NCBI GenBank assembly: GCA_028875725.1
Contig: JAPPCR010000019.1
Coordinates: forward strand, 8,483-72,482
Direction of reading: 5' to 3'
Length of the DNA stretch: 64,000 bases
Origin: Acidobacteriota bacterium
GTDB taxonomy: Bacteria > Acidobacteriota > Thermoanaerobaculia > Multivoradales > Multivoraceae
The notes under the pieces are model-generated. The model did not search any database. It had not been told where the DNA came from and worked only from the letters and a program-made list of their open reading frames with translations. The position numbers were made by a program, and so were the translations under genes. Positions 1-64,000 of the stretch are shown in pieces (within the stretch, counting starts at the first letter, position 1; every line of letters begins with the position of its first letter).

Positions 1-177
1 CCGCATCTCGACTATCGCGTGCAGCGCAACGGCCGCTGGATCAACCCGGCGACTTTGGTGAGCGAACCCGTGCCGCCGCTGGCCGACGCCTTGCTGCCGG
101 CCTTCTTCGAACGCCGGGACGCCTTGCGCCACGAACTGGAGGGCGGTCCGGGACGCGACGTTCGTTTGGGTCCCTAG
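1..177 (+). CDS. C-terminal fragment of an M23/LytM-family metallopeptidase (5' end outside window)
   Basis: Frame 1 is open from base 1 to TAG at 175-177. The translation PHLDYRVQRNGRWINP resembles the H-x-H...NG..vNP block near the end of M23 peptidase domains. Confidence 0.55.
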   Translation, partial: PHLDYRVQRNGRWINPATLVSEPVPPLADALLPAFFERRDALRHELEGGPGRDVRLGP

Positions 178-253
178 CCCCTAGCGCGTCGACCGGCGGC
201 GCTTTCACATTGGGTGCGCCGGCGTCCCCGCCGGCATCCAGGACACGCACCCG

Positions 254-424
254 CCTGGCGGGGCCAGGGAAGGGGCTCCCAGCGGCCGCTCGCGCTTGAT
301 TGGTGGATGGGAGGTCGGCGCTCGCTTCGGTCGGCTGCGCTGCGGTGGGTCGTCGGTTGAGGTGACGATCTCGGGAGACGCTTGCCTCCAGCCCGCTGGG
401 CGCCCCTTCCCTGGCCCCGGCAGG
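254..424. repeat. 171-bp intergenic element bounded by 32-bp terminal inverted repeats
   Basis: 254-285 CCTGGCGGGGCCAGGGAAGGGGCTCCCAGCGG is complementary to 393-424 at 30 of 32 positions. The arms enclose 107 bp and no credible ORF. Confidence 0.75.
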
Positions 425-480
425 CTGGAAGTCGTCGTTGGCTAGGGCGACGCGGCCTCCAGACTACGCCGTCGCGCAGG

Positions 481-580
481 GAACGGGCCCGCCTGTCGGT
501 GCGCGCGTCTTCTGACCCGCTGCCGCCGAAGGCGGCCGGAAAACGCGCCGGCCGCTAGGCCGGCACCGCTTCGCGGACCG
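481..580. repeat. GC-rich REP-like intergenic repeat, long copy 1 (two hairpins)
   Basis: About 85% identical by eye to 34131-34228. Contains hairpins GCCGCC-GAA-GGCGGC (522-536) and GCCGGCC-GCTA-GGCCGGC (547-564). Lies between convergent gene ends. Confidence 0.7.
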
Positions 581-585
581 CTCTC

Positions 586-2028
586 CTATTCGAGCGAGCG
601 GGCTCGATCGCGAAGCATCGAGTAGGCCTCGGTGCGCGAGAGGCTGCTGCCGATCTGGAGAGTGTGGGAGCTGCTCCAGTCCCCAGCCTCGCCGGTCTCC
701 GTCTCGACGTAGGTCAGCGTGTTCGCGTTCTCCCAGACGACGATCGCTCCGGTGCCGTTGGGCGAAACCAGGATCGTCGGCTCGCCATCGCCGATCGTCG
801 GTGCGATCCGCTCTGACTTCACCTGCAGCCGGGCGAGATGCTGGACGTAATCGTCGCCGATTTCCTGGGCCGCGGCGAGAAGAACGTGACCGTCATCGCT
901 CCCAGCACCTTCGAGGAGATCGCCTTCCTGGGCTCGAGCGCCTACTAGGACAATGTGGTGACGGGCGTTGCTCGTTACGCTCGTCAGGCCGCCCTCGTCG
1001 CAGAGGTCCCTGGCTTCGGCTATCAGGTGACTCCTCACGTCGTCCGCGATAGGTGCAAGCACGCGGCTGCGGATGCGGCGGCCGACAAGTACGATGTGGT
1101 GTCTCGCTGCCGAAGCGACGGAGGTGATCGCATCCGAGCCTTCCGTCTCGATTCGCGAACACAGGCTGGAGGAGTCGAGGTGGTCCGCCAAACTGTCGGC
1201 GAGTTCCGCGAGTTCGGTTGCCGGCGTGGAGAGTTCCAACTGGACCAAGGCCCCCGTGCCACTGTCGGCAAAGCCGATAACCACCGCGTTCGGTTCGGAA
1301 GCCGCGTCGACGGTCGGTGCGGTTAGCAGTTTCGTCGCCACCTCACTCGTGAACGGATCGTCAACCAGCGACTGGGACACGTAGTCGTTCAGCCGGTGGA
1401 CTCGACGCCAGGTGGACGCCAGCCCGCCGTCGATCAGGACGACCGGGGCGTACATGACCTTCTCGCCGTCCGTCGTGTCCTCTGCCCAGACGACGTGGAG
1501 GACTGTCCGTGTGCTCGACTCGCCGGCAGTTCCGCCTGCCAGCTCGAAACGGTCGTGGGTGACGGCGAGGCGTGGTGCAGACTTCTCGCTGTATATGTTG
1601 CCGGAGACCTCAATCGTCTCGGACCAGATGCTGCCGTCGAAGGACGCGAGATTGATACGGGTCAGGGTCGAGGCGTTGCTGCTCGACCAGACGACGTACA
1701 GCTTCTCGGTGGCCGCGTCGAAGAACAGGGATGGCGTACGGTCGCTGTCGTCCGATTCGCTGCCGGGGACCAAGTAGTACTCGACCGTGCCCGATCCACG
1801 ACGAGCTTCGAGCCGTAGAACGTCCGCGTCCTCTGAAGCCTGGCTGCCGTCCGGGAAGAGGTCGCGGTAGGGACCTATGCTGACTTGGTAGACGTCGCCG
1901 CCGTTACCCAACACGGGCGCACTGCCAGCGGCATACGCCGCGCCACCGCCGAGCAGCAAAGCTAGCGTCGCAATGACCGCCGTGCTTTGCGTCCGGCCCC
2001 AGCAGCTGGAGAGCAGGCCCTTCATCAC
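586..2028 (-). CDS. Secreted hypothetical protein (480 aa) with a duplicated ARHHIVLVG motif
   Basis: Long ORF with a signal-peptide-like N-terminus (AVIATLALLLGGGAAYAAG). Its start overlaps the stop of the upstream TPR gene (TGATG around 2023-2027). Two S(A/N)ARHHIVLVG motifs lie about 50 aa apart. No family recognised. Confidence 0.75.
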   Translation of the reverse strand: MMKGLLSSCWGRTQSTAVIATLALLLGGGAAYAAGSAPVLGNGGDVYQVSIGPYRDLFPDGSQASEDADVLRLEARRGSGTVEYYLVPGSESDDSDRTPSLFFDAATEKLYVVWSSSNASTLTRINLASFDGSIWSETIEVSGNIYSEKSAPRLAVTHDRFELAGGTAGESSTRTVLHVVWAEDTTDGEKVMYAPVVLIDGGLASTWRRVHRLNDYVSQSLVDDPFTSEVATKLLTAPTVDAASEPNAVVIGFADSGTGALVQLELSTPATELAELADSLADHLDSSSLCSRIETEGSDAITSVASAARHHIVLVGRRIRSRVLAPIADDVRSHLIAEARDLCDEGGLTSVTSNARHHIVLVGARAQEGDLLEGAGSDDGHVLLAAAQEIGDDYVQHLARLQVKSERIAPTIGDGEPTILVSPNGTGAIVVWENANTLTYVETETGEAGDWSSSHTLQIGSSLSRTEAYSMLRDRARSLE

Positions 2029-3035
2029 GCCCTCAGGTTCACTACTTGGCGAAGATCGACGGACATCAGTACGTCGGTCAAGCCGGTTCGTTCGGGATAG
2101 AAGCGCCGCTCAAGGTCGCTGAAGGACGCTCGCGCCGCTTCTGTATCGCCTTCCAAGATGGCTGCCTGCCCGAGCAGGTACAGGCAGTTCTTGACCAAGT
2201 CGAGATCGTCAACGCGCTTGGCGAGTTTCAGGGCGGTCGCTGCGTGCCGTTTGGCGCAGGCTGTGCGTCTGAGTTCCAGGTGGGCGAAGCAAAGATCAAG
2301 GTGCGAGAGTGCGATGTCCCACTCAGCTCGCTCTCGCCTGAAGGTACGCAGGCTTCGGTACAGCAGCTTGAGCCCTTCCCGGAATCGGGCACGGTGAGGA
2401 GTACGGGATCCTGCTGCCTGGACTACGAGGCAGTAACCGAGATTGCCTTCGGCCGAAGCCGTCCAAGACGGTGCGGCACCCTCCGACAAGCGGAGCGCGA
2501 CTCGGTAACACGCCGCAGCATCAGCTTCTCTACCCTCGGCCACCAAGAGGTTTCCCATGAGATTCTGCGCAAGACCCCTTAGCCCCGCGCGCTCAACGTA
2601 CTCAGCGCGGTCGCGGAACAGCCGTGCGTAAAAGAGAGCCTTCTTGACTTCGCCCTCCAGCTCATGAGCGCGCGCCAAGGTATAGGCGGCCAGACAGCAG
2701 TTGTGGTCCACCGCGCTACCAAGCAGGATCCTGCGGAGCTCCGGCATCACCTCGGTGCCATTGCCGAGTTCCGTCTCCGCAGCGCCCCAACCGCACAGCG
2801 CCTCCTCGGCGAGATCGCTCTCACCATCGGCGGTCGCCACCTCCATGGCCTGGAGGTAGACGGTGCCTGCCCCCTTGTATGACCCCTTGGCGACGAGATC
2901 CCTAGCACGGTCCCTCAGCGTCCCGAAGTCCTCGGCCGTGTCCACGACGCACGTCTCCGGCTCGGGCGCGGGAACGCGCTCCGGGGTAAACGCCGACTCA
3001 GGCGACGAGTGGAAGGGAACTACCGTCGCGGTCAT
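2025..3035 (-). CDS. TPR-like helical-repeat protein
   Basis: ATG at 3035 (MTATVVPFH...). All-helical repeat sequence with TPR-like spacing (e.g. KNCLYLLGQAAILEGDTEAARASF). Translationally coupled to the downstream gene. The longer ORF start at 3155 looks like GC read-through. Confidence 0.7.
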   Translation of the reverse strand: MTATVVPFHSSPESAFTPERVPAPEPETCVVDTAEDFGTLRDRARDLVAKGSYKGAGTVYLQAMEVATADGESDLAEEALCGWGAAETELGNGTEVMPELRRILLGSAVDHNCCLAAYTLARAHELEGEVKKALFYARLFRDRAEYVERAGLRGLAQNLMGNLLVAEGREADAAACYRVALRLSEGAAPSWTASAEGNLGYCLVVQAAGSRTPHRARFREGLKLLYRSLRTFRRERAEWDIALSHLDLCFAHLELRRTACAKRHAATALKLAKRVDDLDLVKNCLYLLGQAAILEGDTEAARASFSDLERRFYPERTGLTDVLMSVDLRQVVNLRA

Positions 3036-3777
3036 TGCACGACCGATTCTAGTCCAAGGCGGCGCGTAAGTGTAGCCAGGACAAGAGCGCGATGGCGAGA
3101 GGCGCCGCTCCCGGTTACCCGGAAGCGACGCCCCAGGGAATCGTCCGCGATCCAATGCCCCGGGCGGTTGCGGCCTCGCGGCCTGGTCCGCCTTCGGCCA
3201 GGAGCACTCACGATTCGCGCAATGCAGGCCTCAGAACGTCAGGCGGAGAAGCCCGGCTACTGCCGTTCTCAGCGTCCCACTCGGCACCGTCGAGACCATC
3301 CGGCTCACGATCTGAGCCAGAGTCCCGCGGTCCCGCGGAGGCGGCCCGTAGTTCACTTGGCGCCCGCCGGTGTCCGAGTTCTGGTCGCCCGTCCGCCCGA
3401 CGAGGACGATGTGGACCCTGGCTCCGCTGGTGACAGAGGTCGGGGCATCACCTGTCGCGCCGACCGGTTCGGTTGGCCAAGGGTCTACGGAGGCCGAAGT
3501 TCCGGCGGCCGTGCGGGACTTGGAGTACCTGACTAATCGAGCGGACTCCTACGCCCGACTCCTGTTGAGCGTGCCCGAGACGGACCGACGCGTGAGTGAG
3601 GAGTGCGAGCGTGGTCTGGAGGAAGCCTGGGCCGATGTCGAGGCTGGCCGAGTGCGCGGCTCCGAGGAAGTCAAGGGGGAACTCGGCTTCTGAGCGGCGT
3701 TCCGCGCACTACTCGCTCGGTTCGGCGACGACATGCGGCTCGACGTCTTCGTCGAGGCCTGTGACCTGCTTCACACG

Positions 3778-4035
3778 TCACGCGGCGTCGTGCCGCTTGA
3801 TCCAGTCACGAAGCGCTTCGTTGATTCGCGTCTGCCAGCCTCGACCGCCGGCCCGGAAGTGGTCGATCACGTCCTGCGACAGCCGAATGGTGGTCGACAC
3901 CTTCGGTTTCGCGAGTGGCGGACGGCCGCGGCGGACGGGCGCTTTGGCGAACTTCTCCGGCCAGCCCTCCCGGGAGAGGTCCGGCGCGGTGTCCGGGTCA
4001 AAGTCTTGGGCCGTAGAGTGCTCGCTCTCGTTCAT
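3778..4035 (-). CDS. brnA: BrnA-family antitoxin
   Basis: 85 aa. The C-terminal block RGRPPLAKPKVSTTIRLSQDVIDHFRAGGRGWQTRINEALRDWI is the characteristic BrnA_antitoxin signature. Lies directly downstream of a BrnT-like gene. Confidence 0.85.
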   Translation of the reverse strand: MNESEHSTAQDFDPDTAPDLSREGWPEKFAKAPVRRGRPPLAKPKVSTTIRLSQDVIDHFRAGGRGWQTRINEALRDWIKRHDAA

Positions 4036-4267
4036 TGGCCTTCCTCATGCTGATGATCCTGTATGCATCGCTGCGGGGCGTCCAGACGAGAACCACCATC
4101 GCGTCGTCCAAGAAACCGACGGTTATGTAGCGGTCCTCTCCGTAGTTCCAGCGGTCATCCTGTGCGGTCAGCGTTGCGCCACGGAACACGTCGGTGGCGC
4201 GGGCCAAGTCAAGTCCCCTCGCTTCAAGTGTGGCCGCCCGCTTCCTCTCGTCGAACTCGACTCGCAC
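3998..4267 (-). CDS. brnT: BrnT-family ribonuclease toxin (DUF497)
   Basis: 89 aa. FDERKRAATLEARGLDLARATDVF...EDRYITVGFLDDAMVVLVWTPRSDAYRIISMRKANERE matches the DUF497/BrnT pattern. Paired with brnA. Confidence 0.85.
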   Translation of the reverse strand: MRVEFDERKRAATLEARGLDLARATDVFRGATLTAQDDRWNYGEDRYITVGFLDDAMVVLVWTPRSDAYRIISMRKANERERALYGPRL

Positions 4268-4304
4268 AATTGATGTTACTACAGAAATGTCGAAGGGGCT
4301 GCGG

Positions 4305-6203
4305 CTACACGTCCAGGCCGACCTGGCGCATCAGATCGAGGGCGTTGCTCCTGGTGACCGTGCCCTCGCGAAGCTGGTAGTCGAAGCGGATCCTGCCGTC
4401 TTCCAGCCGGTCCTGGAAGTGGACGTTCCAGAGCCGCGATTCGGCAGAATCCTCGGCGATGCTGGCCAGGGCCAGATCGTGCGTGGTCACGAGACCGATC
4501 GCGCCGCGGTCGAGCAGGCCGCGAACCAGGGCCTCGGCGCCGACTCTGCGGTCGTGGGAGTTGGTGCCGTGGAGGATCTCGTCCAGCAGGAACAGCACCG
4601 GCGTCGGCTGTTCGGTCAGGTCGAGCACGGACTTGAGCTTCGTGATCTCGGCGTAGAACCTGGACTGGCCCTCGGCGAGCGAGTCGTGGAGCTGGATCGA
4701 GGAGCCGACCGCCAGCGGCGTCAGCCGCAGCGAACGCGCTCGCACCGGCGCGCCGGCCTGCGCCAGCGCTACGTTCGTGCCGACGGTCCTGAGCAAGGTG
4801 CTCTTGCCGGACATGTTCGAGCCGCTGACGATCAGGCACTGGGCCGCCGTTGTGCCAGCCGCCTCGGCTTGCCGGTCGTCCCGGTCGGCCTCCCGAAGCG
4901 GCCCGGCCAGAAACACGTCGTTCGCCACGCACTCCTGGGCCGGCAGCAGCGGATGCCCGAGTTCCCGGCCGTCGAGCAGTGGACGCCCGTCCCCCGACGG
5001 CTCGACCAGCGTGGGGTAGGTCCGGTCCGGGTTCTCGAACGCATGGGAGGCGAGGCTCGCCAGAGCTTCGACCTCGGCCAGTGCCCCGAGCCAGACGGCG
5101 ACCCGGTCTCCGTGCCGGCGACGCCAGGAGTCGATGGAGTAGGCGACCTGGGGCGTCCAGAGCAGCAGCAATCCGAAGGGAACGAAGAAGGCGTTGCGCA
5201 TCGAGTCGAGCAGGTCGACGAGGCGCTGCAGTTGCCTGGCGCTGCGGGAGGCGGTGACGCCGTCGTCGCTTCGTAGCCGCCTGTCCAGTTCGACCAGGCG
5301 CGTGCTCTCGAACGGCTCGCGCTCGATGACTTCCAGTAGCGATGCAACCAGGTTCAGGTCACGGCTCGCCCGCCTGACGCCGGCCGTGACCGCCCGGAAA
5401 CGCTGACGCCAGGCGAGGCTCCACAGGATCTGCAGCACGGCCAGGCCAAGGAAGGGCGATGGCCCCCAACCCCAGGCCAGCCAGCCCGTGACCGTGAGGA
5501 GATTGGCGGCGGCGACGGCAACCAGCAGGGCGCGCACGAGGGACTCCCGTCCGCCGGCGCCGGGAAGCGCGGCGCGGCCGTCACCTTCCGCCCAGGCGCC
5601 CTCCGCCCAGGACACTAGCGCCTCCGGATCGAGGTCGGTACGCGCGATTCGACCGGTCGCGGCGAGACGCTCGCGGAAGTCCAGGCCGGGCGCCAGCTCG
5701 CGGACGGCCTCCTGCCGCCGCCGCAGGGCATCGGGCGGCGCGGGCTGGAGCAACCACGACGCCAGAAGTTCCTCTCCGCCGCGAGTCCGGGCCCGGCTCA
5801 ATAGCCGGAACAGCGAGTCGGGGCCGAAGAGGTCGAGGTCCGCGGCGTACACGTGCCCGGCGTGATCGTCCGCAAAGCGTGTTCCGGGCCGTCCGCCGGC
5901 GCGCCAGTCGCCGTCGAGGCGGTCGAGCATGAATCGGTAGAAGGCTCGTTCCCGCTTCAGCCGTTCGGCCCGCTGCAGCACACGCTCGTGGAGAACGACG
6001 AGGACGAGAAAGAGCAGGGCCGGGACTGCCGCCCAGAGCAGGGGGAAGAGCCTCGCCTGGACCGACAGCCAGACCAGCACGGCTGCCGCCAGAACGACGG
6101 CCAGCCGCGACCACGACACCGTCTTCTCGATGCGCCGCGTTCGCCGCAGTTCGCCGTCGCGCTGCTCCGCGCGACGTTCGCAGATCGAACGCGGGTCCTT
6201 CAC
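4305..6203 (-). CDS. Membrane-anchored MutS-family (domain III/V only) ATPase
   Basis: Walker A GSNMSGKST, Walker B LFLLDEILHGTN and TTHD motif in the C-terminal third. The N-terminal and central regions have at least 4 hydrophobic helices (LAVVLAAAVLVWL, LLWAAVPALLFLVLVVL, LLVAVAAANLLTVTGWLAW, FLGLAVLQILWSLAW). No mismatch-binding or Smr motifs seen. Confidence 0.8.
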   Translation of the reverse strand: MKDPRSICERRAEQRDGELRRTRRIEKTVSWSRLAVVLAAAVLVWLSVQARLFPLLWAAVPALLFLVLVVLHERVLQRAERLKRERAFYRFMLDRLDGDWRAGGRPGTRFADDHAGHVYAADLDLFGPDSLFRLLSRARTRGGEELLASWLLQPAPPDALRRRQEAVRELAPGLDFRERLAATGRIARTDLDPEALVSWAEGAWAEGDGRAALPGAGGRESLVRALLVAVAAANLLTVTGWLAWGWGPSPFLGLAVLQILWSLAWRQRFRAVTAGVRRASRDLNLVASLLEVIEREPFESTRLVELDRRLRSDDGVTASRSARQLQRLVDLLDSMRNAFFVPFGLLLLWTPQVAYSIDSWRRRHGDRVAVWLGALAEVEALASLASHAFENPDRTYPTLVEPSGDGRPLLDGRELGHPLLPAQECVANDVFLAGPLREADRDDRQAEAAGTTAAQCLIVSGSNMSGKSTLLRTVGTNVALAQAGAPVRARSLRLTPLAVGSSIQLHDSLAEGQSRFYAEITKLKSVLDLTEQPTPVLFLLDEILHGTNSHDRRVGAEALVRGLLDRGAIGLVTTHDLALASIAEDSAESRLWNVHFQDRLEDGRIRFDYQLREGTVTRSNALDLMRQVGLDV

Positions 6204-6217
6204 CGTGCCGCCGGTGC

Positions 6218-7477
6218 TCAGGTCAGCGCCGGATAGACAATCGACTTGAGCTGGCCGCGGAAGTTGAACGTGCCCGACATCCAGAACTGGACCATGAAGA
6301 TCACGATCAGGTCCTCCTTCGGATCGATCCAGAAGGCCGTGCTCGCGGCGCCGCCCCAGCCGTACTCGCCGACCGAGCCGATCGCCTGGGCGACCGCGAG
6401 GTCCAGGGTGACGGAGACGCCGAGACCGAAGCCGACCCCCTCGTAGGTCGTCTCGCTGAAGGAGCCGACCGCCAGGTCGGTCAGGTCGCTGCCGTCCGGG
6501 AGGTGGTTCATCGTCATGAGCTCCACCGACTTGCGGCCGAGGATGCGGGCGCCGTCGAAGGTCCCGCCGTTCAGCATCATCTGGCAGAAGCGGTAGTAGT
6601 CGTGCATCGTCGACACGAGTCCACCGCCACCCGAGAAGAAGCTGACTTCGCCGGTGTAGTGGCTGGTCTGGGGATCGTCGAGCAGGACCAGCTTCTTGTT
6701 CCGGTCTCGCCCGTAGTTGGCGGCGAAGCGGTCGACCTTGGCCGCGGGCACTGTGAAGCCGGTGTCGACCATGCCCAGGGGCCCGGTGATGTGCTCCTGC
6801 AGGTACTCGTCGAACGGCTGGCCGGAGAAGACCTCGACCAGGTAGGCGAGCACGTCGGTGGCGACCGAGTAGTTCCAGGCGTCGCCGGGCGAGAACTCGA
6901 GGGGCAGCTCCGCGAGTTGCTCGATCATCTGGCGCAGGCTGCCGCCGGACGGCGGTCCGCCGATGCCGAGCTCGCGGTACGCGGCGTCGACGTTCGTGCG
7001 TTCCATGAAACCGTAGGTCAGCCCCGACTGGTGCGTGAACAGGTCGCGGACCGTCATCGGGCGATCGACCGGCCGGGTGAGGAAGTTCGGGTGGTTCCCG
7101 CTCTCAAAGACCCTCAGATCGCGCCACTCGGGGATGAACTTCTCGACCGGATCGTCGAGCTGGAAGTGGCCCTGTTCGTAGAGCTGCATCAGGGCGACCG
7201 AGGTGATCGGTTTGGTCATCGAGTAGATGCGGAAGATCGTGTCGGTCCGCATGACGCGGTTCCGCTCACGGTCCATCAGCCCCTGCGCCGAGAGCCAGGC
7301 CGGCTTGCCGCCGCGGGCGACGAGCGTGAGGCAGCCCGCGATCTTCTCCGGCTCCAGGTAGCGGCGCCGCAGATGATCGTCGATGCACGCCAGTTGCGCG
7401 GCGTTCAGGCCGACCTCTTCGGGGCGGGCGAGGTCGAGTTCGGGGGGCGCTGAAACCAGGACGGGTCGTGCCGGCAT
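6218..7477 (-). CDS. Serine hydrolase of the beta-lactamase (class C/esterase-like) family
   Basis: S-x-x-K nucleophile motif SMTKPITS and the overall AmpC/EstB-like pattern. Probable ATG at 7477 (MPARPVLVS...). Confidence 0.8.
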   Translation of the reverse strand: MPARPVLVSAPPELDLARPEEVGLNAAQLACIDDHLRRRYLEPEKIAGCLTLVARGGKPAWLSAQGLMDRERNRVMRTDTIFRIYSMTKPITSVALMQLYEQGHFQLDDPVEKFIPEWRDLRVFESGNHPNFLTRPVDRPMTVRDLFTHQSGLTYGFMERTNVDAAYRELGIGGPPSGGSLRQMIEQLAELPLEFSPGDAWNYSVATDVLAYLVEVFSGQPFDEYLQEHITGPLGMVDTGFTVPAAKVDRFAANYGRDRNKKLVLLDDPQTSHYTGEVSFFSGGGGLVSTMHDYYRFCQMMLNGGTFDGARILGRKSVELMTMNHLPDGSDLTDLAVGSFSETTYEGVGFGLGVSVTLDLAVAQAIGSVGEYGWGGAASTAFWIDPKEDLIVIFMVQFWMSGTFNFRGQLKSIVYPALT

Positions 7478-7572
7478 GGAGAATCCTCCGCTTCTGCAGG
7501 TCGGTGCACTATCTGCGGCGCGGCGATCTTTGCAGATCGCGAAACGGGCGGGGCGCATACAATCGCGCAGCC

Positions 7573-8388
7573 GTGGCCCAAGCCCAAGCTCAGGAGCCCT
7601 TGCCCTCGACCTGTCTCGAGGCCAACGGTGTCACGCTCTCGTTTGGCGGCGTCCACGCTCTGAACGATGTCGCGCTGGACGTACGTCACGGCGAGGTGTT
7701 CGCGATCATCGGGCCGAACGGCGCCGGCAAGACCTCGCTGCTGAACTCGATCAGCGGCCTCTACCGGCCTCAGCAGGGCTCGATCACCTACATGCCGGAG
7801 CCAAAGGCGGCGCCGGTCTCGCTCGTCGGCCGCGCGCCCCACAAGGTGGCCCAGATCGGCATCGCCCGGTCGTTCCAGAACATCGAGCTCTTCCGCGGCA
7901 TGACGGTGCTCGAGAACCTCATGCTGGGGCGGCACATCCACATGCGCGGCAACGTGCTCAGCTGCGGCGTCTACTGGGGTCCGCAGCGCCGCGAGGAGAT
8001 CCGGCACCGGGCCGCGGTGGAGGACGTGATCGACTTTCTGGAGATCGAGAACCTGCGCCACCAGGCGGTCGGCACCCTCGCCTACGGCCTGCAGAAGCGG
8101 GTGGAACTCGCCCGCGCGCTGGCGCTCGATCCGAAGCTCCTTCTGCTCGACGAGCCGATGGCGGGAATGAACGTGGAGGAGAAGGAGGACATGGCGCGCT
8201 TCGTCCTCGACGTGAACGAGGAATGGGGCGTGACGACGGTGCTGATCGAGCACGACATGGGAGTCGTCATGGATCTCTCGGACCGCGTGGCGGTGCTCGA
8301 CTTCGGCCGTTCGATCGCGTGCGGCACTCCGGACGAGGTGCGCGCCGATCCGGCCGTCATTCACGCCTACCTGGGAGACGCCGAATGA
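7573..8388 (+). CDS. livG: Branched-chain-amino-acid-type ABC transporter ATP-binding protein (LivG-like)
   Basis: Walker A GPNGAGKTS, signature and Walker B (LLLLDEPMAGMN), and the LivG-specific C-terminal IHAYLG. The start is ambiguous: GTG 7573, TTG 7600 or 7468. Confidence 0.85.
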   Translation: MAQAQAQEPLPSTCLEANGVTLSFGGVHALNDVALDVRHGEVFAIIGPNGAGKTSLLNSISGLYRPQQGSITYMPEPKAAPVSLVGRAPHKVAQIGIARSFQNIELFRGMTVLENLMLGRHIHMRGNVLSCGVYWGPQRREEIRHRAAVEDVIDFLEIENLRHQAVGTLAYGLQKRVELARALALDPKLLLLDEPMAGMNVEEKEDMARFVLDVNEEWGVTTVLIEHDMGVVMDLSDRVAVLDFGRSIACGTPDEVRADPAVIHAYLGDAE

Positions 8389-10334
8389 CCGCGCTGGCGG
8401 AACTGCCGCGGGACGCGGACACGATGCCAAAGCTGCTGCTCCGGAATGCCCGCGAGCGCGGCGGCGAAGCGGCGCTCCGGGAGAAGGAGTTCGGCATCTG
8501 GCAGAGCTTCACCTGGGCGCAATACGCGGAGCGGGTCAGGAACTTCGCCCGCGGCCTGGTTGAACTCGGACTCAAGCGGGACGACATCGTCGCCGTGCTG
8601 GGGGACAACCGGCCCGAGTGGCTTATTGCCCAGCTCGCGTCCCAGGCGGTCGGCGCCCGCTCCCTGGGCGTCTACCAGGACTCGGTGGCGAGCGAAGTGC
8701 AGTACCTGGTCGAGTTCGCGGGCGCCCGCTTCGTCATTGCCGAGGACCAGGAGCAGGTCGACAAGCTGCTGGAGGTCTGGGACGAGTTGAGCGGCGCCGC
8801 TGAAGCGGACGGCCAGGGGATCGCGAACGTCATCTACTACGACCCCCGCGGACTCGGTGCCTACCCGCACGAGTTCCTGCTCGGCTTCTCCGAAGTGGAG
8901 AAGATCGGGCGGTCCGCGACGAGCAGCACGGCGGACGACTTCGAGCGCTGGGTCGAAGCCACGACCGCCGATGACGTGGCGCTGCTGTCGACCACCTCCG
9001 GGACCACGGGCAAGCCGAAGCTGGCGATGCTCTCGCATCGCAACCTGCTGACCATGGCGCACAGCTTTCAGAGCATCGATCCGATGCGGAGCGACGACGA
9101 GTTCGTCTCCTTCCTGCCCCTCGCGTGGATCGGCGAGCAGATGATCGGCGCGGCCTGCGGAATGCTCGTCGGCTTCACCATGAACTTTCCTGAAGAACCG
9201 GAGACGGTGCAGCACGACATCCGCGAGATCGGACCGCACATGATGTTCTCGCCGCCCCGCATCTGGGAGAACATGGTGTCCGATGTCCAGGTACGGATCG
9301 AGGATTCCTCCTGGCTCAAGCGCAAGGTCTACAACTGGGCGTTGGGCGTCGGTTACAGAGCGGCCGACACCCGGCTGGCGGAGGGCGGTTTATCCAGGCT
9401 GCTGGCCGTGCAGAACTGGATCGCGAACGCCTGCTGCTTCTTCTGGTTGCGCGACAAGCTCGGGGTGCGGCGAATCCGGCGCGCCTACACGGGCGGCGCG
9501 GCGCTCGGGCCCGACATCTTCCGCTTCTTCCACGCCATCGGCGTGAACCTGAAGCAGATCTACGGCCAGACCGAGGTATCCGGGATTTCGGTGGCGCACC
9601 GCGACGACGACATCAAGTTCCAGACGGTCGGCACGCCGGTGCCCGGGGCGGAGGTCAGGCTCGGCGAAGGCGGCGAGATCCTGACCAGGAGTCCGTCCGT
9701 CTTCCTCGGCTACTACAACAACGAGGAGGCGACGGAGGAGGCACTTCGCGACGGCTGGCTCTACTCCGGCGACGCCGGTTACATGGACGACGACGGGCAC
9801 CTGATCGTCATCGATCGCAAGAAGGACGTGATGGAGCTGCACGATGGCACCCAGTTCTCGCCGCAGTTCATCGAGAACAAGCTGAAGTTCAGCCCCTACG
9901 TCAAGGAGGCGGTCGTGTTCGGCGGCGGCGACTACGCGTTCGTCACGTCGCTGATCACGATCGACTTCGCCAACGCGGGCAAGTGGGCCGAACGGCGCCA
10001 GATCCCGTACACCACGTTCACGGACCTCGCCCAGAAGCCGGAGATCTACGAACTCGTGCTGGAACATACGGCCGGCATCAACGGCGATCTGCCGGAGTCG
10101 GCCCGGATCCAGCGCCTGCTGCTGCTGCACAAGGAACTCGACGCGGATGACGAGGAGTTGACGCGTACGCGGAAAGTGCGGCGCCGGTTCATCGCCGATC
10201 GGTACCGCCTGCTCGTCAACGCGCTCTACGGCGGCGACGAGGCGGTCGAGATCGAGAACGAGATCACCTACCAGGACGGCACGACCGCGGTCCTGCAGAC
10301 CCGGCTGCGCATCGCTCAGCCCGCCACCGCCTGA
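8385..10334 (+). CDS. AMP-dependent synthetase/ligase (long-chain acyl-CoA synthetase-like)
   Basis: The ATG at 8385 overlaps the livG stop (ATGA). AMP-binding motif LSTTSGTTGKPK, plus YGQTE and GWLYSGDAGYMDDDGHLIVIDRKKD. The upstream 334 aa of the 983-aa ORF is an artefact. Confidence 0.85.
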   Translation: MTALAELPRDADTMPKLLLRNARERGGEAALREKEFGIWQSFTWAQYAERVRNFARGLVELGLKRDDIVAVLGDNRPEWLIAQLASQAVGARSLGVYQDSVASEVQYLVEFAGARFVIAEDQEQVDKLLEVWDELSGAAEADGQGIANVIYYDPRGLGAYPHEFLLGFSEVEKIGRSATSSTADDFERWVEATTADDVALLSTTSGTTGKPKLAMLSHRNLLTMAHSFQSIDPMRSDDEFVSFLPLAWIGEQMIGAACGMLVGFTMNFPEEPETVQHDIREIGPHMMFSPPRIWENMVSDVQVRIEDSSWLKRKVYNWALGVGYRAADTRLAEGGLSRLLAVQNWIANACCFFWLRDKLGVRRIRRAYTGGAALGPDIFRFFHAIGVNLKQIYGQTEVSGISVAHRDDDIKFQTVGTPVPGAEVRLGEGGEILTRSPSVFLGYYNNEEATEEALRDGWLYSGDAGYMDDDGHLIVIDRKKDVMELHDGTQFSPQFIENKLKFSPYVKEAVVFGGGDYAFVTSLITIDFANAGKWAERRQIPYTTFTDLAQKPEIYELVLEHTAGINGDLPESARIQRLLLLHKELDADDEELTRTRKVRRRFIADRYRLLVNALYGGDEAVEIENEITYQDGTTAVLQTRLRIAQPATA

Positions 10335-10344
10335 GGAGCGGACG

Positions 10345-11223
10345 ATGGACTCCGACGTCTTCCTTCAACTCACCGTTTCCGGGCTCTCGAACGGCATGGT
10401 CTATGCCCTGGTGGCGGTCGGCTTCGTCGTGATCTTCAAGGCGAGCGACGTGATCAATTTCGCGCAGGGCGAGTTCCTGCTCTTCGGCGCCTACCTGGCC
10501 TTCGCTTTCATTGCCCAGTTCGGGTTGCCCTGGAGTCTGGGTGTGCTGGCGACGCTGCTCACCGCGGCCATGATCGGCTTGATCGTGGAGCGTCTCGTTC
10601 TCCGGCCACTGATCGGCGAGCCGGTGATCTCGATGATCATGGTCACGATCGGCCTCTCGAGCCTGCTGCGAGCGGTGGTGAACGGCATCTGGGGAGTGCG
10701 ACCCAAGGCCTTCCCGAACTTCATCCCCTCGGGAGAAGTCGAGTTCCTGGGCGCGATCGTCGGTTTCGACCGTTTGCTCGTGATCGCTATCGCTGCGATC
10801 CTGCTGACGGTTCTGACGCTGTTCTTCCGTTACACCCGGGACGGCATCGCGATGCGCGCCATCGCCGACGACCAGCAGGCGGCGCTGTCGATGGGCATCA
10901 GCATCAAGCGCGTCCTCGCTGTCGCCTGGGCGATGGCGGCGATCACCGCGGCGGTCGCCGGCATCATGCTGGCGAACACGGTCGGCGTCAGCCACGACAT
11001 CATCTTCATCGGACTGCGCGTGTTCCCCGTCGTCATCCTCGGCGGTCTCGACTCGGTGCCCGGCGCGATCGTCGGCGGCGGCGTCATCGGGCTGCTGGAG
11101 TCGTACACGGCCGGCTACACGACTTCGGGCCTGGAGCTCATCGTCCCGTACATCGTGCTGATCCTGGTCCTGATGGTTCGTCCGTACGGCCTGTTCGGCA
11201 AGGAGATCATCGAGCGGGTGTAG
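10345..11223 (+). CDS. livH: ABC transporter permease, LivH-like
   Basis: 292-aa polytopic protein with the typical LivH N-terminus (LQLTVSGLSNGMVYALVAVGFVVIFKASDVINFAQGEF). GAGGAG Shine-Dalgarno upstream. Confidence 0.85.
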   Translation: MDSDVFLQLTVSGLSNGMVYALVAVGFVVIFKASDVINFAQGEFLLFGAYLAFAFIAQFGLPWSLGVLATLLTAAMIGLIVERLVLRPLIGEPVISMIMVTIGLSSLLRAVVNGIWGVRPKAFPNFIPSGEVEFLGAIVGFDRLLVIAIAAILLTVLTLFFRYTRDGIAMRAIADDQQAALSMGISIKRVLAVAWAMAAITAAVAGIMLANTVGVSHDIIFIGLRVFPVVILGGLDSVPGAIVGGGVIGLLESYTAGYTTSGLELIVPYIVLILVLMVRPYGLFGKEIIERV

Positions 11224-11226
11224 GGC

Positions 11227-12270
11227 ATGGAATCCGGAATCTTCTTCAGCGACTACCGCTCCGACATGGCGCTGCGGCGCATGCCGTTGCAGAAGGTGCG
11301 CACAGGCCTGCTCCTGGTCGGCCTCGTCGTGTTCCCGCTCCTGGCCAACCCCTACTGGCTCAACCTGGCCAATCAGATCGCCATCGCCACGATCGGTGCG
11401 ATTGGCCTCAACATCCTGGTTGGCTACACCGGCCAGATCTCCCTCGGCCAGGGCGCCTTCATGGCGGTCGGCGCCTATGGATCGGGCCTGCTGACTGTCC
11501 GGCTCGACGTTCCCTTCTACCTGAGCATTCCGGCTGCGGCCCTGATCACCGCCGTCGCCGGTCTGGTGGTCGGACTGCCTTCCCTGCGGCTCAAGGGCCT
11601 CTACCTGGCCGTCGCGACGCTGGCGGCGCAGCAGATCGTCGAGTTTGTCGTCACGCACTGGGACGGCCTCACCGGCGGAACGGAAGCGCTCGTCGTGCCG
11701 GCGCCCGAGCTGTTCGGCGCCCGGATGAACACCGACGGCCGGTTCTACTGGATACTGATCGTTGTCGCGCTCGCGGTCGCGCTGTTCGCCGCGAACCTGT
11801 TCCGCTCCCGCGTGGGCCGGGCCTGGGTGGCGATCCGGGACCAGGACATCGCGGCTTCGGCGATCGGCGTCAACGTGTTCGGCTACAAGCTGCTCGCCTT
11901 CGCCACCTCGTCCTTCCTGGTCGGCCTCTCCGGCGCTTTGCTCGCCCACTACCGGTCGATCGTGACCTGGGAGCGGTTCACGATCGAAGTCTCGATTTCC
12001 TACCTGGCGATGATCATCATCGGCGGCCTGGGGACGATCTCCGGTTCGTTCTTCGGGGCGGCCCTCATCGTTCTGTTGCCAGCGATGATCAACACTCTGG
12101 GGCGCTCACTGCAGGACACGGCGCCGTGGGCGGCGACGGTCCTGCCGTACGTGCAGCAGGGCGTCTTCGGACTCGTGATCATCCTCTTCCTGGTGCTCGA
12201 ACCGGAAGGGCTCGCCAAACTCTGGCGCAACGTGAAGGACTACTTCCGCGTCTGGCCGTTCTCGTACTAG
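11227..12270 (+). CDS. livM: ABC transporter permease, LivM-like
   Basis: 347-aa polytopic protein with GYTGQISLGQGAFMAVGAY, typical of LivM. Confidence 0.85.
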   Translation: MESGIFFSDYRSDMALRRMPLQKVRTGLLLVGLVVFPLLANPYWLNLANQIAIATIGAIGLNILVGYTGQISLGQGAFMAVGAYGSGLLTVRLDVPFYLSIPAAALITAVAGLVVGLPSLRLKGLYLAVATLAAQQIVEFVVTHWDGLTGGTEALVVPAPELFGARMNTDGRFYWILIVVALAVALFAANLFRSRVGRAWVAIRDQDIAASAIGVNVFGYKLLAFATSSFLVGLSGALLAHYRSIVTWERFTIEVSISYLAMIIIGGLGTISGSFFGAALIVLLPAMINTLGRSLQDTAPWAATVLPYVQQGVFGLVIILFLVLEPEGLAKLWRNVKDYFRVWPFSY

Positions 12271-12348
12271 GCGCCTCTGCGCCAGTATGATCCGTTGTTT
12301 ACGGACCGGCTGTTCCGGGGCGGTCATGCCCCTTCAGGAGACCACGAC

Positions 12349-13548
12349 ATGAACCGTCTCGTTTGCCTTGCTGCTGTAGCTCTGTTGCTCCTCGCCGCCT
12401 GCGGAGGCGGCGACCCGGTCTCGGAAGCGGATGCGCCGATCACCATCGGTGCGATTTTCGACCTGACCGGCGCGACCTCGGACGTGGGCACCTTGTACGC
12501 CGAGGCGATCCGCGATTACTACGCCCGCCTGAACGACCTCGGCGGCATTGCCGGCCGCGAGGTCGACCTGCTGTGGAACGACTACGGCTACGACGTGGCG
12601 AAGGCCGAGCAGCTCTACTCCGAGTACGTCCAGGCCGGAGCGGTCATGTTCATGGGTTGGGGCACCGGTGACACGGAAGCCCTGCGTGGCCGGATCGCGG
12701 CGGACCGCATTCCCTTCGTCTCGGCATCGTTCTCTCACGTACTGGGAGATCCGTCCGAGGCCCCCTTCAACTTCCTCGTCGGCACGACCTACAGCGACCA
12801 GCTCTTCATCCTGCTCGACTACCTGATCGAAGAGGCGGAAGCCACGGGAGGCGAGATGCCGAACGTCGCGCTGATGCACCACCCGAGTCCGTTCGGTCTC
12901 TCGCCGTGGCGCCAGGGGGGCGAGGACTACGCGAAGGAGCGCGGCATCGAGATGGCGCCGCACGAGATGGCGCGGGGCAACACGGATTTCAGCGCGACGC
13001 TGACCCGGATCGCGGAATCCGGCGCCAACACGGTCGTGTTCCAGAACACGTCGGGACCGGTTTCCATTGCCGTCAAGAACGCGCGGGACCTGGGCCTGGA
13101 CCTGCGCTTCGCCTGCCTGAACTACTGCAGCAACGAGGTGCTGCTGGATCTGGCGGGCGACGCCGCGGAAGGTGTTCTGGCTTCGATCATCTACTCGCCG
13201 CCGGGCGAGGGAGTCGACGGCCTGAACGACGCGGCCGAGTACCTCGCGTCGAAGGGCGGGTCGATCGACGAGGAGGGGCTGCTCTACGGCCAGGGCTGGG
13301 CGGTCGCGAGCCTGGTGACCGAGGCGATCGAACGGGCGGCCGCGGCCGGCGAAGTAACCGGCGATACCATCTTCGCTGCCTTCGAGACCTTCGACGGCTG
13401 GGACACGGGAGGCGTGACGGCGCCGGTCACCTTCACGGCCACCGACCATCGCGGCATCAAGGGCATGAGGATCTTCGAGATCAGGGAAGGGAGGTTCCAG
13501 CCCGTGACCGAGATGCGGATGGCCTCCAGCCTGGGGGCGGCCGAGTAG
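12349..13548 (+). CDS. Periplasmic substrate-binding lipoprotein of the Liv/ABC type (family 1 SBP)
   Basis: ATG at 12349 preceded by CAGGAG. Lipobox LLLAAC-GG. The ITIGAIFDLTGATS start of the mature domain is typical of LivK-like binding proteins. Confidence 0.8.
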   Translation: MNRLVCLAAVALLLLAACGGGDPVSEADAPITIGAIFDLTGATSDVGTLYAEAIRDYYARLNDLGGIAGREVDLLWNDYGYDVAKAEQLYSEYVQAGAVMFMGWGTGDTEALRGRIAADRIPFVSASFSHVLGDPSEAPFNFLVGTTYSDQLFILLDYLIEEAEATGGEMPNVALMHHPSPFGLSPWRQGGEDYAKERGIEMAPHEMARGNTDFSATLTRIAESGANTVVFQNTSGPVSIAVKNARDLGLDLRFACLNYCSNEVLLDLAGDAAEGVLASIIYSPPGEGVDGLNDAAEYLASKGGSIDEEGLLYGQGWAVASLVTEAIERAAAAGEVTGDTIFAAFETFDGWDTGGVTAPVTFTATDHRGIKGMRIFEIREGRFQPVTEMRMASSLGAAE

Positions 13549-13562
13549 GGCAGGCTCAAGCC

Positions 13563-14357
<795 letters not shown>

Positions 14358-15188
14358 CTAGTCCCCCTCGATCGCCTCCTCGATCTCCCGAAGCCTCTCG
14401 CGGAGTTCCCGGCGGGCGTCGGCGGCGAACGGGTTTTCGCGGGCGATGGTCAGGAACAGATCGTCCGAGTCGTCGCGGAGGTTCTCCTCGATCTTCATCA
14501 TGTGCCGGTAGGCGACCGTGCCGAGGGCCGGGTCCGGGACGTGAATCTCCCGGAGAGCCTTGGCCATCCAGTGGGTCAGACCCTGGATGTAGGCCATCTC
14601 GGAGTCGTGTTCCTCGGCTGACATTTCGATCACCTGTAGCTCCAGGTCCGACGCCAGGAAGGCTCTCACCGTCTCGACCCGCTCCCTGTCGACCGGGCGC
14701 TCGGGGAGGCAGAGAACGACCTTCAGGCCGCGGATGCCGGCGCCGCCGCTCTGGGGGCCGAACATCGGGTGAGTGCCGATGTACTGGATCTGCCGGGGCA
14801 GGCGCCGCTCGAGGATCCGGAGCGGCTTCACCTTGACCGAGGCGACGTCGACGACCAGCGCGTCCGGTGCGAGGCGCGGGGCCAGGTCGACGACCAGGCC
14901 GTCCAGATCCTGGACCGGCACCGCCGGGATCACGATGTCGCAGCCGGCGCAGCCTTCGAGGTCGGTCCAGCGCGCACCCAGCGCGGCGGCCCGCTCACTC
15001 AGATCGCGGCGATCCCAGACCTGAACATCGAACCGGGAGCCCAGGTGCCGGACCAGGAAGCGGCCGAAGCTGCCCAGACCGACGATGCCGATCGTCCTTG
15101 CCCAGCAGCCCTGCACCGGGCGCAGCCTAGCATCGGCGCCCGGCTTGCCGGCTGCAGCGGCGGTTGCCCTACAATCGCGGCCTTGCAA
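14358..15188 (-). CDS. tyrA: Prephenate/arogenate dehydrogenase
   Basis: Rossmann motif IGIVGLGSFG, then THPMFGP and the C-terminal helical domain. The true start may be GTG at 15116. Confidence 0.7.
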   Translation of the reverse strand: MQGRDCRATAAAAGKPGADARLRPVQGCWARTIGIVGLGSFGRFLVRHLGSRFDVQVWDRRDLSERAAALGARWTDLEGCAGCDIVIPAVPVQDLDGLVVDLAPRLAPDALVVDVASVKVKPLRILERRLPRQIQYIGTHPMFGPQSGGAGIRGLKVVLCLPERPVDRERVETVRAFLASDLELQVIEMSAEEHDSEMAYIQGLTHWMAKALREIHVPDPALGTVAYRHMMKIEENLRDDSDDLFLTIARENPFAADARRELRERLREIEEAIEGD

Positions 15189-15203
15189 AGAGGGGGAACC
15201 AGG

Positions 15204-16493
15204 ATGAGAAGCAGAACGGCCGCCGTGCTGGGCGCCGTCGTGGCCGCGGCGGTGAGCTATGGTTCACCGCCCGTGACCGACGCCCAGGAGGACCGCGCCA
15301 GCCGGGAGCACGTGCTTCGCCTGCTCCGGGAGGTGCCGCTGATCGACGGGCACAACGACGTCCCGTGGCAGTACCGGACGCGGGTTTCGAACCACCTCGA
15401 CCGGATCGACTTCGAGGACACCACGGCGCTCGATCCGCCGATGCACACCGACCTGCGGCGCCTGCGGCAGGGCGGAGTGGGCGCCCAGTTCTGGTCGGTC
15501 TACATTCCGACCTCCTACAGCGGGGCCGGCGCGGCCCGGGTCGTGCTCGAGCAGGTCGACCTGACCAGGCGTCTGATCGATCGCTATCCGGACGACCTGG
15601 AACTGGCCCTCACCGCGGACGACATCGAGCGCGTTCACGCCGCGGGCAAGGTCGCGTCCCTGCTCGGCGCCGAGGGCGGCCACTCGATCGAGTCTTCCCT
15701 CGGGGTTCTGCGGCAACTCTACGTGGTCGGCGTTCGCTACATGACCCTGACTCACAACAGCAACGTCGCCTGGGCGGACGCGGCGACCGACCGGCCGGCT
15801 CACGGCGGGCTCACGGCGTTCGGCCGGCGGGTGATCCGGGAGATGAACCGGCTCGGCATGCTGGCGGACCTCTCCCATGTTTCGCCGCGGACGATGCACC
15901 ATGTGCTGGACGAGTCCGAAGCACCGGTCATTTTCTCCCACTCCTCGGCGTTTGCGGTCACGGCCAGCCCGCGCAACGTGCCGAACGACGTCCTGCGCCG
16001 GCTGGTTGAGAACGGCGGTGTGGTCATGGTCACCTTCGTGCCGTCCTTCGTCAACGAGAACGTGCGGGCGTCCTTTCAGCGCCTGGATGCCGAACGCCGT
16101 CGACTGATGGCCGCGGGCACCGCGCCGGAGGAGATGCGCCGCCGGTTGACGGCCTGGCGAAGTGAGAACCCGGGAGCCCAGGCATCCCTCGGCGACGTGG
16201 CTGACCACATCGACCACATCCGGGGTCTGATCGGCACCGCGCATCTGGGGATCGGCTCGGATTACGACGGCATCCCGACCGTGCCGGTCGGCCTGGAGGA
16301 CGCGTCGACCTTCCCGGATCTGTTCGTGGAACTCGTTCGACGGGGCTACAGCGACGACGAGCTGAAGGACATCGCGGGTCGCAGTTTCCTGCGCGCCATG
16401 CGCGCCGCGGAGGCCACCGCCAGTCGTCTGCAGGCCACGGAGCCTCCGGCCGACGACCTGATCGAAGAATTGGACGGCGGTGAGAATGGCTGA
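15204..16493 (+). CDS. Membrane (renal-type, M19) dipeptidase with signal peptide
   Basis: ATG at 15204 preceded by AGGGGGAA. The motif PLIDGHNDVPWQ is typical of the M19 family; LTHNSNVAWAD also occurs. Confidence 0.85.
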   Translation: MRSRTAAVLGAVVAAAVSYGSPPVTDAQEDRASREHVLRLLREVPLIDGHNDVPWQYRTRVSNHLDRIDFEDTTALDPPMHTDLRRLRQGGVGAQFWSVYIPTSYSGAGAARVVLEQVDLTRRLIDRYPDDLELALTADDIERVHAAGKVASLLGAEGGHSIESSLGVLRQLYVVGVRYMTLTHNSNVAWADAATDRPAHGGLTAFGRRVIREMNRLGMLADLSHVSPRTMHHVLDESEAPVIFSHSSAFAVTASPRNVPNDVLRRLVENGGVVMVTFVPSFVNENVRASFQRLDAERRRLMAAGTAPEEMRRRLTAWRSENPGAQASLGDVADHIDHIRGLIGTAHLGIGSDYDGIPTVPVGLEDASTFPDLFVELVRRGYSDDELKDIAGRSFLRAMRAAEATASRLQATEPPADDLIEELDGGENG

Positions 16494-17352
16494 TCAGGCG
16501 ACATCCCCGGTGGTTGCCCGGCACGCCTCGACCGTCCTCCTGTTGCGGGACAGCGACCGCGGGGTCGAGGTGTTCATGGAGCGCCGCCACATCCAGTCAG
16601 ACTTCGTCGGGGGCGCCTACGTCTTCCCGGGCGGCCGCGTCGACCCCGAAGACCGGGTCGACGAGGCGCTCTGCCACGGTCTCACCGACCGCGAGGCGAG
16701 TGCCCGGCTCGCCCTCAAGGAGGGCGGCCTGACCTTCTACGTGGCCGCGATCCGCGAGTGCTTCGAGGAGGCCGGTGTGCTGCTCGCCTACGACCGGGAC
16801 GGCGGGATTCTCGACTTCTCGGACCGGGCGGTCGAGCAGCACTTCGAACGTTTGCGAGCCGAGTTGAACGCCGGCAGGCGGTCCCTACTCGACATCGCCG
16901 CCGCCGAGAGCCTGACGCTCGCCACCGACCGGATCAGCTACTGGGCGCACTGGATCACGCCGGAGGGACAGCCGAGGCGCTACGACACCCGCTTCTTCGT
17001 CACCCGGGCGCCGGGGAATCAGACTGCCGGCCACGACGACCACGAACTGACGAGTTCCGCCTGGGTGACGGCCGAGGAAGCTCTCGAACACGGCCGTCGC
17101 AAGGAGTGGATGATCATCTTCCCCACCATCCGCAATCTGCATAAGCTGGCCGCCTTCAGGACGGCGGACGAAGCGATCGCCGCCGTCGACGCAGAGGAGA
17201 GCTTCCCGGTCATGCAGCCCCGCGTGCTGCTGGGCCGGACCCCGGACGAACCGGCGCGTCCCGTGCTGCCCGGCGACGAGGGCTACGAAGAAGCCGCGAC
17301 TCGCCCCTCCTCGGCCAACGTCAAGGACTGGCAGCGGGCCTTCAGCCGCTAG
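16480..17352 (+). CDS. Nudix hydrolase family protein
   Basis: Nudix-box remnant GGRVDPED...AAIRECFEEAGVLL. Confidence 0.7.
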   Translation: MRMADQATSPVVARHASTVLLLRDSDRGVEVFMERRHIQSDFVGGAYVFPGGRVDPEDRVDEALCHGLTDREASARLALKEGGLTFYVAAIRECFEEAGVLLAYDRDGGILDFSDRAVEQHFERLRAELNAGRRSLLDIAAAESLTLATDRISYWAHWITPEGQPRRYDTRFFVTRAPGNQTAGHDDHELTSSAWVTAEEALEHGRRKEWMIIFPTIRNLHKLAAFRTADEAIAAVDAEESFPVMQPRVLLGRTPDEPARPVLPGDEGYEEAATRPSSANVKDWQRAFSR

Positions 17353-17362
17353 GGCGCCCACG

Positions 17363-18199
17363 TTGGACACCCTCCTGAAGGGCACGCCGGTGCGGCTCTC
17401 CGACCGCGTGCTCCGGGTCACGCAGGACAACCCGGGCATGTTCACCGGTCCGGGCACGAACACCTGGGTCATCGGCGGCGACGGCGGCCCGGCGTTCGTG
17501 CTCGACCCCGGGGAAGAGGACGACGCCCACTTCGAGGCCGTGCTCGCCGCGGTCGGCGATCGCGAAGTGGCGGCCGTGCTGATCAGCCACCCGCATCGGG
17601 ACCACTGGCCCCTCGCGCCGCGCCTCGCTGAGCGCGCGGGCTGCCAGATCCTCGCCTTCAGCGAGCAGCCGCCCTTCACTGCCGGACGCCGCCTGGAGGA
17701 CAACGAGCGCCTGTCGGCCGACGGCGCCACCCTGGTGGCCCTCCACACCCCGGGCCACGCCAGCGACCACCTCTGCTTCCTGCTCGAAGAAGATCGGGCC
17801 GTATTCACCGCCGACCTGGTGATGGGTTGGTCGACCTCGATCATCGCCCCGCCGGACGGCAACCTGAACCAGTACATGGCCTCCCTCGAACGTCTCCTCG
17901 AACTCGGCCAGGACGGCGGCATCGACATCCTTCACCCCGGCCATGGCGAGTCGATCAAGCCCCCGCTCGACCGGATCCGCGAGATCCACCGCCACCGCCA
18001 GCAACGGACCGACCAGGCCCTCGAAGCCATCGCCGCCGGCGTCGCCACAATCCCCGAGATGGTCGAACGCATCTACGCCGACGTCGACCCCAAGCTCCAC
18101 GGCCCCGCCGCCTTTTCCCTGCGGGCGCACCTGGATGCCCTGGTCGAAGAGGGCAAGGTTGTCGAGGACCAGCCCGGCCGGTACGAGCTGGCGGTCTGA
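17363..18199 (+). CDS. MBL-fold metallo-hydrolase
   Basis: HxHxDH motif (SHPHRDHW), TPGHASDH, and a C-terminal winged-helix-like tail. TTG start at 17363. Confidence 0.8.
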   Translation: MDTLLKGTPVRLSDRVLRVTQDNPGMFTGPGTNTWVIGGDGGPAFVLDPGEEDDAHFEAVLAAVGDREVAAVLISHPHRDHWPLAPRLAERAGCQILAFSEQPPFTAGRRLEDNERLSADGATLVALHTPGHASDHLCFLLEEDRAVFTADLVMGWSTSIIAPPDGNLNQYMASLERLLELGQDGGIDILHPGHGESIKPPLDRIREIHRHRQQRTDQALEAIAAGVATIPEMVERIYADVDPKLHGPAAFSLRAHLDALVEEGKVVEDQPGRYELAV

Positions 18200-18208
18200 C
18201 AAGCGGAT

Positions 18209-18226
18209 GCCGGCCAGAAGGCCGGC
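18209..18226. terminator. GC-rich hairpin between convergent genes (short REP-like core copy, reverse orientation)
   Basis: GCCGGCC-AGAA-GGCCGGC, a perfect 7-bp stem. Its reverse complement matches 42778-42795 with one mismatch. No U-tract. Confidence 0.45.
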
Positions 18227-18316
18227 GCGCCGACACACTCGGTGCGACGTAGCGCCAGGCTGAGAGCCTCCAGCCTCGGTCACGGCGCGGCAGCAGTCCC
18301 ACCACGCCGCGGCGTG

Positions 18317-20338
18317 TCAGCGCCGCCAGGGCGCCCGAATTGACCGCCCGGCCTGGTACGCGGCCAACCGTTCCCGGGCGTCCGGCAGCGCCGCGCCGGC
18401 GCCGGCGCGTTCCAGGTTGTCGATCAGGCGTTGCTGCCAGACGACAGCCTGTTCGAAGTCGCCGGTCTCGGCGTAGGCGAGGGCGACGACGGCGCCGTGG
18501 GCCGGGGTCTGGGCGCGCTGGAACAGATCGGTGGCCAGATTCAGGGCCATCGTTCCGTCCCGCACGGAGTCGTCTTCGGAGGCGGCGAGGACTTCGGCGA
18601 GGAGCAGGGCGAAGAAACCGCTGCCGCCCTGGTCGGGAAGTTCGAGCGTCTGTTCCAGCATCAGGCGAACGCGGGCATCTTCGCCGGCGAGCAGAAGGGC
18701 GGTGACCTCGGCCGCCCGGGCCCTGCTGTCGCTGGGGTCGAGTTCGAGCGCGCGGCGTGCGGCGAGGGCGGCCTCGGTGAACATTCCCAGCCGGCCGAGC
18801 GCCGTGCCGAGGTTGAAGTACCCCTCCTTCAGCGTCGGATTGGCCGCGATCGCGCGCTGGTAGTGGGGGATCGCTTCCTCGTAGCGCTCCTGCTGGGTGC
18901 GAATGTTGGCGAGTTCGAAGTGGGCCTGACTCAACAGGGGCGGGTCGGCTCCGGCTTCGACCAGTTGCTCGAAGCGTCTGGCGGCCGAGGCCGGCCGGCC
19001 GAGTTCCTGCTCGATTCGCCCGAGCAGCAGGACGATCTCGCGATCGAGTCCGAAGTCCGCCAGCAGGGACTCGAACTCGCGGAGGGCGAGCTCCCGGCGA
19101 CCGCCAAGCCGGTAGTTGCCTGCCCGGTGGAAGCGGAGATTGCGATCGTCCGGGGCCAATTCCAGTGCCCGGGTCAGAGCTTCCGCGGCTTCCAGGTATG
19201 CGTCTGTTGCGCCGAGACTCCTTGCCAGCTCCACCCAGGCAGGCCCGAACGAGGGTTCGATCTCGACCGCGCGCCGGAGCCGCTCGGCCGCGGCCTGGTA
19301 GCGCCCCTCGTTGTTGTAGAGCAGCCCGGTCCGGAACAGCAGGCCGACATCGCTCGGGCTCAGGTTCAAGGCCTCCTGGTACCACATGGCGGCTTCCGCC
19401 CGCCGACCCATGGCCTCCAGGGCCGCCGCCAGCGACCTCTTTGCCGCCGCGCTCTCGGGAGAGTCGCGGACCGCCTCGCGGAACCGCTCTTCGGCGGTCT
19501 CGAAGGCGTTCGCGGCCAGCGCGACGCGCCCGAGCAGCAACTGGGCACCGATGCCGGTCGCCGACTCCTTGATCTCCGCGGCGATCGGATCGGCGAAAGC
19601 GACCGGGGCTTCACCCCGGAGCTCCATCGCGGCGCGCATCGCCGCGTCGTCGCCGAGCGCGCGGTGGGAAAGAGCGATGTGGTAGTGAAGCGAGTCGGCG
19701 CGCGGCTGCTCCCGAAGCGCTGTCTGGAAGTGCTGGAGCGCGGTTGTCGGGTCGTCCGTCTCGAAGGCGACGCGGCCGAGGCCGAAGTGAGCCGCAGCCA
19801 CGGATCCGGGCATTGCGAGGGCACGCTGGTAGTGACCGCGAGCCTCTTCGAACCGTCCCAGTTCGAGATGCACCCGGCCGAGGCGGATCGCGGTCGCGGC
19901 GTCGTCGGGACGGAGCGATCTGCCCAACTCGTAGGCCTCGACCGCTTCCTCGAGCTCTCCCAGGTGCTCCGCGGCGCTGCCGAGCAGATAGCGCCAGCGG
20001 AAGTTCCGGGGCTGCAGCGCCGCGGCGTTGGTCAGGCAGGCTCTCGCGGCCGGCAGCAGGTCGTAGACTAGGTAGAGTTGGCCCGCGTCGCCGAACAGAA
20101 GGCCCAGCTGTTCGGCGTCGGCGACCGTCTCCGGCCCGCGCGCGAGCGCCTCCTCGAGCAGGCCGCGCTGCTGGTCGATCTGGTCGCGCACGGCTTCGTC
20201 GACCCCGCGCAGGTCGACCTCGGGCACCGGCAGCAACCTGGGCGCTTCCGCCTCCTGCGCGTGGAGACCGGCGGCTGTGAGAGGCGCCAGGAGCGCAACG
20301 ATGAGGGCAGCGCCATGGAGACGGATTGGTTTCCTCAT
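18317..20338 (-). CDS. Secreted TPR-repeat protein
   Basis: ATG at 20338 (MRKPIRLHGAALIVALLAPLTAAGLHAQ signal peptide), overlapping the stop of the upstream gene (ATGA). Many TPR units follow (e.g. AHFGLGRVAFETDDPTTALQHFQTALREQP). The upstream part of the 1283-aa ORF is an artefact. Confidence 0.85.
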   Translation of the reverse strand: MRKPIRLHGAALIVALLAPLTAAGLHAQEAEAPRLLPVPEVDLRGVDEAVRDQIDQQRGLLEEALARGPETVADAEQLGLLFGDAGQLYLVYDLLPAARACLTNAAALQPRNFRWRYLLGSAAEHLGELEEAVEAYELGRSLRPDDAATAIRLGRVHLELGRFEEARGHYQRALAMPGSVAAAHFGLGRVAFETDDPTTALQHFQTALREQPRADSLHYHIALSHRALGDDAAMRAAMELRGEAPVAFADPIAAEIKESATGIGAQLLLGRVALAANAFETAEERFREAVRDSPESAAAKRSLAAALEAMGRRAEAAMWYQEALNLSPSDVGLLFRTGLLYNNEGRYQAAAERLRRAVEIEPSFGPAWVELARSLGATDAYLEAAEALTRALELAPDDRNLRFHRAGNYRLGGRRELALREFESLLADFGLDREIVLLLGRIEQELGRPASAARRFEQLVEAGADPPLLSQAHFELANIRTQQERYEEAIPHYQRAIAANPTLKEGYFNLGTALGRLGMFTEAALAARRALELDPSDSRARAAEVTALLLAGEDARVRLMLEQTLELPDQGGSGFFALLLAEVLAASEDDSVRDGTMALNLATDLFQRAQTPAHGAVVALAYAETGDFEQAVVWQQRLIDNLERAGAGAALPDARERLAAYQAGRSIRAPWRR

Positions 20339-22109
20339 GGTGCGTCGTCTTCCTGTTCGCCGCGCCGCTCCCCGCTGCCGCGAACCAGAGGAGTGTAGGC
20401 CCTGGGCGGGGGCGCGGGCCACTCTTCGATCGTCCCGTCCGTCCACTGGACTTCGATGCGGTCGATCCTGGAGCCGCCGGATGAAACCGCGACCCGGGGA
20501 TCTCCCCACGAGGCGTAGCTCCCGCCGCCCCCTGCAAGCCGGACGAGCGGTGGCGCCCCCGCGCGGTGCACGCGCACGGTGACGCCCGAAGCCGGCCGGC
20601 GGCCGCGTTCGGCGCCGAGCACCGGCGCCACCCCGATCCAGTCGCCCTCCGTCCCGGTCTGGTTGAGCAGTAGCCGGGCGGGGCCGTTGTTGTTCGTGAT
20701 GACCAGGTCCGTGTCGCCATCGTTGTCCACGTCGCCGGCGGCCAGACCGCGACTGACGAACGGGGTCTCGCCGTCGAGCAACCCGGCGGTCGCCGGCTCG
20801 AAGCGGCGTCCGCCCGCGCCGTCGGCCACGTTCAGGAAGGCCTGGTTCGGTTGATCGAGGGGGAAGGGATCGTCTTTCGTGCGCGGCCTTCCGGCGGCGA
20901 ACGTCACGGCGCCGTTGACCGCTGCGAGGTCGAGCCAGCCATCGTTGTCGAGGTCGACGAAGGCGGTGCCGAAGGCGGTCGCGTCCCAGCTCGGCCGGCC
21001 GAGGTCGGTCGCGTTCGTGCGATCCCGGAACTGCGCCGAGCCCGGTTGCGAGTCGTTCCGGTAGAGCGTGTTCGTCTCGCGGTGGAAGTGGGTCAGGAAC
21101 AGATCGGGATCGCCGTCTCCGTCGTAGTCGCCCGCCGCGACGCCCATGCTCGCCTCGGCCTCGCCGTCCGAGTTGAGAGCAGCGCCGCTGATCAGCCCGT
21201 CCTCGACCAGTTCGCCGTTGCCGCGGTTGAGCCAGAGGTGGTTCGGCATCAGGTCGTTCGCGACATAGAAATCGAGCCTCCGGTCGCCGTCGAGGTCGGC
21301 CGCGAGGATGCCCAGCCCATTGCCGGGCCGCGCCGCGGCCAGACCGGCCGCGCCCGTCGCATCCTCGAAACGTCCGGAGCCGTCGTTCACGAGCAGGGCG
21401 TCGGGCGCCGGCTGATAGGCGCTCGGCAGGCAGTAGTCCACCTCTCCCCGCTCTGTAAGGCAGGTCTTGTGCGTGGCCAGGGAGAAGTTGAGGTAGTTCA
21501 CGACGAACAGGTCGAGATCGAGGTCGCCGTCGTAGTCGGCGGCCGCCGCGGCGACGCTCCAGCGCGGATCGCCCGTTCCGCTTGCTTCGGTCCGGTCGCT
21601 GAACGTCCCGTCGCCCTCGTTGCGCCAGAGCTGGTTGGCGCCCAGGTTCAGCACGTAGAGGTCGACCCAACCGTCGTTGTCGAGATCCGCCGCGACCACT
21701 CCCATGCCGTAGCCGGTGGCCGCGATGCCACTCTCCTCGGTGACGTCGATGAAGCGAACCGCGGCGCCGTCGTCGCTGGGCTCCAGGTCGTTGCGGTACA
21801 GGCGGTCCCGCGGCGGCCAGTCGCCCGTCCACGGCGTGGTCGTCGAGGTCCGGTCTCCTTCGTTGCCGAGGAGGTTGCCCTGGACCAGGTAGAGGTCGAG
21901 GTCGCCGTCGTTGTCGTAGTCGAAGAGCGCCGCGCCGGCGCCGACGACTTCCGGGTAGTAGAGGTGTCCGCTCATGCCGTTCCAGTGCCGGAAGTCGAGA
22001 CCGGCGCTCCTGGTGGCGTCGGTGAAGAGGACCTCGTTCTCTCCTGCCCGGGCCGGGCCGGACAGGACCGCTGACGCTACCGAAACGGCGATGCCGGCGG
22101 CGTGGGCTC

Positions 22110-22113
<4 letters not shown>
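20335..22113 (-). CDS. CRTAC1/ASPIC-UnbV family FG-GAP (VCBS) repeat protein
   Basis: Signal peptide. Repeated FDYDNDGDLDLY / DLDNDGWVDLY / DYDGDGDPDLF Ca-binding FG-GAP loops. The C-terminal GGGSYASWGDPRV... resembles UnbV_ASPIC. Confidence 0.85.
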
Positions 22114-24311
<2,198 letters not shown>

Positions 24312-24367
24312 GGCGGGAGACTACTACGCTCGAGCGATCGTCCTTGTCGCGAGCGGCTCCCGGAGGG

Positions 24368-26245
24368 CTACTCCTTCTGCTCGCCCGGCGGTTCGGGGAC
24401 AGGCGGTGTGTCGCCGTCTCCCGAGCCAGCGCCCGCGTCACCCGCGTCAGGCTCGCTACCCGCGTCACTCGCCGGCGGAGGCGTCGGCGGCACGGTCTGG
24501 GGGGCCGCCTTCGCGCCGAAGCGGGACGTGCCGAAGGCGGTCATGCAGGCGGCGCCGAGGCCGATCGTCCACGCCAGGTAGCAGATGACGAGGCCGGGGA
24601 AACCGAACATGAAGCGGAAGAACCACGGCAGGCCCAGGAAGCCGAGCAGGTCGGCCACGAGGGCCAGGGCCTGGATCGTCAGCACGCCGAGGGCGAGAGC
24701 GCCGAAGCTCCCGGCCGCGATCCCGTTGGCGCCCTTGAAGCGGTTCCGGAACCAGTCGCCGGCTGCGGCCGCCGCTCCGGTGTACCCGAGCACGAGGGCG
24801 AGCGCCAGGGCAACGAGCGCCGCCGGCCAGAGGAGGATGGCGAACGGAATGCCGATCACCGTCACCGCGAGCAGAATGCTGGCGACGATCAGGGCCGGGA
24901 GGATGAGCAGTTCGATGCCGAAGCCGACCACGAGCATGATCAGCGGATCCGAAACCGCGGCGGCCCGGACCCGGTCGACGCCCTTCGGCGACACGAGCAG
25001 AACCAGGCCCGCGAGCACGATGAGCAGTCCAGTGAAGATGATCGCCCGGACGAACTCGAACACCTTGCCCACCCGGAAGAAGGGCGGTCTCTCGCCGACC
25101 CGGGGGAACCAGTCGCCGCTCCAGCCGTCGAACCAGTCGCCGTCCCAGTCCCACTCGAAGTCGCCCCAGTCGACCTCGGAGATCTCTCCGAGGACGGTCG
25201 CGCCTTCTTCGAGGCTCACTCTGCCGCCGACGGTGACGATGTCCCCCAGCACTTCCGCGTCCGGACCGAGCTCCACGTCCCCGCCGATGGCGACCACCTC
25301 GCCGGTCACGCGGCCGTCGATCTTCGCTTCGCCGCCGATGGCCACGGCGTCTCCACGGACTTCCCCGTCGACCTTGATGCCGCCGCCGATCGAGGTGATG
25401 TCGTCGGCCACTTCGTCCCGACCGACCCGCACCGTGCTGCCGAAGGCGACCTTGTTGTCGAGGTCGACGCGCACCACCGGCCCGCTCTCGCCGCCGGCAT
25501 CTTCGGCTTCGGCCAGGTCACGCTCGAGATCCTCGATGCGCTCGATCGCATCCTCGACCGCACCCTGCGCGCTTTCGCCGGCCTCCTCGAGGGCTTCGTC
25601 CAACTGCTCCCGGACCTCTTCGATCGCCGCGGCGGCCTCTTCCCGCGCGTCCTCCCCGGCCGTCTCGGCCTCCTGTTGGGGCTGGCCGAAGGCCAGGCCG
25701 GTGCAGCACAGCCCGAAGGCGACAAGAAGCGCGCCCGCTCTGAATCCTCGACCCCGTGTCCGATGGACGGGCGCCCGCGACAGCCGGTGAAGGAGAGCGA
25801 CCCCCACCAGACAGAGCAGCGTGACTGCTGCGATCGTGATCGTCGCCACCGGCGTGTTCAGGATCAGGTCGAGGACCTCGCCGACCCGGACCGCTCCGTT
25901 CAGCAGGGCCACACTCTCCGCCAGCACGGTCGCCGCCTGGGTCAGCAGCCAGACCGCGGTGAACAGCGAGGCCTGCAGGCTATCGAGCAGACCCAGCCAG
26001 GACGAGGGGGCCAGCCAGGCGGCGCCGGTGAGCAGCAGGACCGCCGCCGCGGCCGAGACGGCCAGCGGCAACCGGGCCCAGTGGGGAATCGCGAAGGGCA
26101 GGATCGGCCGCCGGACCGGCGTCATGGGCGGCCGGCTGGTTGCGGCGACCTGCCGCATGATGCGTTCCGTGAGTCCCGCCGGTGCGACGGGATCTTCCAG
26201 CGACTGGAACAGGGTCCGGAGGTCGATTCGGTTCCGCATGTTCAT
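24368..26245 (-). CDS. Polytopic membrane protein with acidic coiled coil and bactofilin-like beta-helix repeats; putative anti-sigma factor by position
   Basis: Lies downstream of the ECF sigma gene. Repeats GGGIKVDGEVRGDAVAIGGEAKIDGRVTGEVVAIGGDVELGPDAEVLGDIVTVGG. W/D-rich segment DWGDFEWDWDGDWFDGWSGDWF. About 5-6 C-terminal TM helices. No HxxxCxxC motif. Confidence 0.6.
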   Translation of the reverse strand: MNMRNRIDLRTLFQSLEDPVAPAGLTERIMRQVAATSRPPMTPVRRPILPFAIPHWARLPLAVSAAAAVLLLTGAAWLAPSSWLGLLDSLQASLFTAVWLLTQAATVLAESVALLNGAVRVGEVLDLILNTPVATITIAAVTLLCLVGVALLHRLSRAPVHRTRGRGFRAGALLVAFGLCCTGLAFGQPQQEAETAGEDAREEAAAAIEEVREQLDEALEEAGESAQGAVEDAIERIEDLERDLAEAEDAGGESGPVVRVDLDNKVAFGSTVRVGRDEVADDITSIGGGIKVDGEVRGDAVAIGGEAKIDGRVTGEVVAIGGDVELGPDAEVLGDIVTVGGRVSLEEGATVLGEISEVDWGDFEWDWDGDWFDGWSGDWFPRVGERPPFFRVGKVFEFVRAIIFTGLLIVLAGLVLLVSPKGVDRVRAAAVSDPLIMLVVGFGIELLILPALIVASILLAVTVIGIPFAILLWPAALVALALALVLGYTGAAAAAGDWFRNRFKGANGIAAGSFGALALGVLTIQALALVADLLGFLGLPWFFRFMFGFPGLVICYLAWTIGLGAACMTAFGTSRFGAKAAPQTVPPTPPPASDAGSEPDAGDAGAGSGDGDTPPVPEPPGEQKE

Positions 26246-26360
26246 TCCTCGCAGCCTGTGCGATTGTACGACGGCGACTCGGGCACGACGTTCCGCATGC
26301 CCTTCGCCCTACGTTTCCCAGGTCGCCGTGGTTTCACGCTGGTCCCCGATCCGCCGTGTT

Positions 26361-26942
26361 TCACACTACGCCATCCTGGCGCAGGCGTTCCTCGATCTCG
26401 CGGCGCGCCCTGCGCAGGTTCGTCTTCACGGTTCCGAGCGGCATGCCGGTCGCTTCCGCGATGTCCCGGTAGGGGAGTTCCTCCCGGAACCGGAGCAGAA
26501 CGACGAGTCGATACTCGGGTCGCAGAGCCGCCACCGCCGCTTCGAGAGCGGCCGACAATTCGCGCCGCTTGACCAGGGTGTCGGGGGACTCCGAGCGCTC
26601 GTCCTCGATGCGGTCCAGGATGGACAGCTGGTCCGTGTCGCTGGTTTCGATCGGCGTCGTGGGGAGCTTCTTCCGGCGAAGCTGGTCGATCGCGGCGTTG
26701 CTCGCGATCTTGAACAGCCAGCTTGCGAAACGTCGCCTGGGGTCGTAGCGGGAGAGCGCCATCCAGGCCTTGACGAAGACCTCCTGGGTGACGTCCTCGG
26801 CGACACCGTGGTCCCGAACCATCCGCAGGACCAAACTGAAGACGGGCCGCTGGTAGCGCTCGACCAGTGTCCGGAAGGCGAGTTCCGAACCCTCGATCGC
26901 CTCCGCCACCAGGGCGGCTTCATCCTGCGGTCCGTGGGGCAT
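26361..26942 (-). CDS. ECF-type RNA polymerase sigma-70 family factor
   Basis: Region 2 (FRTLVERYQRPVFSLVLRMVRDHGVAEDVTQEVFVKAW...FASWLFKIASNAAID). Region 4 (YRLVVLLRFREELPYRDIAEATGMPLGTVKTNLRRARR). Confidence 0.9.
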   Translation of the reverse strand: MPHGPQDEAALVAEAIEGSELAFRTLVERYQRPVFSLVLRMVRDHGVAEDVTQEVFVKAWMALSRYDPRRRFASWLFKIASNAAIDQLRRKKLPTTPIETSDTDQLSILDRIEDERSESPDTLVKRRELSAALEAAVAALRPEYRLVVLLRFREELPYRDIAEATGMPLGTVKTNLRRARREIEERLRQDGVV

Positions 26943-26988
26943 CGGTTCAGTGTGGCATGCGGTGGGGCTGCCCCGTATCATTGCCGTC

Positions 26989-27987
26989 GTGCGCCTTGAC
27001 CCGGACTCCAGGAACTACGCGGAACTGGCGGACGCGGTTTGCGCGGTCCGCATCGCGAGCCGGGTCACCCGGCGCCTGCAGGCAGAGATTGGGGGCGCCT
27101 TCCTGACCAAGGACGATCGCTCGCCGGTGACGGTCGCGGACTACGCGGCCCAGGCACTGGTCAGTCTTGCGCTGCCGGCGGAGGACGCCATCGTTGGTGA
27201 GGAGACATCGCCGGACCTCGTGACCCCCGAGGGGCGGGAAGTGATGACCAGGGTCGTGGACGCAGTCGGATCCGAACTTCCCGGCGTCACCGCGAAGCAG
27301 GTTGGCGAAGCGATCGATCGCTGTTCGAGCGCCGGCGGCGCGAGCGGCAGGTTCTGGGTGCTCGATCCGATCGATGGTACGAAGGGCTTCCTGCGCGGTG
27401 ACCAGTACGCGATCGCGCTCGGCCTGATGGAGGACGGCGAGGTCGTGGGGGGAGTGCTCGGCTGTCCGAACCTACCCTCCGCGGACGGTCGCGGCTGCCT
27501 GTTCGCCGCCACCCGTGGACGGGGCGCCTGGGAGTTGCCGCTGGATGAGGAGGGGTACGCGCCCCGCCGGATCGGCGTTTCCCCGATTACCGACTCGACG
27601 GCCGCCGTGTTCTGTGAATCGGCGGTGTCTATGCACTCGGACCGGGGCGGGCATGCCGGGATAGCCGAGCGGCTCGGCGTCACGGCGGCTCCCGTGCGCA
27701 TGGACAGCCAGTGCAAGTACGGAGCGATTGCGCGAGGCGACGCTTCGATCTACCTCCGCCTGCCCTCTTCCGCCACCTACCGCGAGAAGATCTGGGATCA
27801 CGCCGCGGGATTCATCGTTGTGACGGAAGCCGGCGGCGCCGTTACGGACGCCTTCGGACGGGAGCTCGACTTCAGCCTGGGGCGGACTCTCGAAACGAAT
27901 CGAGGGGTCGTGGCGACCAACGGTCTGCTGCACCGCGAGGTCCTGGCGGCGGCGTCGGCCGTCCTGCCGGAAGCTCCGGCGGCCTAG
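26989..27987 (+). CDS. cysQ: 3'(2'),5'-bisphosphate nucleotidase, HAL2/SAL1-type (inositol monophosphatase superfamily)
   Basis: KDDRSPVTVADY and WVLDPIDGTKGFLRGDQYAIALGLMEDGEVVGGVLGCPNL are HAL2-type signatures. Start uncertain (GTG 26989 or 26950). Confidence 0.8.
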   Translation: MRLDPDSRNYAELADAVCAVRIASRVTRRLQAEIGGAFLTKDDRSPVTVADYAAQALVSLALPAEDAIVGEETSPDLVTPEGREVMTRVVDAVGSELPGVTAKQVGEAIDRCSSAGGASGRFWVLDPIDGTKGFLRGDQYAIALGLMEDGEVVGGVLGCPNLPSADGRGCLFAATRGRGAWELPLDEEGYAPRRIGVSPITDSTAAVFCESAVSMHSDRGGHAGIAERLGVTAAPVRMDSQCKYGAIARGDASIYLRLPSSATYREKIWDHAAGFIVVTEAGGAVTDAFGRELDFSLGRTLETNRGVVATNGLLHREVLAAASAVLPEAPAA

Positions 27988-27993
27988 CAACCC

Positions 27994-29100
27994 ATGGAGA
28001 CGCTCCTCGTTACCGGCGCCGCCGGTTTCATCGGCAGCAACCTCGCGGCTGCCGCGCTCGCCGACGCTCGCGGTGCGAACCGCCAGGTGGTCGTGTTCGA
28101 CAAGCTGACCTACGCGGGCAGCCTGCGCAACCTGGAGCGGGTGGCCGACGACCCCCGCTACACCTTCGTGCGTGGGGACATCGCGGACCGTGAAGCGGTG
28201 CGAAGGGTGTTCGCCGAGCACCGGCCGTCGGCAGTCCTGAACCTGGCGGCCGAAAGCCACGTGGACCGGTCGATCGACGGCCCCGGAGCCTTCGTGCGGA
28301 CGAACGTTCTCGGCACCTACGAGCTCCTCGAGGCGGCCCGGCTCGATCTCGGCGGGCGGCCGGAACGGGAGCGGACGGGGTTCCGGTTCATCCACGTCTC
28401 GACCGACGAGGTGTTCGGAAGCCTCGGCGAGGCAGGGCGGTTCCGCGAGGACACGCCCTACGATCCGAGCTCGCCGTACTCGGCGTCCAAGGCGGGGGCG
28501 GATCATCTCGTGCGCTCCTGGTGCCGTACCTACGGCCTGCCGGCGATCGTGACGAACTGCTCGAACAACTACGGTCCCTACCAGTTTCCCGAGAAACTGA
28601 TCCCGGTGATGATCCTGAACGCAGCATCCGGACTGCCGCTTCCGGTGTACGGCGAGGGTGCGAACGTCCGGGACTGGCTTCACGTGGACGACCACTGCGA
28701 GGGGCTGCTCCGTGTGCTCCGGCTGGGCGAGCCGGGCCAGAGCTACAACTTCGGCGGCGATGCGGAACGAACGAACCTCGAGGTCGTCGAGGCCGTCTGC
28801 TCGGCGCTCGAGGCGGAGTTCCCGGCCTCGGAGAATCCTTCACTGGCGGCGAGGGGGGCAGGGAGCTACCGGGACCTCGTGACCTTCGTCGAAGACCGGC
28901 CGGGCCATGATCTGCGCTATGCGGTCGACGCCGCCAAGGCGCGGAGAGATCTGAATTGGGCGCCGCGGCGCGACTTCGAAACGGGTCTCCGCGAGACGGT
29001 CCGCTGGTACCTCGATCACCCGGACTGGTGCGAGGCGGTCGCTTCCGGCAGCGAACGGCGCCGGCTGGGACTGCAGCAGCGGTTGACGGCGGCAACATGA
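27994..29100 (+). CDS. rfbB: dTDP-glucose 4,6-dehydratase
   Basis: [10 protein letters not shown] Rossmann motif, [20 protein letters not shown] (YxxxK), [17 protein letters not shown]. Confidence 0.9.
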
Positions 29101-29984
29101 GTCCGCTTCGGGGCATCCTGCTGGCGGGCGGGGCCGGCACCCGGCTTCACCCGGTGACGCGGGCGGTCAGCAAGCAGTTGCTGCCGGTCTACGACCAGCC
29201 GATGATCCACTACCCGCTCTCCAGCCTGATGGTCGCGGGTGTGCGGGAGGTCCTGATCATCACCACGCCGCACGACCAGCCCGCGTTCCGGCGCCTGCTC
29301 GGCGACGGCCGGGATCTGGGAATCGAGCTCTCCTACGCCGTCCAGGAGGCCCCCGAGGGGATCGCCCAGGCGTTCCTGATCGGGGCCGAGCATCTGAGGG
29401 GCGCCCGGGCGGCGCTGGCCCTGGGCGACAACATCTTCCACGGCCACGGACTGGCGGACGTCTTGCAGCGGGCGGCGGCGCGGCACATGTCCTCGCCCGG
29501 CGCCACGATCTTCGGCTACCGGGTCCGGGATCCGGAGCGCTACGGCGTCGTCGAGTTCGATGCGGGGCGGCGCGTGATCGGCCTGGAGGAGAAGCCGGCG
29601 GCGCCGAAGTCGCCGTACGCGGTGCCGGGCCTCTACTTCTACGACGACCGCGTCGTCGAGTTGGCGCGGACGCTCCGTCCCTCGGTGCGGGGCGAACTGG
29701 AGATCACCGACCTGAACCGGCTCTACCTGGACGAAGGGACGCTCCGGGTCGAACTGCTCGGCCGCGGCATCGCCTGGCTCGACACGGGGACCCACGAGGC
29801 CCTGCTGCAGGCGGGCAACTTCATTCAGGCGCTCGAGGAGCGGCAGGGACTGAAAGTGGCCTGCCTGGAGGAGGTCGCCTACCGCATGGGCTACATCGAA
29901 GCCGACCAGTTGCGGCGGCTGGCGGCGAAGACCAGCGACGGGTACGGCCGCTACCTCAGCCTGGTCCTCGAGGAAGGGCGGTGA
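29097..29984 (+). CDS. rfbA: Glucose-1-phosphate thymidylyltransferase
   Basis: The ATG at 29097 overlaps the rfbB stop. [35 protein letters not shown]-like N-terminus, and YGVVEFD. Confidence 0.9.
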
Positions 29985-30547
29985 GCGCCCTGCCAACGGT
30001 CCGCGCCACGGGGCTGCCCAGCGTGCTGATCGTCGAGCCGGTCGTTCATCGCGACGGCCGCGGTTTCTTTCTGGAGAGCTACAACGCGGCGACGTTCGCG
30101 GAAGGCGGCATCGGCCGGCCCTGGGTCCAGGACAACCACTCCCGGTCGAACCGGCACACTGTGCGGGGGCTGCATCTCCAGTGCCGCCGGCAGCAGACCA
30201 AGCTCGTCCGCGTCACCCGGGGCGAGGTGTTCGACGTCGCCGTCGACGTGCGGCGCGGCTCGCCGTCGTTCCTGGAGTGGACCGGCTGCCTGCTCTCCGA
30301 GGACAACTTCCGCCAGCTCTTCATTCCGCGCGGATTCGCCCACGGCTTCTGCGTGGTCAGCGAAACCGCGGACGTGCAGTACAAGTGCGACGAGTACTAC
30401 GACGGCGACGACGAGCTCGCAATCGCCTGGAACGACCCGCAGGTCGGCATCGACTGGCCGATCGAGGAACCGCTGCTTTCCGACCGGGATCGCGCCGCGG
30501 CGACGATCGCGGGATGTTTCGAGCAGTTGCCGACGTTCTTCTACTGA
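29981..30547 (+). CDS. rfbC: dTDP-4-dehydrorhamnose 3,5-epimerase
   Basis: [50 protein letters not shown]. Confidence 0.9.
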
Positions 30548-30548
30548 G

Positions 30549-31910
30549 ATGATGTCGCCGACCGCAGTCGAGGAGGATCTGCGCGCCGCCGACCGCGAGC
30601 AGCTCGAGACGCACGGCATCGGCGTGGACGAGGCGCGGCGCCAGCTCGCCATCCTGCGCGACCCGCCTCCGAAGGCCCGGCTGGTCCGGCCGGCCCTGCT
30701 CGGCGACGGCATCGACCCGCTGCCCGCCGGGTCCGAAGCGGACCGGCTTGCCGAAGCGGGCCGGGCGGCGGCCTCGTCCGGACGGTTGGTCCGGTTCGTG
30801 CCGGCTTCGGGCGCGGCCTCGCGGCTCTTCGCCGAGCTCAAGGCCGCCGCCGCCGGCGCCCCGGACGATCCGGTGCTCGGCCGCTTCGAGAAGGTCCGGC
30901 GCCATCTCCCCTTCGACGCCGCCGCCGGCGCGGCGGAAACTCTCGAACGGTACGGCGACACTCCGAAGGCCCTGATCCCCTTCCACCGCTATCCCGGCGG
31001 TGAGGTGCGCACGGCCCTCGAGGAGCACCTCGTCGAGGCGGCCGCCGTCCTCGGCGACGGCGGTGGATTGGCGGCGCTCCACTTCTCCGTCGCTTCGCGG
31101 CACGGGCCAGCGTTCGAGGCGTTGCTCGCCGAGCGGTTGCCGGCGCTCGAGCGGCGTTGCGGGTGCCGCTTCGAGATCGCCCTCTCCCACCAGTCGCCGG
31201 CCACCGACAGCATCGCCCTGGGCGAGCGGGGCGGGCCGTTCCGGCTCGTTGAGGATCCGGCGTCCCCACTGCTCGTCCGGCCCGGCGGTCATGGCGCGCT
31301 GGTTCGCAATCTCCAGGGACTGGCCGACCAGGGCTACGACCTCATCGCGATGAAGAACATCGACAACATGCAGCCGGAACCGTTCCAGGGCCCGGCGGTC
31401 AGGGGGCTGCGGATTCTGGCCGGCATGGCTCTGGAGCTGGCGCGGAGTGCAGGTCGACCGTCCCGGGTTTGCGGCGTCGTGCCGACCCTGGGCACGGCCG
31501 GCGGCGGTCCCTTCTGGGTGCGGGACGCGTCCGGCGAAGTCGGGCTGCAGATCGTGGAGACGGCCCAGATGGACATGGAGGACGCTGAACAGTCGGCGAT
31601 CCTGGGCAGGTCCACGCACTTCAACCCGGTGTTCATGGTGTGCGCGGTTCTGGCGCCCGGCGGCGAACCGTACCGCCTCGAGGACTACGTCGATCACGCC
31701 GCCAGTTTCCTCGTGGACAAGAGTCACGGCGGCAGGCCGCTGACCGCGCTGGAGCGCCCCGGCCTGTGGAACGGCTCGATGGCCGGGTGGAAGACGCGGT
31801 TCGTCGACCTGCCCGGTGAGGTGTACACGCCGGTCAAGACCGTGTTCGACCTCGCCGGCGAAGAGCACCAGTGCCCGGCGCCAGCGGCCTTCGATGGGGA
31901 CGACCGATGA
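30549..31910 (+). CDS. DUF4301-family protein (uncharacterised; possibly nucleotide-sugar pyrophosphorylase-like fold)
   Basis: The motifs FVPASGAASRLF, RPGGHGAL and IAMKNIDN match my recollection of conserved DUF4301 blocks. Starts 1 nt after the rfbC stop and overlaps the next gene (ATGA). Confidence 0.6.
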   Translation: MMSPTAVEEDLRAADREQLETHGIGVDEARRQLAILRDPPPKARLVRPALLGDGIDPLPAGSEADRLAEAGRAAASSGRLVRFVPASGAASRLFAELKAAAAGAPDDPVLGRFEKVRRHLPFDAAAGAAETLERYGDTPKALIPFHRYPGGEVRTALEEHLVEAAAVLGDGGGLAALHFSVASRHGPAFEALLAERLPALERRCGCRFEIALSHQSPATDSIALGERGGPFRLVEDPASPLLVRPGGHGALVRNLQGLADQGYDLIAMKNIDNMQPEPFQGPAVRGLRILAGMALELARSAGRPSRVCGVVPTLGTAGGGPFWVRDASGEVGLQIVETAQMDMEDAEQSAILGRSTHFNPVFMVCAVLAPGGEPYRLEDYVDHAASFLVDKSHGGRPLTALERPGLWNGSMAGWKTRFVDLPGEVYTPVKTVFDLAGEEHQCPAPAAFDGDDR

Positions 31911-32596
31911 AGGCCGGGCTGGCGCTTCGCATAGCCGCCGTCGTGGCCCTGGTCGTGGCGCTGTTGCTGTTCGGCCGGCGCGTGGCGGGTTACCTGCCCG
32001 AGTTCAGCGCCTGGGTGGACGGCCTCGGCGTGTGGGGGCCGGTCGTGTTCGTTCTTGGCTACACGGTGGCGACCGTCGCCTTCATCCCCGGTTCGCTGCT
32101 CACCCTCGCCGGGGGCGCCATCTTCGGCCTCGCTGAAGGCACCGCGCTGGTGTTCGCCGGCGCCTCGCTGGGCGCGACGGCCGCCTTCCTGGCGTCGAGA
32201 TACATGGTCCGCGGAGCGATCGAACGGAAGGTCGCCGCGGAGCCCCGCTTCGCCGCGATCGACCGGGCGGTCGGCCGCGAGGGGTTCAAGATCGTCCTCC
32301 TCCTGCGCCTCACTCCAGTCGTCCCCTTCGTCCTGCTGAACTACGCCCTGGGGCTGACGAGAGTGAAGCTGCGCGACTACGTCCTGGCCTTCAGCGGCAT
32401 GCTGCCGGCGACCCTGCTTTACGTGTACTACGGCAAGGTGGTCGGCGACCTGGCCGAGATCGCGGCCGGCGGCGGCGGGGAGCGGGGCTGGGAAACCTGG
32501 GTCTTCACGGGCGTCGGGCTGGTCGCCACGATCGCGGTCATCACGGTCGTCACCCGCATCGCCCGCCGGGCGCTCAGGGAAGAGGTGGGCGAGTGA
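31907..32596 (+). CDS. TVP38/TMEM64 (DedA-related, SNARE-associated) membrane protein
   Basis: ATG at 31907. GPVVFVLGYTVATVAFIPGSLLTLAGGAIFG...GATAAFLASRY is the family core. Confidence 0.8.
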   Translation: MKAGLALRIAAVVALVVALLLFGRRVAGYLPEFSAWVDGLGVWGPVVFVLGYTVATVAFIPGSLLTLAGGAIFGLAEGTALVFAGASLGATAAFLASRYMVRGAIERKVAAEPRFAAIDRAVGREGFKIVLLLRLTPVVPFVLLNYALGLTRVKLRDYVLAFSGMLPATLLYVYYGKVVGDLAEIAAGGGGERGWETWVFTGVGLVATIAVITVVTRIARRALREEVGE

Positions 32597-34119
32597 CCAG
32601 GCCGGAACTGCTGGCGGAGGACAGGCACGACCGGGCGTTGACTGACCGGGTTGCGCCCGCCGACTGGACGAACCCGGAGCCGCCCGGGCGATACCACCTG
32701 GTGGTCATCGGCGCGGGCACCGCCGGCCTGGTGACCGCGATCGCCGCCGCGGGACTGGGCGCCAGGGTGGCGCTGATCGAGCGCCGGCTGATGGGCGGCG
32801 ATTGCCTGAACTTCGGCTGCGTGCCGTCCAAGGGCGTGATCGCCGCCGCCCGGCGGTGGAGCGCCGGTCGTGCCGACGCCGGCTTCGGAGCGCCGGGCGC
32901 GGAGCGGCCCGGCGACTTCGCCGCGGCGATGGAGCGCATGCGCCGTATACGTGCGGCGATCAGCTGGGACGACAGCGCGGAGCGCTTCCGGGATGCCGGC
33001 GTCGACGTCTACCTAGGCGAAGGACGCTTTCTCTCCGATCGCGCGGTCGCCGTGACCGGTTCCGCCGGCGACCGCGAACTGCCCTTCCGGCGGGCCGTGA
33101 TCGCCACCGGCGCCCGCCCTCAGGCGCCGCCTATCGCGGGCCTCGAGCGTTGCGGCTACCTGACCAACGAGACCGTCTTCGCCCTGACCGAGCGGCCCGA
33201 GCGACTGGCCGTCATCGGTGCCGGCCCGATCGGCTGTGAACTCTCCCAGGCCTTCGCCCGGCTCGGCAGCCGGGTGACGACCTTCGACGTGCTGCCCGGC
33301 GTCCTGCCGCGCGAGGATCCGGACGCCGCGGCCCTGGTCGAACGGGCGCTTCGCCGTGACGGCGTCGAGCTGGCCCTCGGCGCGAGGATCGAGGAGGCGG
33401 CGCCGGACTCCGACGGCGTCCGGCTCGCCTGGGTCGACAGCGAGGGCGAGAAGCGGGAGACCGCCTGCGACGAACTCCTGGTGGCCGTGGGCCGGGCGCC
33501 CAACGTCGAAGGGCTGGGACTCGAGCAGGTCGGCGTCCGCAGCGATGCCGGCGGCATCCAGGTCGACGCGAAGCTGCGCACGACGAACCCCCGCATCTTC
33601 GCCGCCGGCGACGTGACGCCCGCGCCCAACTTCACCCACCTGGCCGACGCCCATGCCGCGGTCGTCGTCCAGAACGCGCTCTTCTTTCCCAGCGCCCGTG
33701 CCGACCGGCTGGTCGTCCCCCGCTGCACCTACACCGCGCCGGAGGTGGCGCACGCCGGCCTGGACCGGCGGGAAGCGGAGGAGCAGGGAATTGCTCTGGA
33801 CGTGATCGACGTGTCCTTCGAGGAGAATCACCGCGCCCTGCTCGACGGCGAGGAGGAGGGATTCCTGCGGCTTCTGCTGAAGCAGGGCAGCGATCGCGTG
33901 CTCGGGGCCACCGTGGTCGGCGCCGGCGCCGGCGACCTGATCGCACCGCTCGCACTGGCCGTGACACACGGCGTCGGCCTCTCCCGCTTCACCTCGACCA
34001 TCCTTCCGTACCCGACGCGAGCCGAGGTGTTGAAGAGAGCCGCGAACCAGTGGCGGCGGACGCGCTTCACGCCCCGCGCCCAGCGCCTGTTCGCCCGCTG
34101 GTTCCGCCTGACCAGCTAG
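32593..34119 (+). CDS. FAD-dependent pyridine nucleotide-disulfide oxidoreductase (MerA/Lpd-like, class I)
   Basis: The GTG at 32593 overlaps the upstream stop. FAD motif VVIGAGTAGL, redox-active GGDCLNFGCVPSK, and a second Rossmann motif VIGAGPIGCE. No C-terminal Cys pair and no metal-binding N-domain. Confidence 0.85.
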   Translation: MTRPELLAEDRHDRALTDRVAPADWTNPEPPGRYHLVVIGAGTAGLVTAIAAAGLGARVALIERRLMGGDCLNFGCVPSKGVIAAARRWSAGRADAGFGAPGAERPGDFAAAMERMRRIRAAISWDDSAERFRDAGVDVYLGEGRFLSDRAVAVTGSAGDRELPFRRAVIATGARPQAPPIAGLERCGYLTNETVFALTERPERLAVIGAGPIGCELSQAFARLGSRVTTFDVLPGVLPREDPDAAALVERALRRDGVELALGARIEEAAPDSDGVRLAWVDSEGEKRETACDELLVAVGRAPNVEGLGLEQVGVRSDAGGIQVDAKLRTTNPRIFAAGDVTPAPNFTHLADAHAAVVVQNALFFPSARADRLVVPRCTYTAPEVAHAGLDRREAEEQGIALDVIDVSFEENHRALLDGEEEGFLRLLLKQGSDRVLGATVVGAGAGDLIAPLALAVTHGVGLSRFTSTILPYPTRAEVLKRAANQWRRTRFTPRAQRLFARWFRLTS

Positions 34120-34130
34120 GAGCTTGGATG

Positions 34131-34228
34131 GAACCGACCGCCCGCTGGGTGCGCGGGTCTTCTGACCCGCTGCCGCCGGAGGCGGCCAGGAACGCGCCGG
34201 CCGCAGGCCGGCTCCGCTTGGGCGACCG
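34131..34228. repeat. GC-rich REP-like intergenic repeat, long copy 2
   Basis: Aligns with 481-580. Hairpins GCCGCC-GGA-GGCGGC (34172-34186) and GCCGGCC-GCA-GGCCGGC (34196-34212). Lies between convergent gene ends. Confidence 0.7.
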
Positions 34229-34243
34229 GTTCCATCCAGGCTC

Positions 34244-35527
34244 CTACAAGTGGCGCCGGCGCGGCCGTCTTCGCCGCCTTCGGCGTCTCCGCGGCCTGGC
34301 GGTGTCCGCCGGCTTGCCGGGCGGCGCGGCCTCGGCGTGCCGCCGCCAGCTCTCCAGCGCTTCGACGCCGCTGCCGGTGGCGGCGGAGAGGAGGGCGAAG
34401 AGCTCGAGAGCGGGCACGAAGGCTTCGCGTCGGACGAGGCTTGGTACGGTTCTCGGGTTCCGGGGTTCTTCACATAGCCGCTGGAAGGTCTCGAGCGCCT
34501 TCTTCATCCTGCTGCGGCGCGCCGCGGAGAGGGCGAAGCGCTGGCCGAAGTCGGCCACCACGTCGTCCACCAGTTGCTGCAGACGGCGGCGGTGAACCCT
34601 GGCGCCGCCGGCTTCCAGGCGGTCCCTGCCGACCACCACGCGCGGCAGCAGCAGGGACGAGAGGAGCACCGCGGGCGGCACCTCCGGGCCTGCCCGCACC
34701 CGTTTGTCGAGCAGGCGGGCGAGGTTCGCGAAGCTGTTCGCCCCGCTCGACTGTTCCGACACTTCGTCGACCTCGGGGAGGACGATCGGCAGCAGTCCGG
34801 AGTGTCCCATCCAGTCGAAGGCCGCGGCGCTGCGGCCGCTCGCGAGCAATTGGAGCAACTCCTCGATCAGGCGGTGCGGAGACGCCTTGACCATGTCGCG
34901 GCGATGCGCGAAGGCGGCGCCGAGCGTACCCTCCTCGATCTCGAAGTCCAGTCGGGCGGCAAACTCGCAGGCGCGCAGCATGCGCACCGGGTCCTCCCGG
35001 TAGCGCACGTTCGGATCGCCGATCACCCTCAGGGAGCGCTGCTCCAGGTCCTGTATGCCGCCGACGTAGTCGACGACAGCGCGGTCCGAGGCACGGTAGA
35101 GCAGGGCGTTGACGGTGAAGTCGCGGCGGAACGCGTCCTGCCGCGGCGTGCCGTAGGTGTTGTCGCTGGTGACGAGAAGTTCGCCCGGTGAACGGCGCTG
35201 ATCGTCGGGATCGGGTGCGCCGCGGAACGTGGACACCTCGACCACCTCGTCGCTGAACAGGACGTGGACCAGACGAAAGCGCCGGCCGATGATCCGCGAA
35301 TTCCTGAACAACCGCCGCACTTCCTCCGGCCGCGCGTCGGTGACGACGTCGTAGTCCTTCGGCCGACGGTCGAGCATCAGGTCGCGCACGCTGCCTCCCA
35401 CCAGGCAGGCGTTCCTGCCGCTCTGGCGGAGCCGGCGCAGGACCTTCTGCGCGCCGGCGGAGAGCCGGCGTGAGGCGATGGGATGCTCGGAGCGCGGCAG
35501 TACGGTGGCCGGGGCCGGCGCTTCCAT
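34244..35527 (-). CDS. pcnB: Poly(A) polymerase I / tRNA nucleotidyltransferase family
   Basis: CLVGGSVRDLMLDRRPKDYDVVTDARPEEVRRLFRNSRIIGRRFRLVHV signature and an Arg-rich C-terminal tail. Confidence 0.85.
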   Translation of the reverse strand: MEAPAPATVLPRSEHPIASRRLSAGAQKVLRRLRQSGRNACLVGGSVRDLMLDRRPKDYDVVTDARPEEVRRLFRNSRIIGRRFRLVHVLFSDEVVEVSTFRGAPDPDDQRRSPGELLVTSDNTYGTPRQDAFRRDFTVNALLYRASDRAVVDYVGGIQDLEQRSLRVIGDPNVRYREDPVRMLRACEFAARLDFEIEEGTLGAAFAHRRDMVKASPHRLIEELLQLLASGRSAAAFDWMGHSGLLPIVLPEVDEVSEQSSGANSFANLARLLDKRVRAGPEVPPAVLLSSLLLPRVVVGRDRLEAGGARVHRRRLQQLVDDVVADFGQRFALSAARRSRMKKALETFQRLCEEPRNPRTVPSLVRREAFVPALELFALLSAATGSGVEALESWRRHAEAAPPGKPADTARPRRRRRRRRRPRRRHL

Positions 35528-35577
35528 CGGGTCAGGGTATCAACGGCGGCAAGGAGGCGCTGCTAGGCTCCGCCCCC

Positions 35578-36699
35578 GTGGGCGCGCTCGACGGATTGCG
35601 GGTTCTCGACCTGTCGCGGCTCGCGCCCGGCCCCTACTGTTCCATGCTGCTCGCCGACATGGGAGCGGACGTGCTGCGGGTCGACAATGCGGTCGGCGGG
35701 CCGGTCCGCTCGGGCGACATGGTGTCGCGCAACAAGCGGAGCATCGCGCTCAACCTGAAGACGGCGGGCGGCCAGCGGATCCTGCACCGGCTGGCGGCGG
35801 AGGCCGATGTCTTCCTGGAAGGCAACCGGCCGGGCGTCTGTGCGCGGCTGGGCTGCGACTACGCGACGCTGTCGGCGCTCAACCAGCGCCTGGTGTACTG
35901 CTCCCTCACCGGTTACGGGCAGTCGGGCCCGATGGCGCAGGCCGCCGGGCACGACGTGAACTACATCGCCCTGGCGGGCGTGCTGTCGCAGATCGGCAAC
36001 GGCACCGACCCGCCCCTGCCGCCGCTCAACCTGGTCGCCGACTTCGGCGGGGGTGGCTTGATGGCCGCTTTCGGCATCCTCTGCGCCCTGTTCGAGCGCG
36101 AGCGCTCGGGCCGGGGCCAGTACATCGACGCGGCGATGGTCGACGGGGCCGCTTCGCTGATGGCGGTTCACTTCGGGCAGAAGGGGGCGCGCTCGACGCC
36201 CGGCGTCGGACTGCTCGGAGGCGGCGCCGCGTTCTATCGCTGCTACGAATGCAGGTGCGGCGGCTACGTATCGGTGGGCGCCATAGAGCCGCAGTTCTTC
36301 GCCGCCCTTTGCGAAGGCACCGGTGTCGACGTCGCCGACCAGCAGATGGACACCGATCGCTGGCCGGAGCACATCGAGGCGTTTCGACGCGCCTTCCTGA
36401 CGCGGACGCGGGACGAGTGGGCCGAGGTCTTCACCAGGCTGGACGCCTGCGTGTCGCCGGTGCTCGACCTCGACGAGGCGCCCCGGCACGCCCACAACGC
36501 CGAGCGCGGCACGTTTCCGGTCGGCCCCGACGGCGAGATCCACATCGCGCCCGCGCCGCGGCTGGAGCGTACGCCGGGCGCTCTCCGGCGGCGTGAACCG
36601 CGGATGGGAGAGCACACGGGGGACGTTCTGGCCGCGTTGGGCTTCAGCGCGGAAGACATGGTCGAACTGGAAGAGGAAGGAGCGATCCTGAGGACATGA
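35578..36699 (+). CDS. Family III CoA-transferase (CaiB/BaiF; alpha-methylacyl-CoA racemase-like)
   Basis: GLRVLDLSRLAPGPYCSMLLADMGADVLRV, GHDVNYIALAGVL. Likely GTG start at 35578. Confidence 0.8.
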   Translation: MGALDGLRVLDLSRLAPGPYCSMLLADMGADVLRVDNAVGGPVRSGDMVSRNKRSIALNLKTAGGQRILHRLAAEADVFLEGNRPGVCARLGCDYATLSALNQRLVYCSLTGYGQSGPMAQAAGHDVNYIALAGVLSQIGNGTDPPLPPLNLVADFGGGGLMAAFGILCALFERERSGRGQYIDAAMVDGAASLMAVHFGQKGARSTPGVGLLGGGAAFYRCYECRCGGYVSVGAIEPQFFAALCEGTGVDVADQQMDTDRWPEHIEAFRRAFLTRTRDEWAEVFTRLDACVSPVLDLDEAPRHAHNAERGTFPVGPDGEIHIAPAPRLERTPGALRRREPRMGEHTGDVLAALGFSAEDMVELEEEGAILRT

Positions 36700-37213
36700 C
36701 GGACACGAACACGCACGAGGCCCCGTCTGCCGGCGGCGCCGGCAGGGTCTTCGAGGACTTCGAGGTCGGCCAGGTGTTCCGGCACGCGCTCGGCCGCACG
36801 GTCACCGAGGGCGACAACGTGTGGCTGACGATGATCACCCTGAACCCGAACCCGATTCACTTCGACCGAGAGTATGCCGGTCAGACGGAGTGGGGCAGGC
36901 CCCTGGTCAACTCCTGCTTCACGCTTTCGCTGGTCACGGCCCTGACTGTGGCGGACCTTTCGCAGAACGCGGTGAACCTGGGCTGGGACAGCGTCCGCCT
37001 GCCCAACCCGGTGTTCGAGGGCGACACCCTCTACGCGCAGAGCGAAGTGCTCTCCTTGCGCGAATCGAAGTCGCGGCCGCACCAGGGAATCGTCGGCTTC
37101 CGGACCGTCGGCTACAACCAGGACGGCAAGCCGGTCATCACCTTCGACCGTACGATCCTCGTGTACCGCCGGGGCCACGTGCCGGCGAAGCCGACCCGCC
37201 CGGAACTGCGCGC

Positions 37214-37217
<4 letters not shown>
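36696..37217 (+). CDS. MaoC-like (hot-dog) enoyl-CoA hydratase/dehydratase
   Basis: The ATG overlaps the upstream stop. FEDFEVGQVF...TEGDNVWLTMITLNPNPIHFD is a MaoC dehydratase pattern. Confidence 0.8.
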
Positions 37218-38479
<1,262 letters not shown>

Positions 38480-38608
38480 CTTGACTGTCTCACCCCTTCT
38501 TCCTCCCCCCAGAGTTCTGTCCTTCCCGGCATGCGAATCGTCCTGGGCCGCATTCGGCGCGGAGTGTAGCAGTCCCCAATGCGCTCGTGGGGGGCGGCGC
38601 GGTCCGGT

Positions 38609-39310
38609 TCAGACGCCGCGTTCTTCGCCGCCCCAGAGCGTCTTGTGAAGCTGCAGCGAGACCCTCGCCGGCAGCCGGTCCTCGAGCACCCACGAGGCGA
38701 GTTCGGCGGGCTCCAGCGCGCTCCAGACGGGCGACAGATGGACGGTGCAGAGCCGGTCGATCCGATGCGCCCGGATGGCGTTTCGCGCCCACTCGTAGTC
38801 GCCGCGATCGTGGATCACGAGCTTCACCTCGTCCGTCGCTCGCAGGTGCATGAGGTTCGGCCAGTGGTTGTTCTCCGCTTCGCCGCTGGCCGGGCACTTC
38901 AGGTCGACGATTCGCCTGACGCGCGGGTCGACCCCGGAGATGTCGAGTCCGCCGCCGGTCTCGAGCAGGACCTCGAGGCCGCGGTCGCACAAGCCGCTCA
39001 TCAGGGTGTGGACCCCGGGCTGGAGCAGCGGCTCGCCGCCGGTGACTTCGGCCAGGGGACAATCGTACGAGAGCACCCGCTCGATGACGTCGTCGACCCG
39101 CATCCAGGCGCCTTCGTAGAAGCTGTACTCGGTGTCGCACCAGGTGCAGCGCATCTGGCAGCCGGTGAGTCGCACCAGTACGCAGGGGCGGCCCGCGAAG
39201 GTCGACTCGCCCTGGATCGAGTAGAAGATCTCGTTGATCCTGAGGCGCTCGCGGGCCGGAAGCGCGGCGACCGGATCGACCGGAAGACGTCGATCAGGCG
39301 TCGTCGTCAA
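38609..39310 (-). CDS. queE: 7-carboxy-7-deazaguanine synthase (radical SAM)
   Basis: EIFYSIQGESTFAGRPCVLVRLTGCQMRCTWCDTEY (Cx3Cx2C cluster). The annotated start overlaps the acnA end by 17 nt, so the real start may be slightly downstream. Confidence 0.85.
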   Translation of the reverse strand: MTTTPDRRLPVDPVAALPARERLRINEIFYSIQGESTFAGRPCVLVRLTGCQMRCTWCDTEYSFYEGAWMRVDDVIERVLSYDCPLAEVTGGEPLLQPGVHTLMSGLCDRGLEVLLETGGGLDISGVDPRVRRIVDLKCPASGEAENNHWPNLMHLRATDEVKLVIHDRGDYEWARNAIRAHRIDRLCTVHLSPVWSALEPAELASWVLEDRLPARVSLQLHKTLWGGEERGV

Positions 39311-42029
39311 GGAGCTGTCGCAGCACGTACTGGAGTATGCCGGCGTGCCGGTAGTACTCCGCCTCCTGGGGCGTGTCGAGGCGAACGCGCGCGCGGAAGG
39401 CGGTCTCGCCGCCGTCGCCCGTGGCCCGCACTCGCACGGTCAGGCCGGGCTCGAAGTCCGCGGCAAGCCCGGCGGCAAGCCCTTCGATGGCGTACTCCTC
39501 GCGGCCGGTGAGCCCCAGTTCGGTAGGGCCTTCGCCCTCCAGGAACTCGAGCGGCGCGATCCCCATCCCGACCAGGTTGCTGCGGTGGATCCGTTCGTAG
39601 CTCCTGGCGATGACCGCTCGCACGCCGAGGAGCCGGGGCCCCTTGGCTGCCCAGTCGCGCGACGAACCCGTGCCGTACTCGAGGCCGGCCAGGATGATCT
39701 GGGGCACGCCGCGTTCGCGGTAGGCCATCGACGCGTCGAAGATCGACATCTGCTCGCCTTCCGGCAGGAGCACGGTGTAGCCGCCCTCGACTCCCGGCAC
39801 TAGGTGATTGCGCAGGCGGACGTTGGCGAACGTGCCCCGCATCATGACTTCGTGGTTGCCGCGGCGCGCGCCGTAGGCGTTGAAGTCGGCGGGCTCCACG
39901 CCGAGCTCGCGGAGGTAGTGCCCGGCCGGGCTGTCCGGGCTGATCGGGCCGGCGGGTGAGATGTGATCCGTGGTCACCGTGTCGCCGAGCAGCGCCAGCA
40001 CACGGGCGCCGGTGATATCCCGTACCGGCTCGGGCTGCCGCGGCATGTCGGCGAAGAACGGCGGCTGCTTGACGTAGGTCGAGTCGTCCTGCCAGTCGAA
40101 CGTCTGTCCGGCTGGAACGTCGAGCGCCTGCCAGGCTTCGCTTCCCGAGAACACGTCCGAGTACTGCCGCGTGAACATCTCCGGCCTCAGCGAGTTCTCG
40201 AGGGCAGCCTGGATGGCGCCCTGGGCCGGCCAGATGTCGCGCAGGTAGACGGGACCGTCGGGGCCGTCGGCGAGGGGCTCGCGGTACAGGTCGATGTCGA
40301 TGCGGCCGGCGAGCGCGTAGGCCACGACCAGGGGCGGGGAGGCCAGGTAGTTGGCGCGTACTTCGCTCGAGATCCGGCCCTCGAAGTTGCGGTTCCCCGA
40401 GAGGACGGAAACCGTGACCAGCTCGCCTTCGGCGATCGCGGCCGATGTCGCGGGCGGCAACGGGCCGCTGTTGCCGATGCAGGTCGTGCAGCCGTAGCCG
40501 ACGGTGTGGAAGCCGAGCTGCTCCAGGTAGGCGGTCAGGCCGGCTTCAGCCAGGTAGTCGGTGACGACCTTGGACCCGGGCGCCAGACTCGTCTTCACCC
40601 ACGGCCGGGTCCGGAGCCCCGCCTCGACGGCCTTCTTCGCCAGCAGTCCGGCGGCCAGCATGACGGACGGGTTCGAGGTGTTCGTGCAGCTCGTGATCGC
40701 GGCGATGACCACGGAACCGTCCGTGATCCCGGCCGGTTCACCGGCGTCCCCCGCCTTGTCGGTTGCCGGGGCGGGATCGGCGCCGCCGTCGCCGTCGAGC
40801 ACCGGCAGGCCGCTGCCGCGGGTCGACAATTGAGGCAACTGGCCGAGGAAGGAGTCCTTGACCCCGGACAGGGGAACCCGATCCTGGGGCCGCCTTGGTC
40901 CGGCCAGCGACGGCTCGACCGTGGCCAGGTCCAGCTCCAGCGTGTCGCTGTACTCGGCCTCCGGCGTGTCCTGATCGTGGAAGAGCCCCTGTTCGCGGCA
41001 GTACGCCTCGACCAGTTCCACCTGCGCTTCGCTGCGGCCGGTGAACCGGAGGTAGTCGATGGCGGCGCGGTCGATCGGGAAGATGCCGCAGGTGGCTCCG
41101 TACTCGGGCGCCATGTTCGCGATCGTCGCGCGGTCGGCGAGTCTGAGCTCGGCGAGCCCGGGGCCGAAGAACTCGACGAACTTGCCGACGACTCCGTGGC
41201 TGCGCAGCATCTCGGTGACCCGCAGCACGAGGTCGGTGGCGGTGGTGCCCTCCGGCAGGGCGCCGACGAGGCGGAAGCCGACGACCTGCGGCACCAGCAT
41301 CGCGATCGGCTGACCGAGCATCGCGGCCTCCGCCTCGATGCCGCCCACGCCCCAGCCGAGGACGCCCAGGCCGTTGATCATCGTGGTGTGGGAGTCGGTG
41401 CCCACGAGGGTGTCGGGGTAGGCGAAGGGCGGCTCGGCGCGACCGTTCTGCGAATGCATGACGCCGCGCGCCAGGTACTCGAGGTTCACCTGGTGGACGA
41501 TGCCGGTCGCCGGCGGCACGACGCGGAAGTTCTCGAAGGCGGTCTGCCCCCAGCGCAGGAACAGGTAGCGTTCCTCGTTGCGCTCGAACTCCCGTTCGGC
41601 GTTGATCAGGAGCGCGGCGGCGGAGCCGTACTCGTCGACCTGCACCGAGTGGTCGATCACCAGTTCCGCTGGCTGGAGCGGGTTGATCCGGGCGGCATCG
41701 CTGCCCATGGCCGCCATCGCGTCGCGCATCGCGGCCAGGTCGGCCACCGCGGGGACGCCAGTGAAGTCCTGAAGCAGCACCCGTCCGGGCATGAAGGCGA
41801 TTTCGACGTTCGGCTCGGCCCGGGGTTCCCAGCGGGCGACGGCCTCGATGTCGGCGGCCGGCACGGCGTGACCGTCCTCCCGGCGAAGCAGGTTCTCGAG
41901 CAGGATCTTCAGGGCGTACGGCAGGCGCTCCACCGGCAGGCCGGCGGCGCTCAGAGTCGGCAGGTGAGCGATCCGGAAGGATCGGCCGGCGGCGTTCATC
42001 GTCCTTATCGCGCCGAAGCTGTTCGTCAT
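39294..42029 (-). CDS. acnA: Aconitate hydratase A
   Basis: 911 aa. [55 protein letters not shown] and [10 protein letters not shown] motifs. Confidence 0.95.
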
Positions 42030-42151
42030 GTCAGGCTCTCTCGGTGATCGCCGGCCTGGGCAGCCGGACGTTTGAAGTTCAAGTGCGGCCTGGGCCGGAG
42101 ATTACCCAAAGCCGTCCCGCCGCCCGCATGGCCGCGTGTAGAGTCGCGCCC

Positions 42152-42742
42152 ATGCCCGGGGTGGACGACTTCGAGACGCCGACGCTGCTGGTCGCCATGC
42201 CCCAGGTTCTCGATCCCTTCTTCTTTCGGGCGGTCGTGCTGCTCGCGGCTCACGAGGACGGCGGCGAAGGGGGTAGCCTGGGCTTTGTCGTCAACCGGCC
42301 GAGCCAGCTCAAGGTCGACGAGGTCCTGCGTGAACTCGACATCGAGTGGTCCGGTGACTCGGAAGTCGTGGCCTTCGTCGGCGGTCCGGTGCAGCCTGAG
42401 GTCGGCACGGTGCTGCTGTCTCTCGACGGCCTGAGCGGCCTGGAGCGGGACGGCATCACGGAGATCGCTCCGGGCGTCGGAGCGACGCAGAACATCCTGG
42501 CGCTGCGTACGCTCGCCCGTAGCGCGCCGGACCGGATGCGGCTGCTCCTGGGGCACGCGGGCTGGGCGCCGGGTCAGTTGATGCGGGAAGTCAGCCGCAG
42601 CGACTGGCTGACGGCGCCGATCGAGGAATCGATCGTGTTTTCCGGCGACCCGGTGGATGCCTGGTCTGGCGCGCTCGCCTCGCTGGGGATCGATCCGGCG
42701 TCCCTGCCGAGCTGGACCGCCGGCGACGGCGACTCCAACTAA
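42152..42742 (+). CDS. YqgE/AlgH family protein (UPF0301)
   Basis: [36 protein letters not shown]...GGPV...[16 protein letters not shown] pattern. ATG at 42152. Confidence 0.8.
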   Translation: [196 protein letters not shown]

Positions 42743-42771
42743 CGGACGGAGAGGTCCGAGGCGTCAAGTGC

Positions 42772-42806
42772 CGGTGCGCCGGTCTTCTGGCCGGCTTGTC
42801 CGGGCG
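42772..42806. repeat. Short REP-like core copy between convergent genes
   Basis: CGGTGCGCCGGTCTTCTGGCCGGCTTGTCCGGGCGG aligns with the 5' part of the long copies (GGTGCGCGGGTCTTCTGACCCGCTG...). It also matches the reverse complement of 18205-18235. Hairpin at 42778-42795. Confidence 0.55.
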
Positions 42807-42825
42807 GATGATCACCGTGGGCCGA

Positions 42826-43284
42826 TCAGGTGCCGGTGGACCCGAAGCCGCCGTCGTTGCGGTCGCCCTCCGTCGGCTGCCGGCCGAGGGCGTCGTCCTC
42901 CCGGAACGTGACTTCGGGAACGGCGGCCACCACCATCTGCGCCAGCCGCTCGCCGTGTTCGACATCGACGGGCTCGTCGCCCAGGTTGACCAGCAGCAGC
43001 TTGACTTCGCCGCGGTAGTCGCTGTCGATCGTGCCGGGGGCGTTCAGGACCGTCAGGCCCTGGCGGAACGCGAGTCCGCTGCGAGGCCGGATCTGGGCTT
43101 CGTAGCCAGGCGGCAGGCCGAGGACGAGACCGGTCGGGATCAGACAGCGCGCGCCGGGCCCGATCCGGACCGGCCCGGAGGTGGCCGCGCGCAGGTCGTA
43201 GCCGGCGCTGCCGGTCGAAGCCCGCTCCGGCAGGCCGGCGGCGTGAGGCAGCTGGCGGATCCTGACGGCGACGGCGGATGTCAT
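42826..43284 (-). CDS. dut: dUTP diphosphatase
   Basis: GSAGYDL, RSGLA, LNAPGTIDSDYRGEV, GERLAQMVV motifs. ATG at 43284. Confidence 0.9.
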   Translation of the reverse strand: MTSAVAVRIRQLPHAAGLPERASTGSAGYDLRAATSGPVRIGPGARCLIPTGLVLGLPPGYEAQIRPRSGLAFRQGLTVLNAPGTIDSDYRGEVKLLLVNLGDEPVDVEHGERLAQMVVAAVPEVTFREDDALGRQPTEGDRNDGGFGSTGT

Positions 43285-43354
43285 CCGTGCGCCCGCTGAC
43301 GGGCGCGCGGACTGAGACGCGTGTGGCGCGGGTCGCGCCACAAGGGTGCCCGGC

Positions 43355-44080
43355 TCAACGGGCCTCTCTGCCGGGCGCCGTACCGTCCTGGACCGCCGGG
43401 CCTTCGAGCACTCCGGGCGGGAACGGCTTGCCGATCCACTCGCTGGTCAGCCGGGGCGGCGGCCGTCCGTCGGCCGCATTGCCTGGCCTGAGCTGGATCA
43501 GTTCGCTTGTGAAGTACCAGTCTCCGACATCCTGCTGGCCGTTGAACACGCGCTTCGAGGGACCGGGAGTGGCGCTGTAGACGCCGAGGATCGGTCCGAC
43601 GACGGGACCTTCGCCTTCTTCCTCGTTCGGCGGCGGCACGGCCGTCATGGAACCTCCGCCGGCGGCCGCGACGGCCCCCGCGTTGGTCGCCGGCTGCGCG
43701 CCGCCTGTCTGGTTGCCGCTTCGGCCGGGATTGCTCGGCCCTCCCTGCATGAGCAGGCCCCAGCGACCGTCCTCGGCCATCGGGTTGGGCCACAGTTGGC
43801 GAATCGTACGGGGCTCTACTTCAACGAGCTCCTCGAGCGCGGTCGGCAGGCGTCCCTGGCGCACGCGAAAGATGCGGATCGCCTCGGCGTACTGCAGGCC
43901 GCGGAAGATGAGTTCCGTTTCCTTCTGTCGCTGCGCCCAACTGCTCCAGTAGGGCAGCGCGGCCGCGACCGCGATGTTCATCACCGTGATCAGGACGGCC
44001 AGGACCACCAGGTTGTAGCCGGCTTCGGAGTGGCGGGTCCGCCCCTGGCTGCGGCGGACCCCGCGGTCACCAGTTGGCAT
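43355..44080 (-). CDS. Large minor pseudopilin-like protein lacking Glu+5
   Basis: Prepilin-type leader ending ...HSEAG followed by YNLVVLAVLITVMNIAVAA. Position +5 is Val, not Glu. 241 aa with a Gly/Pro-rich centre. Confidence 0.65.
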   Translation of the reverse strand: MPTGDRGVRRSQGRTRHSEAGYNLVVLAVLITVMNIAVAAALPYWSSWAQRQKETELIFRGLQYAEAIRIFRVRQGRLPTALEELVEVEPRTIRQLWPNPMAEDGRWGLLMQGGPSNPGRSGNQTGGAQPATNAGAVAAAGGGSMTAVPPPNEEEGEGPVVGPILGVYSATPGPSKRVFNGQQDVGDWYFTSELIQLRPGNAADGRPPPRLTSEWIGKPFPPGVLEGPAVQDGTAPGREAR

Positions 44081-44516
44081 AGGCCTCCCCGTTCAGCGAG
44101 TTCTCTTCCGAACCGGAGTGGACGTCCTCGACTCCCGGATCCCCGAACGGGGACAGGTCGGTCTCGGCCCAGGGGTCTTCGTCGGCTGATGAAGGGAACT
44201 CGGCCAACACCTCGACCCAGGTCTCGGTGCTGCGAGTGATCGGGTCGGGCGGTATCGCGCGCAGGTACTCCTGCTCGACGAGCGCCTGGAGGCTCGGCGG
44301 GTAGTGGCCCTTGTCGGCGTAGTGCTGCTCGATCGCGTCGCGCATGACCCGGAGGTTCTGCTTGAGGGCCGCCTCCTGGGCCCGCCGGGGCGCGTTCTTG
44401 AGCAGGGGCACGGCGACCGCGGCCAGGATGCCGATGATCGCCATGACGATGATGAGTTCCAGCAGCGACATGCCACCCTGGGATTCCGGGCGCCGGGCTC
44501 GGACGCGTTCGTTCAT
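44067..44516 (-). CDS. gspG: Type II secretion major pseudopilin GspG-like
   Basis: Leader MNERVRARRPESQGG then MSLLELIIVMAIIGILAAVAVP (Glu+5 present). QNLRVMRDAIEQHYADKGHYP...IPPDPIT resembles the GspG body. Confidence 0.8.
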   Translation of the reverse strand: MNERVRARRPESQGGMSLLELIIVMAIIGILAAVAVPLLKNAPRRAQEAALKQNLRVMRDAIEQHYADKGHYPPSLQALVEQEYLRAIPPDPITRSTETWVEVLAEFPSSADEDPWAETDLSPFGDPGVEDVHSGSEENSLNGEAYANW

Positions 44517-44517
44517 T

Positions 44518-44988
44518 TCACCACTCCCGGTAAGCGACCCGGTTCAGACCGAGGCCGTCGCTCAGGGAGTAGACGTCGTAGACGTTCTCGCCTCCCCAGG
44601 CACGGTCGTCCGGGTCGTCCTGGTAACTCAGGAGCCCCCACTCCGCCTCGCCGGTCATCGGGTCGACGGGGATGCGGCGGAGGAACCGGATCTCGCCCTC
44701 CGCCTGCCCGATGAGCTGGATCGGCTCCACCAGGTTCTCGAGTTCACCTGGATAGCCGTCGGTGCCGATCTCGATCGGGATGAGCCCCACGTCGCTGTAG
44801 CGCTTGTGCTCGTCGATCGCGTTCCGCATCTGGCGGAGGTGGGAGCGCAGTTCGGCCTCCTTGATTCGCTTGTTCGTGAAGGTCGCGGTGGGCAGGGCGA
44901 CGGCAGCGAGGACCAGCATCACGGCGCAGACCGTGACCAGTTCGACTAGCGTGTAGCCGGCCCGCCGCCACGCGCCCGCCCGCTTCAT
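44518..44988 (-). CDS. Prepilin-type N-terminal cleavage/methylation pseudopilin (GspG paralogue-like)
   Basis: Leader MKRAGAWRRAG then YTLVELVTVCAVMLVLAAVALP. The body resembles GspG (LRQMRNAIDEHKRY...VDPMTGEAEWGL). Confidence 0.75.
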   Translation of the reverse strand: MKRAGAWRRAGYTLVELVTVCAVMLVLAAVALPTATFTNKRIKEAELRSHLRQMRNAIDEHKRYSDVGLIPIEIGTDGYPGELENLVEPIQLIGQAEGEIRFLRRIPVDPMTGEAEWGLLSYQDDPDDRAWGGENVYDVYSLSDGLGLNRVAYREW

Positions 44989-47438
44989 GCGACCGTCTCC
45001 GGCCGTTCACGATCCGCACTATCGCCGTCCCGGATCTCGATCTCGAGCGGCTGCACGGTGGGCGAGGCCAGCTCTTCGAGGGCCGGGCCTCTGGGCCGGG
45101 CATGCTCCACGGCGATGGTTGCCGTGCCGGGGTCCATGGCCCGCACCTCGAGCGCCAGCAGACGTCCCCTGCCGGCCACACCCGGCCGCTCGCCCAAACG
45201 GCTCAGGCCCACCACGACAGTGCCCGGTGTCGAGTCGTCGGTCATCAGCGAGATCTCGTCTTCGCCCCCAAGGAACGAACCTGCCCGCACGGCCGTGACC
45301 TCGATCAGAGACGGGTCGAAGCGCAGCCGCAGCGGCAGGTGGGAAAGCGGCGCCGTGGACCGGACGTCCAGCCGCACCTCGACACTGTCGCCGACGCTTG
45401 CACGCAGCGCTTCAGGGGCGAACGTGAGTTCGACTCCTCCGGTGGAGCGTTCCGCACGTTCCTGGAACACCGCCGGGAGGATGACCTGCGGGGAATTGGA
45501 GACCCGCGGGGAACCGGGGGCGCGCGTGGAATCCAGCAGACCGGCGTTGCGCGGCGGATTGCCGGGCGGCGGCACGAGCTCGACGCCCAGCGGCGGGCCT
45601 TCGTCTTCCTCCCCCGGTGGCTGTTGGCCCTCCGGCGCCGCGTCCCGCAGGCCCGGCGGCAGCCGGTCCTGGAGTTCGTCGCTGGCGCCGTCCGTGGCGT
45701 CCGGTTCGTCGAAGGGGCCGTCGACGCCGGAGTCGACCCGCGGGCTCGAGCCGCGGTAGACGACGTTGCTCTCCGTGCCGACCCAGATGGGCGCGAGGTC
45801 CTCCTCCCGGATGTCCGCGCGCCGGATGATGTGGGGGGTCAGGGTCAGCACGATGTCGGTGCGCTTGTTGTCGGTCGAGCGCCGGGAGAAGAGACGCCCC
45901 AGCACGGGGATCTCGGACAGCCCGGGAATCCCGCCCTGAGTATTCGTCTCGGACGTTCGGATCAACCCGGCCAGGAAGTTCGTCTCTCCGTCCCGCAGCC
46001 GGATGCTGGTGTTGATGTTGCGGCTGCCGATGATCGGCTGGCTTTCGATCCGGCCGCTGATGTTGCTGACCTCGATGTCGAGTTCGAGCGAGACCTCTTC
46101 GTTGTGATGCACCCGCGGCGTGATCTGCACGTCGATGCCGACGTTCTGGTACTGGTAGGAGGTGATCGGCACGATGTTGCTGCCCGCCGTGTTCGCAGTG
46201 TTGAAGCTGGTGACCGGGATCGGCACCCTGTCGCCGATCGAGAACGACGCCTCTTCACCCTCCGTGATCCGCACCTGCGGTTTGGCCAGGGTCTGGGCGT
46301 CGGTCGCAGTCTTGACGAAGTCGAACAGGAAGCCGGGCACGCTCAGCACCCAGTTGTTCTGATTCAGGGACTCCACGTCCGACATCCTGAGCGGCACCTC
46401 CTCTCCGCCGATGTCGAGGCTGATGCCGAGGCGGTTGGCGTCCAGGGACATTCCGAGTTCCTGGAGCTTCGATGTGTCGATCTGGAGCAGTTCCACGTCG
46501 ACGACAACCTCGGCCTTCGCCTTGTCGTTCTGCTCGATCAGCCGTTCCGCGATCTTGACCTTCTCCACGCTGTCGAGCATGGCGATCGCGTTCAGCCGTT
46601 CGTTGGTCGCGATGAACCGCGTGTTCAGCAGGCTGCGCAGGATGGTCATCACGTCACTCACTTCCGAGTTCGAGAGGAAGAACGTCTGGATGATGCGGTC
46701 CTCGAACCGCTGGCGGTTCTGCTGCGTGTCCTGGAGGATCATGATCGTCTGTTCGTCGAGCACGCGGTAGAAGTGGCCGAGGCTGTGCATCAGGATCTCG
46801 AGACCCTCGATCGCCGTCACGTCGCGCAACTCGATGCCCTCGGGCCCGACCGCTGCGTCGCGCAGCCTGGTGTCGAAGACGATGTTGATCCCGAAGGCCT
46901 GCCCGATCGCCCGGTAGACCTCCATGAACGTCGCGTTCGGAAAGTCGAAGCTGACCGGCTCGTTGGACAGCGGACTGAGCGTCGGCGGCATCGGCTCGGC
47001 GGCGCGGGCATCGTCCTTCATCTGGGAGATGGTCCTGGGCTGGAGGCCGCTGGTTTCGATCTTCGTGCGGAGCTTCTCGAGTTCGGTCAGGGCGTACTGA
47101 TTGGTCGGATCGAGCTGCACGGCCCGCTGCATCTCGAGCATCGCGTCCCGGTCACGGCCGGCCTCCTGCAACTTCCTGCCCGCTTCGAAGTGGGCATGGG
47201 CGGCCTGGGTCTTGGCCCGCAGCAGGCCGGCCCGGTAGCGGAGATCCGCCGGGTCCTCGGTGACCAGTTCCATGTAACGGAGCACGGCGGTGTCCCAGTC
47301 GCCCGTGAGCTCCGCGTGCTGCGCCTCCCGGAAGCTCCGGTAGCCGCTGCAGGAAGCGAGGATCAGGAGCAGCGCCAGCCCCAGTGAGAGCGCGCGCCGC
47401 CGTTGCCGCCGGTCTGGTTGTCGATCGTGTTCGTTCAT
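44985..47438 (-). CDS. Outer-membrane secretin lipoprotein (GspD/PilQ/MshL-like) with N-terminal TPR module and C-terminal cohesin-like domain
   Basis: Lipobox LILASC. TPR-like helices (residues about 30-130). Secretin core ...TLAKPQVRITEGEEASFSIGDRVP...GGIPGLSEIPVLGRLFS...LTLTPHII. A C-terminal region of about 150 aa, VGDSVEVRLDVRSTAPLSHLPLRLRFDPSLIEVTAVRAGSFL...GRGRLLALEVRAMDPGTATI, fits the cohesin pattern. Confidence 0.85.
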   Translation of the reverse strand: MNEHDRQPDRRQRRRALSLGLALLLILASCSGYRSFREAQHAELTGDWDTAVLRYMELVTEDPADLRYRAGLLRAKTQAAHAHFEAGRKLQEAGRDRDAMLEMQRAVQLDPTNQYALTELEKLRTKIETSGLQPRTISQMKDDARAAEPMPPTLSPLSNEPVSFDFPNATFMEVYRAIGQAFGINIVFDTRLRDAAVGPEGIELRDVTAIEGLEILMHSLGHFYRVLDEQTIMILQDTQQNRQRFEDRIIQTFFLSNSEVSDVMTILRSLLNTRFIATNERLNAIAMLDSVEKVKIAERLIEQNDKAKAEVVVDVELLQIDTSKLQELGMSLDANRLGISLDIGGEEVPLRMSDVESLNQNNWVLSVPGFLFDFVKTATDAQTLAKPQVRITEGEEASFSIGDRVPIPVTSFNTANTAGSNIVPITSYQYQNVGIDVQITPRVHHNEEVSLELDIEVSNISGRIESQPIIGSRNINTSIRLRDGETNFLAGLIRTSETNTQGGIPGLSEIPVLGRLFSRRSTDNKRTDIVLTLTPHIIRRADIREEDLAPIWVGTESNVVYRGSSPRVDSGVDGPFDEPDATDGASDELQDRLPPGLRDAAPEGQQPPGEEDEGPPLGVELVPPPGNPPRNAGLLDSTRAPGSPRVSNSPQVILPAVFQERAERSTGGVELTFAPEALRASVGDSVEVRLDVRSTAPLSHLPLRLRFDPSLIEVTAVRAGSFLGGEDEISLMTDDSTPGTVVVGLSRLGERPGVAGRGRLLALEVRAMDPGTATIAVEHARPRGPALEELASPTVQPLEIEIRDGDSADRERPETVA

Positions 47439-47451
47439 GTGGTTCAGATCC

Positions 47452-48060
47452 TTAGCTTCCGGTCGGCCGGCCACCGATGGCGAGCCGCACCGGCTGTTCG
47501 TCCGGGAAACCCACGAAGAGCAGGTCGACCGACTCGTAGCCGATGTTCTGCACTTCGAACTTGTCCTTGACGAGGTCGCCCTCGAGTGCGTTGAAGATGG
47601 ACTTGTCGGCGTCGATGAACACCGCGATCGGATTGTCGCTGCGCCCGAAAGAGCCGATATAGAAGATGTCGATCGGCGGCGGCGCGGGGCCGATCGGTTC
47701 CGGCGCCGGCGTCTCCGGGATGGTGAGTGGCGGCGGCGTCTCCGGGATCGCGGGCCGCTCGGGTTCGGGGGGCGGGGCCGTTTCCAGCTCGGGGAGGGCC
47801 GTCTCGGGCGCCGGCCGGCTGCCGAAGGACCAGGGATCCCGGGTCGGGCTGCTGGCCGGCGGCGGCTGGTCGAGGGTGTAGGCGGCGAGCTCGAAGACGT
47901 CGATCGTGGTCGAACGCAGGTCGCCCGCGGTCGTGCGGGTGAAGCCGGGACCGCCGCCGAACGACGGCAGGTAGCGCCACGCGGCGACCACCACGACGAT
48001 GCCGAGCAGGCCCAGCAGTAGCGGGTTCGGCCGGCTGGAGCCGGCCTGGGCGGCGCTCAT
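47452..48060 (-). CDS. PilP/GspC-like bitopic protein (TM, Pro-rich linker, C-terminal beta domain)
   Basis: The ATG at 48060 overlaps the upstream stop (ATGA). One TM helix (LLLGLLGIVVVVAAW). Linker PPPEPERPAIPETPPPLTIPETPAPEP. C-terminal IAVFIDADKSIFNALEGDLVKDKFEVQNIGYESVDL resembles PilP/HR domains. Confidence 0.6.
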   Translation of the reverse strand: MSAAQAGSSRPNPLLLGLLGIVVVVAAWRYLPSFGGGPGFTRTTAGDLRSTTIDVFELAAYTLDQPPPASSPTRDPWSFGSRPAPETALPELETAPPPEPERPAIPETPPPLTIPETPAPEPIGPAPPPIDIFYIGSFGRSDNPIAVFIDADKSIFNALEGDLVKDKFEVQNIGYESVDLLFVGFPDEQPVRLAIGGRPTGS

Positions 48061-48638
48061 GCTCCCGCCTCCTGCTGGCCGGTCCGGGACTCGTTGCCGG
48101 AGAAAAGGGTAGACAGCCGGAGGTCGATGCGCAGGTTCGGCGTCGCCTCGCTCAGGCTGATCGACTCGAGGGCCACGAAGGTGTCCGTGACCTCGAGCAG
48201 GTTGACCAGGCCCCGCAACTGGCGGTAGTTCCCCTCGACCGTGAACACGATCGACTTCTCGACCAGACCGTACTGCTCCAGGGTCGCCTCCGGGTAGGAG
48301 ATCGAGCCGGGACGGAGTCCCGAGCGGTCGGCCAGTTCCTTGACCTCGCCGATCAGGTCGGTCAACCGTTCGCGCTCGGTCGCGAATCCCTCGCGGTACA
48401 GGGTTCGCACGTGGCTGCGGGTCGCCTCGACCGTCGTGACCTGGCCCTCGCGGCGGGCCACTTCCTGGGTGGCACGCGTGCGCAGGTTCTGGACCTGGGC
48501 GATCTCGTCCTCGAGCGCCTGAAAGCGGCCGGCGTAGACGCCGCGGTAGGTGGACAGCAGAGCCGCGTTGAGGACGCACAGGCCCGCGCCGACCCAGAAC
48601 CAGATGCGCAGGCGCCAGCCGCGCCGTCGCCGTCTCAC
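48057..48638 (-). CDS. pilO: PilO/GspM-like inner-membrane assembly protein
   Basis: A single N-terminal TM helix, a coiled coil, then a ferredoxin-like C-terminal region (FTVEGNYRQLRGLVNLLE...ALESISL). Sits after a pilN-like gene with a 4-nt overlap. Confidence 0.65.
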   Translation of the reverse strand: MRRRRRGWRLRIWFWVGAGLCVLNAALLSTYRGVYAGRFQALEDEIAQVQNLRTRATQEVARREGQVTTVEATRSHVRTLYREGFATERERLTDLIGEVKELADRSGLRPGSISYPEATLEQYGLVEKSIVFTVEGNYRQLRGLVNLLEVTDTFVALESISLSEATPNLRIDLRLSTLFSGNESRTGQQEAGA

Positions 48639-49261
48639 GGCTGATCCTCCGCGGCGTCGCCGGCGCCGCCGGGCAGGTAGACGACCGCGATGGTGAAGTC
48701 CAGCGGGCCGGCGTCCTGCCGGCTCTCGTGGAGCAGCTTGGGATCGTCGAAGGCGGGGTGCTCGAACAGGGCGTCGATCAGATCGAGCAGGCCCTGGTCA
48801 TCCTGGGCTTCGCCCGTCAGGTCGAGGACCACCCGGGACCGGTCGCCGGTTCCGAGCTCCGCGCGCCGCCGCCGGTTCCGGTCGCCGCGCTCCGGCGCCA
48901 GACTTCGCAGGCGCGTGTTCCACGGCAGTACCTGCTCGATGTCGTTGAAGAGTTGCCCCCAGGGGAAGCGCCGGTCCGCGATGCGTTCGTTCAGGAAGGC
49001 GACTTCGCGGTTCTGCGCCTCCAGGTCGAGGCGCGCCAGTTCCGTGCTCAGGCGGTCGAGTTGCGTCTGGTCGCCGGCGAGTTGCTCCCGCAGCCCGGAG
49101 AGTTCGGCGCGGGCGTCGGCGGAGCCGGTGAGGTAGCCCCAGTACAGCACCGCGTTCAGGGTCAGCAGGGCGAGGCCGAGCGCCCACAGCACAGCGGTCA
49201 GCCGGCGCCAGGGGCGGCGGTTGACGAACGGTCGGGCCGCCAGATTCAGGGACCTGCTCAC
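48635..49261 (-). CDS. pilN: PilN-like (fimbrial assembly) protein
   Basis: N-terminal LNLAARPF (INLLP-like) motif, a TM helix, then a coiled coil. 4-nt overlaps on both sides. Confidence 0.65.
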   Translation of the reverse strand: MSRSLNLAARPFVNRRPWRRLTAVLWALGLALLTLNAVLYWGYLTGSADARAELSGLREQLAGDQTQLDRLSTELARLDLEAQNREVAFLNERIADRRFPWGQLFNDIEQVLPWNTRLRSLAPERGDRNRRRRAELGTGDRSRVVLDLTGEAQDDQGLLDLIDALFEHPAFDDPKLLHESRQDAGPLDFTIAVVYLPGGAGDAAEDQP

Positions 49262-50265
49262 GTCCTCACCGAGAGCGAGGCGCCCAGCATCGGCAGGGCG
49301 CGGTCGAGGTCGAGTTCTCCGGCCTCGGATCCGTTGCCGGAGATCGTGTCGTCGTCGAAGACGCGGGCCGGTAGCCCCAAAGCCTCTTCCAGCCGCTCGC
49401 GCCAGGTTTCCCGCGAGGCCTCCGCCGCCAGCATCAGGACGTGCTCGGGCAGGCCGGCCTCGGCGCCGAACACGCCGCGCTCCTCGATGAAGCTCCGGGT
49501 CAACCGCAGTTCGCGCACCGCCAGTCGGGAAGCGACCGAAGGAGGGAGGGCCGGGTCGAAGCTCTTGTAGCGATAGAGAGCGGGGGCGTCCTCCGTGTGC
49601 GCCAGAAGCGAGTAGCCGTCGCGATGGGCGAGCAGAAGGAGGAAGGCGCCGGTGTCGTCCTGCATCTGCCGGATGCCGTGCGCCGCGCCGAGGCTCGCGT
49701 TCGTCACCATGCCGATGTGGATACCGGCGCGGCGGAACGAGTCCTCGATCTGGGCCAGCACCCGCTCGACGCCGAACGCGATCAGGAAACGCGTGGACTC
49801 GCCGGCGCCGTTGCCGGTCCGGGCGCCGCGCACGCGCAACTCCTCCACCCGGAAGGGAACCTGCTTGCGCAGCTTGAAGCGGAGGGCCTCCTCGCGATGC
49901 TGCGGGCTCCGGGGCACGTCCTCGAGTTCCGCGAAGGTCAGCCGCAGCCAGCGGTCCGGGAGGACGAGTGCGGCGGCCCTGACCTGAGCTCCGGTGGCGG
50001 TATCGGCGGCCTGCTGGAGTTCAGCGACCACGTCGTGGAACTGGGCGGGCTCCCGCAGCGGACCGCCCAGCGCCCCATCCTGGAACGTGTCGGCGGGCAG
50101 TTCCCGGCGCCTGACCGCCTGCAGCTCGGGCGTGGGGCCGCTCTGACGCACGAAGTGCGCCAGGACGAGTTCGCGCTCGTCGAGCAGGAACACCGATGCC
50201 GGTCCCCGAGGGTCGTCGAGGCCGGCAAGGCGCTCAATCCACGAAGGTAACCTTGTTGATCTCAC
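49258..50265 (-). CDS. pilM: PilM-like actin-fold assembly ATPase-like protein
   Basis: 335 aa, cytoplasmic. ALVLPDRWLRLTFAELEDVP...ALRFKLRKQVPFRVEEL resembles PilM. Placed immediately upstream of the pilN-like gene. Confidence 0.6.
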   Translation of the reverse strand: MRSTRLPSWIERLAGLDDPRGPASVFLLDERELVLAHFVRQSGPTPELQAVRRRELPADTFQDGALGGPLREPAQFHDVVAELQQAADTATGAQVRAAALVLPDRWLRLTFAELEDVPRSPQHREEALRFKLRKQVPFRVEELRVRGARTGNGAGESTRFLIAFGVERVLAQIEDSFRRAGIHIGMVTNASLGAAHGIRQMQDDTGAFLLLLAHRDGYSLLAHTEDAPALYRYKSFDPALPPSVASRLAVRELRLTRSFIEERGVFGAEAGLPEHVLMLAAEASRETWRERLEEALGLPARVFDDDTISGNGSEAGELDLDRALPMLGASLSVRT

Positions 50266-51919
50266 GGAGAGTGGTCACTCCTTCGCGGACTTTCTCCAGC
50301 GCGCTCTGGCGCAGGAAACGCATTCCTTCCTCGCCGGCGGCGCGGCGGATCTCCGATGCCGGTCGTCGGTCGAGGATCAGTTCACGGATCGCGTCGGACA
50401 GATCGAGGAGCTCCGATACCGCCATCCTTCCGAAGAAACCGGTGCCGTTGCACTCCATGCAGCCCCGGCCCTCGAAGAGTTCCCAGCCGGCGATGTCCTC
50501 CCGCGCGAGACCGCTCTCTTCGAGCAGCGTGTCGGTGGCGCGCACCGGCTCCCGGCAGTGGCTGCAGATGCGTCGGACCAGCCGCTGGGCCAGCACGCAG
50601 TTCAACGCCGCCACGAAGTTGTAGAGGTCCACGTTCATGTTCAGGAACCGGCCGAGGACGTCGACCACGTTGTTCGCGTGGACCGTCGTGAACACGAGAT
50701 GTCCGGTCAGCGCGGACTGGATGGCGATCTGCGCCGTCTCCTCGTCCCGGATCTCGCCGACCATGATCTTGTCCGGGTCGTGGCGGAGGATGGAGCGGAG
50801 GCCGCGGGCGAACGTCAGCCCCTTTTTCTCGTTCACGGGAATCTGGGTGATGCCGTCGAGCTGGTACTCGACGGGATCCTCGATCGTGATGATCTTGTCC
50901 TCGCTGGACTGGATCTCGGACAGGCAGGCGTAGAGCGTGGTCGTCTTGCCGGATCCGGTCGGACCGGTGACCAGGACCATGCCGTACGGCTCCCGGATGA
51001 ACTTGCGGAGCTTCGCGATCGTCCCGCCGTCGAGGCCGAGGACGTCGAGCCGCAGGTTCCTGAACTCCTGGTTCATCGACTCCTTGTCCAGGATGCGGAT
51101 GACGCAATCTTCGCCGTGGACGGAAGGCATGACGGATACGCGGAAGTCGATCGTGCGGCCGCTGACCCGGACCTTGAAGCGGCCGTCCTGGGGAATCCGC
51201 TTTTCGGCGATGTCGAGCTCGGACATGACCTTGATCCGGCTGACGATGGTCTGGTGGTGGCGCTTGTCGATCGGCTCCATCGCCTGGTAGAGCACGCCGT
51301 CGATCCGGTACTTGATGACGACTTCCTGCTCGCGCGTCTCGATGTGGACATCCGAAGCCCGGCGCTGGATTGCATTGAACAGCGTCGAGTCGACGAGCTT
51401 GATGATGGGGCTCTGGTCGGCCGAGATCCGGTCGATCGAGAGCACCTCGCCGCTGTCCTCGTCTTCCTGGACGAGCTGGATCTTGAAGTCCTCGGTCGCC
51501 TCGTCGAGGACCCGCTGCGCGCTCTCGGACTTCTGCAGGAGATCCTCGATCTCGGACCGGACGCCGATGCGCGCCTCGAGCGGTTGCCCGAGTTGCAGTT
51601 CCAGTTCGTCGACGCGGACAACGTCTGTCGGGTCGGCCATGACGACCGCCAGGCGGCCCTCCAACTGGCGTTCAGGGATGAAGCTGTAGCGGAGCATCAG
51701 GTCGAAGGGGATGTGCCGGAAGAGGTCGTTGTCGATGCGGAAGTTCGCGAGATCGGCGACCTCGAGCCCGAACTGCGCCGCCAGCCGGGCGGCCTCGGCC
51801 CGTTCCCGGCCGAGGCGGTCGTCCTCGTCGCCCCCCGCCCGCAGGCTCTCCAGATCGGACACGCCCTCCGCGATCAGGCGACGGTTGCGCGCCGCGGCGC
51901 TCTCTTCGTGGACGACCAT
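50234..51919 (-). CDS. gspE: Type II secretion / type IV pilus assembly ATPase (GspE/PilB family)
   Basis: The ATG at 51919 shares 1 nt with the gspF stop. T2SSE N-terminal domain, Walker A GPTGSGKTT, Asp box, Walker B IMVGEIRD, His box, and a tetracysteine CSHC...CMEC motif. The upstream part of the 1168-aa ORF is an artefact. Confidence 0.92.
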   Translation of the reverse strand: MVVHEESAAARNRRLIAEGVSDLESLRAGGDEDDRLGRERAEAARLAAQFGLEVADLANFRIDNDLFRHIPFDLMLRYSFIPERQLEGRLAVVMADPTDVVRVDELELQLGQPLEARIGVRSEIEDLLQKSESAQRVLDEATEDFKIQLVQEDEDSGEVLSIDRISADQSPIIKLVDSTLFNAIQRRASDVHIETREQEVVIKYRIDGVLYQAMEPIDKRHHQTIVSRIKVMSELDIAEKRIPQDGRFKVRVSGRTIDFRVSVMPSVHGEDCVIRILDKESMNQEFRNLRLDVLGLDGGTIAKLRKFIREPYGMVLVTGPTGSGKTTTLYACLSEIQSSEDKIITIEDPVEYQLDGITQIPVNEKKGLTFARGLRSILRHDPDKIMVGEIRDEETAQIAIQSALTGHLVFTTVHANNVVDVLGRFLNMNVDLYNFVAALNCVLAQRLVRRICSHCREPVRATDTLLEESGLAREDIAGWELFEGRGCMECNGTGFFGRMAVSELLDLSDAIRELILDRRPASEIRRAAGEEGMRFLRQSALEKVREGVTTLREINKVTFVD

Positions 51920-53157
51920 CAGCCCTGCACCTGTCCCAGCACGCTGAAGAGCGGCAGATACATCGAGAGCACGAGCAATGCGATCGTGCAGCCCATGACG
52001 ACCAGCATCACGGGCTCCACCAGCGAGAGGAGCCGCTCGGTCCGGGTTTCGACGTCCTCGTCGAGGAAGTCGGAAACGCTGTTCACCATCTCGTCCAGGG
52101 CGCCGGTCGCCTCGCCGACCTTGACCATGTCGATCGCGAGGTCGGTGAAGACCTCCGATTCCTCGAGGGCCACGTGGAACGCCTCGCCCTCGCGGATGCG
52201 CGGTCCGAGCGCTACCGCCCGTTCGTGCAGGAAGCGGTTCGTAACCGCCGACGCCGCGGTTTCGAGCGCCGAGGCGAGCGGCAGGCCGCCGTGCAGCAGG
52301 GTGGCCAGGGAGCGGCAGAACTCGGACAGGGCGAAGCGGTGGAAGATCGGCCCGATGAACGGCAACCGCAGTTTCAGGCGGTCGACCAGGGCGCCGATCC
52401 GGCCGCTCCTGCCGATCCTCCAGCTCGCCCAGGCGGCCACGGCGACCGCGGCCATGAGCGCGAGGGTGGTCGGGCTGCGCAGCACTTGGGACACGGCGAG
52501 GAGGAGTTGCGTGAGCCAGGGCAGATCGAGGTCGAGCGCCACGTAGAACTCCTCGAAGCGCGGCATGACGAAGAACATCATCACCGCCACGATGCCGACG
52601 GAAAGGCAGATCAGGAGCGCCGGATAGAAGAACGCGCTGACCACCCGCTTGCGGGAACTCGTGACGAGCTTGAGCTGGCGGACGTACCGGCGAATGACCC
52701 GTTCCAGGCCGCCGCTCTGCTCGCCGGCCTTGAGCATCGAGCTGTAGATCGGCGGGAAGGAGTTGCCCGCCGCGGCAAAGGCCTCGGAGAGTTCTTCGCC
52801 GCTCTCGACGCGGTCCCGGATCTCGCCCAGCGACTCCTTGAAGGCGGCGTGGCGCTGCCGCTCGCAGAGCAGGTCCAGGCACTGGAGCAGGGGCAGTCCG
52901 GCGCTGAGCAGGCCCGCCAACTGCTGGTTGAAGATCAGGAAGTCCTGCCCCGGGACCGCCTTGCGGCTGCTCTCGGCGGCGGCCGAACCCGTGCCCAGAA
53001 GCGCCCCGAAGAGGTGCTGGAGGCCGCGGCGCCTGATCTCGAAGACGTACAGGCCGCGGCGCTCGATCTCGCGCCGCGCGGTGCGCAGATCCGGCGCCTC
53101 GTGGATCTGCTCCACGATGCGACCGTCGGTGGTGCCAAGCCGGCAGACGAACTGCAT
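51919..53157 (-). CDS. gspF: Type II secretion platform protein GspF/PilC family
   Basis: 412 aa with two T2SSF repeats (...FPPIYSSMLKAGEQSGGL... and ...FTDLAIDMVKVGEATGALDEM...) and 3 TM segments. Confidence 0.9.
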   Translation of the reverse strand: MQFVCRLGTTDGRIVEQIHEAPDLRTARREIERRGLYVFEIRRRGLQHLFGALLGTGSAAAESSRKAVPGQDFLIFNQQLAGLLSAGLPLLQCLDLLCERQRHAAFKESLGEIRDRVESGEELSEAFAAAGNSFPPIYSSMLKAGEQSGGLERVIRRYVRQLKLVTSSRKRVVSAFFYPALLICLSVGIVAVMMFFVMPRFEEFYVALDLDLPWLTQLLLAVSQVLRSPTTLALMAAVAVAAWASWRIGRSGRIGALVDRLKLRLPFIGPIFHRFALSEFCRSLATLLHGGLPLASALETAASAVTNRFLHERAVALGPRIREGEAFHVALEESEVFTDLAIDMVKVGEATGALDEMVNSVSDFLDEDVETRTERLLSLVEPVMLVVMGCTIALLVLSMYLPLFSVLGQVQG

Positions 53158-53172
53158 GACCCGACCCCGCTC

Positions 53173-53910
53173 CTAGTCGCCGGCGCCCAGGCCGTCTTCG
53201 CGGGGAGACCGGACGGTCACGGCGACCACCAGGCCGCTGGCGTCGGATCCGCGGTAGGGGAGGGCGAGGACCAGCGGCTTGCCGACCCAGACGTTCAGGT
53301 GGCCGTTGAAGACGCGCTCGTCGAGGACGGCGCTGCGGCTGCGCTCGATCTCGACTCCGTACAGCTTGAGGCGGCGGTCGAGCAGCACGGTGCCGACCCG
53401 GAAACCGAGCCGGAACTCGGTGCCGATCTCGTAGCGGACGTTCTCGCCCTCCGTCGCTTCGAACTGCCCCTCGCCGAGCAGCCGGTAACTCGTGAAGGCC
53501 AGCCAGTTGCCCAGTTCGTCGGTGAGCTGCGCGGGCAGCTCGGAGCGCGGGTCGCCGCTGCCGCGGCGCGACGCCTCGAGGATGAAGATCTCGAACTCGA
53601 TCTGCTGGCGCGGGTGGTCGAAGTCGCGCAGCAGGGCGAGCAGGTGCTCGAGTACGCTGCTCCGGTCCCTGAGCACCAGAGTGTTCGTCGCCCGCTGCAG
53701 TTCGATCGTTCCCTGGGGCGACATCTCGCTCTGCATCCACTCCAGGGCGTCGTCCGCCCGTTGATGCTGGAGCGTGAAGGCGTGGCGAATCTGGGTTTCA
53801 GCCTCCTGCTGTGCGTCTCCCGGTTGCGCGAATGCCGGCTGCAGTGTGCCGGCGGCAGTCAGGAGGGCCAGGGCGGCGAGGGCCCGGCGAACGGCGCTAG
53901 CGGCGCTCAC
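53173..53910 (-). CDS. Periplasmic protein with a secretin N-domain-like (NolW/Secretin_N) module but no secretin pore domain
   Basis: The GTG at 53910 overlaps the anti-sigma stop (GTGA). Signal peptide ALAALALLTAAGTLQPAFA. FTLQHQRADDALEWMQSEMSPQGTIELQRATNTLVLRDRSSVLEHLLALLRDFD resembles a secretin N1-type domain. Confidence 0.55.
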   Translation of the reverse strand: MSAASAVRRALAALALLTAAGTLQPAFAQPGDAQQEAETQIRHAFTLQHQRADDALEWMQSEMSPQGTIELQRATNTLVLRDRSSVLEHLLALLRDFDHPRQQIEFEIFILEASRRGSGDPRSELPAQLTDELGNWLAFTSYRLLGEGQFEATEGENVRYEIGTEFRLGFRVGTVLLDRRLKLYGVEIERSRSAVLDERVFNGHLNVWVGKPLVLALPYRGSDASGLVVAVTVRSPREDGLGAGD

Positions 53911-54494
53911 GGCGCCACCACCAGGACCACGTCGAGGCCGGAGCCGTGGCCGTTGCCGGGAAGCTGGTAGACCTGCAGCGGCTCGTCGCCGAGCGGCTCC
54001 ACGAGCGGTGCCATCGCGATGTGGTCGGGCAGCACGGGCGGGTCGCCCGCGATCTCGTCCGTGGGCGGCACGCTCTCGGGCCACAGCAGGAAACTCAGAC
54101 CGAGCGCCGCGGCCGCGACTCCGGCGGCCAGTACCGAAGCCATGGGCAGGCGCCGGCGGGCGCTCCGCGCCTCGTTCAGGCGCTTCTCGGTCGCCCGTCC
54201 GTCGAGCTCGAGCCGCACGCGCTGGCGGATCGCCTCGACGTCGGCCGCGCTGACCTCTTCGTCGTTGTCACGGGCGGAGTTGCCACCGGCGGCAGTGTCG
54301 CCGGCGGAAGGGCCGCTGAACAACAGCACCGGATCGACAGCGAGCGAGGCCACGCGACAGCGTTCGCAGTCCTCGCGGTGGCGGAGAGCGTCTTCCCAGG
54401 CGGCGTCCACCGTCGCGTCGCCGACTTCCGAACTCCTTTCGGCCCGCTCGCGTTCGCGCACGAGGGCAGCCCAGTCGGGACAGGGAGAAGTCAT
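53907..54494 (-). CDS. Zinc-finger (zf-HC2) anti-sigma factor, single-pass membrane protein
   Basis: H-x3-C-x2-C motif (HREDCERC). TM helix ASVLAAGVAAAALGLSFLLW. ATGA overlap with the sigma gene. Confidence 0.8.
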   Translation of the reverse strand: MTSPCPDWAALVRERERAERSSEVGDATVDAAWEDALRHREDCERCRVASLAVDPVLLFSGPSAGDTAAGGNSARDNDEEVSAADVEAIRQRVRLELDGRATEKRLNEARSARRRLPMASVLAAGVAAAALGLSFLLWPESVPPTDEIAGDPPVLPDHIAMAPLVEPLGDEPLQVYQLPGNGHGSGLDVVLVVAP

Positions 54495-55198
54495 GGGCGC
54501 TCCTTTCTGCCGGCGCGGGTCCCGGCTGTCTGCGCGTACTCGGGGTAGCGCCTGAGCAGCTCCTCGCGGAGCAGCTTGCGGCTGTTGAACAGGTGGTTGC
54601 GGACGGTCGAGGGACGGATGCCGAGGATGCCGGCGATCTCCTTGCCGGCCAACCCCTCCATCTCGCGCAGCACGAACACCGCGCGCTGCTTGTCGCTCAG
54701 AGTGGAGGCGAGCTCATGAAACACGGACCGGACCTCACTGGCGGACAACGAATCGAGTTGCCGCGCGGAGACTTCGCCCCGCTGATGCTCGTCGTGCAAC
54801 TGGAAGCTCTGCAACGAGCGGAGGCGGGAGGCACGGGAGCGCAGGTGGTCGATCGCGAGGTTCGAGACGATCCGGTAGATCCACGTGTTCGGGCTGTACC
54901 GGCGGTCGAAACGATGCCGCGAGTTCCAGATGCGCAGGAAGGCGATCTGGACGATGTCGCGTGCGTCTTCCCGGTCTCCCACGAGCCGGGTGGCCAGACG
55001 AACCAACGGGGTCGTCTTGCGGCGCATCAGTTCGTCGAGCGCGAGGTCGTCGTCGCCGCGAAGGCCCTCGAGCAGCTCGGCGTCGGACGCGTCGGCCCAC
55101 GCCACCTGACGCTGGTGGCGGGAGTACGCGATCGTGAGACCGCTCCGGGGAGGATCTTCGCGTGGCGGTTCCATGCGGATGGCTTGCGCGGATCTCAT
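54491..55198 (-). CDS. ECF-type RNA polymerase sigma factor
   Basis: Region 2 (ARDIVQIAFLRIWNSRHRFDRRYSPNTWIYRIVSNLAIDHLR). Region 4 (QRAVFVLREMEGLAGKEIAGILGIRPSTVRNHLFNSRKLL). Confidence 0.9.
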   Translation of the reverse strand: MRSAQAIRMEPPREDPPRSGLTIAYSRHQRQVAWADASDAELLEGLRGDDDLALDELMRRKTTPLVRLATRLVGDREDARDIVQIAFLRIWNSRHRFDRRYSPNTWIYRIVSNLAIDHLRSRASRLRSLQSFQLHDEHQRGEVSARQLDSLSASEVRSVFHELASTLSDKQRAVFVLREMEGLAGKEIAGILGIRPSTVRNHLFNSRKLLREELLRRYPEYAQTAGTRAGRKERP

Positions 55199-55375
55199 GC
55201 CTCGCTGTTGATACGGAGGCCCGGGGCAAAGCGTCCAAGCCGCGCTTCGGGAGATTGGAGGGCCCTCCGCCAGCAGGCGGCGGAATTATACTCGTCCGTC
55301 GATACGGGGCTTCGGCAGCCCCATGAGTTCACCGCGCGTCGCACCGGAAGCGGTTCGGCGCCCGGCCGTCACCTT

Positions 55376-56659
55376 ATGTGGTTCCTCTACCAGCTCGCGA
55401 TGGCGGCAGGGTTGGGCGTGGCGGCGCCGGTGCTGCTGGCTCGGCGCGGCCGGCACTACCTGCCGACGCTTCCTGCCCGGCTGGGACGTTTGCCGGAGGC
55501 CCGGGGAATCAGACCGCTGTGGCTGCACGCCGCGTCGGTGGGCGAGGCCGGAGTGGCGGCGACCCTGGCGCGGGCCCTGCCGCCGGACCTCGACCTGGTG
55601 GTGACGACGGTGACGCCCACCGGCCAGGCGGCGGCGAAGAGGCTGTTCGAGCCGCTCGGCGCGGACGGCCGGAGTGTCGTCGTCACCTACCTGCCGTTCG
55701 ACCTGGGGTTGCTGGTCGGGCGGTTCCTGGACCGTTACGCGCCGCGGGCGCTGGTCCTCTTCGAGAGCGAGCTCTGGCCCCTGCTCCTTCGGGACTGCCA
55801 CCGCCGGTCGGTTCCCGTGGCGGTGCTCAACGCCCGCATCAGCGACCGCAGCTACGGGCGGATGAAGCGGGCGGGACGCCTCTACCGGCGATTTCTGCTC
55901 GACCCGCTGGGTCGGCTGGGCGCCCAGAGCCCGCAGGACGAGGAGCGTCTACTGAGCCTCGGCGCCGGGTCGGTCCGCACGTCGCTGACCGGCAACCTGA
56001 AGTTCGACACTCCGGAACCGGCCCCGGTGGCGGACCTGGAGCAGGCCCTGCGGGATCTCGCGGGGGATCGGCCGATCCTGATCGCGGGCTCGACGATGCC
56101 CGGCGAAGAGCCGATCGTCCTCGACGCCTTCGAGCGACTGGATCGCGAGGCGCTGCTGGTTCTGGCGCCCCGCCATCCGGAACGCTTCGACGAAGTATGG
56201 CGAGAGGTGGAGGAACGGTCGTTGCCGGGGATCCGACGGAGCCGGATCGCCGCGGCCGGGGACACGGCGCCGCGGTCGGCCTCGCCGCCCGGGATCGTCC
56301 TGCTTGATTCCCTGGGCGAGCTGGCCTCGATCTACCGGCTCGCGTCCGCCGCCTTGATCGGCGGCACGCTCGTGCCGACCGGCGGCCACAACCCGATCGA
56401 GGCGGCGCGTTTCGGCGTGCCGGTGATCGTTGGCCCGTCGATGGAGAACTTCCGGCGCATCGCGCGCGACCTCGAGGCCGCGGACGGCGTGACCGTGGCG
56501 GCTGACGGCGAGGCACTGACCGAAGCGTGGCGGCGTTGTCTGGACGACCCGGCCGGGGCGGCGGAGCAGGGCTGGCGCGGTATGGCGGTCGTCGACCGGA
56601 ACCGGGGCGCGGTGGAGCGCTCGGTGGAGCTCCTGAGCGAACTGGTGGACCTGGATTGA
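55376..56659 (+). CDS. waaA: 3-deoxy-D-manno-octulosonic acid (Kdo) transferase
   Basis: ATG at 55376. WLHAASVGEAGVAATL, the PRHPERF motif, and GGTLVPTGGHNPIEAARFGVPVIVGP. Confidence 0.9.
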   Translation: MWFLYQLAMAAGLGVAAPVLLARRGRHYLPTLPARLGRLPEARGIRPLWLHAASVGEAGVAATLARALPPDLDLVVTTVTPTGQAAAKRLFEPLGADGRSVVVTYLPFDLGLLVGRFLDRYAPRALVLFESELWPLLLRDCHRRSVPVAVLNARISDRSYGRMKRAGRLYRRFLLDPLGRLGAQSPQDEERLLSLGAGSVRTSLTGNLKFDTPEPAPVADLEQALRDLAGDRPILIAGSTMPGEEPIVLDAFERLDREALLVLAPRHPERFDEVWREVEERSLPGIRRSRIAAAGDTAPRSASPPGIVLLDSLGELASIYRLASAALIGGTLVPTGGHNPIEAARFGVPVIVGPSMENFRRIARDLEAADGVTVAADGEALTEAWRRCLDDPAGAAEQGWRGMAVVDRNRGAVERSVELLSELVDLD

Positions 56660-57645
56660 GCGCCGCCCGCAGTCCCTGGCAGCGGTTCTACGAGTGGGCG
56701 CACCACCGCCGGCGCCGCTTCTGGTCGCCGCGCGCCGCGAGCCTCGGCCGCAAGACGGTCAGCATCGGCAACCTGCACTGGGGCGGCAGCGGCAAGACGC
56801 CGACGGTGATCGCCGCGGCGCGCGGCCTGGCCGACCAGGGCCTCAGGGTCGCCGTGCTGTCGCGGGGCTACCGCCGCAGGGATCGGGAACCGCGGGTCGT
56901 GAGCCTCGGCGAGGGGCCACTCGCCTCGGTGGAGCAGGCCGGCGACGAGCCGGTGATGCTCGCCGAGCAGGCGCCGGGCGTGGTGGTGGCCGTCGGCGCC
57001 GACCGCCGCGCGGCCGCCTCCCTGGCCCTCGAGCGGGCGCCGGACATCGAGGTCTTCCTGCTGGACGACGGCTTCTCCCATGTGCGGGTACGCCGCGATG
57101 TCGAGGTCCTGACCTTTCCCGCCGCCGACCCCTTTGCCGGCGGCCTCCTGCTGCCGGGCGGCCGCCTGCGCGAGCCTCTGGGCATGGTGCGCCTCGCCGA
57201 CGCCGCGGTCATCACCGGCCTCGAAAAAGGCGCCGAACCGCCGGCCGACTTCGAACCGACCCTGCACCGCCACCGCTTCGCCGGCCGGGTGTTCACGTCG
57301 ACGCTTCGGTCCGAGCTCCTGGGTGGCCCGTCAGCGGAGCGACCGCTACTCGTCACTGGCGTCGCCCGGCCGGAGCGCGTCGCCCGCACCGCGGTCGCCG
57401 CCGGCCTGGAATGCGTGGATCACCTCCGCTTTCCCGACCACCACGGCTATCCGCCGCGTTCCCTCCGCGCGATCGAGTCCGCCGCCGCCCGCCATCGCTG
57501 CGACGCTGTCGTTGTGACCTCCAAGGACGCCGTCAAGCTCCGCGGCCGCCTGCCGGCGGGCGCGCCGCCGCTTCAGGAACTCAGCGTCGAGGCGCGGCTC
57601 GAGCCGGAGTTTCTGCGGTGGCTCTCGGATCGCCTGGAACGCTGA
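56656..57645 (+). CDS. lpxK: Tetraacyldisaccharide 4'-kinase
   Basis: A likely TTG start at 56656 overlaps the waaA stop. VSIGNLHWGGSGKTP P-loop, VLSRGYRR, LLDDGFSH. Confidence 0.85.
   Translation: MSAARSPWQRFYEWAHHRRRRFWSPRAASLGRKTVSIGNLHWGGSGKTPTVIAAARGLADQGLRVAVLSRGYRRRDREPRVVSLGEGPLASVEQAGDEPVMLAEQAPGVVVAVGADRRAAASLALERAPDIEVFLLDDGFSHVRVRRDVEVLTFPAADPFAGGLLLPGGRLREPLGMVRLADAAVITGLEKGAEPPADFEPTLHRHRFAGRVFTSTLRSELLGGPSAERPLLVTGVARPERVARTAVAAGLECVDHLRFPDHHGYPPRSLRAIESAAARHRCDAVVVTSKDAVKLRGRLPAGAPPLQELSVEARLEPEFLRWLSDRLER
57274..57312. repeat. 39-bp direct repeat, copy A (inside lpxK)
   Basis: CGCTTCGCCGGCCGGGTGTTCACGTCGACGCTTCGGTCC matches 58758-58796 at 35 of 39 positions, with an identical 19-nt core GGGTGTTCACGTCGACGCT. 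Confidence 0.8.
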
Positions 57646-57756
57646 GCCCCGGAACGCCGTGGAGACGGCATTCCGGCGCCGCCGCCGTCGCGAGGTGCGC
57701 CTGCCTGGAAGCCGGCCGCCAATCCGTCCTTGTCTGCAGACGCCGCCGGTCTACCG

Positions 57757-58749
57757 ATGTCCGAGAAACCGAAACCGCCCAGGCAGTCCAGTCAGATCGC
57801 CCAGCCCCACGACGCCCTGTTCCGGCGCGTGTTCTCGGAGCCGGCGCAGGCCGCCGCCCTGTTGCGCGAGACCCTGCCCGTGGCCGTTCGGGACCGCTTC
57901 GCCTGGAACACCCTGAGGCGCCTCCCGGACACCTTCGTCGACGAACGGCTCAGGCGGACCGAGTCCGATCTCCTGTTCGAGGTCGACCAGCCGGGCGGCG
58001 AGCCCCCCGTACGCCTCTACGTGCTGATCGAGCATCAGTCTTCGCCCGACCCGTTCATGGCGCTGCGCCTGCTGCGCTATTGCACAAGCGTTCTGGAGGC
58101 GGCGGTTCGCGAGGTCCCGGAGCGGAAGCGCCTGCCGGCGGTTCTCCCCGTGGTGTTTCACCAGGGGCGCCGCCCCTGGCCGTATCCGACATCTCTCGAC
58201 GGGCTGTTGGGGGAGTCGGCGCGGGACCTGCCGTGGGGTCCCCGGCTCGACTTCCTGCTGCTGGACCAAGGCGCCGGCGGGCTGTCGACGGTAGTCGGCT
58301 CGCCTCTGGGCCGGCTGGCCCAGTATCTGATGCTCGCCGTCTCGGGGCCGGAGTCGGAGCGGGCGGCGGCTCTTGAGCGTGCGGTCGAGTTGATGCGAAA
58401 CTTGCTATCGGCCGAGAGGCCGCACGACCTTGAGGTGTTCCACAGCTACGTGTTCCACGGAAGGGAGGACCCGGCCATGATGAAGGAGGTCGAAGCGATG
58501 CTGGAGGAGATCGAGGCCAGGGGTCCGGACAGCGAGTTGAAGAGCCTGGGCCAATTGATCTGGGAGAGAGGCCAGAGGACGGGCCGTTCGGAGGGCGTCC
58601 GGCTCGGCGAACACCGCGCCACGGTCGCGACGGTCGAGGGCCTCCTGCGGGCCGGCGTGGACTGGCGAGTGATCGAGTCGGCTACCGGCCTCGACCGGGG
58701 TGGCTTCAACGCGCTCAAGGAGCAACTGGGTTCGGATCGGGCCTCTTAG
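57757..58749 (+). CDS. Rpn-family (YhgA-like, PD-(D/E)XK) recombination-promoting nuclease / putative transposase
   Basis: HDALFRRVFSEPAQAAALLRETLP...ESDLLFEV...LYVLIEHQSSPDPFMALRLLRY is the YhgA-like (Transposase_31) signature. Probable ATG at 57757. Confidence 0.85.
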   Translation: MSEKPKPPRQSSQIAQPHDALFRRVFSEPAQAAALLRETLPVAVRDRFAWNTLRRLPDTFVDERLRRTESDLLFEVDQPGGEPPVRLYVLIEHQSSPDPFMALRLLRYCTSVLEAAVREVPERKRLPAVLPVVFHQGRRPWPYPTSLDGLLGESARDLPWGPRLDFLLLDQGAGGLSTVVGSPLGRLAQYLMLAVSGPESERAAALERAVELMRNLLSAERPHDLEVFHSYVFHGREDPAMMKEVEAMLEEIEARGPDSELKSLGQLIWERGQRTGRSEGVRLGEHRATVATVEGLLRAGVDWRVIESATGLDRGGFNALKEQLGSDRAS

Positions 58750-58757
58750 TTCAGGTC

Positions 58758-58796
58758 CGCCTCGCTGGCAGGGTGTTCACGTCGACGCTCCGGTCC
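58758..58796. repeat. 39-bp direct repeat, copy B (just after the rpn stop)
   Basis: See copy A. It is followed by sequence resembling the lpxK 3' end (about 70% over 30 nt; LPWLAERLED versus lpxK C-terminal LRWLSDRLER). Confidence 0.8.
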
Positions 58797-59135
58797 GGCC
58801 TGCCTTGGCTGGCCGAGCGGCTGGAGGACACCGCGTCTAGAACTCCTCGACAAAGCGCCAGCCAGGACGAGGCGGAGGAGGCGCACGACGACCTCTGTGT
58901 CGTTCTGCAAGAGCTTGAGGACGCCGCCAGGGAGGTCAGTTTCGGAAGCGGCACGTTCGACCGGGATCTGTACGAGGCTCTGTGCCGCGTCGGCCCTGCT
59001 GGCGCGGTCGACGGAAAGGTGGAGGTCGCCGACGGGTCGCTCGCCATCGCCGAGCACCTGCGGTCCTGGGGCTACTTCGTCGTCTCGCCGACGACCTCCA
59101 GTGAAGACGGTGAACCGAGGACCTCAACTGAATGA
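58773..59135 (+). CDS. Hypothetical small protein (possible; N-terminus derived from an lpxK-like remnant)
   Basis: 120-aa ORF with a GTG start. Acceptable GC3 bias over most of its length but with a low-GC3 patch. No family recognised. Confidence 0.3.
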   Translation: MFTSTLRSGLPWLAERLEDTASRTPRQSASQDEAEEAHDDLCVVLQELEDAAREVSFGSGTFDRDLYEALCRVGPAGAVDGKVEVADGSLAIAEHLRSWGYFVVSPTTSSEDGEPRTSTE

Positions 59136-59189
59136 CGTGCAGTCGCGGGCGATGCTTCGGCGCGCCGTGACATCAGGCAGCCGGGGACA

Positions 59190-60146
59190 GTGACCCCAGG
59201 CCCGATGCGCGCCGACCCCGACGCGGCGATTCGAGCAGCCGCGTTCGCTGAACTGGACCGGCTTCGCTTCGCGCATGGCCCCAAGCTGCCCTGGAGCGTG
59301 ATCGACCGGGGCTTCCGCTTCCGTGGCGAGAAGATCCACTTCGCTGGCCGCGCCGTCGGCATATTCAAGCCGAGGCAGATGAGCGCGGCGCTCAGCATCA
59401 AGACGGTGGCTCCTCGGGCGGGTCGGCGGTTTTGGTATCGCGATCAGATGGGCGAGCCGGACTATCGAACAGGACTGCTTGCCTACGACCTCGCTCGCGG
59501 TGGCAGGGGGGATTCCACCAACCGGGCCCTCGAGGAGGCGTACAGTCGGAGCGCGGCCCTGATCTACTTCGTTGGCGTCTCGCCTGCTGTGTACGAGCCG
59601 CTCTCGTCTGTGTGGGTGGAAGAACTCGACTTCGACGCCGGACGCGTCCTTCTCGCCGCCGCGGACGCCTTCCATCCGACGATGAGCTCCATCCAGGCCG
59701 CGCAAGCCGCCGGCTCCTCTGCCGAACTGCGTGAGCGGTCCTACACGCTTGTCGCTACGAAGCGGAGGAATCACCAGGCATGGTTCAGCAGCCGGACCAA
59801 GTCCGCGTACGGCCATCGCTGCGCCTTCAGCGGTCTGACGTTGTCTCGACTGCTCGTGGGGGCGCACATCCTGCCGGATGCCGAAGACGGCCCGGCGACC
59901 GTGACCAACGGCATCTGCATGTCGACCCTTCACCACACCGCGTTCGATGCCGACTTGATCGGCGTGGACACGAGCTGCCGCATCCACGTTGCCAGGTCGG
60001 TCAGGGATGGCCGAGACGGTCCCCTGCTCGAGAGCCTGAAGGGACTCGATGGCGCCGGGCTCCGTCTGCCCGCGCGTTCCGAGGACCACCCGGACCGGGA
60101 GTTCCTCGATTGGCGATTCCAACGCTTTCTCGAGGCCGCCGACTGA
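59190..60146 (+). CDS. HNH_2-type endonuclease with unassigned N-terminal domain (COG3440-like predicted restriction endonuclease)
   Basis: C-terminal CAFSGLTLSRLLVGAHILP...NGICMSTLHHTAFDADLIGVD fits the HNH_2 nuclease motif. The N-terminal ~170 aa are unassigned; a PUA/SRA-like fold is only a guess from the COG3440-like architecture. Codons end in A/T more often than in neighbouring genes. Confidence 0.7.
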   Translation: MTPGPMRADPDAAIRAAAFAELDRLRFAHGPKLPWSVIDRGFRFRGEKIHFAGRAVGIFKPRQMSAALSIKTVAPRAGRRFWYRDQMGEPDYRTGLLAYDLARGGRGDSTNRALEEAYSRSAALIYFVGVSPAVYEPLSSVWVEELDFDAGRVLLAAADAFHPTMSSIQAAQAAGSSAELRERSYTLVATKRRNHQAWFSSRTKSAYGHRCAFSGLTLSRLLVGAHILPDAEDGPATVTNGICMSTLHHTAFDADLIGVDTSCRIHVARSVRDGRDGPLLESLKGLDGAGLRLPARSEDHPDREFLDWRFQRFLEAAD

Positions 60147-60203
60147 TTCGCGGCGCGCTCAACGCCCAGCCGCGTCTTTGGGATCGAGTCGGTCCGCCTT
60201 GCG

Positions 60204-61613
60204 TCAGGCGAACGACCGCCCCCCGATCACGGCCCAGATGATCCACAGGATCGCGACCGGGCAGACGAAGCGCAACAGCACGTCGCGCCAGAGGAAGTAC
60301 CACCGGCTCACGTCGCCGTGGCCGTCGGCCAGTGCCTCGCGGGACTTGCGGCGGCTCAGAAACCAGCCGACGAACACGGCCAGCGTCAGACCGCCGAGGG
60401 GCAGGATCCAGTTCGAGACGGTGTAGTCCATCGTGTCGAAGAAACCGGCGGTGCGCTCGCCCAGGGGTGCCCAGGAGGAGAAGCCGGTGACGGCGCCCAG
60501 GGATAGCGCCGAGGGGATGCCGAAGAGGAAGACGGCGCCGCCGGAGAGCAGACTGGCCTTTCGCCGGCTCAGGCCCCGTCGGTCGATCAGGTAGGCGGCG
60601 ACGACTTCGAGCAGCGAGATGGTCGAGGTGAGCGCCGCGAAGCCGACCAGCAGGTAGAACAGCGGCGCCAGCACGACGCCGAGCGGCATGTCGTAGAACA
60701 TTTGCGGCAGTGTCGTGAACAGGATCGTGGCGCTCTTGCCGAAGGTCCCTGTCCGTTCCGCCGCGTCGACGCTGAAGATGATGGAGAACATGACGATACA
60801 GGCCATCAGGGCAACCAGGGTGTCGAGCAGGGTGATCGCGGCGGCGCTCCTCGGGATCGACTGTCTCGATCTCATGTAGGAGCCGTAGGTGATCATCGCG
60901 CCCATGCCGACCGAGAGCGTGAAGAAGGCATGGCCGACCGCCTCCAGCAGGCCGTCGGCGGTGACCGGGCCGACATGGAACAGGAAGCGGACCGCTTCGC
61001 CGAAGCCCGGGCTCCAGAACGAGTTGATGACGAGCAGGATGAGGATGGCCCCGAGCACCGGCATGAGCGTCTTGGCCACCCGTTCGATGCCGTCGTGCAC
61101 GCCGAGGGTGACGACGCCGACCGTCACGATCATGAACAGGGCGTGGAAGCCGATCTGGAGCGGTCCGTTGCCGAGGAAGGCGCCGAAGGAGTCGCCGAGA
61201 GTCTGTCCGCCGGTGTCGAAGCCGCGGAACGACCAGCTCAGGCACTGGCCGAAGTAGTACACCGTCCAGCCGGCGATCAGCGCGTAGTACGACAGGAGGA
61301 TGAAGCTGCCGAGCGTTCCCAATGCGCCGACCGCGCCCCAGGCCTTGCCCCCGACCGCGCCCTTCGCGGCCGCGACGAAGGCGCCGACGGGGCTCTGCCG
61401 GGTACTCCGACCGATCACGAGCTCGGCCATCATGATCGGCAGGCCGATCAGCACGATCGCGATCAGGTAGACAATGACGAAGGAACCGCCGTCGTTGGCG
61501 TACGTGATGTACGGGAACTTCCAGATGTTGCCGAGGCCGATCGCGGAGCCGACAGCGGCGAAGATGAACCCGAGTTGACCGAACCTGCCGCGTCCGCCGG
61601 AGCCGTTTGCCAC
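60204..61613 (-). CDS. Sodium-dependent neurotransmitter:sodium symporter (NSS/SNF) family transporter
   Basis: GFIFAAVGSAIGLGNIWKFPY signature and a 469-aa protein with about 11-12 TM segments. Confidence 0.9.
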   Translation of the reverse strand: MANGSGGRGRFGQLGFIFAAVGSAIGLGNIWKFPYITYANDGGSFVIVYLIAIVLIGLPIMMAELVIGRSTRQSPVGAFVAAAKGAVGGKAWGAVGALGTLGSFILLSYYALIAGWTVYYFGQCLSWSFRGFDTGGQTLGDSFGAFLGNGPLQIGFHALFMIVTVGVVTLGVHDGIERVAKTLMPVLGAILILLVINSFWSPGFGEAVRFLFHVGPVTADGLLEAVGHAFFTLSVGMGAMITYGSYMRSRQSIPRSAAAITLLDTLVALMACIVMFSIIFSVDAAERTGTFGKSATILFTTLPQMFYDMPLGVVLAPLFYLLVGFAALTSTISLLEVVAAYLIDRRGLSRRKASLLSGGAVFLFGIPSALSLGAVTGFSSWAPLGERTAGFFDTMDYTVSNWILPLGGLTLAVFVGWFLSRRKSREALADGHGDVSRWYFLWRDVLLRFVCPVAILWIIWAVIGGRSFA

Positions 61614-61694
61614 GTTTGTTCCCTCCCGTCAGGCGTCGTGCTGTGATGGCGGCGGGCCAGCCGCCGGCCGGCGGATAGCGTAGCGGAGTCGGCG

Positions 61695-64000
61695 CTAGGG
61701 GCTCGAGGAGGGCGCCGCTGCCGCGCTGAAGGGCGTCTCCGGGCCGACCGCCCGGGTCAGCCACTCGGTGCGGTAGGCGTCGAGTTCCGGCGTCCGCGGG
61801 TAGCTCTCGCCCGGGCCGAACGGGTAGCCGGACATCGCCCTGAAGGGCAGCGGCAGGTTGCTGTCCGCCTTCCAGGTGTTGCGGTCGGCGTCCTTGTCCC
61901 AGCCGAAACTCTCCAGGAAGACGGTGCGGACGTAGCCGGGCGCGGGCGGCGGCAACTCCCGGGCGTCGAAGAGGACACGGATCTCGTCGCCGGGGCCGAT
62001 CACGACCTGGCGGTCGTCGACGTCCGCGAGCAGTTCGACGACGTCGCCGAAGCGGGTGTAGCGGCCGGGGAAGGGCAGCCAGGGAGACGCGGCGCTGGTG
62101 CGCTGATAGTCGAAGAGGTGCGGGCCGTTGGGCGCCGGCCGCGTCGGCGCTGAGAAGCCGCGGTACGAGAGGTCGGCGCTTGCCGCGTTCAGACGGGCCT
62201 GGACAACGGCACCGTCGCCGTCGACGCCGTCCGGCTCGCTGCTCCAGGCGACCCGGTCCCAATGCAGCCAGCGGGTGGTCACGATCCGGAGCTTCCGCGC
62301 GCCCGCCGGCAGCGGCGGGGTGTCGACGACCATCGTCTTCGTCTTGCCGGGCGGGAAGCCCATCGGATCAAGCAGCGTCTGCCAGCCGTCCCCGGTCTCG
62401 ACCTCGAGGCGGGTCATCACCATCTCCAGGTCACCATGCTCCACGGCCTGCGCGATGGCGAGATTGAGGCTGGCATCGGCGGGGAACACCCAGCCGTCGA
62501 GCCACAGCCGCACCGGCTTGCCGGGCGCCTCGCCGAGGTCGAAGGTGAACGTCCAGGGCTCGGCGGCGTGGCCCTGGAAGCGTGAGCGCCGGTAGCCGTC
62601 GCCGTAGACCTCGTCGCGGGCGCGGACCCGTTCCGTCACGTCGCGTCCGCGGCCGTCCGTGGCCTGGGCGACGGGCCGGACTTCCGCGCTCGCGACCACC
62701 TCGTCGGGCGGGCGGCCGACGTGTCCCCGGCCCGGAACGATCCGGAGGTTGCTCGCCACCTCCGCGCCTTCGCGATGGTCGACCACCCAGAGCCGCACCC
62801 GGTCGATGTAGGCGGCCTCCCAGAGCTCCTCGGTGATCCGCAGGTCGTAGAAGCCATCGCGCGTCCGGGCGCCGTCGACCCGCACGAGCTCGTCCGGGTC
62901 GTAGCCGTTCCAAACGCCGTCGGCGAGCGGCATGCCGAGTGGCGCGCCCCACAGCAGGTCGGTGACGAAGGTGACCTTCTCGCCGTCCCAGGTGTAGAGG
63001 AAGGGACAACTGCCCTTGAGCACCTGCTCCTCGACGATCGTCATGTTCTCGCCGGGCTCGAGGCGGTTCTGCGGCACGCCGTTGGCCCAGACGACGCGGA
63101 CCAGGTCGGGCCGGCGGCGGTTGCCGAGTCCGATGTGGGTGACCGGCCGGTCGACCTCGACGTACTGGTAGGCGCGCTCCGACTTGACTTCGATCGTCGT
63201 GCCGCGGCCGAAGACGTTGTTCTTCTGGTTGCCGATGTCGAGACCGACCAGGCGAACCCGCAGCCAGTTGTTCTCGGAGCCGTTCAGGTTCTCGATCCGG
63301 TAGAGGCCGGCGGCGCCCGCGGCGACAAGGTCCTGGTCGCCGTCACCGTCGAGGTCGTCGGCGCGCACGGCGCTGAAGCCGGCGTCCCGGGGCAGACCCG
63401 TGACCTGCGCGAGCTGGAACTCGAGCGCTTCGGGCCCCGAGTCCGAGGTCTGGGTCAGCACCCGCAGCTCGCCGTCGGCGACCAGGGCGAGATCGCGGCG
63501 GCCGTCGTTGTCGGCGTCGAGCAGGGCCAGGTCCGTGGCGCCAGTGGGCAAGCCGACCGATTCCGACGTCAGCGGGAACGGGGCGAGCGCGCCGTGCTCG
63601 CCGGCCCTCAGGATGGCCGTGGAAGCGCCGGCGAGCACGAACTCCGGGATCCCGTCGCGGTCGAGGTCGGCGGTACGGACGACCCGTACCGGCGTCCCGG
63701 TCGCGAGCGCGGGCTCGGCGTCGTCGCCGAGCAGCCGGCCGACGAGCCTTCCCAGCAGGTTTCCCGCGGGTGCGGGCGGCGTTCTCTCGGCAAAGCGCCC
63801 CTGGCGCAGGTTGTCCAGCCAGAGGACGCCGGCGTCGTGGGCCAGCAGCAGATCCGTGTCGCCGTCGCGGTCGGCGTCGGTGGCTTGGAGGTGATGGAAC
63901 CGTCGCGGCTCGACCTGCGGCAGCGCCCTGGGTCCCAGGGCCTCGAGCGGACCCTCGAAGACCCCCTCGCCGGACACGTTCCGCAGCAGATCCGGCCCGC
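61695..64000 (-). CDS. FG-GAP/VCBS + UnbV_ASPIC (CRTAC1-like) protein with a long C-terminal extension; N-terminus outside window
   Basis: The frame is open to the window edge. DADRDGDTDLL, DLDRDGIPEF, DADNDGRRDL and DLDGDGDQDL loops. ENNWLRVRLVG...GLGNRRRPDLVRVVWANG resembles UnbV_ASPIC. About 430 further residues have no recognised family. Confidence 0.8.
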   Translation of the reverse strand, partial: GPDLLRNVSGEGVFEGPLEALGPRALPQVEPRRFHHLQATDADRDGDTDLLLAHDAGVLWLDNLRQGRFAERTPPAPAGNLLGRLVGRLLGDDAEPALATGTPVRVVRTADLDRDGIPEFVLAGASTAILRAGEHGALAPFPLTSESVGLPTGATDLALLDADNDGRRDLALVADGELRVLTQTSDSGPEALEFQLAQVTGLPRDAGFSAVRADDLDGDGDQDLVAAGAAGLYRIENLNGSENNWLRVRLVGLDIGNQKNNVFGRGTTIEVKSERAYQYVEVDRPVTHIGLGNRRRPDLVRVVWANGVPQNRLEPGENMTIVEEQVLKGSCPFLYTWDGEKVTFVTDLLWGAPLGMPLADGVWNGYDPDELVRVDGARTRDGFYDLRITEELWEAAYIDRVRLWVVDHREGAEVASNLRIVPGRGHVGRPPDEVVASAEVRPVAQATDGRGRDVTERVRARDEVYGDGYRRSRFQGHAAEPWTFTFDLGEAPGKPVRLWLDGWVFPADASLNLAIAQAVEHGDLEMVMTRLEVETGDGWQTLLDPMGFPPGKTKTMVVDTPPLPAGARKLRIVTTRWLHWDRVAWSSEPDGVDGDGAVVQARLNAASADLSYRGFSAPTRPAPNGPHLFDYQRTSAASPWLPFPGRYTRFGDVVELLADVDDRQVVIGPGDEIRVLFDARELPPPAPGYVRTVFLESFGWDKDADRNTWKADSNLPLPFRAMSGYPFGPGESYPRTPELDAYRTEWLTRAVGPETPFSAAAAPSSSP

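Follow-up and report, generated by a model that had tools for sequence, protein, structure and literature searches.

The locus raises two questions: what kind of machine do its genes encode, and does the sigma factor gene at its head control that machine? The window, the whole stretch of 64,000 nucleotides that we analysed, comes from a sponge-associated acidobacterium of the class Thermoanaerobaculia. The region between positions 43355 and 55198 is probably one operon of this Candidatus Multivorans-like bacterium (Acidobacteriota, Thermoanaerobaculia), with 13 genes, perhaps 14 with dut.

Our analysis showed that the operon encodes a compact T2SS-like machine of the type IV filament superfamily. 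Our reading of the whole, which we hold with moderate confidence, is that of a single operon in which a T2SS-like machine follows a sigma/anti-sigma head that drives its own transcription and that of the machine, the output being most likely secretion. The machinery is of a known kind, and its layout, with its own probable on/off switch, is conserved across Thermoanaerobaculia, including a cultured species.

Gene order and junctions

The first-pass annotation had described 13 co-directional, tightly packed genes, and all 13 ORFs are present at 43355-55198; these and the other features located below lie on the minus strand. In 5' to 3' order they encode an ECF sigma factor, a membrane anti-sigma factor and a small secretin-like protein (secN), then a GspF-like protein, a PilB/GspE-type ATPase, PilM-, PilN- and PilO/GspM-like proteins and "PilP", and finally a TPR-lipoprotein secretin whose tail is cohesin-like, followed by the pilin-like proteins pp1, pp2 and pp3.

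The longest overlap between neighbouring genes is 32 nt and the widest gap 15 nt. As had been reported, the sigma and anti-sigma genes overlap by 4 nt (ATGA), and so do the anti-sigma gene and secN (GTGA). A gap of 15 nt separates secN from gspF, followed by overlaps of 1 nt (gspF/gspE), 32 nt (gspE/pilM) and 4 nt each (pilM/N, N/O and O/P). Further down, the secretin gene and pp1 overlap by 4 nt, pp1 and pp2 are 1 nt apart, and pp2 and pp3 overlap by 14 nt. Between PilP and the secretin the junction is a 13-nt gap, because the orthologue alignment puts the secretin start at ATG 47438; the start at GTG 47474 was rejected. No terminator-like sites were found between the genes on the operon strand. 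A gene map filtered on GC3 contained 11 of the 13 genes (GC3 0.81-0.93, in a genome of about 70% GC), and this crude filter missed gspE and the PilP-like gene.

Among 80 related loci, all those that extend far enough preserve the order from sigma to pp3, as do three further distant loci (L081, the cultured Thermoanaerobaculum aquaticum and L093). PilM identity was 70-97% in the sponge clade and about 40% in the soil clade.

The machine and its probable output

The motor would consist of a GspE/PilB-type ATPase and a GspF-type platform. The platform, a GspF/PilC-family inner-membrane protein (51919..53157, 412 aa), matched T2SSF at 197 bits and scored higher with TIGR02120 GspF (307 bits, short of the cutoff of 424) than with PilC (249 bits). 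The assembly ATPase (50234..51919, 561 aa; T2SSE family) has an MshEN-type N-domain, the Walker A sequence GPTGSGKTT and a CxxC...CxxC tetracysteine motif, and its identity is still 72-75% in the most distant relatives. Its NCBIfam scores for GspE (548 bits) and PilB (543 bits) were each under their own cutoff. Among PDB sequences, however, T4aP PilB (Geobacter, 429 bits; Myxococcus, 412 bits) scored above T2SS GspE (Vibrio, 364 bits).

PilM, PilN, PilO/GspM and a fourth, family-unverified protein would form the inner-membrane alignment complex, in which unfused proteins would replace the fused GspL, GspM and GspC of a canonical T2SS. The PilM-like actin-fold protein (49258..50265, 335 aa) gave no Pfam match. 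Its family profile matched Thermus PilM (2YCH, E = 3 × 10−4), and a Foldseek search with its model (pLDDT 84) returned PilM as the top 10 (E = 7 × 10−17), whereas cytoplasmic GspL reached just 1.6 × 10−9. Because its N-terminus MRSTxLPSW is conserved, its GTG start and the overlap with gspE are confirmed. The PilN-like bitopic protein (48635..49261, 208 aa) scored slightly below the cutoff of Pfam PilN (21.4 against 22.8 bits), and the best PDB match of its profile was Thermus PilN (4BHQ, E = 4.9 × 10−3). Its conserved N-terminal LNLAxRPF resembles INLLP, the PilM-binding motif of PilN. The PilO/GspM-family bitopic protein (48057..48638, 193 aa) matched GspM_XpsM at 23.9 bits; its orthologues matched Pfam PilO (16/18) and T2SSM_b (12/18) about equally, and its profile had Myxococcus PilO as best PDB match (E = 2.6 × 10−3). 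The fourth, membrane-anchored protein (47452..48060, 202 aa) has a Pro-rich linker and a conserved C-terminal domain of about 70 aa, and resembles PilP/GspC only in its position and architecture: searches of the protein, and of the C-terminal domain alone, gave 0 Pfam or PDB sequence matches. Of the PilMNOP-type module proposed in the first-pass annotation, the unfused PilM, PilN and PilO are thus borne out by fold and profile matches, and PilP finds no support in sequence searches.

The self-anchoring lipoprotein secretin (44985..47438) would be the outer-membrane pore, with a pilotin-like TPR N-terminus. It comprises a lipobox Cys (Cys42, invariant in the orthologue alignment), a TPR region, N domains, a secretin domain (143 bits), a Pro-rich linker and a C-terminal cohesin-like domain. 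Secretin was matched by all 19 members of the family, TPR_2 by 18 and Cohesin by 14 (best E = 2.4 × 10−9); the cohesin-like tail was lost in L018, L037 and L038. The secretin domain is closer to GspD than to PilQ (146 vs 97 bits; 74 vs 50 bits in a second comparison).

A short filament would be assembled from the three pilin-like proteins, of which one resembles a GspG-type major subunit and one lacks Glu5. The first, pp1 (44518..44988, 156 aa; prepilin motif G/YTLVE), has a GspG-like 'IPVDP' region, an N_methyl match (E = 2.2 × 10−4) and a GspG score of 22.7 bits, under the cutoff. The likeliest major (pseudo)pilin is pp2 (44067..44516, 149 aa; prepilin motif G/MSLLE), which matched N_methyl at 26 bits and scored higher with TIGR01710 GspG (43 bits; cutoff 88.9) than with Myxococcus PilA (36). 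The third, pp3 (43355..44080, 241 aa; G/YNLVV), is pilin-like by its N-terminal segment only, with a weak NCBIfam match (E = 0.012). It has no Glu at +5, nor does its T. aquaticum orthologue, and in this it is like the GspK-type tip or initiator minor pilins, whose role it may share. Three pseudopilins had been counted before; pp1 and pp2 qualify through N_methyl, and pp3 qualifies in part.

The first-pass annotation had reported no prepilin peptidase, retraction ATPase or GspH/I/J in the window, and a scan of about 40 further ORFs of the window likewise gave neither a prepilin peptidase nor PilT. We also found no match to GspC, H, I, J or K, no PDZ domain and no identifiable substrate. The prepilin peptidase would be supplied by a gene elsewhere in the genome.

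The most likely output of such a machine would be folded periplasmic proteins, secreted by a pseudopilus piston. Since T4aP PilB is the nearer relative of the ATPase on PDB sequences and the alignment proteins resemble those of T4P, the product might instead be a fibre. With the same operon and regulation, the machine would then build an extracellular type IV pilus-like fibre, either an adhesion pilus that does not retract or, as in Thermus, a pseudopilus for DNA uptake/competence. The PDB scores and MshEN N-domain of the ATPase and the unfused PilM, PilN and PilO, as in T4aP, agree with a fibre, but the platform and the secretin domain lean towards GspF and GspD. The TPR N-terminus of the secretin is like that of T4P pilotins (PilF and Tgl have TPRs), and its cohesin-like tail would suit adhesion. 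However, the pilins are short (149-156 aa), with N-terminal matches that lean to GspG and PilA lower, neither PilT nor PilU was found in the window, and there is no ComEA or ComEC gene nearby. We regard the fibre as a credible but unlikely product, and secretion as the better reading.

The regulatory head and its promoter-like motif

The first gene (54491..55198) encodes an ECF (group 4) sigma-70 family factor of 235 aa that matched Sigma70_r2 (65 bits), Sigma70_r4_2 (51 bits) and TIGR02937 (102 bits, cutoff 42.9). Soil-clade orthologues are about 50% identical to it, and that of T. aquaticum 47%. The overlapping gene (53907..54494) encodes a single-pass membrane anti-sigma factor with a cytoplasmic zinc-binding (ZAS) motif, C5...H39xxxC43xxC46 (HxxxCxxC type), one TM segment and a periplasmic tail of about 58 aa. 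It had been called a zf-HC2 protein. The window protein itself gave no match in a Pfam search, but the ZAS residues are invariant in 19 orthologues, and those in L081, L090 and L093 do match Pfam zf-HC2. The third gene, secN (53173..53910), encodes an exported mini-secretin-like protein of 245 aa with a signal peptide, a secretin N-type domain (Secretin_N, 28.9 bits) and a short beta-rich domain. Foldseek placed its AlphaFold model (pLDDT 83) among the secretins, which made up all of the top 36 PDB matches (best E = 2.5 × 10−8).

The secN gene was found only in loci that also hold sigma and anti-sigma. Three distant head-less relatives (L083, L086 and L092; n = 3 loci) keep the F-E-M-N-O-P-secretin-pilin core and lack all three genes together. 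Thus, the first three genes form a lineage-specific regulatory head, presumably coupled to the machine, and the regulator is an addition to a broader family of machines. In L083 and L086, where the DNA was read, the upstream region spans 280-370 nt and carries, instead of the ECF motif, a -10-like box (TGGTAAAT or GGTAATAT).

Upstream of sigma lies a bipartite ECF-type promoter-like motif, GGACG-N16-CGTAT (55211..55236), with its end about 12 nt short of the ATG of sigma. We found 62 matches to [AG]GACG-N16-CGTAT in the 1.42 Mb of the 80 loci, all directly upstream of sigma and on the sigma strand, with 0 elsewhere and about 4 expected from shuffled sequence. The motif precedes sigma in 62 of the 69 sigma-bearing loci and is also carried by L081. 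Both boxes and their spacing are fixed, and the spacer sequence differs between clades; this pattern suggests a promoter. The link between regulator and machine that the first-pass annotation had proposed to examine in relatives is thereby strengthened, the sigma/anti-sigma pair being syntenic in every relative reaching that far.

The anti-sigma factor would hold sigma until an envelope, periplasmic or redox signal releases it, and the freed sigma would use the conserved T[AG]GACG-N15-CCGTAT promoter. Because this promoter would end so close to the start codon, the sigma mRNA would be near-leaderless; with neither intergenic space nor a terminator in the way, sigma would drive its own gene along with the entire machine in a burst of positive feedback. 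Promoters inside the coding sequence of the operon are possible. Between kdtA and sigma, a TATAAT conserved in both deep clades (55285..55290, inside AGTATAAT) may serve the operon as a housekeeping promoter or, read as TATACT on the opposite strand, may serve kdtA.

It is improbable that the pair is instead a general envelope-stress regulator placed between the kdtA-lpxK LPS genes and a machine with its own promoters. In all head-bearing loci kdtA is divergent and adjacent to sigma, but the motif occurs solely upstream of sigma and faces the machine, never kdtA, and the relatives from which sigma, anti-sigma and secN are jointly absent do not adjoin kdtA. Gaps of 50-100 nt after the anti-sigma gene or secN in some lineages speak for separate control; the window, however, has the 4-nt overlaps and 15-nt gap given above, with no terminator-like site after the anti-sigma gene. 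In T. aquaticum, the sequence upstream of sigma did not yield the strict motif, but the corresponding junctions lie between a 4-nt overlap and a 3-nt gap. The whole neighbourhood, dut included, is syntenic; such synteny is weaker evidence of function than it seems, and not specific, because kdtA is equally conserved and dut is conserved in many loci.

Place among known systems

The first-pass annotation had denied that this is a textbook T2SS or T4aP, and indeed no operon component (GspD, E, F and G included) reached the NCBIfam equivalog cutoff for either. An ordinary, complete canonical system made odd by sequence divergence alone is extremely improbable: the locus does have the core families T2SSE, T2SSF, Secretin and N_methyl, but no Gsp or Pil equivalog cutoff was reached, GspC, H, I, J and K had no match, the window has no PilT or PilD, and the pilins number only three, whereas a mini-secretin-like gene and the sigma/anti-sigma head come in addition.

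The platform, secretin and pilins lean towards T2SS, whereas the ATPase (on PDB sequences) and the unfused PilM/N/O-type proteins lean towards T4aP. These mixed best matches support the earlier label "hybrid", but not the exoticness it implied. GspL is homologous to PilM and PilN, GspM to PilO and the HR domain of GspC to PilP, so the label is partly semantic.

The locus is a real, conserved and probably autoregulated T2SS-like type IV filament system. An ECF sigma factor beside a T2SS, and inducing it, is already known from Pseudomonas aeruginosa, where VreA-VreI-VreR lies next to Hxc (PMC2729926); this adjacent control of Hxc by VreI/VreR is a precedent for a sigma-headed operon.

The dut (dUTPase) gene (42826..43341) follows pp3 in the same direction after 13-70 nt, probably as a co-transcribed passenger of the operon. 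It is kept downstream in the sponge and soil clades, overlapping pp3 in ORF calls. It is not at the operon end in L081 and T. aquaticum, and in L093 an M16 peptidase gene lies between the pilins and dut.

Gene order, borders and conservation of the operon

We examined the operon gene by gene. Thirteen consecutive ORFs were present on the minus strand at window positions 43355-55198, in agreement with the first-pass annotation, which had read this region as 13 co-directional genes. They comprise a regulatory head (an ECF sigma factor, an anti-sigma factor and secN, a 245-aa mini-secretin-like protein) and a core (gspF, gspE, pilM-, pilN-, pilO- and pilP-like genes, a secretin and the pilin-like proteins pp1, pp2 and pp3). 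The GC content of the window is about 70%. The GC3-filtered gene map contains 11 of the 13 ORFs, whose third-position GC of 0.81-0.93 is what real genes of this genome should show; this crude filter overlooked gspE and the PilP-like gene.

The tight junctions noted at first sight were recovered throughout, with overlaps of 1-32 nt and remaining gaps of 15, 13 and 1 nt. The sigma/anti-sigma and anti-sigma/secN junctions are indeed 4-nt overlaps (ATGA or GTGA), and further overlaps of this kind were found at pilM/N, N/O, O/P and secretin/pp1. Overlaps of other lengths occur at gspF/gspE (1 nt), pp2/pp3 (14 nt) and gspE/pilM (32 nt). The last is real, because the PilM-like N-terminus MRSTxLPSW is kept in relatives that are only 40% identical. 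The secretin start was moved to the ATG at 47438 on the basis of an alignment of 19 orthologues.

The operon is bordered by the divergent kdtA/waaA gene from 55376 and, at its other end, by a convergent algH-like gene. All terminator-like sites on the operon strand lay within genes and none between them, and the total of 8 sites is near the shuffle expectation of 5.0 ± 1.7. A sigma-70 consensus scan of 42000-55600 returned no promoter. The dUTPase gene dut (42826-43341, minus strand) follows the last pilin gene after 13-70 nt. We considered it as a functional part of the system and rejected this, since dut is absent from the post-pilin position in the locus L081 and in Thermoanaerobaculum aquaticum; it is probably a co-transcribed housekeeping passenger. 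According to the ORF calls, dut overlaps the last pilin gene by 4 nt in the soil-clade loci, and an M16 peptidase gene stands between the pilins and dut in the locus L093.

Searched with a profile of the PilM-like protein, the GTDB species representatives yielded 219 relatives. At 97% identity, the closest of these are sponge MAGs of Candidatus Multivorans and other Thermoanaerobaculia. In the exhaustive search with this profile, 1311 cluster representatives passed E ≤ 1e-3 and 135 (50%-identity clusters) passed E ≤ 1e-30. Synteny was analyzed by tblastn of 15 window proteins against 80 retained loci. The order kdtA (divergent)-sigma-anti-sigma-secN-F-E-M-N-O-P-secretin-pp1-3-dut was found in every one of the 80 that reached far enough, and it holds in both the sponge clade and the soil clade, the latter having identities to the window of about 40% for PilM, 50% for sigma and 30% for secN. 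The genomic context was also examined for the weakest members of the PilM profile. Head and core are complete in L081, in L093 and in the cultured T. aquaticum MP-01 type strain (JMFG01000007.1). The sigma/anti-sigma pair, proposed at the outset to be attached to the structural genes, is therefore syntenic with them in all far-reaching loci of the 80 and in these three distant ones.

Three other loci (L083, L086 and L092) keep the core, and there sigma, anti-sigma and secN are jointly absent and kdtA is not adjacent. Because the three genes are absent together, the head can be described as a three-gene module gained or lost within a wider family of such compact operons. In L092, two very large genes lie directly upstream of the platform gene (L092:1-4808); the product of the first exceeds 977 aa, shows a weak match to N_methyl and may be a giant pilin-like protein, and the other encodes 812 aa. 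In L083, an unrelated ECF sigma gene (17753-18358, minus strand) is convergent to the 3' end of the head-less cluster; behind it come a small gene and a gene for a PDZ protein. Its position was judged a coincidence: it is only 35% identical to the window's sigma and carries its own upstream motif, GGAAC-N16-CGT.

Components of the machine and their class

A generic type IV filament system is defined by clustered genes for an AAA+ assembly ATPase, an inner-membrane platform and one or more type IV pilins, the secretin being optional (PMC6668835). The operon has all of these parts within 12 kb on one strand and belongs to this broad class. We compared each component with the T2SS and T4aP families.

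The platform scored best as GspF (TIGR02120, 307 bits against 249 for PilC; cutoff 424), with 197 bits for Pfam T2SSF. The ATPase was tied between GspE (TIGR02533, 548 bits; cutoff 630) and PilB (543 bits), both under their cutoffs; it gave 432 bits for Pfam T2SSE, and against solved proteins T4aP PilB (429 bits) exceeded GspE (364 bits). The ATPase (50234-51919) keeps 72-75% identity in L081-L093, whereas the PilM-, PilN-, PilO- and secN-like proteins keep only 25-35%, and this gap in constraint is unusually large for one operon.

The alignment proteins resemble those of T4aP. The PilM-like protein has the actin-like PilM fold: its model (pLDDT 84) retrieved only PilM among the top 10 Foldseek matches (E 7e-17 to 4e-14, TM 0.55-0.66), GspL cytoplasmic domains ranked far lower, and its family profile matched Thermus PilM 2YCH at E 3e-4. 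No Pfam match to PilM_2 was found in the window protein. The PilN-like protein scored 21.4 bits for Pfam PilN, just under the cutoff of 22.8, and matched PDB PilN at E 4.9e-3; the top PDB matches of the PilN-like and PilO-like profiles were Thermus PilN and Myxococcus PilO, respectively. Pfam PilO was matched by 16 of 18 PilO-like orthologues and T2SSM_b also by 12 of 18; GspM_XpsM reached only 23.9 bits against a cutoff of 60. The fourth protein, first labelled PilP, is anchored in the membrane and has a Pro-rich linker and, at its C-terminus, a conserved domain of 70 aa; it showed no similarity to any family in full-length profile, C-terminal-domain profile or per-member Pfam scans.

The 817-aa protein is a secretin, with N domains before the C-terminal secretin domain (Secretin 143.5 bits, Secretin_N 29.3 bits), and Secretin was matched in 19/19 orthologues. 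Its secretin domain leans to GspD (TIGR02517, 146 bits; cutoff 351). The lipobox cysteine is invariant, an N-terminal TPR region was found in 18/19 orthologues and a cohesin-like C-terminal domain in 14/19 (best E 2.4e-9). Cohesin-less secretins of 645-683 aa occur in three sponge-associated-clade lineages (L018:12919-14970, L037:12862-14799 and L038:12987-14996); the domain is otherwise found in both deep clades. Among the pilins, pp1 and pp2 have N_methyl matches, canonical prepilin motifs and weak GspG-leaning scores (TIGR01710, 43 bits for pp2; cutoff 89), and pp3 has a pilin-like N-terminus that lacks Glu+5. A GspH match was confined to the N-terminal 45 residues of pp2, and PilA (NF041775) reached 36 bits against a cutoff of 400. 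GspC, GspL, GspI, GspJ and GspK had no match among the operon proteins. In about 40 further ORFs of the window that were scanned, neither a prepilin peptidase nor a retraction ATPase (PilT) was found, in line with what was claimed beforehand.

These results agree with the view that the operon is neither a textbook T2SS nor a textbook T4aP. The GspD, GspE, GspF and GspG models scored best or joint-best, yet all under their equivalog cutoffs, and neither the GspC/L/M platform nor the GspH/I/J/K set of minor pseudopilins was found. Compared with the canonical proteobacterial T2SS (GspC-O), the operon is alike in its GspF-, GspD- and GspG-leaning platform, secretin domain and short pilins, in its compact single operon and in having no retraction ATPase in the window, but it lacks GspC (HR plus PDZ), a fused GspL and GspH/I/J/K. 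The T4aP reading fails on PilT (in the window scan) and on a PilA-type major pilin. The operon shares with the PilM-N-O-P/PilQ systems of P. aeruginosa, M. xanthus and Thermus the M-N-O-P-secretin order, the PilM fold, a PilB-like ATPase, the PilN and PilO profile matches and the conserved N-terminal motif of PilN. However, it has no PilT in the window and no long PilA-type major pilin, its secretin domain is nearer to GspD, its fourth protein is without detectable PilP similarity, and its ATPase, platform and pilins share one operon with M-N-O-P-secretin.

GspL corresponds to PilM plus PilN, GspM to PilO, and the HR domain of GspC to PilP. A T2SS-like operon in which M, N and O are unfused is thus a variant and not a chimera, and the hybrid of T2SS and T4P first proposed is less remarkable than it looked. 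The original labels held for the ECF, secretin-N, F, E, PilM, secretin and pseudopilin genes (pp3 at its N-terminus only); the PilP label found no support in the sequence searches. The earlier interpretation is partly supported, and we describe the operon as a compact T2SS-like type IV filament system. Denise et al. (2019) counted 884 generic systems and reported that T2SS-like systems occur in numerous phyla without experimental data (PMC6668835). The operon resembles such generic or non-proteobacterial systems in its ATPase, platform, pilins and secretin and in having no lineage-specific accessory set; it differs by the sigma/anti-sigma/mini-secretin head, for which no published description was found.

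The regulatory head and its predicted promoter

The sigma protein matched Sigma70_r2 and Sigma70_r4_2 and scored 102.4 bits for TIGR02937 (cutoff 42.9). With only sigma-70 regions 2 and 4, it qualifies as an ECF (group 4) sigma factor. The neighbouring protein had been called a zf-HC2 anti-sigma. PF13490 was matched by its orthologues in L081, T. aquaticum and L093, whereas the window protein itself had no Pfam match at E ≤ 0.01. Its residues C5, H39, C43 and C46 (C5...H39xxxC43xxC46) are invariant in 19 orthologues, and one TM segment and a short periplasmic tail follow. With HxxxCxxC and an upstream Cys ligand it is assigned to the zinc-binding anti-sigma (ZAS) type, and zinc binding is predicted.

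The product of secN is an exported protein in which Secretin_N is the only secretin domain passing. The top 36 PDB fold matches of its model (pLDDT 83) are all secretins. However, its beta domain is only about 130 aa, which is not the full secretin with gate and outer barrel, and the hhalign comparison with the secretin of this operon, which placed secN at the beginning of the secretin domain, had a probability below 1% and is not significant. We therefore name secN secretin-like and not a secretin.

Alignment of the kdtA-sigma intergenic regions revealed two conserved islands in otherwise divergent DNA. The first, AGTATAAT (window 55285-55290), is conserved in both deep clades (intergenic regions of L001-L079). 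It reads as a perfect TATAAT on the sigma strand and as TATACT on the other, so its strand assignment is ambiguous; in the soil-clade loci the distance to the start codon of kdtA is no more than about 10 nt, and the island may therefore be a kdtA promoter (leaderless mRNA) or a shared divergent element. The second, T[AG]GACG-N15-CCGTAT(A/C) (window 55211-55236, minus strand), ends 10-13 nt before the sigma ATG. Between the clades its boxes and spacing are fixed and the spacer sequence changes. This island has the geometry of an ECF promoter and is predicted to be one; its −10 box is CGT-like and its −35 box is GAC, whereas the ECF criterion is AAC-like.

The strict form [AG]GACG-N16-CGTAT occurred 62 times in the 1.42 Mb of loci, against about 4 in shuffles, and all 62 were directly upstream of sigma on the sigma strand. 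No occurrence was found elsewhere in the 1.42 Mb; the operon holds no further copy of the motif, and no copy faces kdtA. The motif is also present in L081, and the strict form was not found upstream of the T. aquaticum sigma. The head-less loci L083 and L086 have instead a long upstream region with a −10-like box, TGGTAAAT or GGTAATAT. A −10 box ending so close to the sigma ATG implies a near-leaderless mRNA. In the soil clade, moreover, the stretch between this box and the ATG shows no Shine-Dalgarno sequence, which suggests that the sigma mRNA is leaderless or near-leaderless. Because the motif is combined with overlapping junctions, the most economical reading is that the whole machine would be co-transcribed from an autoregulated ECF promoter. 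The first promoter candidate, TGAAC-N20-CGTAT, lies further upstream and occurs only in the closest relatives; it was dropped for the motif that the intergenic alignment revealed.

There is a direct precedent for ECF control of an adjacent T2SS. In P. aeruginosa, the PUMA3 system VreA-VreI-VreR has an ECF sigma and a membrane anti-sigma directly upstream of the Hxc T2SS genes, and overexpression of VreI induces these genes (PMC2729926). The operon shares this arrangement upstream of T2SS-like genes, and it also has a third small exported protein, so that secN is possibly a signalling-module member and the counterpart of VreA. HxcQ, the Hxc secretin, is also a lipoprotein. However, VreI and VreR belong to FecI/FecR-type cell-surface signalling, whereas the anti-sigma here is of the ZAS type; VreA carries a TonB-transducer signalling domain, whereas the third protein here is secretin-like; Hxc is canonical Gsp, whereas this core has unfused PilM/N/O types and only three pilins; and the Pseudomonas regulators are separate transcription units, whereas those here are translationally coupled to the machine genes. 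Other ECF sigma factors are genomically linked to a secretion apparatus and drive it, such as HrpL/ECF32 with T3SS and SigP with T9SS (PMC7826278). They share the linkage of sigma and secretion machine, but the machines and ECF groups are different, and in those cases the machine operon does not begin with the sigma gene.

Literature searches on ECF-headed Acidobacteria T2SS, sponge-symbiont T2SS and T. aquaticum pili gave nothing specific beyond the VreI-Hxc precedent. In the literature searched, no description was found of four features: a ZAS-type ECF pair translationally fused to a machine operon, a co-varying mini-secretin-like gene, a TPR-lipoprotein-cohesin secretin, and the conservation of this layout across the class.

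Proposed mechanism, output and neighbouring genes

We propose that the sigma factor would be held at the membrane by the anti-sigma and released by a signal. This signal may be a redox change that acts on the ZAS motif, or it may work by regulated proteolysis, or it may be a periplasmic cue that is passed on via the short anti-sigma tail, possibly by secN. The released sigma would amplify its own synthesis and make the machine. In this machine, the ATPase-platform motor would be linked to the lipoprotein secretin by PilM/N/O and the fourth protein, the TPR N-terminus of the secretin may replace a separate pilotin, and pp2 and pp1 would form a short filament primed by pp3, which lacks Glu5.

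Secretion is the favoured output, because the platform, secretin and pilins lean to Gsp and PilT is absent from the window. The same features weigh against the main rival, in which the machine makes a non-retractile fibre or serves DNA uptake, although that reading agrees with the PilB-like ATPase and the T4P-like alignment proteins. There is also a bolder proposal: the head would be a previously undescribed envelope signalling module in which secN reports to the anti-sigma, and the unfused PilM/N/O core would be an intermediate between T4aP and T2SS. We consider this proposal unlikely. If it were true, secN would report the assembly or occupancy state of the outer membrane pore, or an external cue, to the anti-sigma, a role parallel to that of VreA or of TonB-transducer STN domains; the machine would license its own synthesis; and T. 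aquaticum, a thermophile in culture, would make the intermediate open to study.

Soils and sponges harbour abundant Acidobacteriota, whose secretion and pilus machinery is to our knowledge essentially uncharacterised. The operon defines a compact T2SS-like system across the class that is in need of study, with three unusual features: an ECF switch as part of the operon, a lipoprotein secretin that is pilotin-like and ends in a cohesin-like tail, and the additional mini-secretin-like protein. Since its genes carry "hypothetical" or generic names in public records, it can serve annotators as a template. Its value lies in a concrete, testable regulatory prediction, namely that a defined promoter motif drives the whole operon, and in a cultured host, T. 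aquaticum, in which the relation of T2SS-type machines to T4aP-type alignment complexes can be addressed. In sponge symbionts, one may speculate that the system mediates regulated release of host- or matrix-directed proteins.

Just past kdtA, the plus strand carries genes for a YhgA-like protein (Transposase_31; 57730-58749) and for an HNH endonuclease (59190-60146), and 57730-60146 looks like a small mobile or variable patch adjoining the conserved block. A second ECF sigma gene is present in the window at 26361-26981 on the minus strand, followed on the same strand by the gene of a 625-aa protein without Pfam match (24368-26245) and those of two FG-GAP/ASPIC (UnbV) repeat proteins (22110-24311 and 20335-22113); a third FG-GAP protein is encoded at 61695-63977. 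The region 20335-26981 may be another ECF-headed operon.
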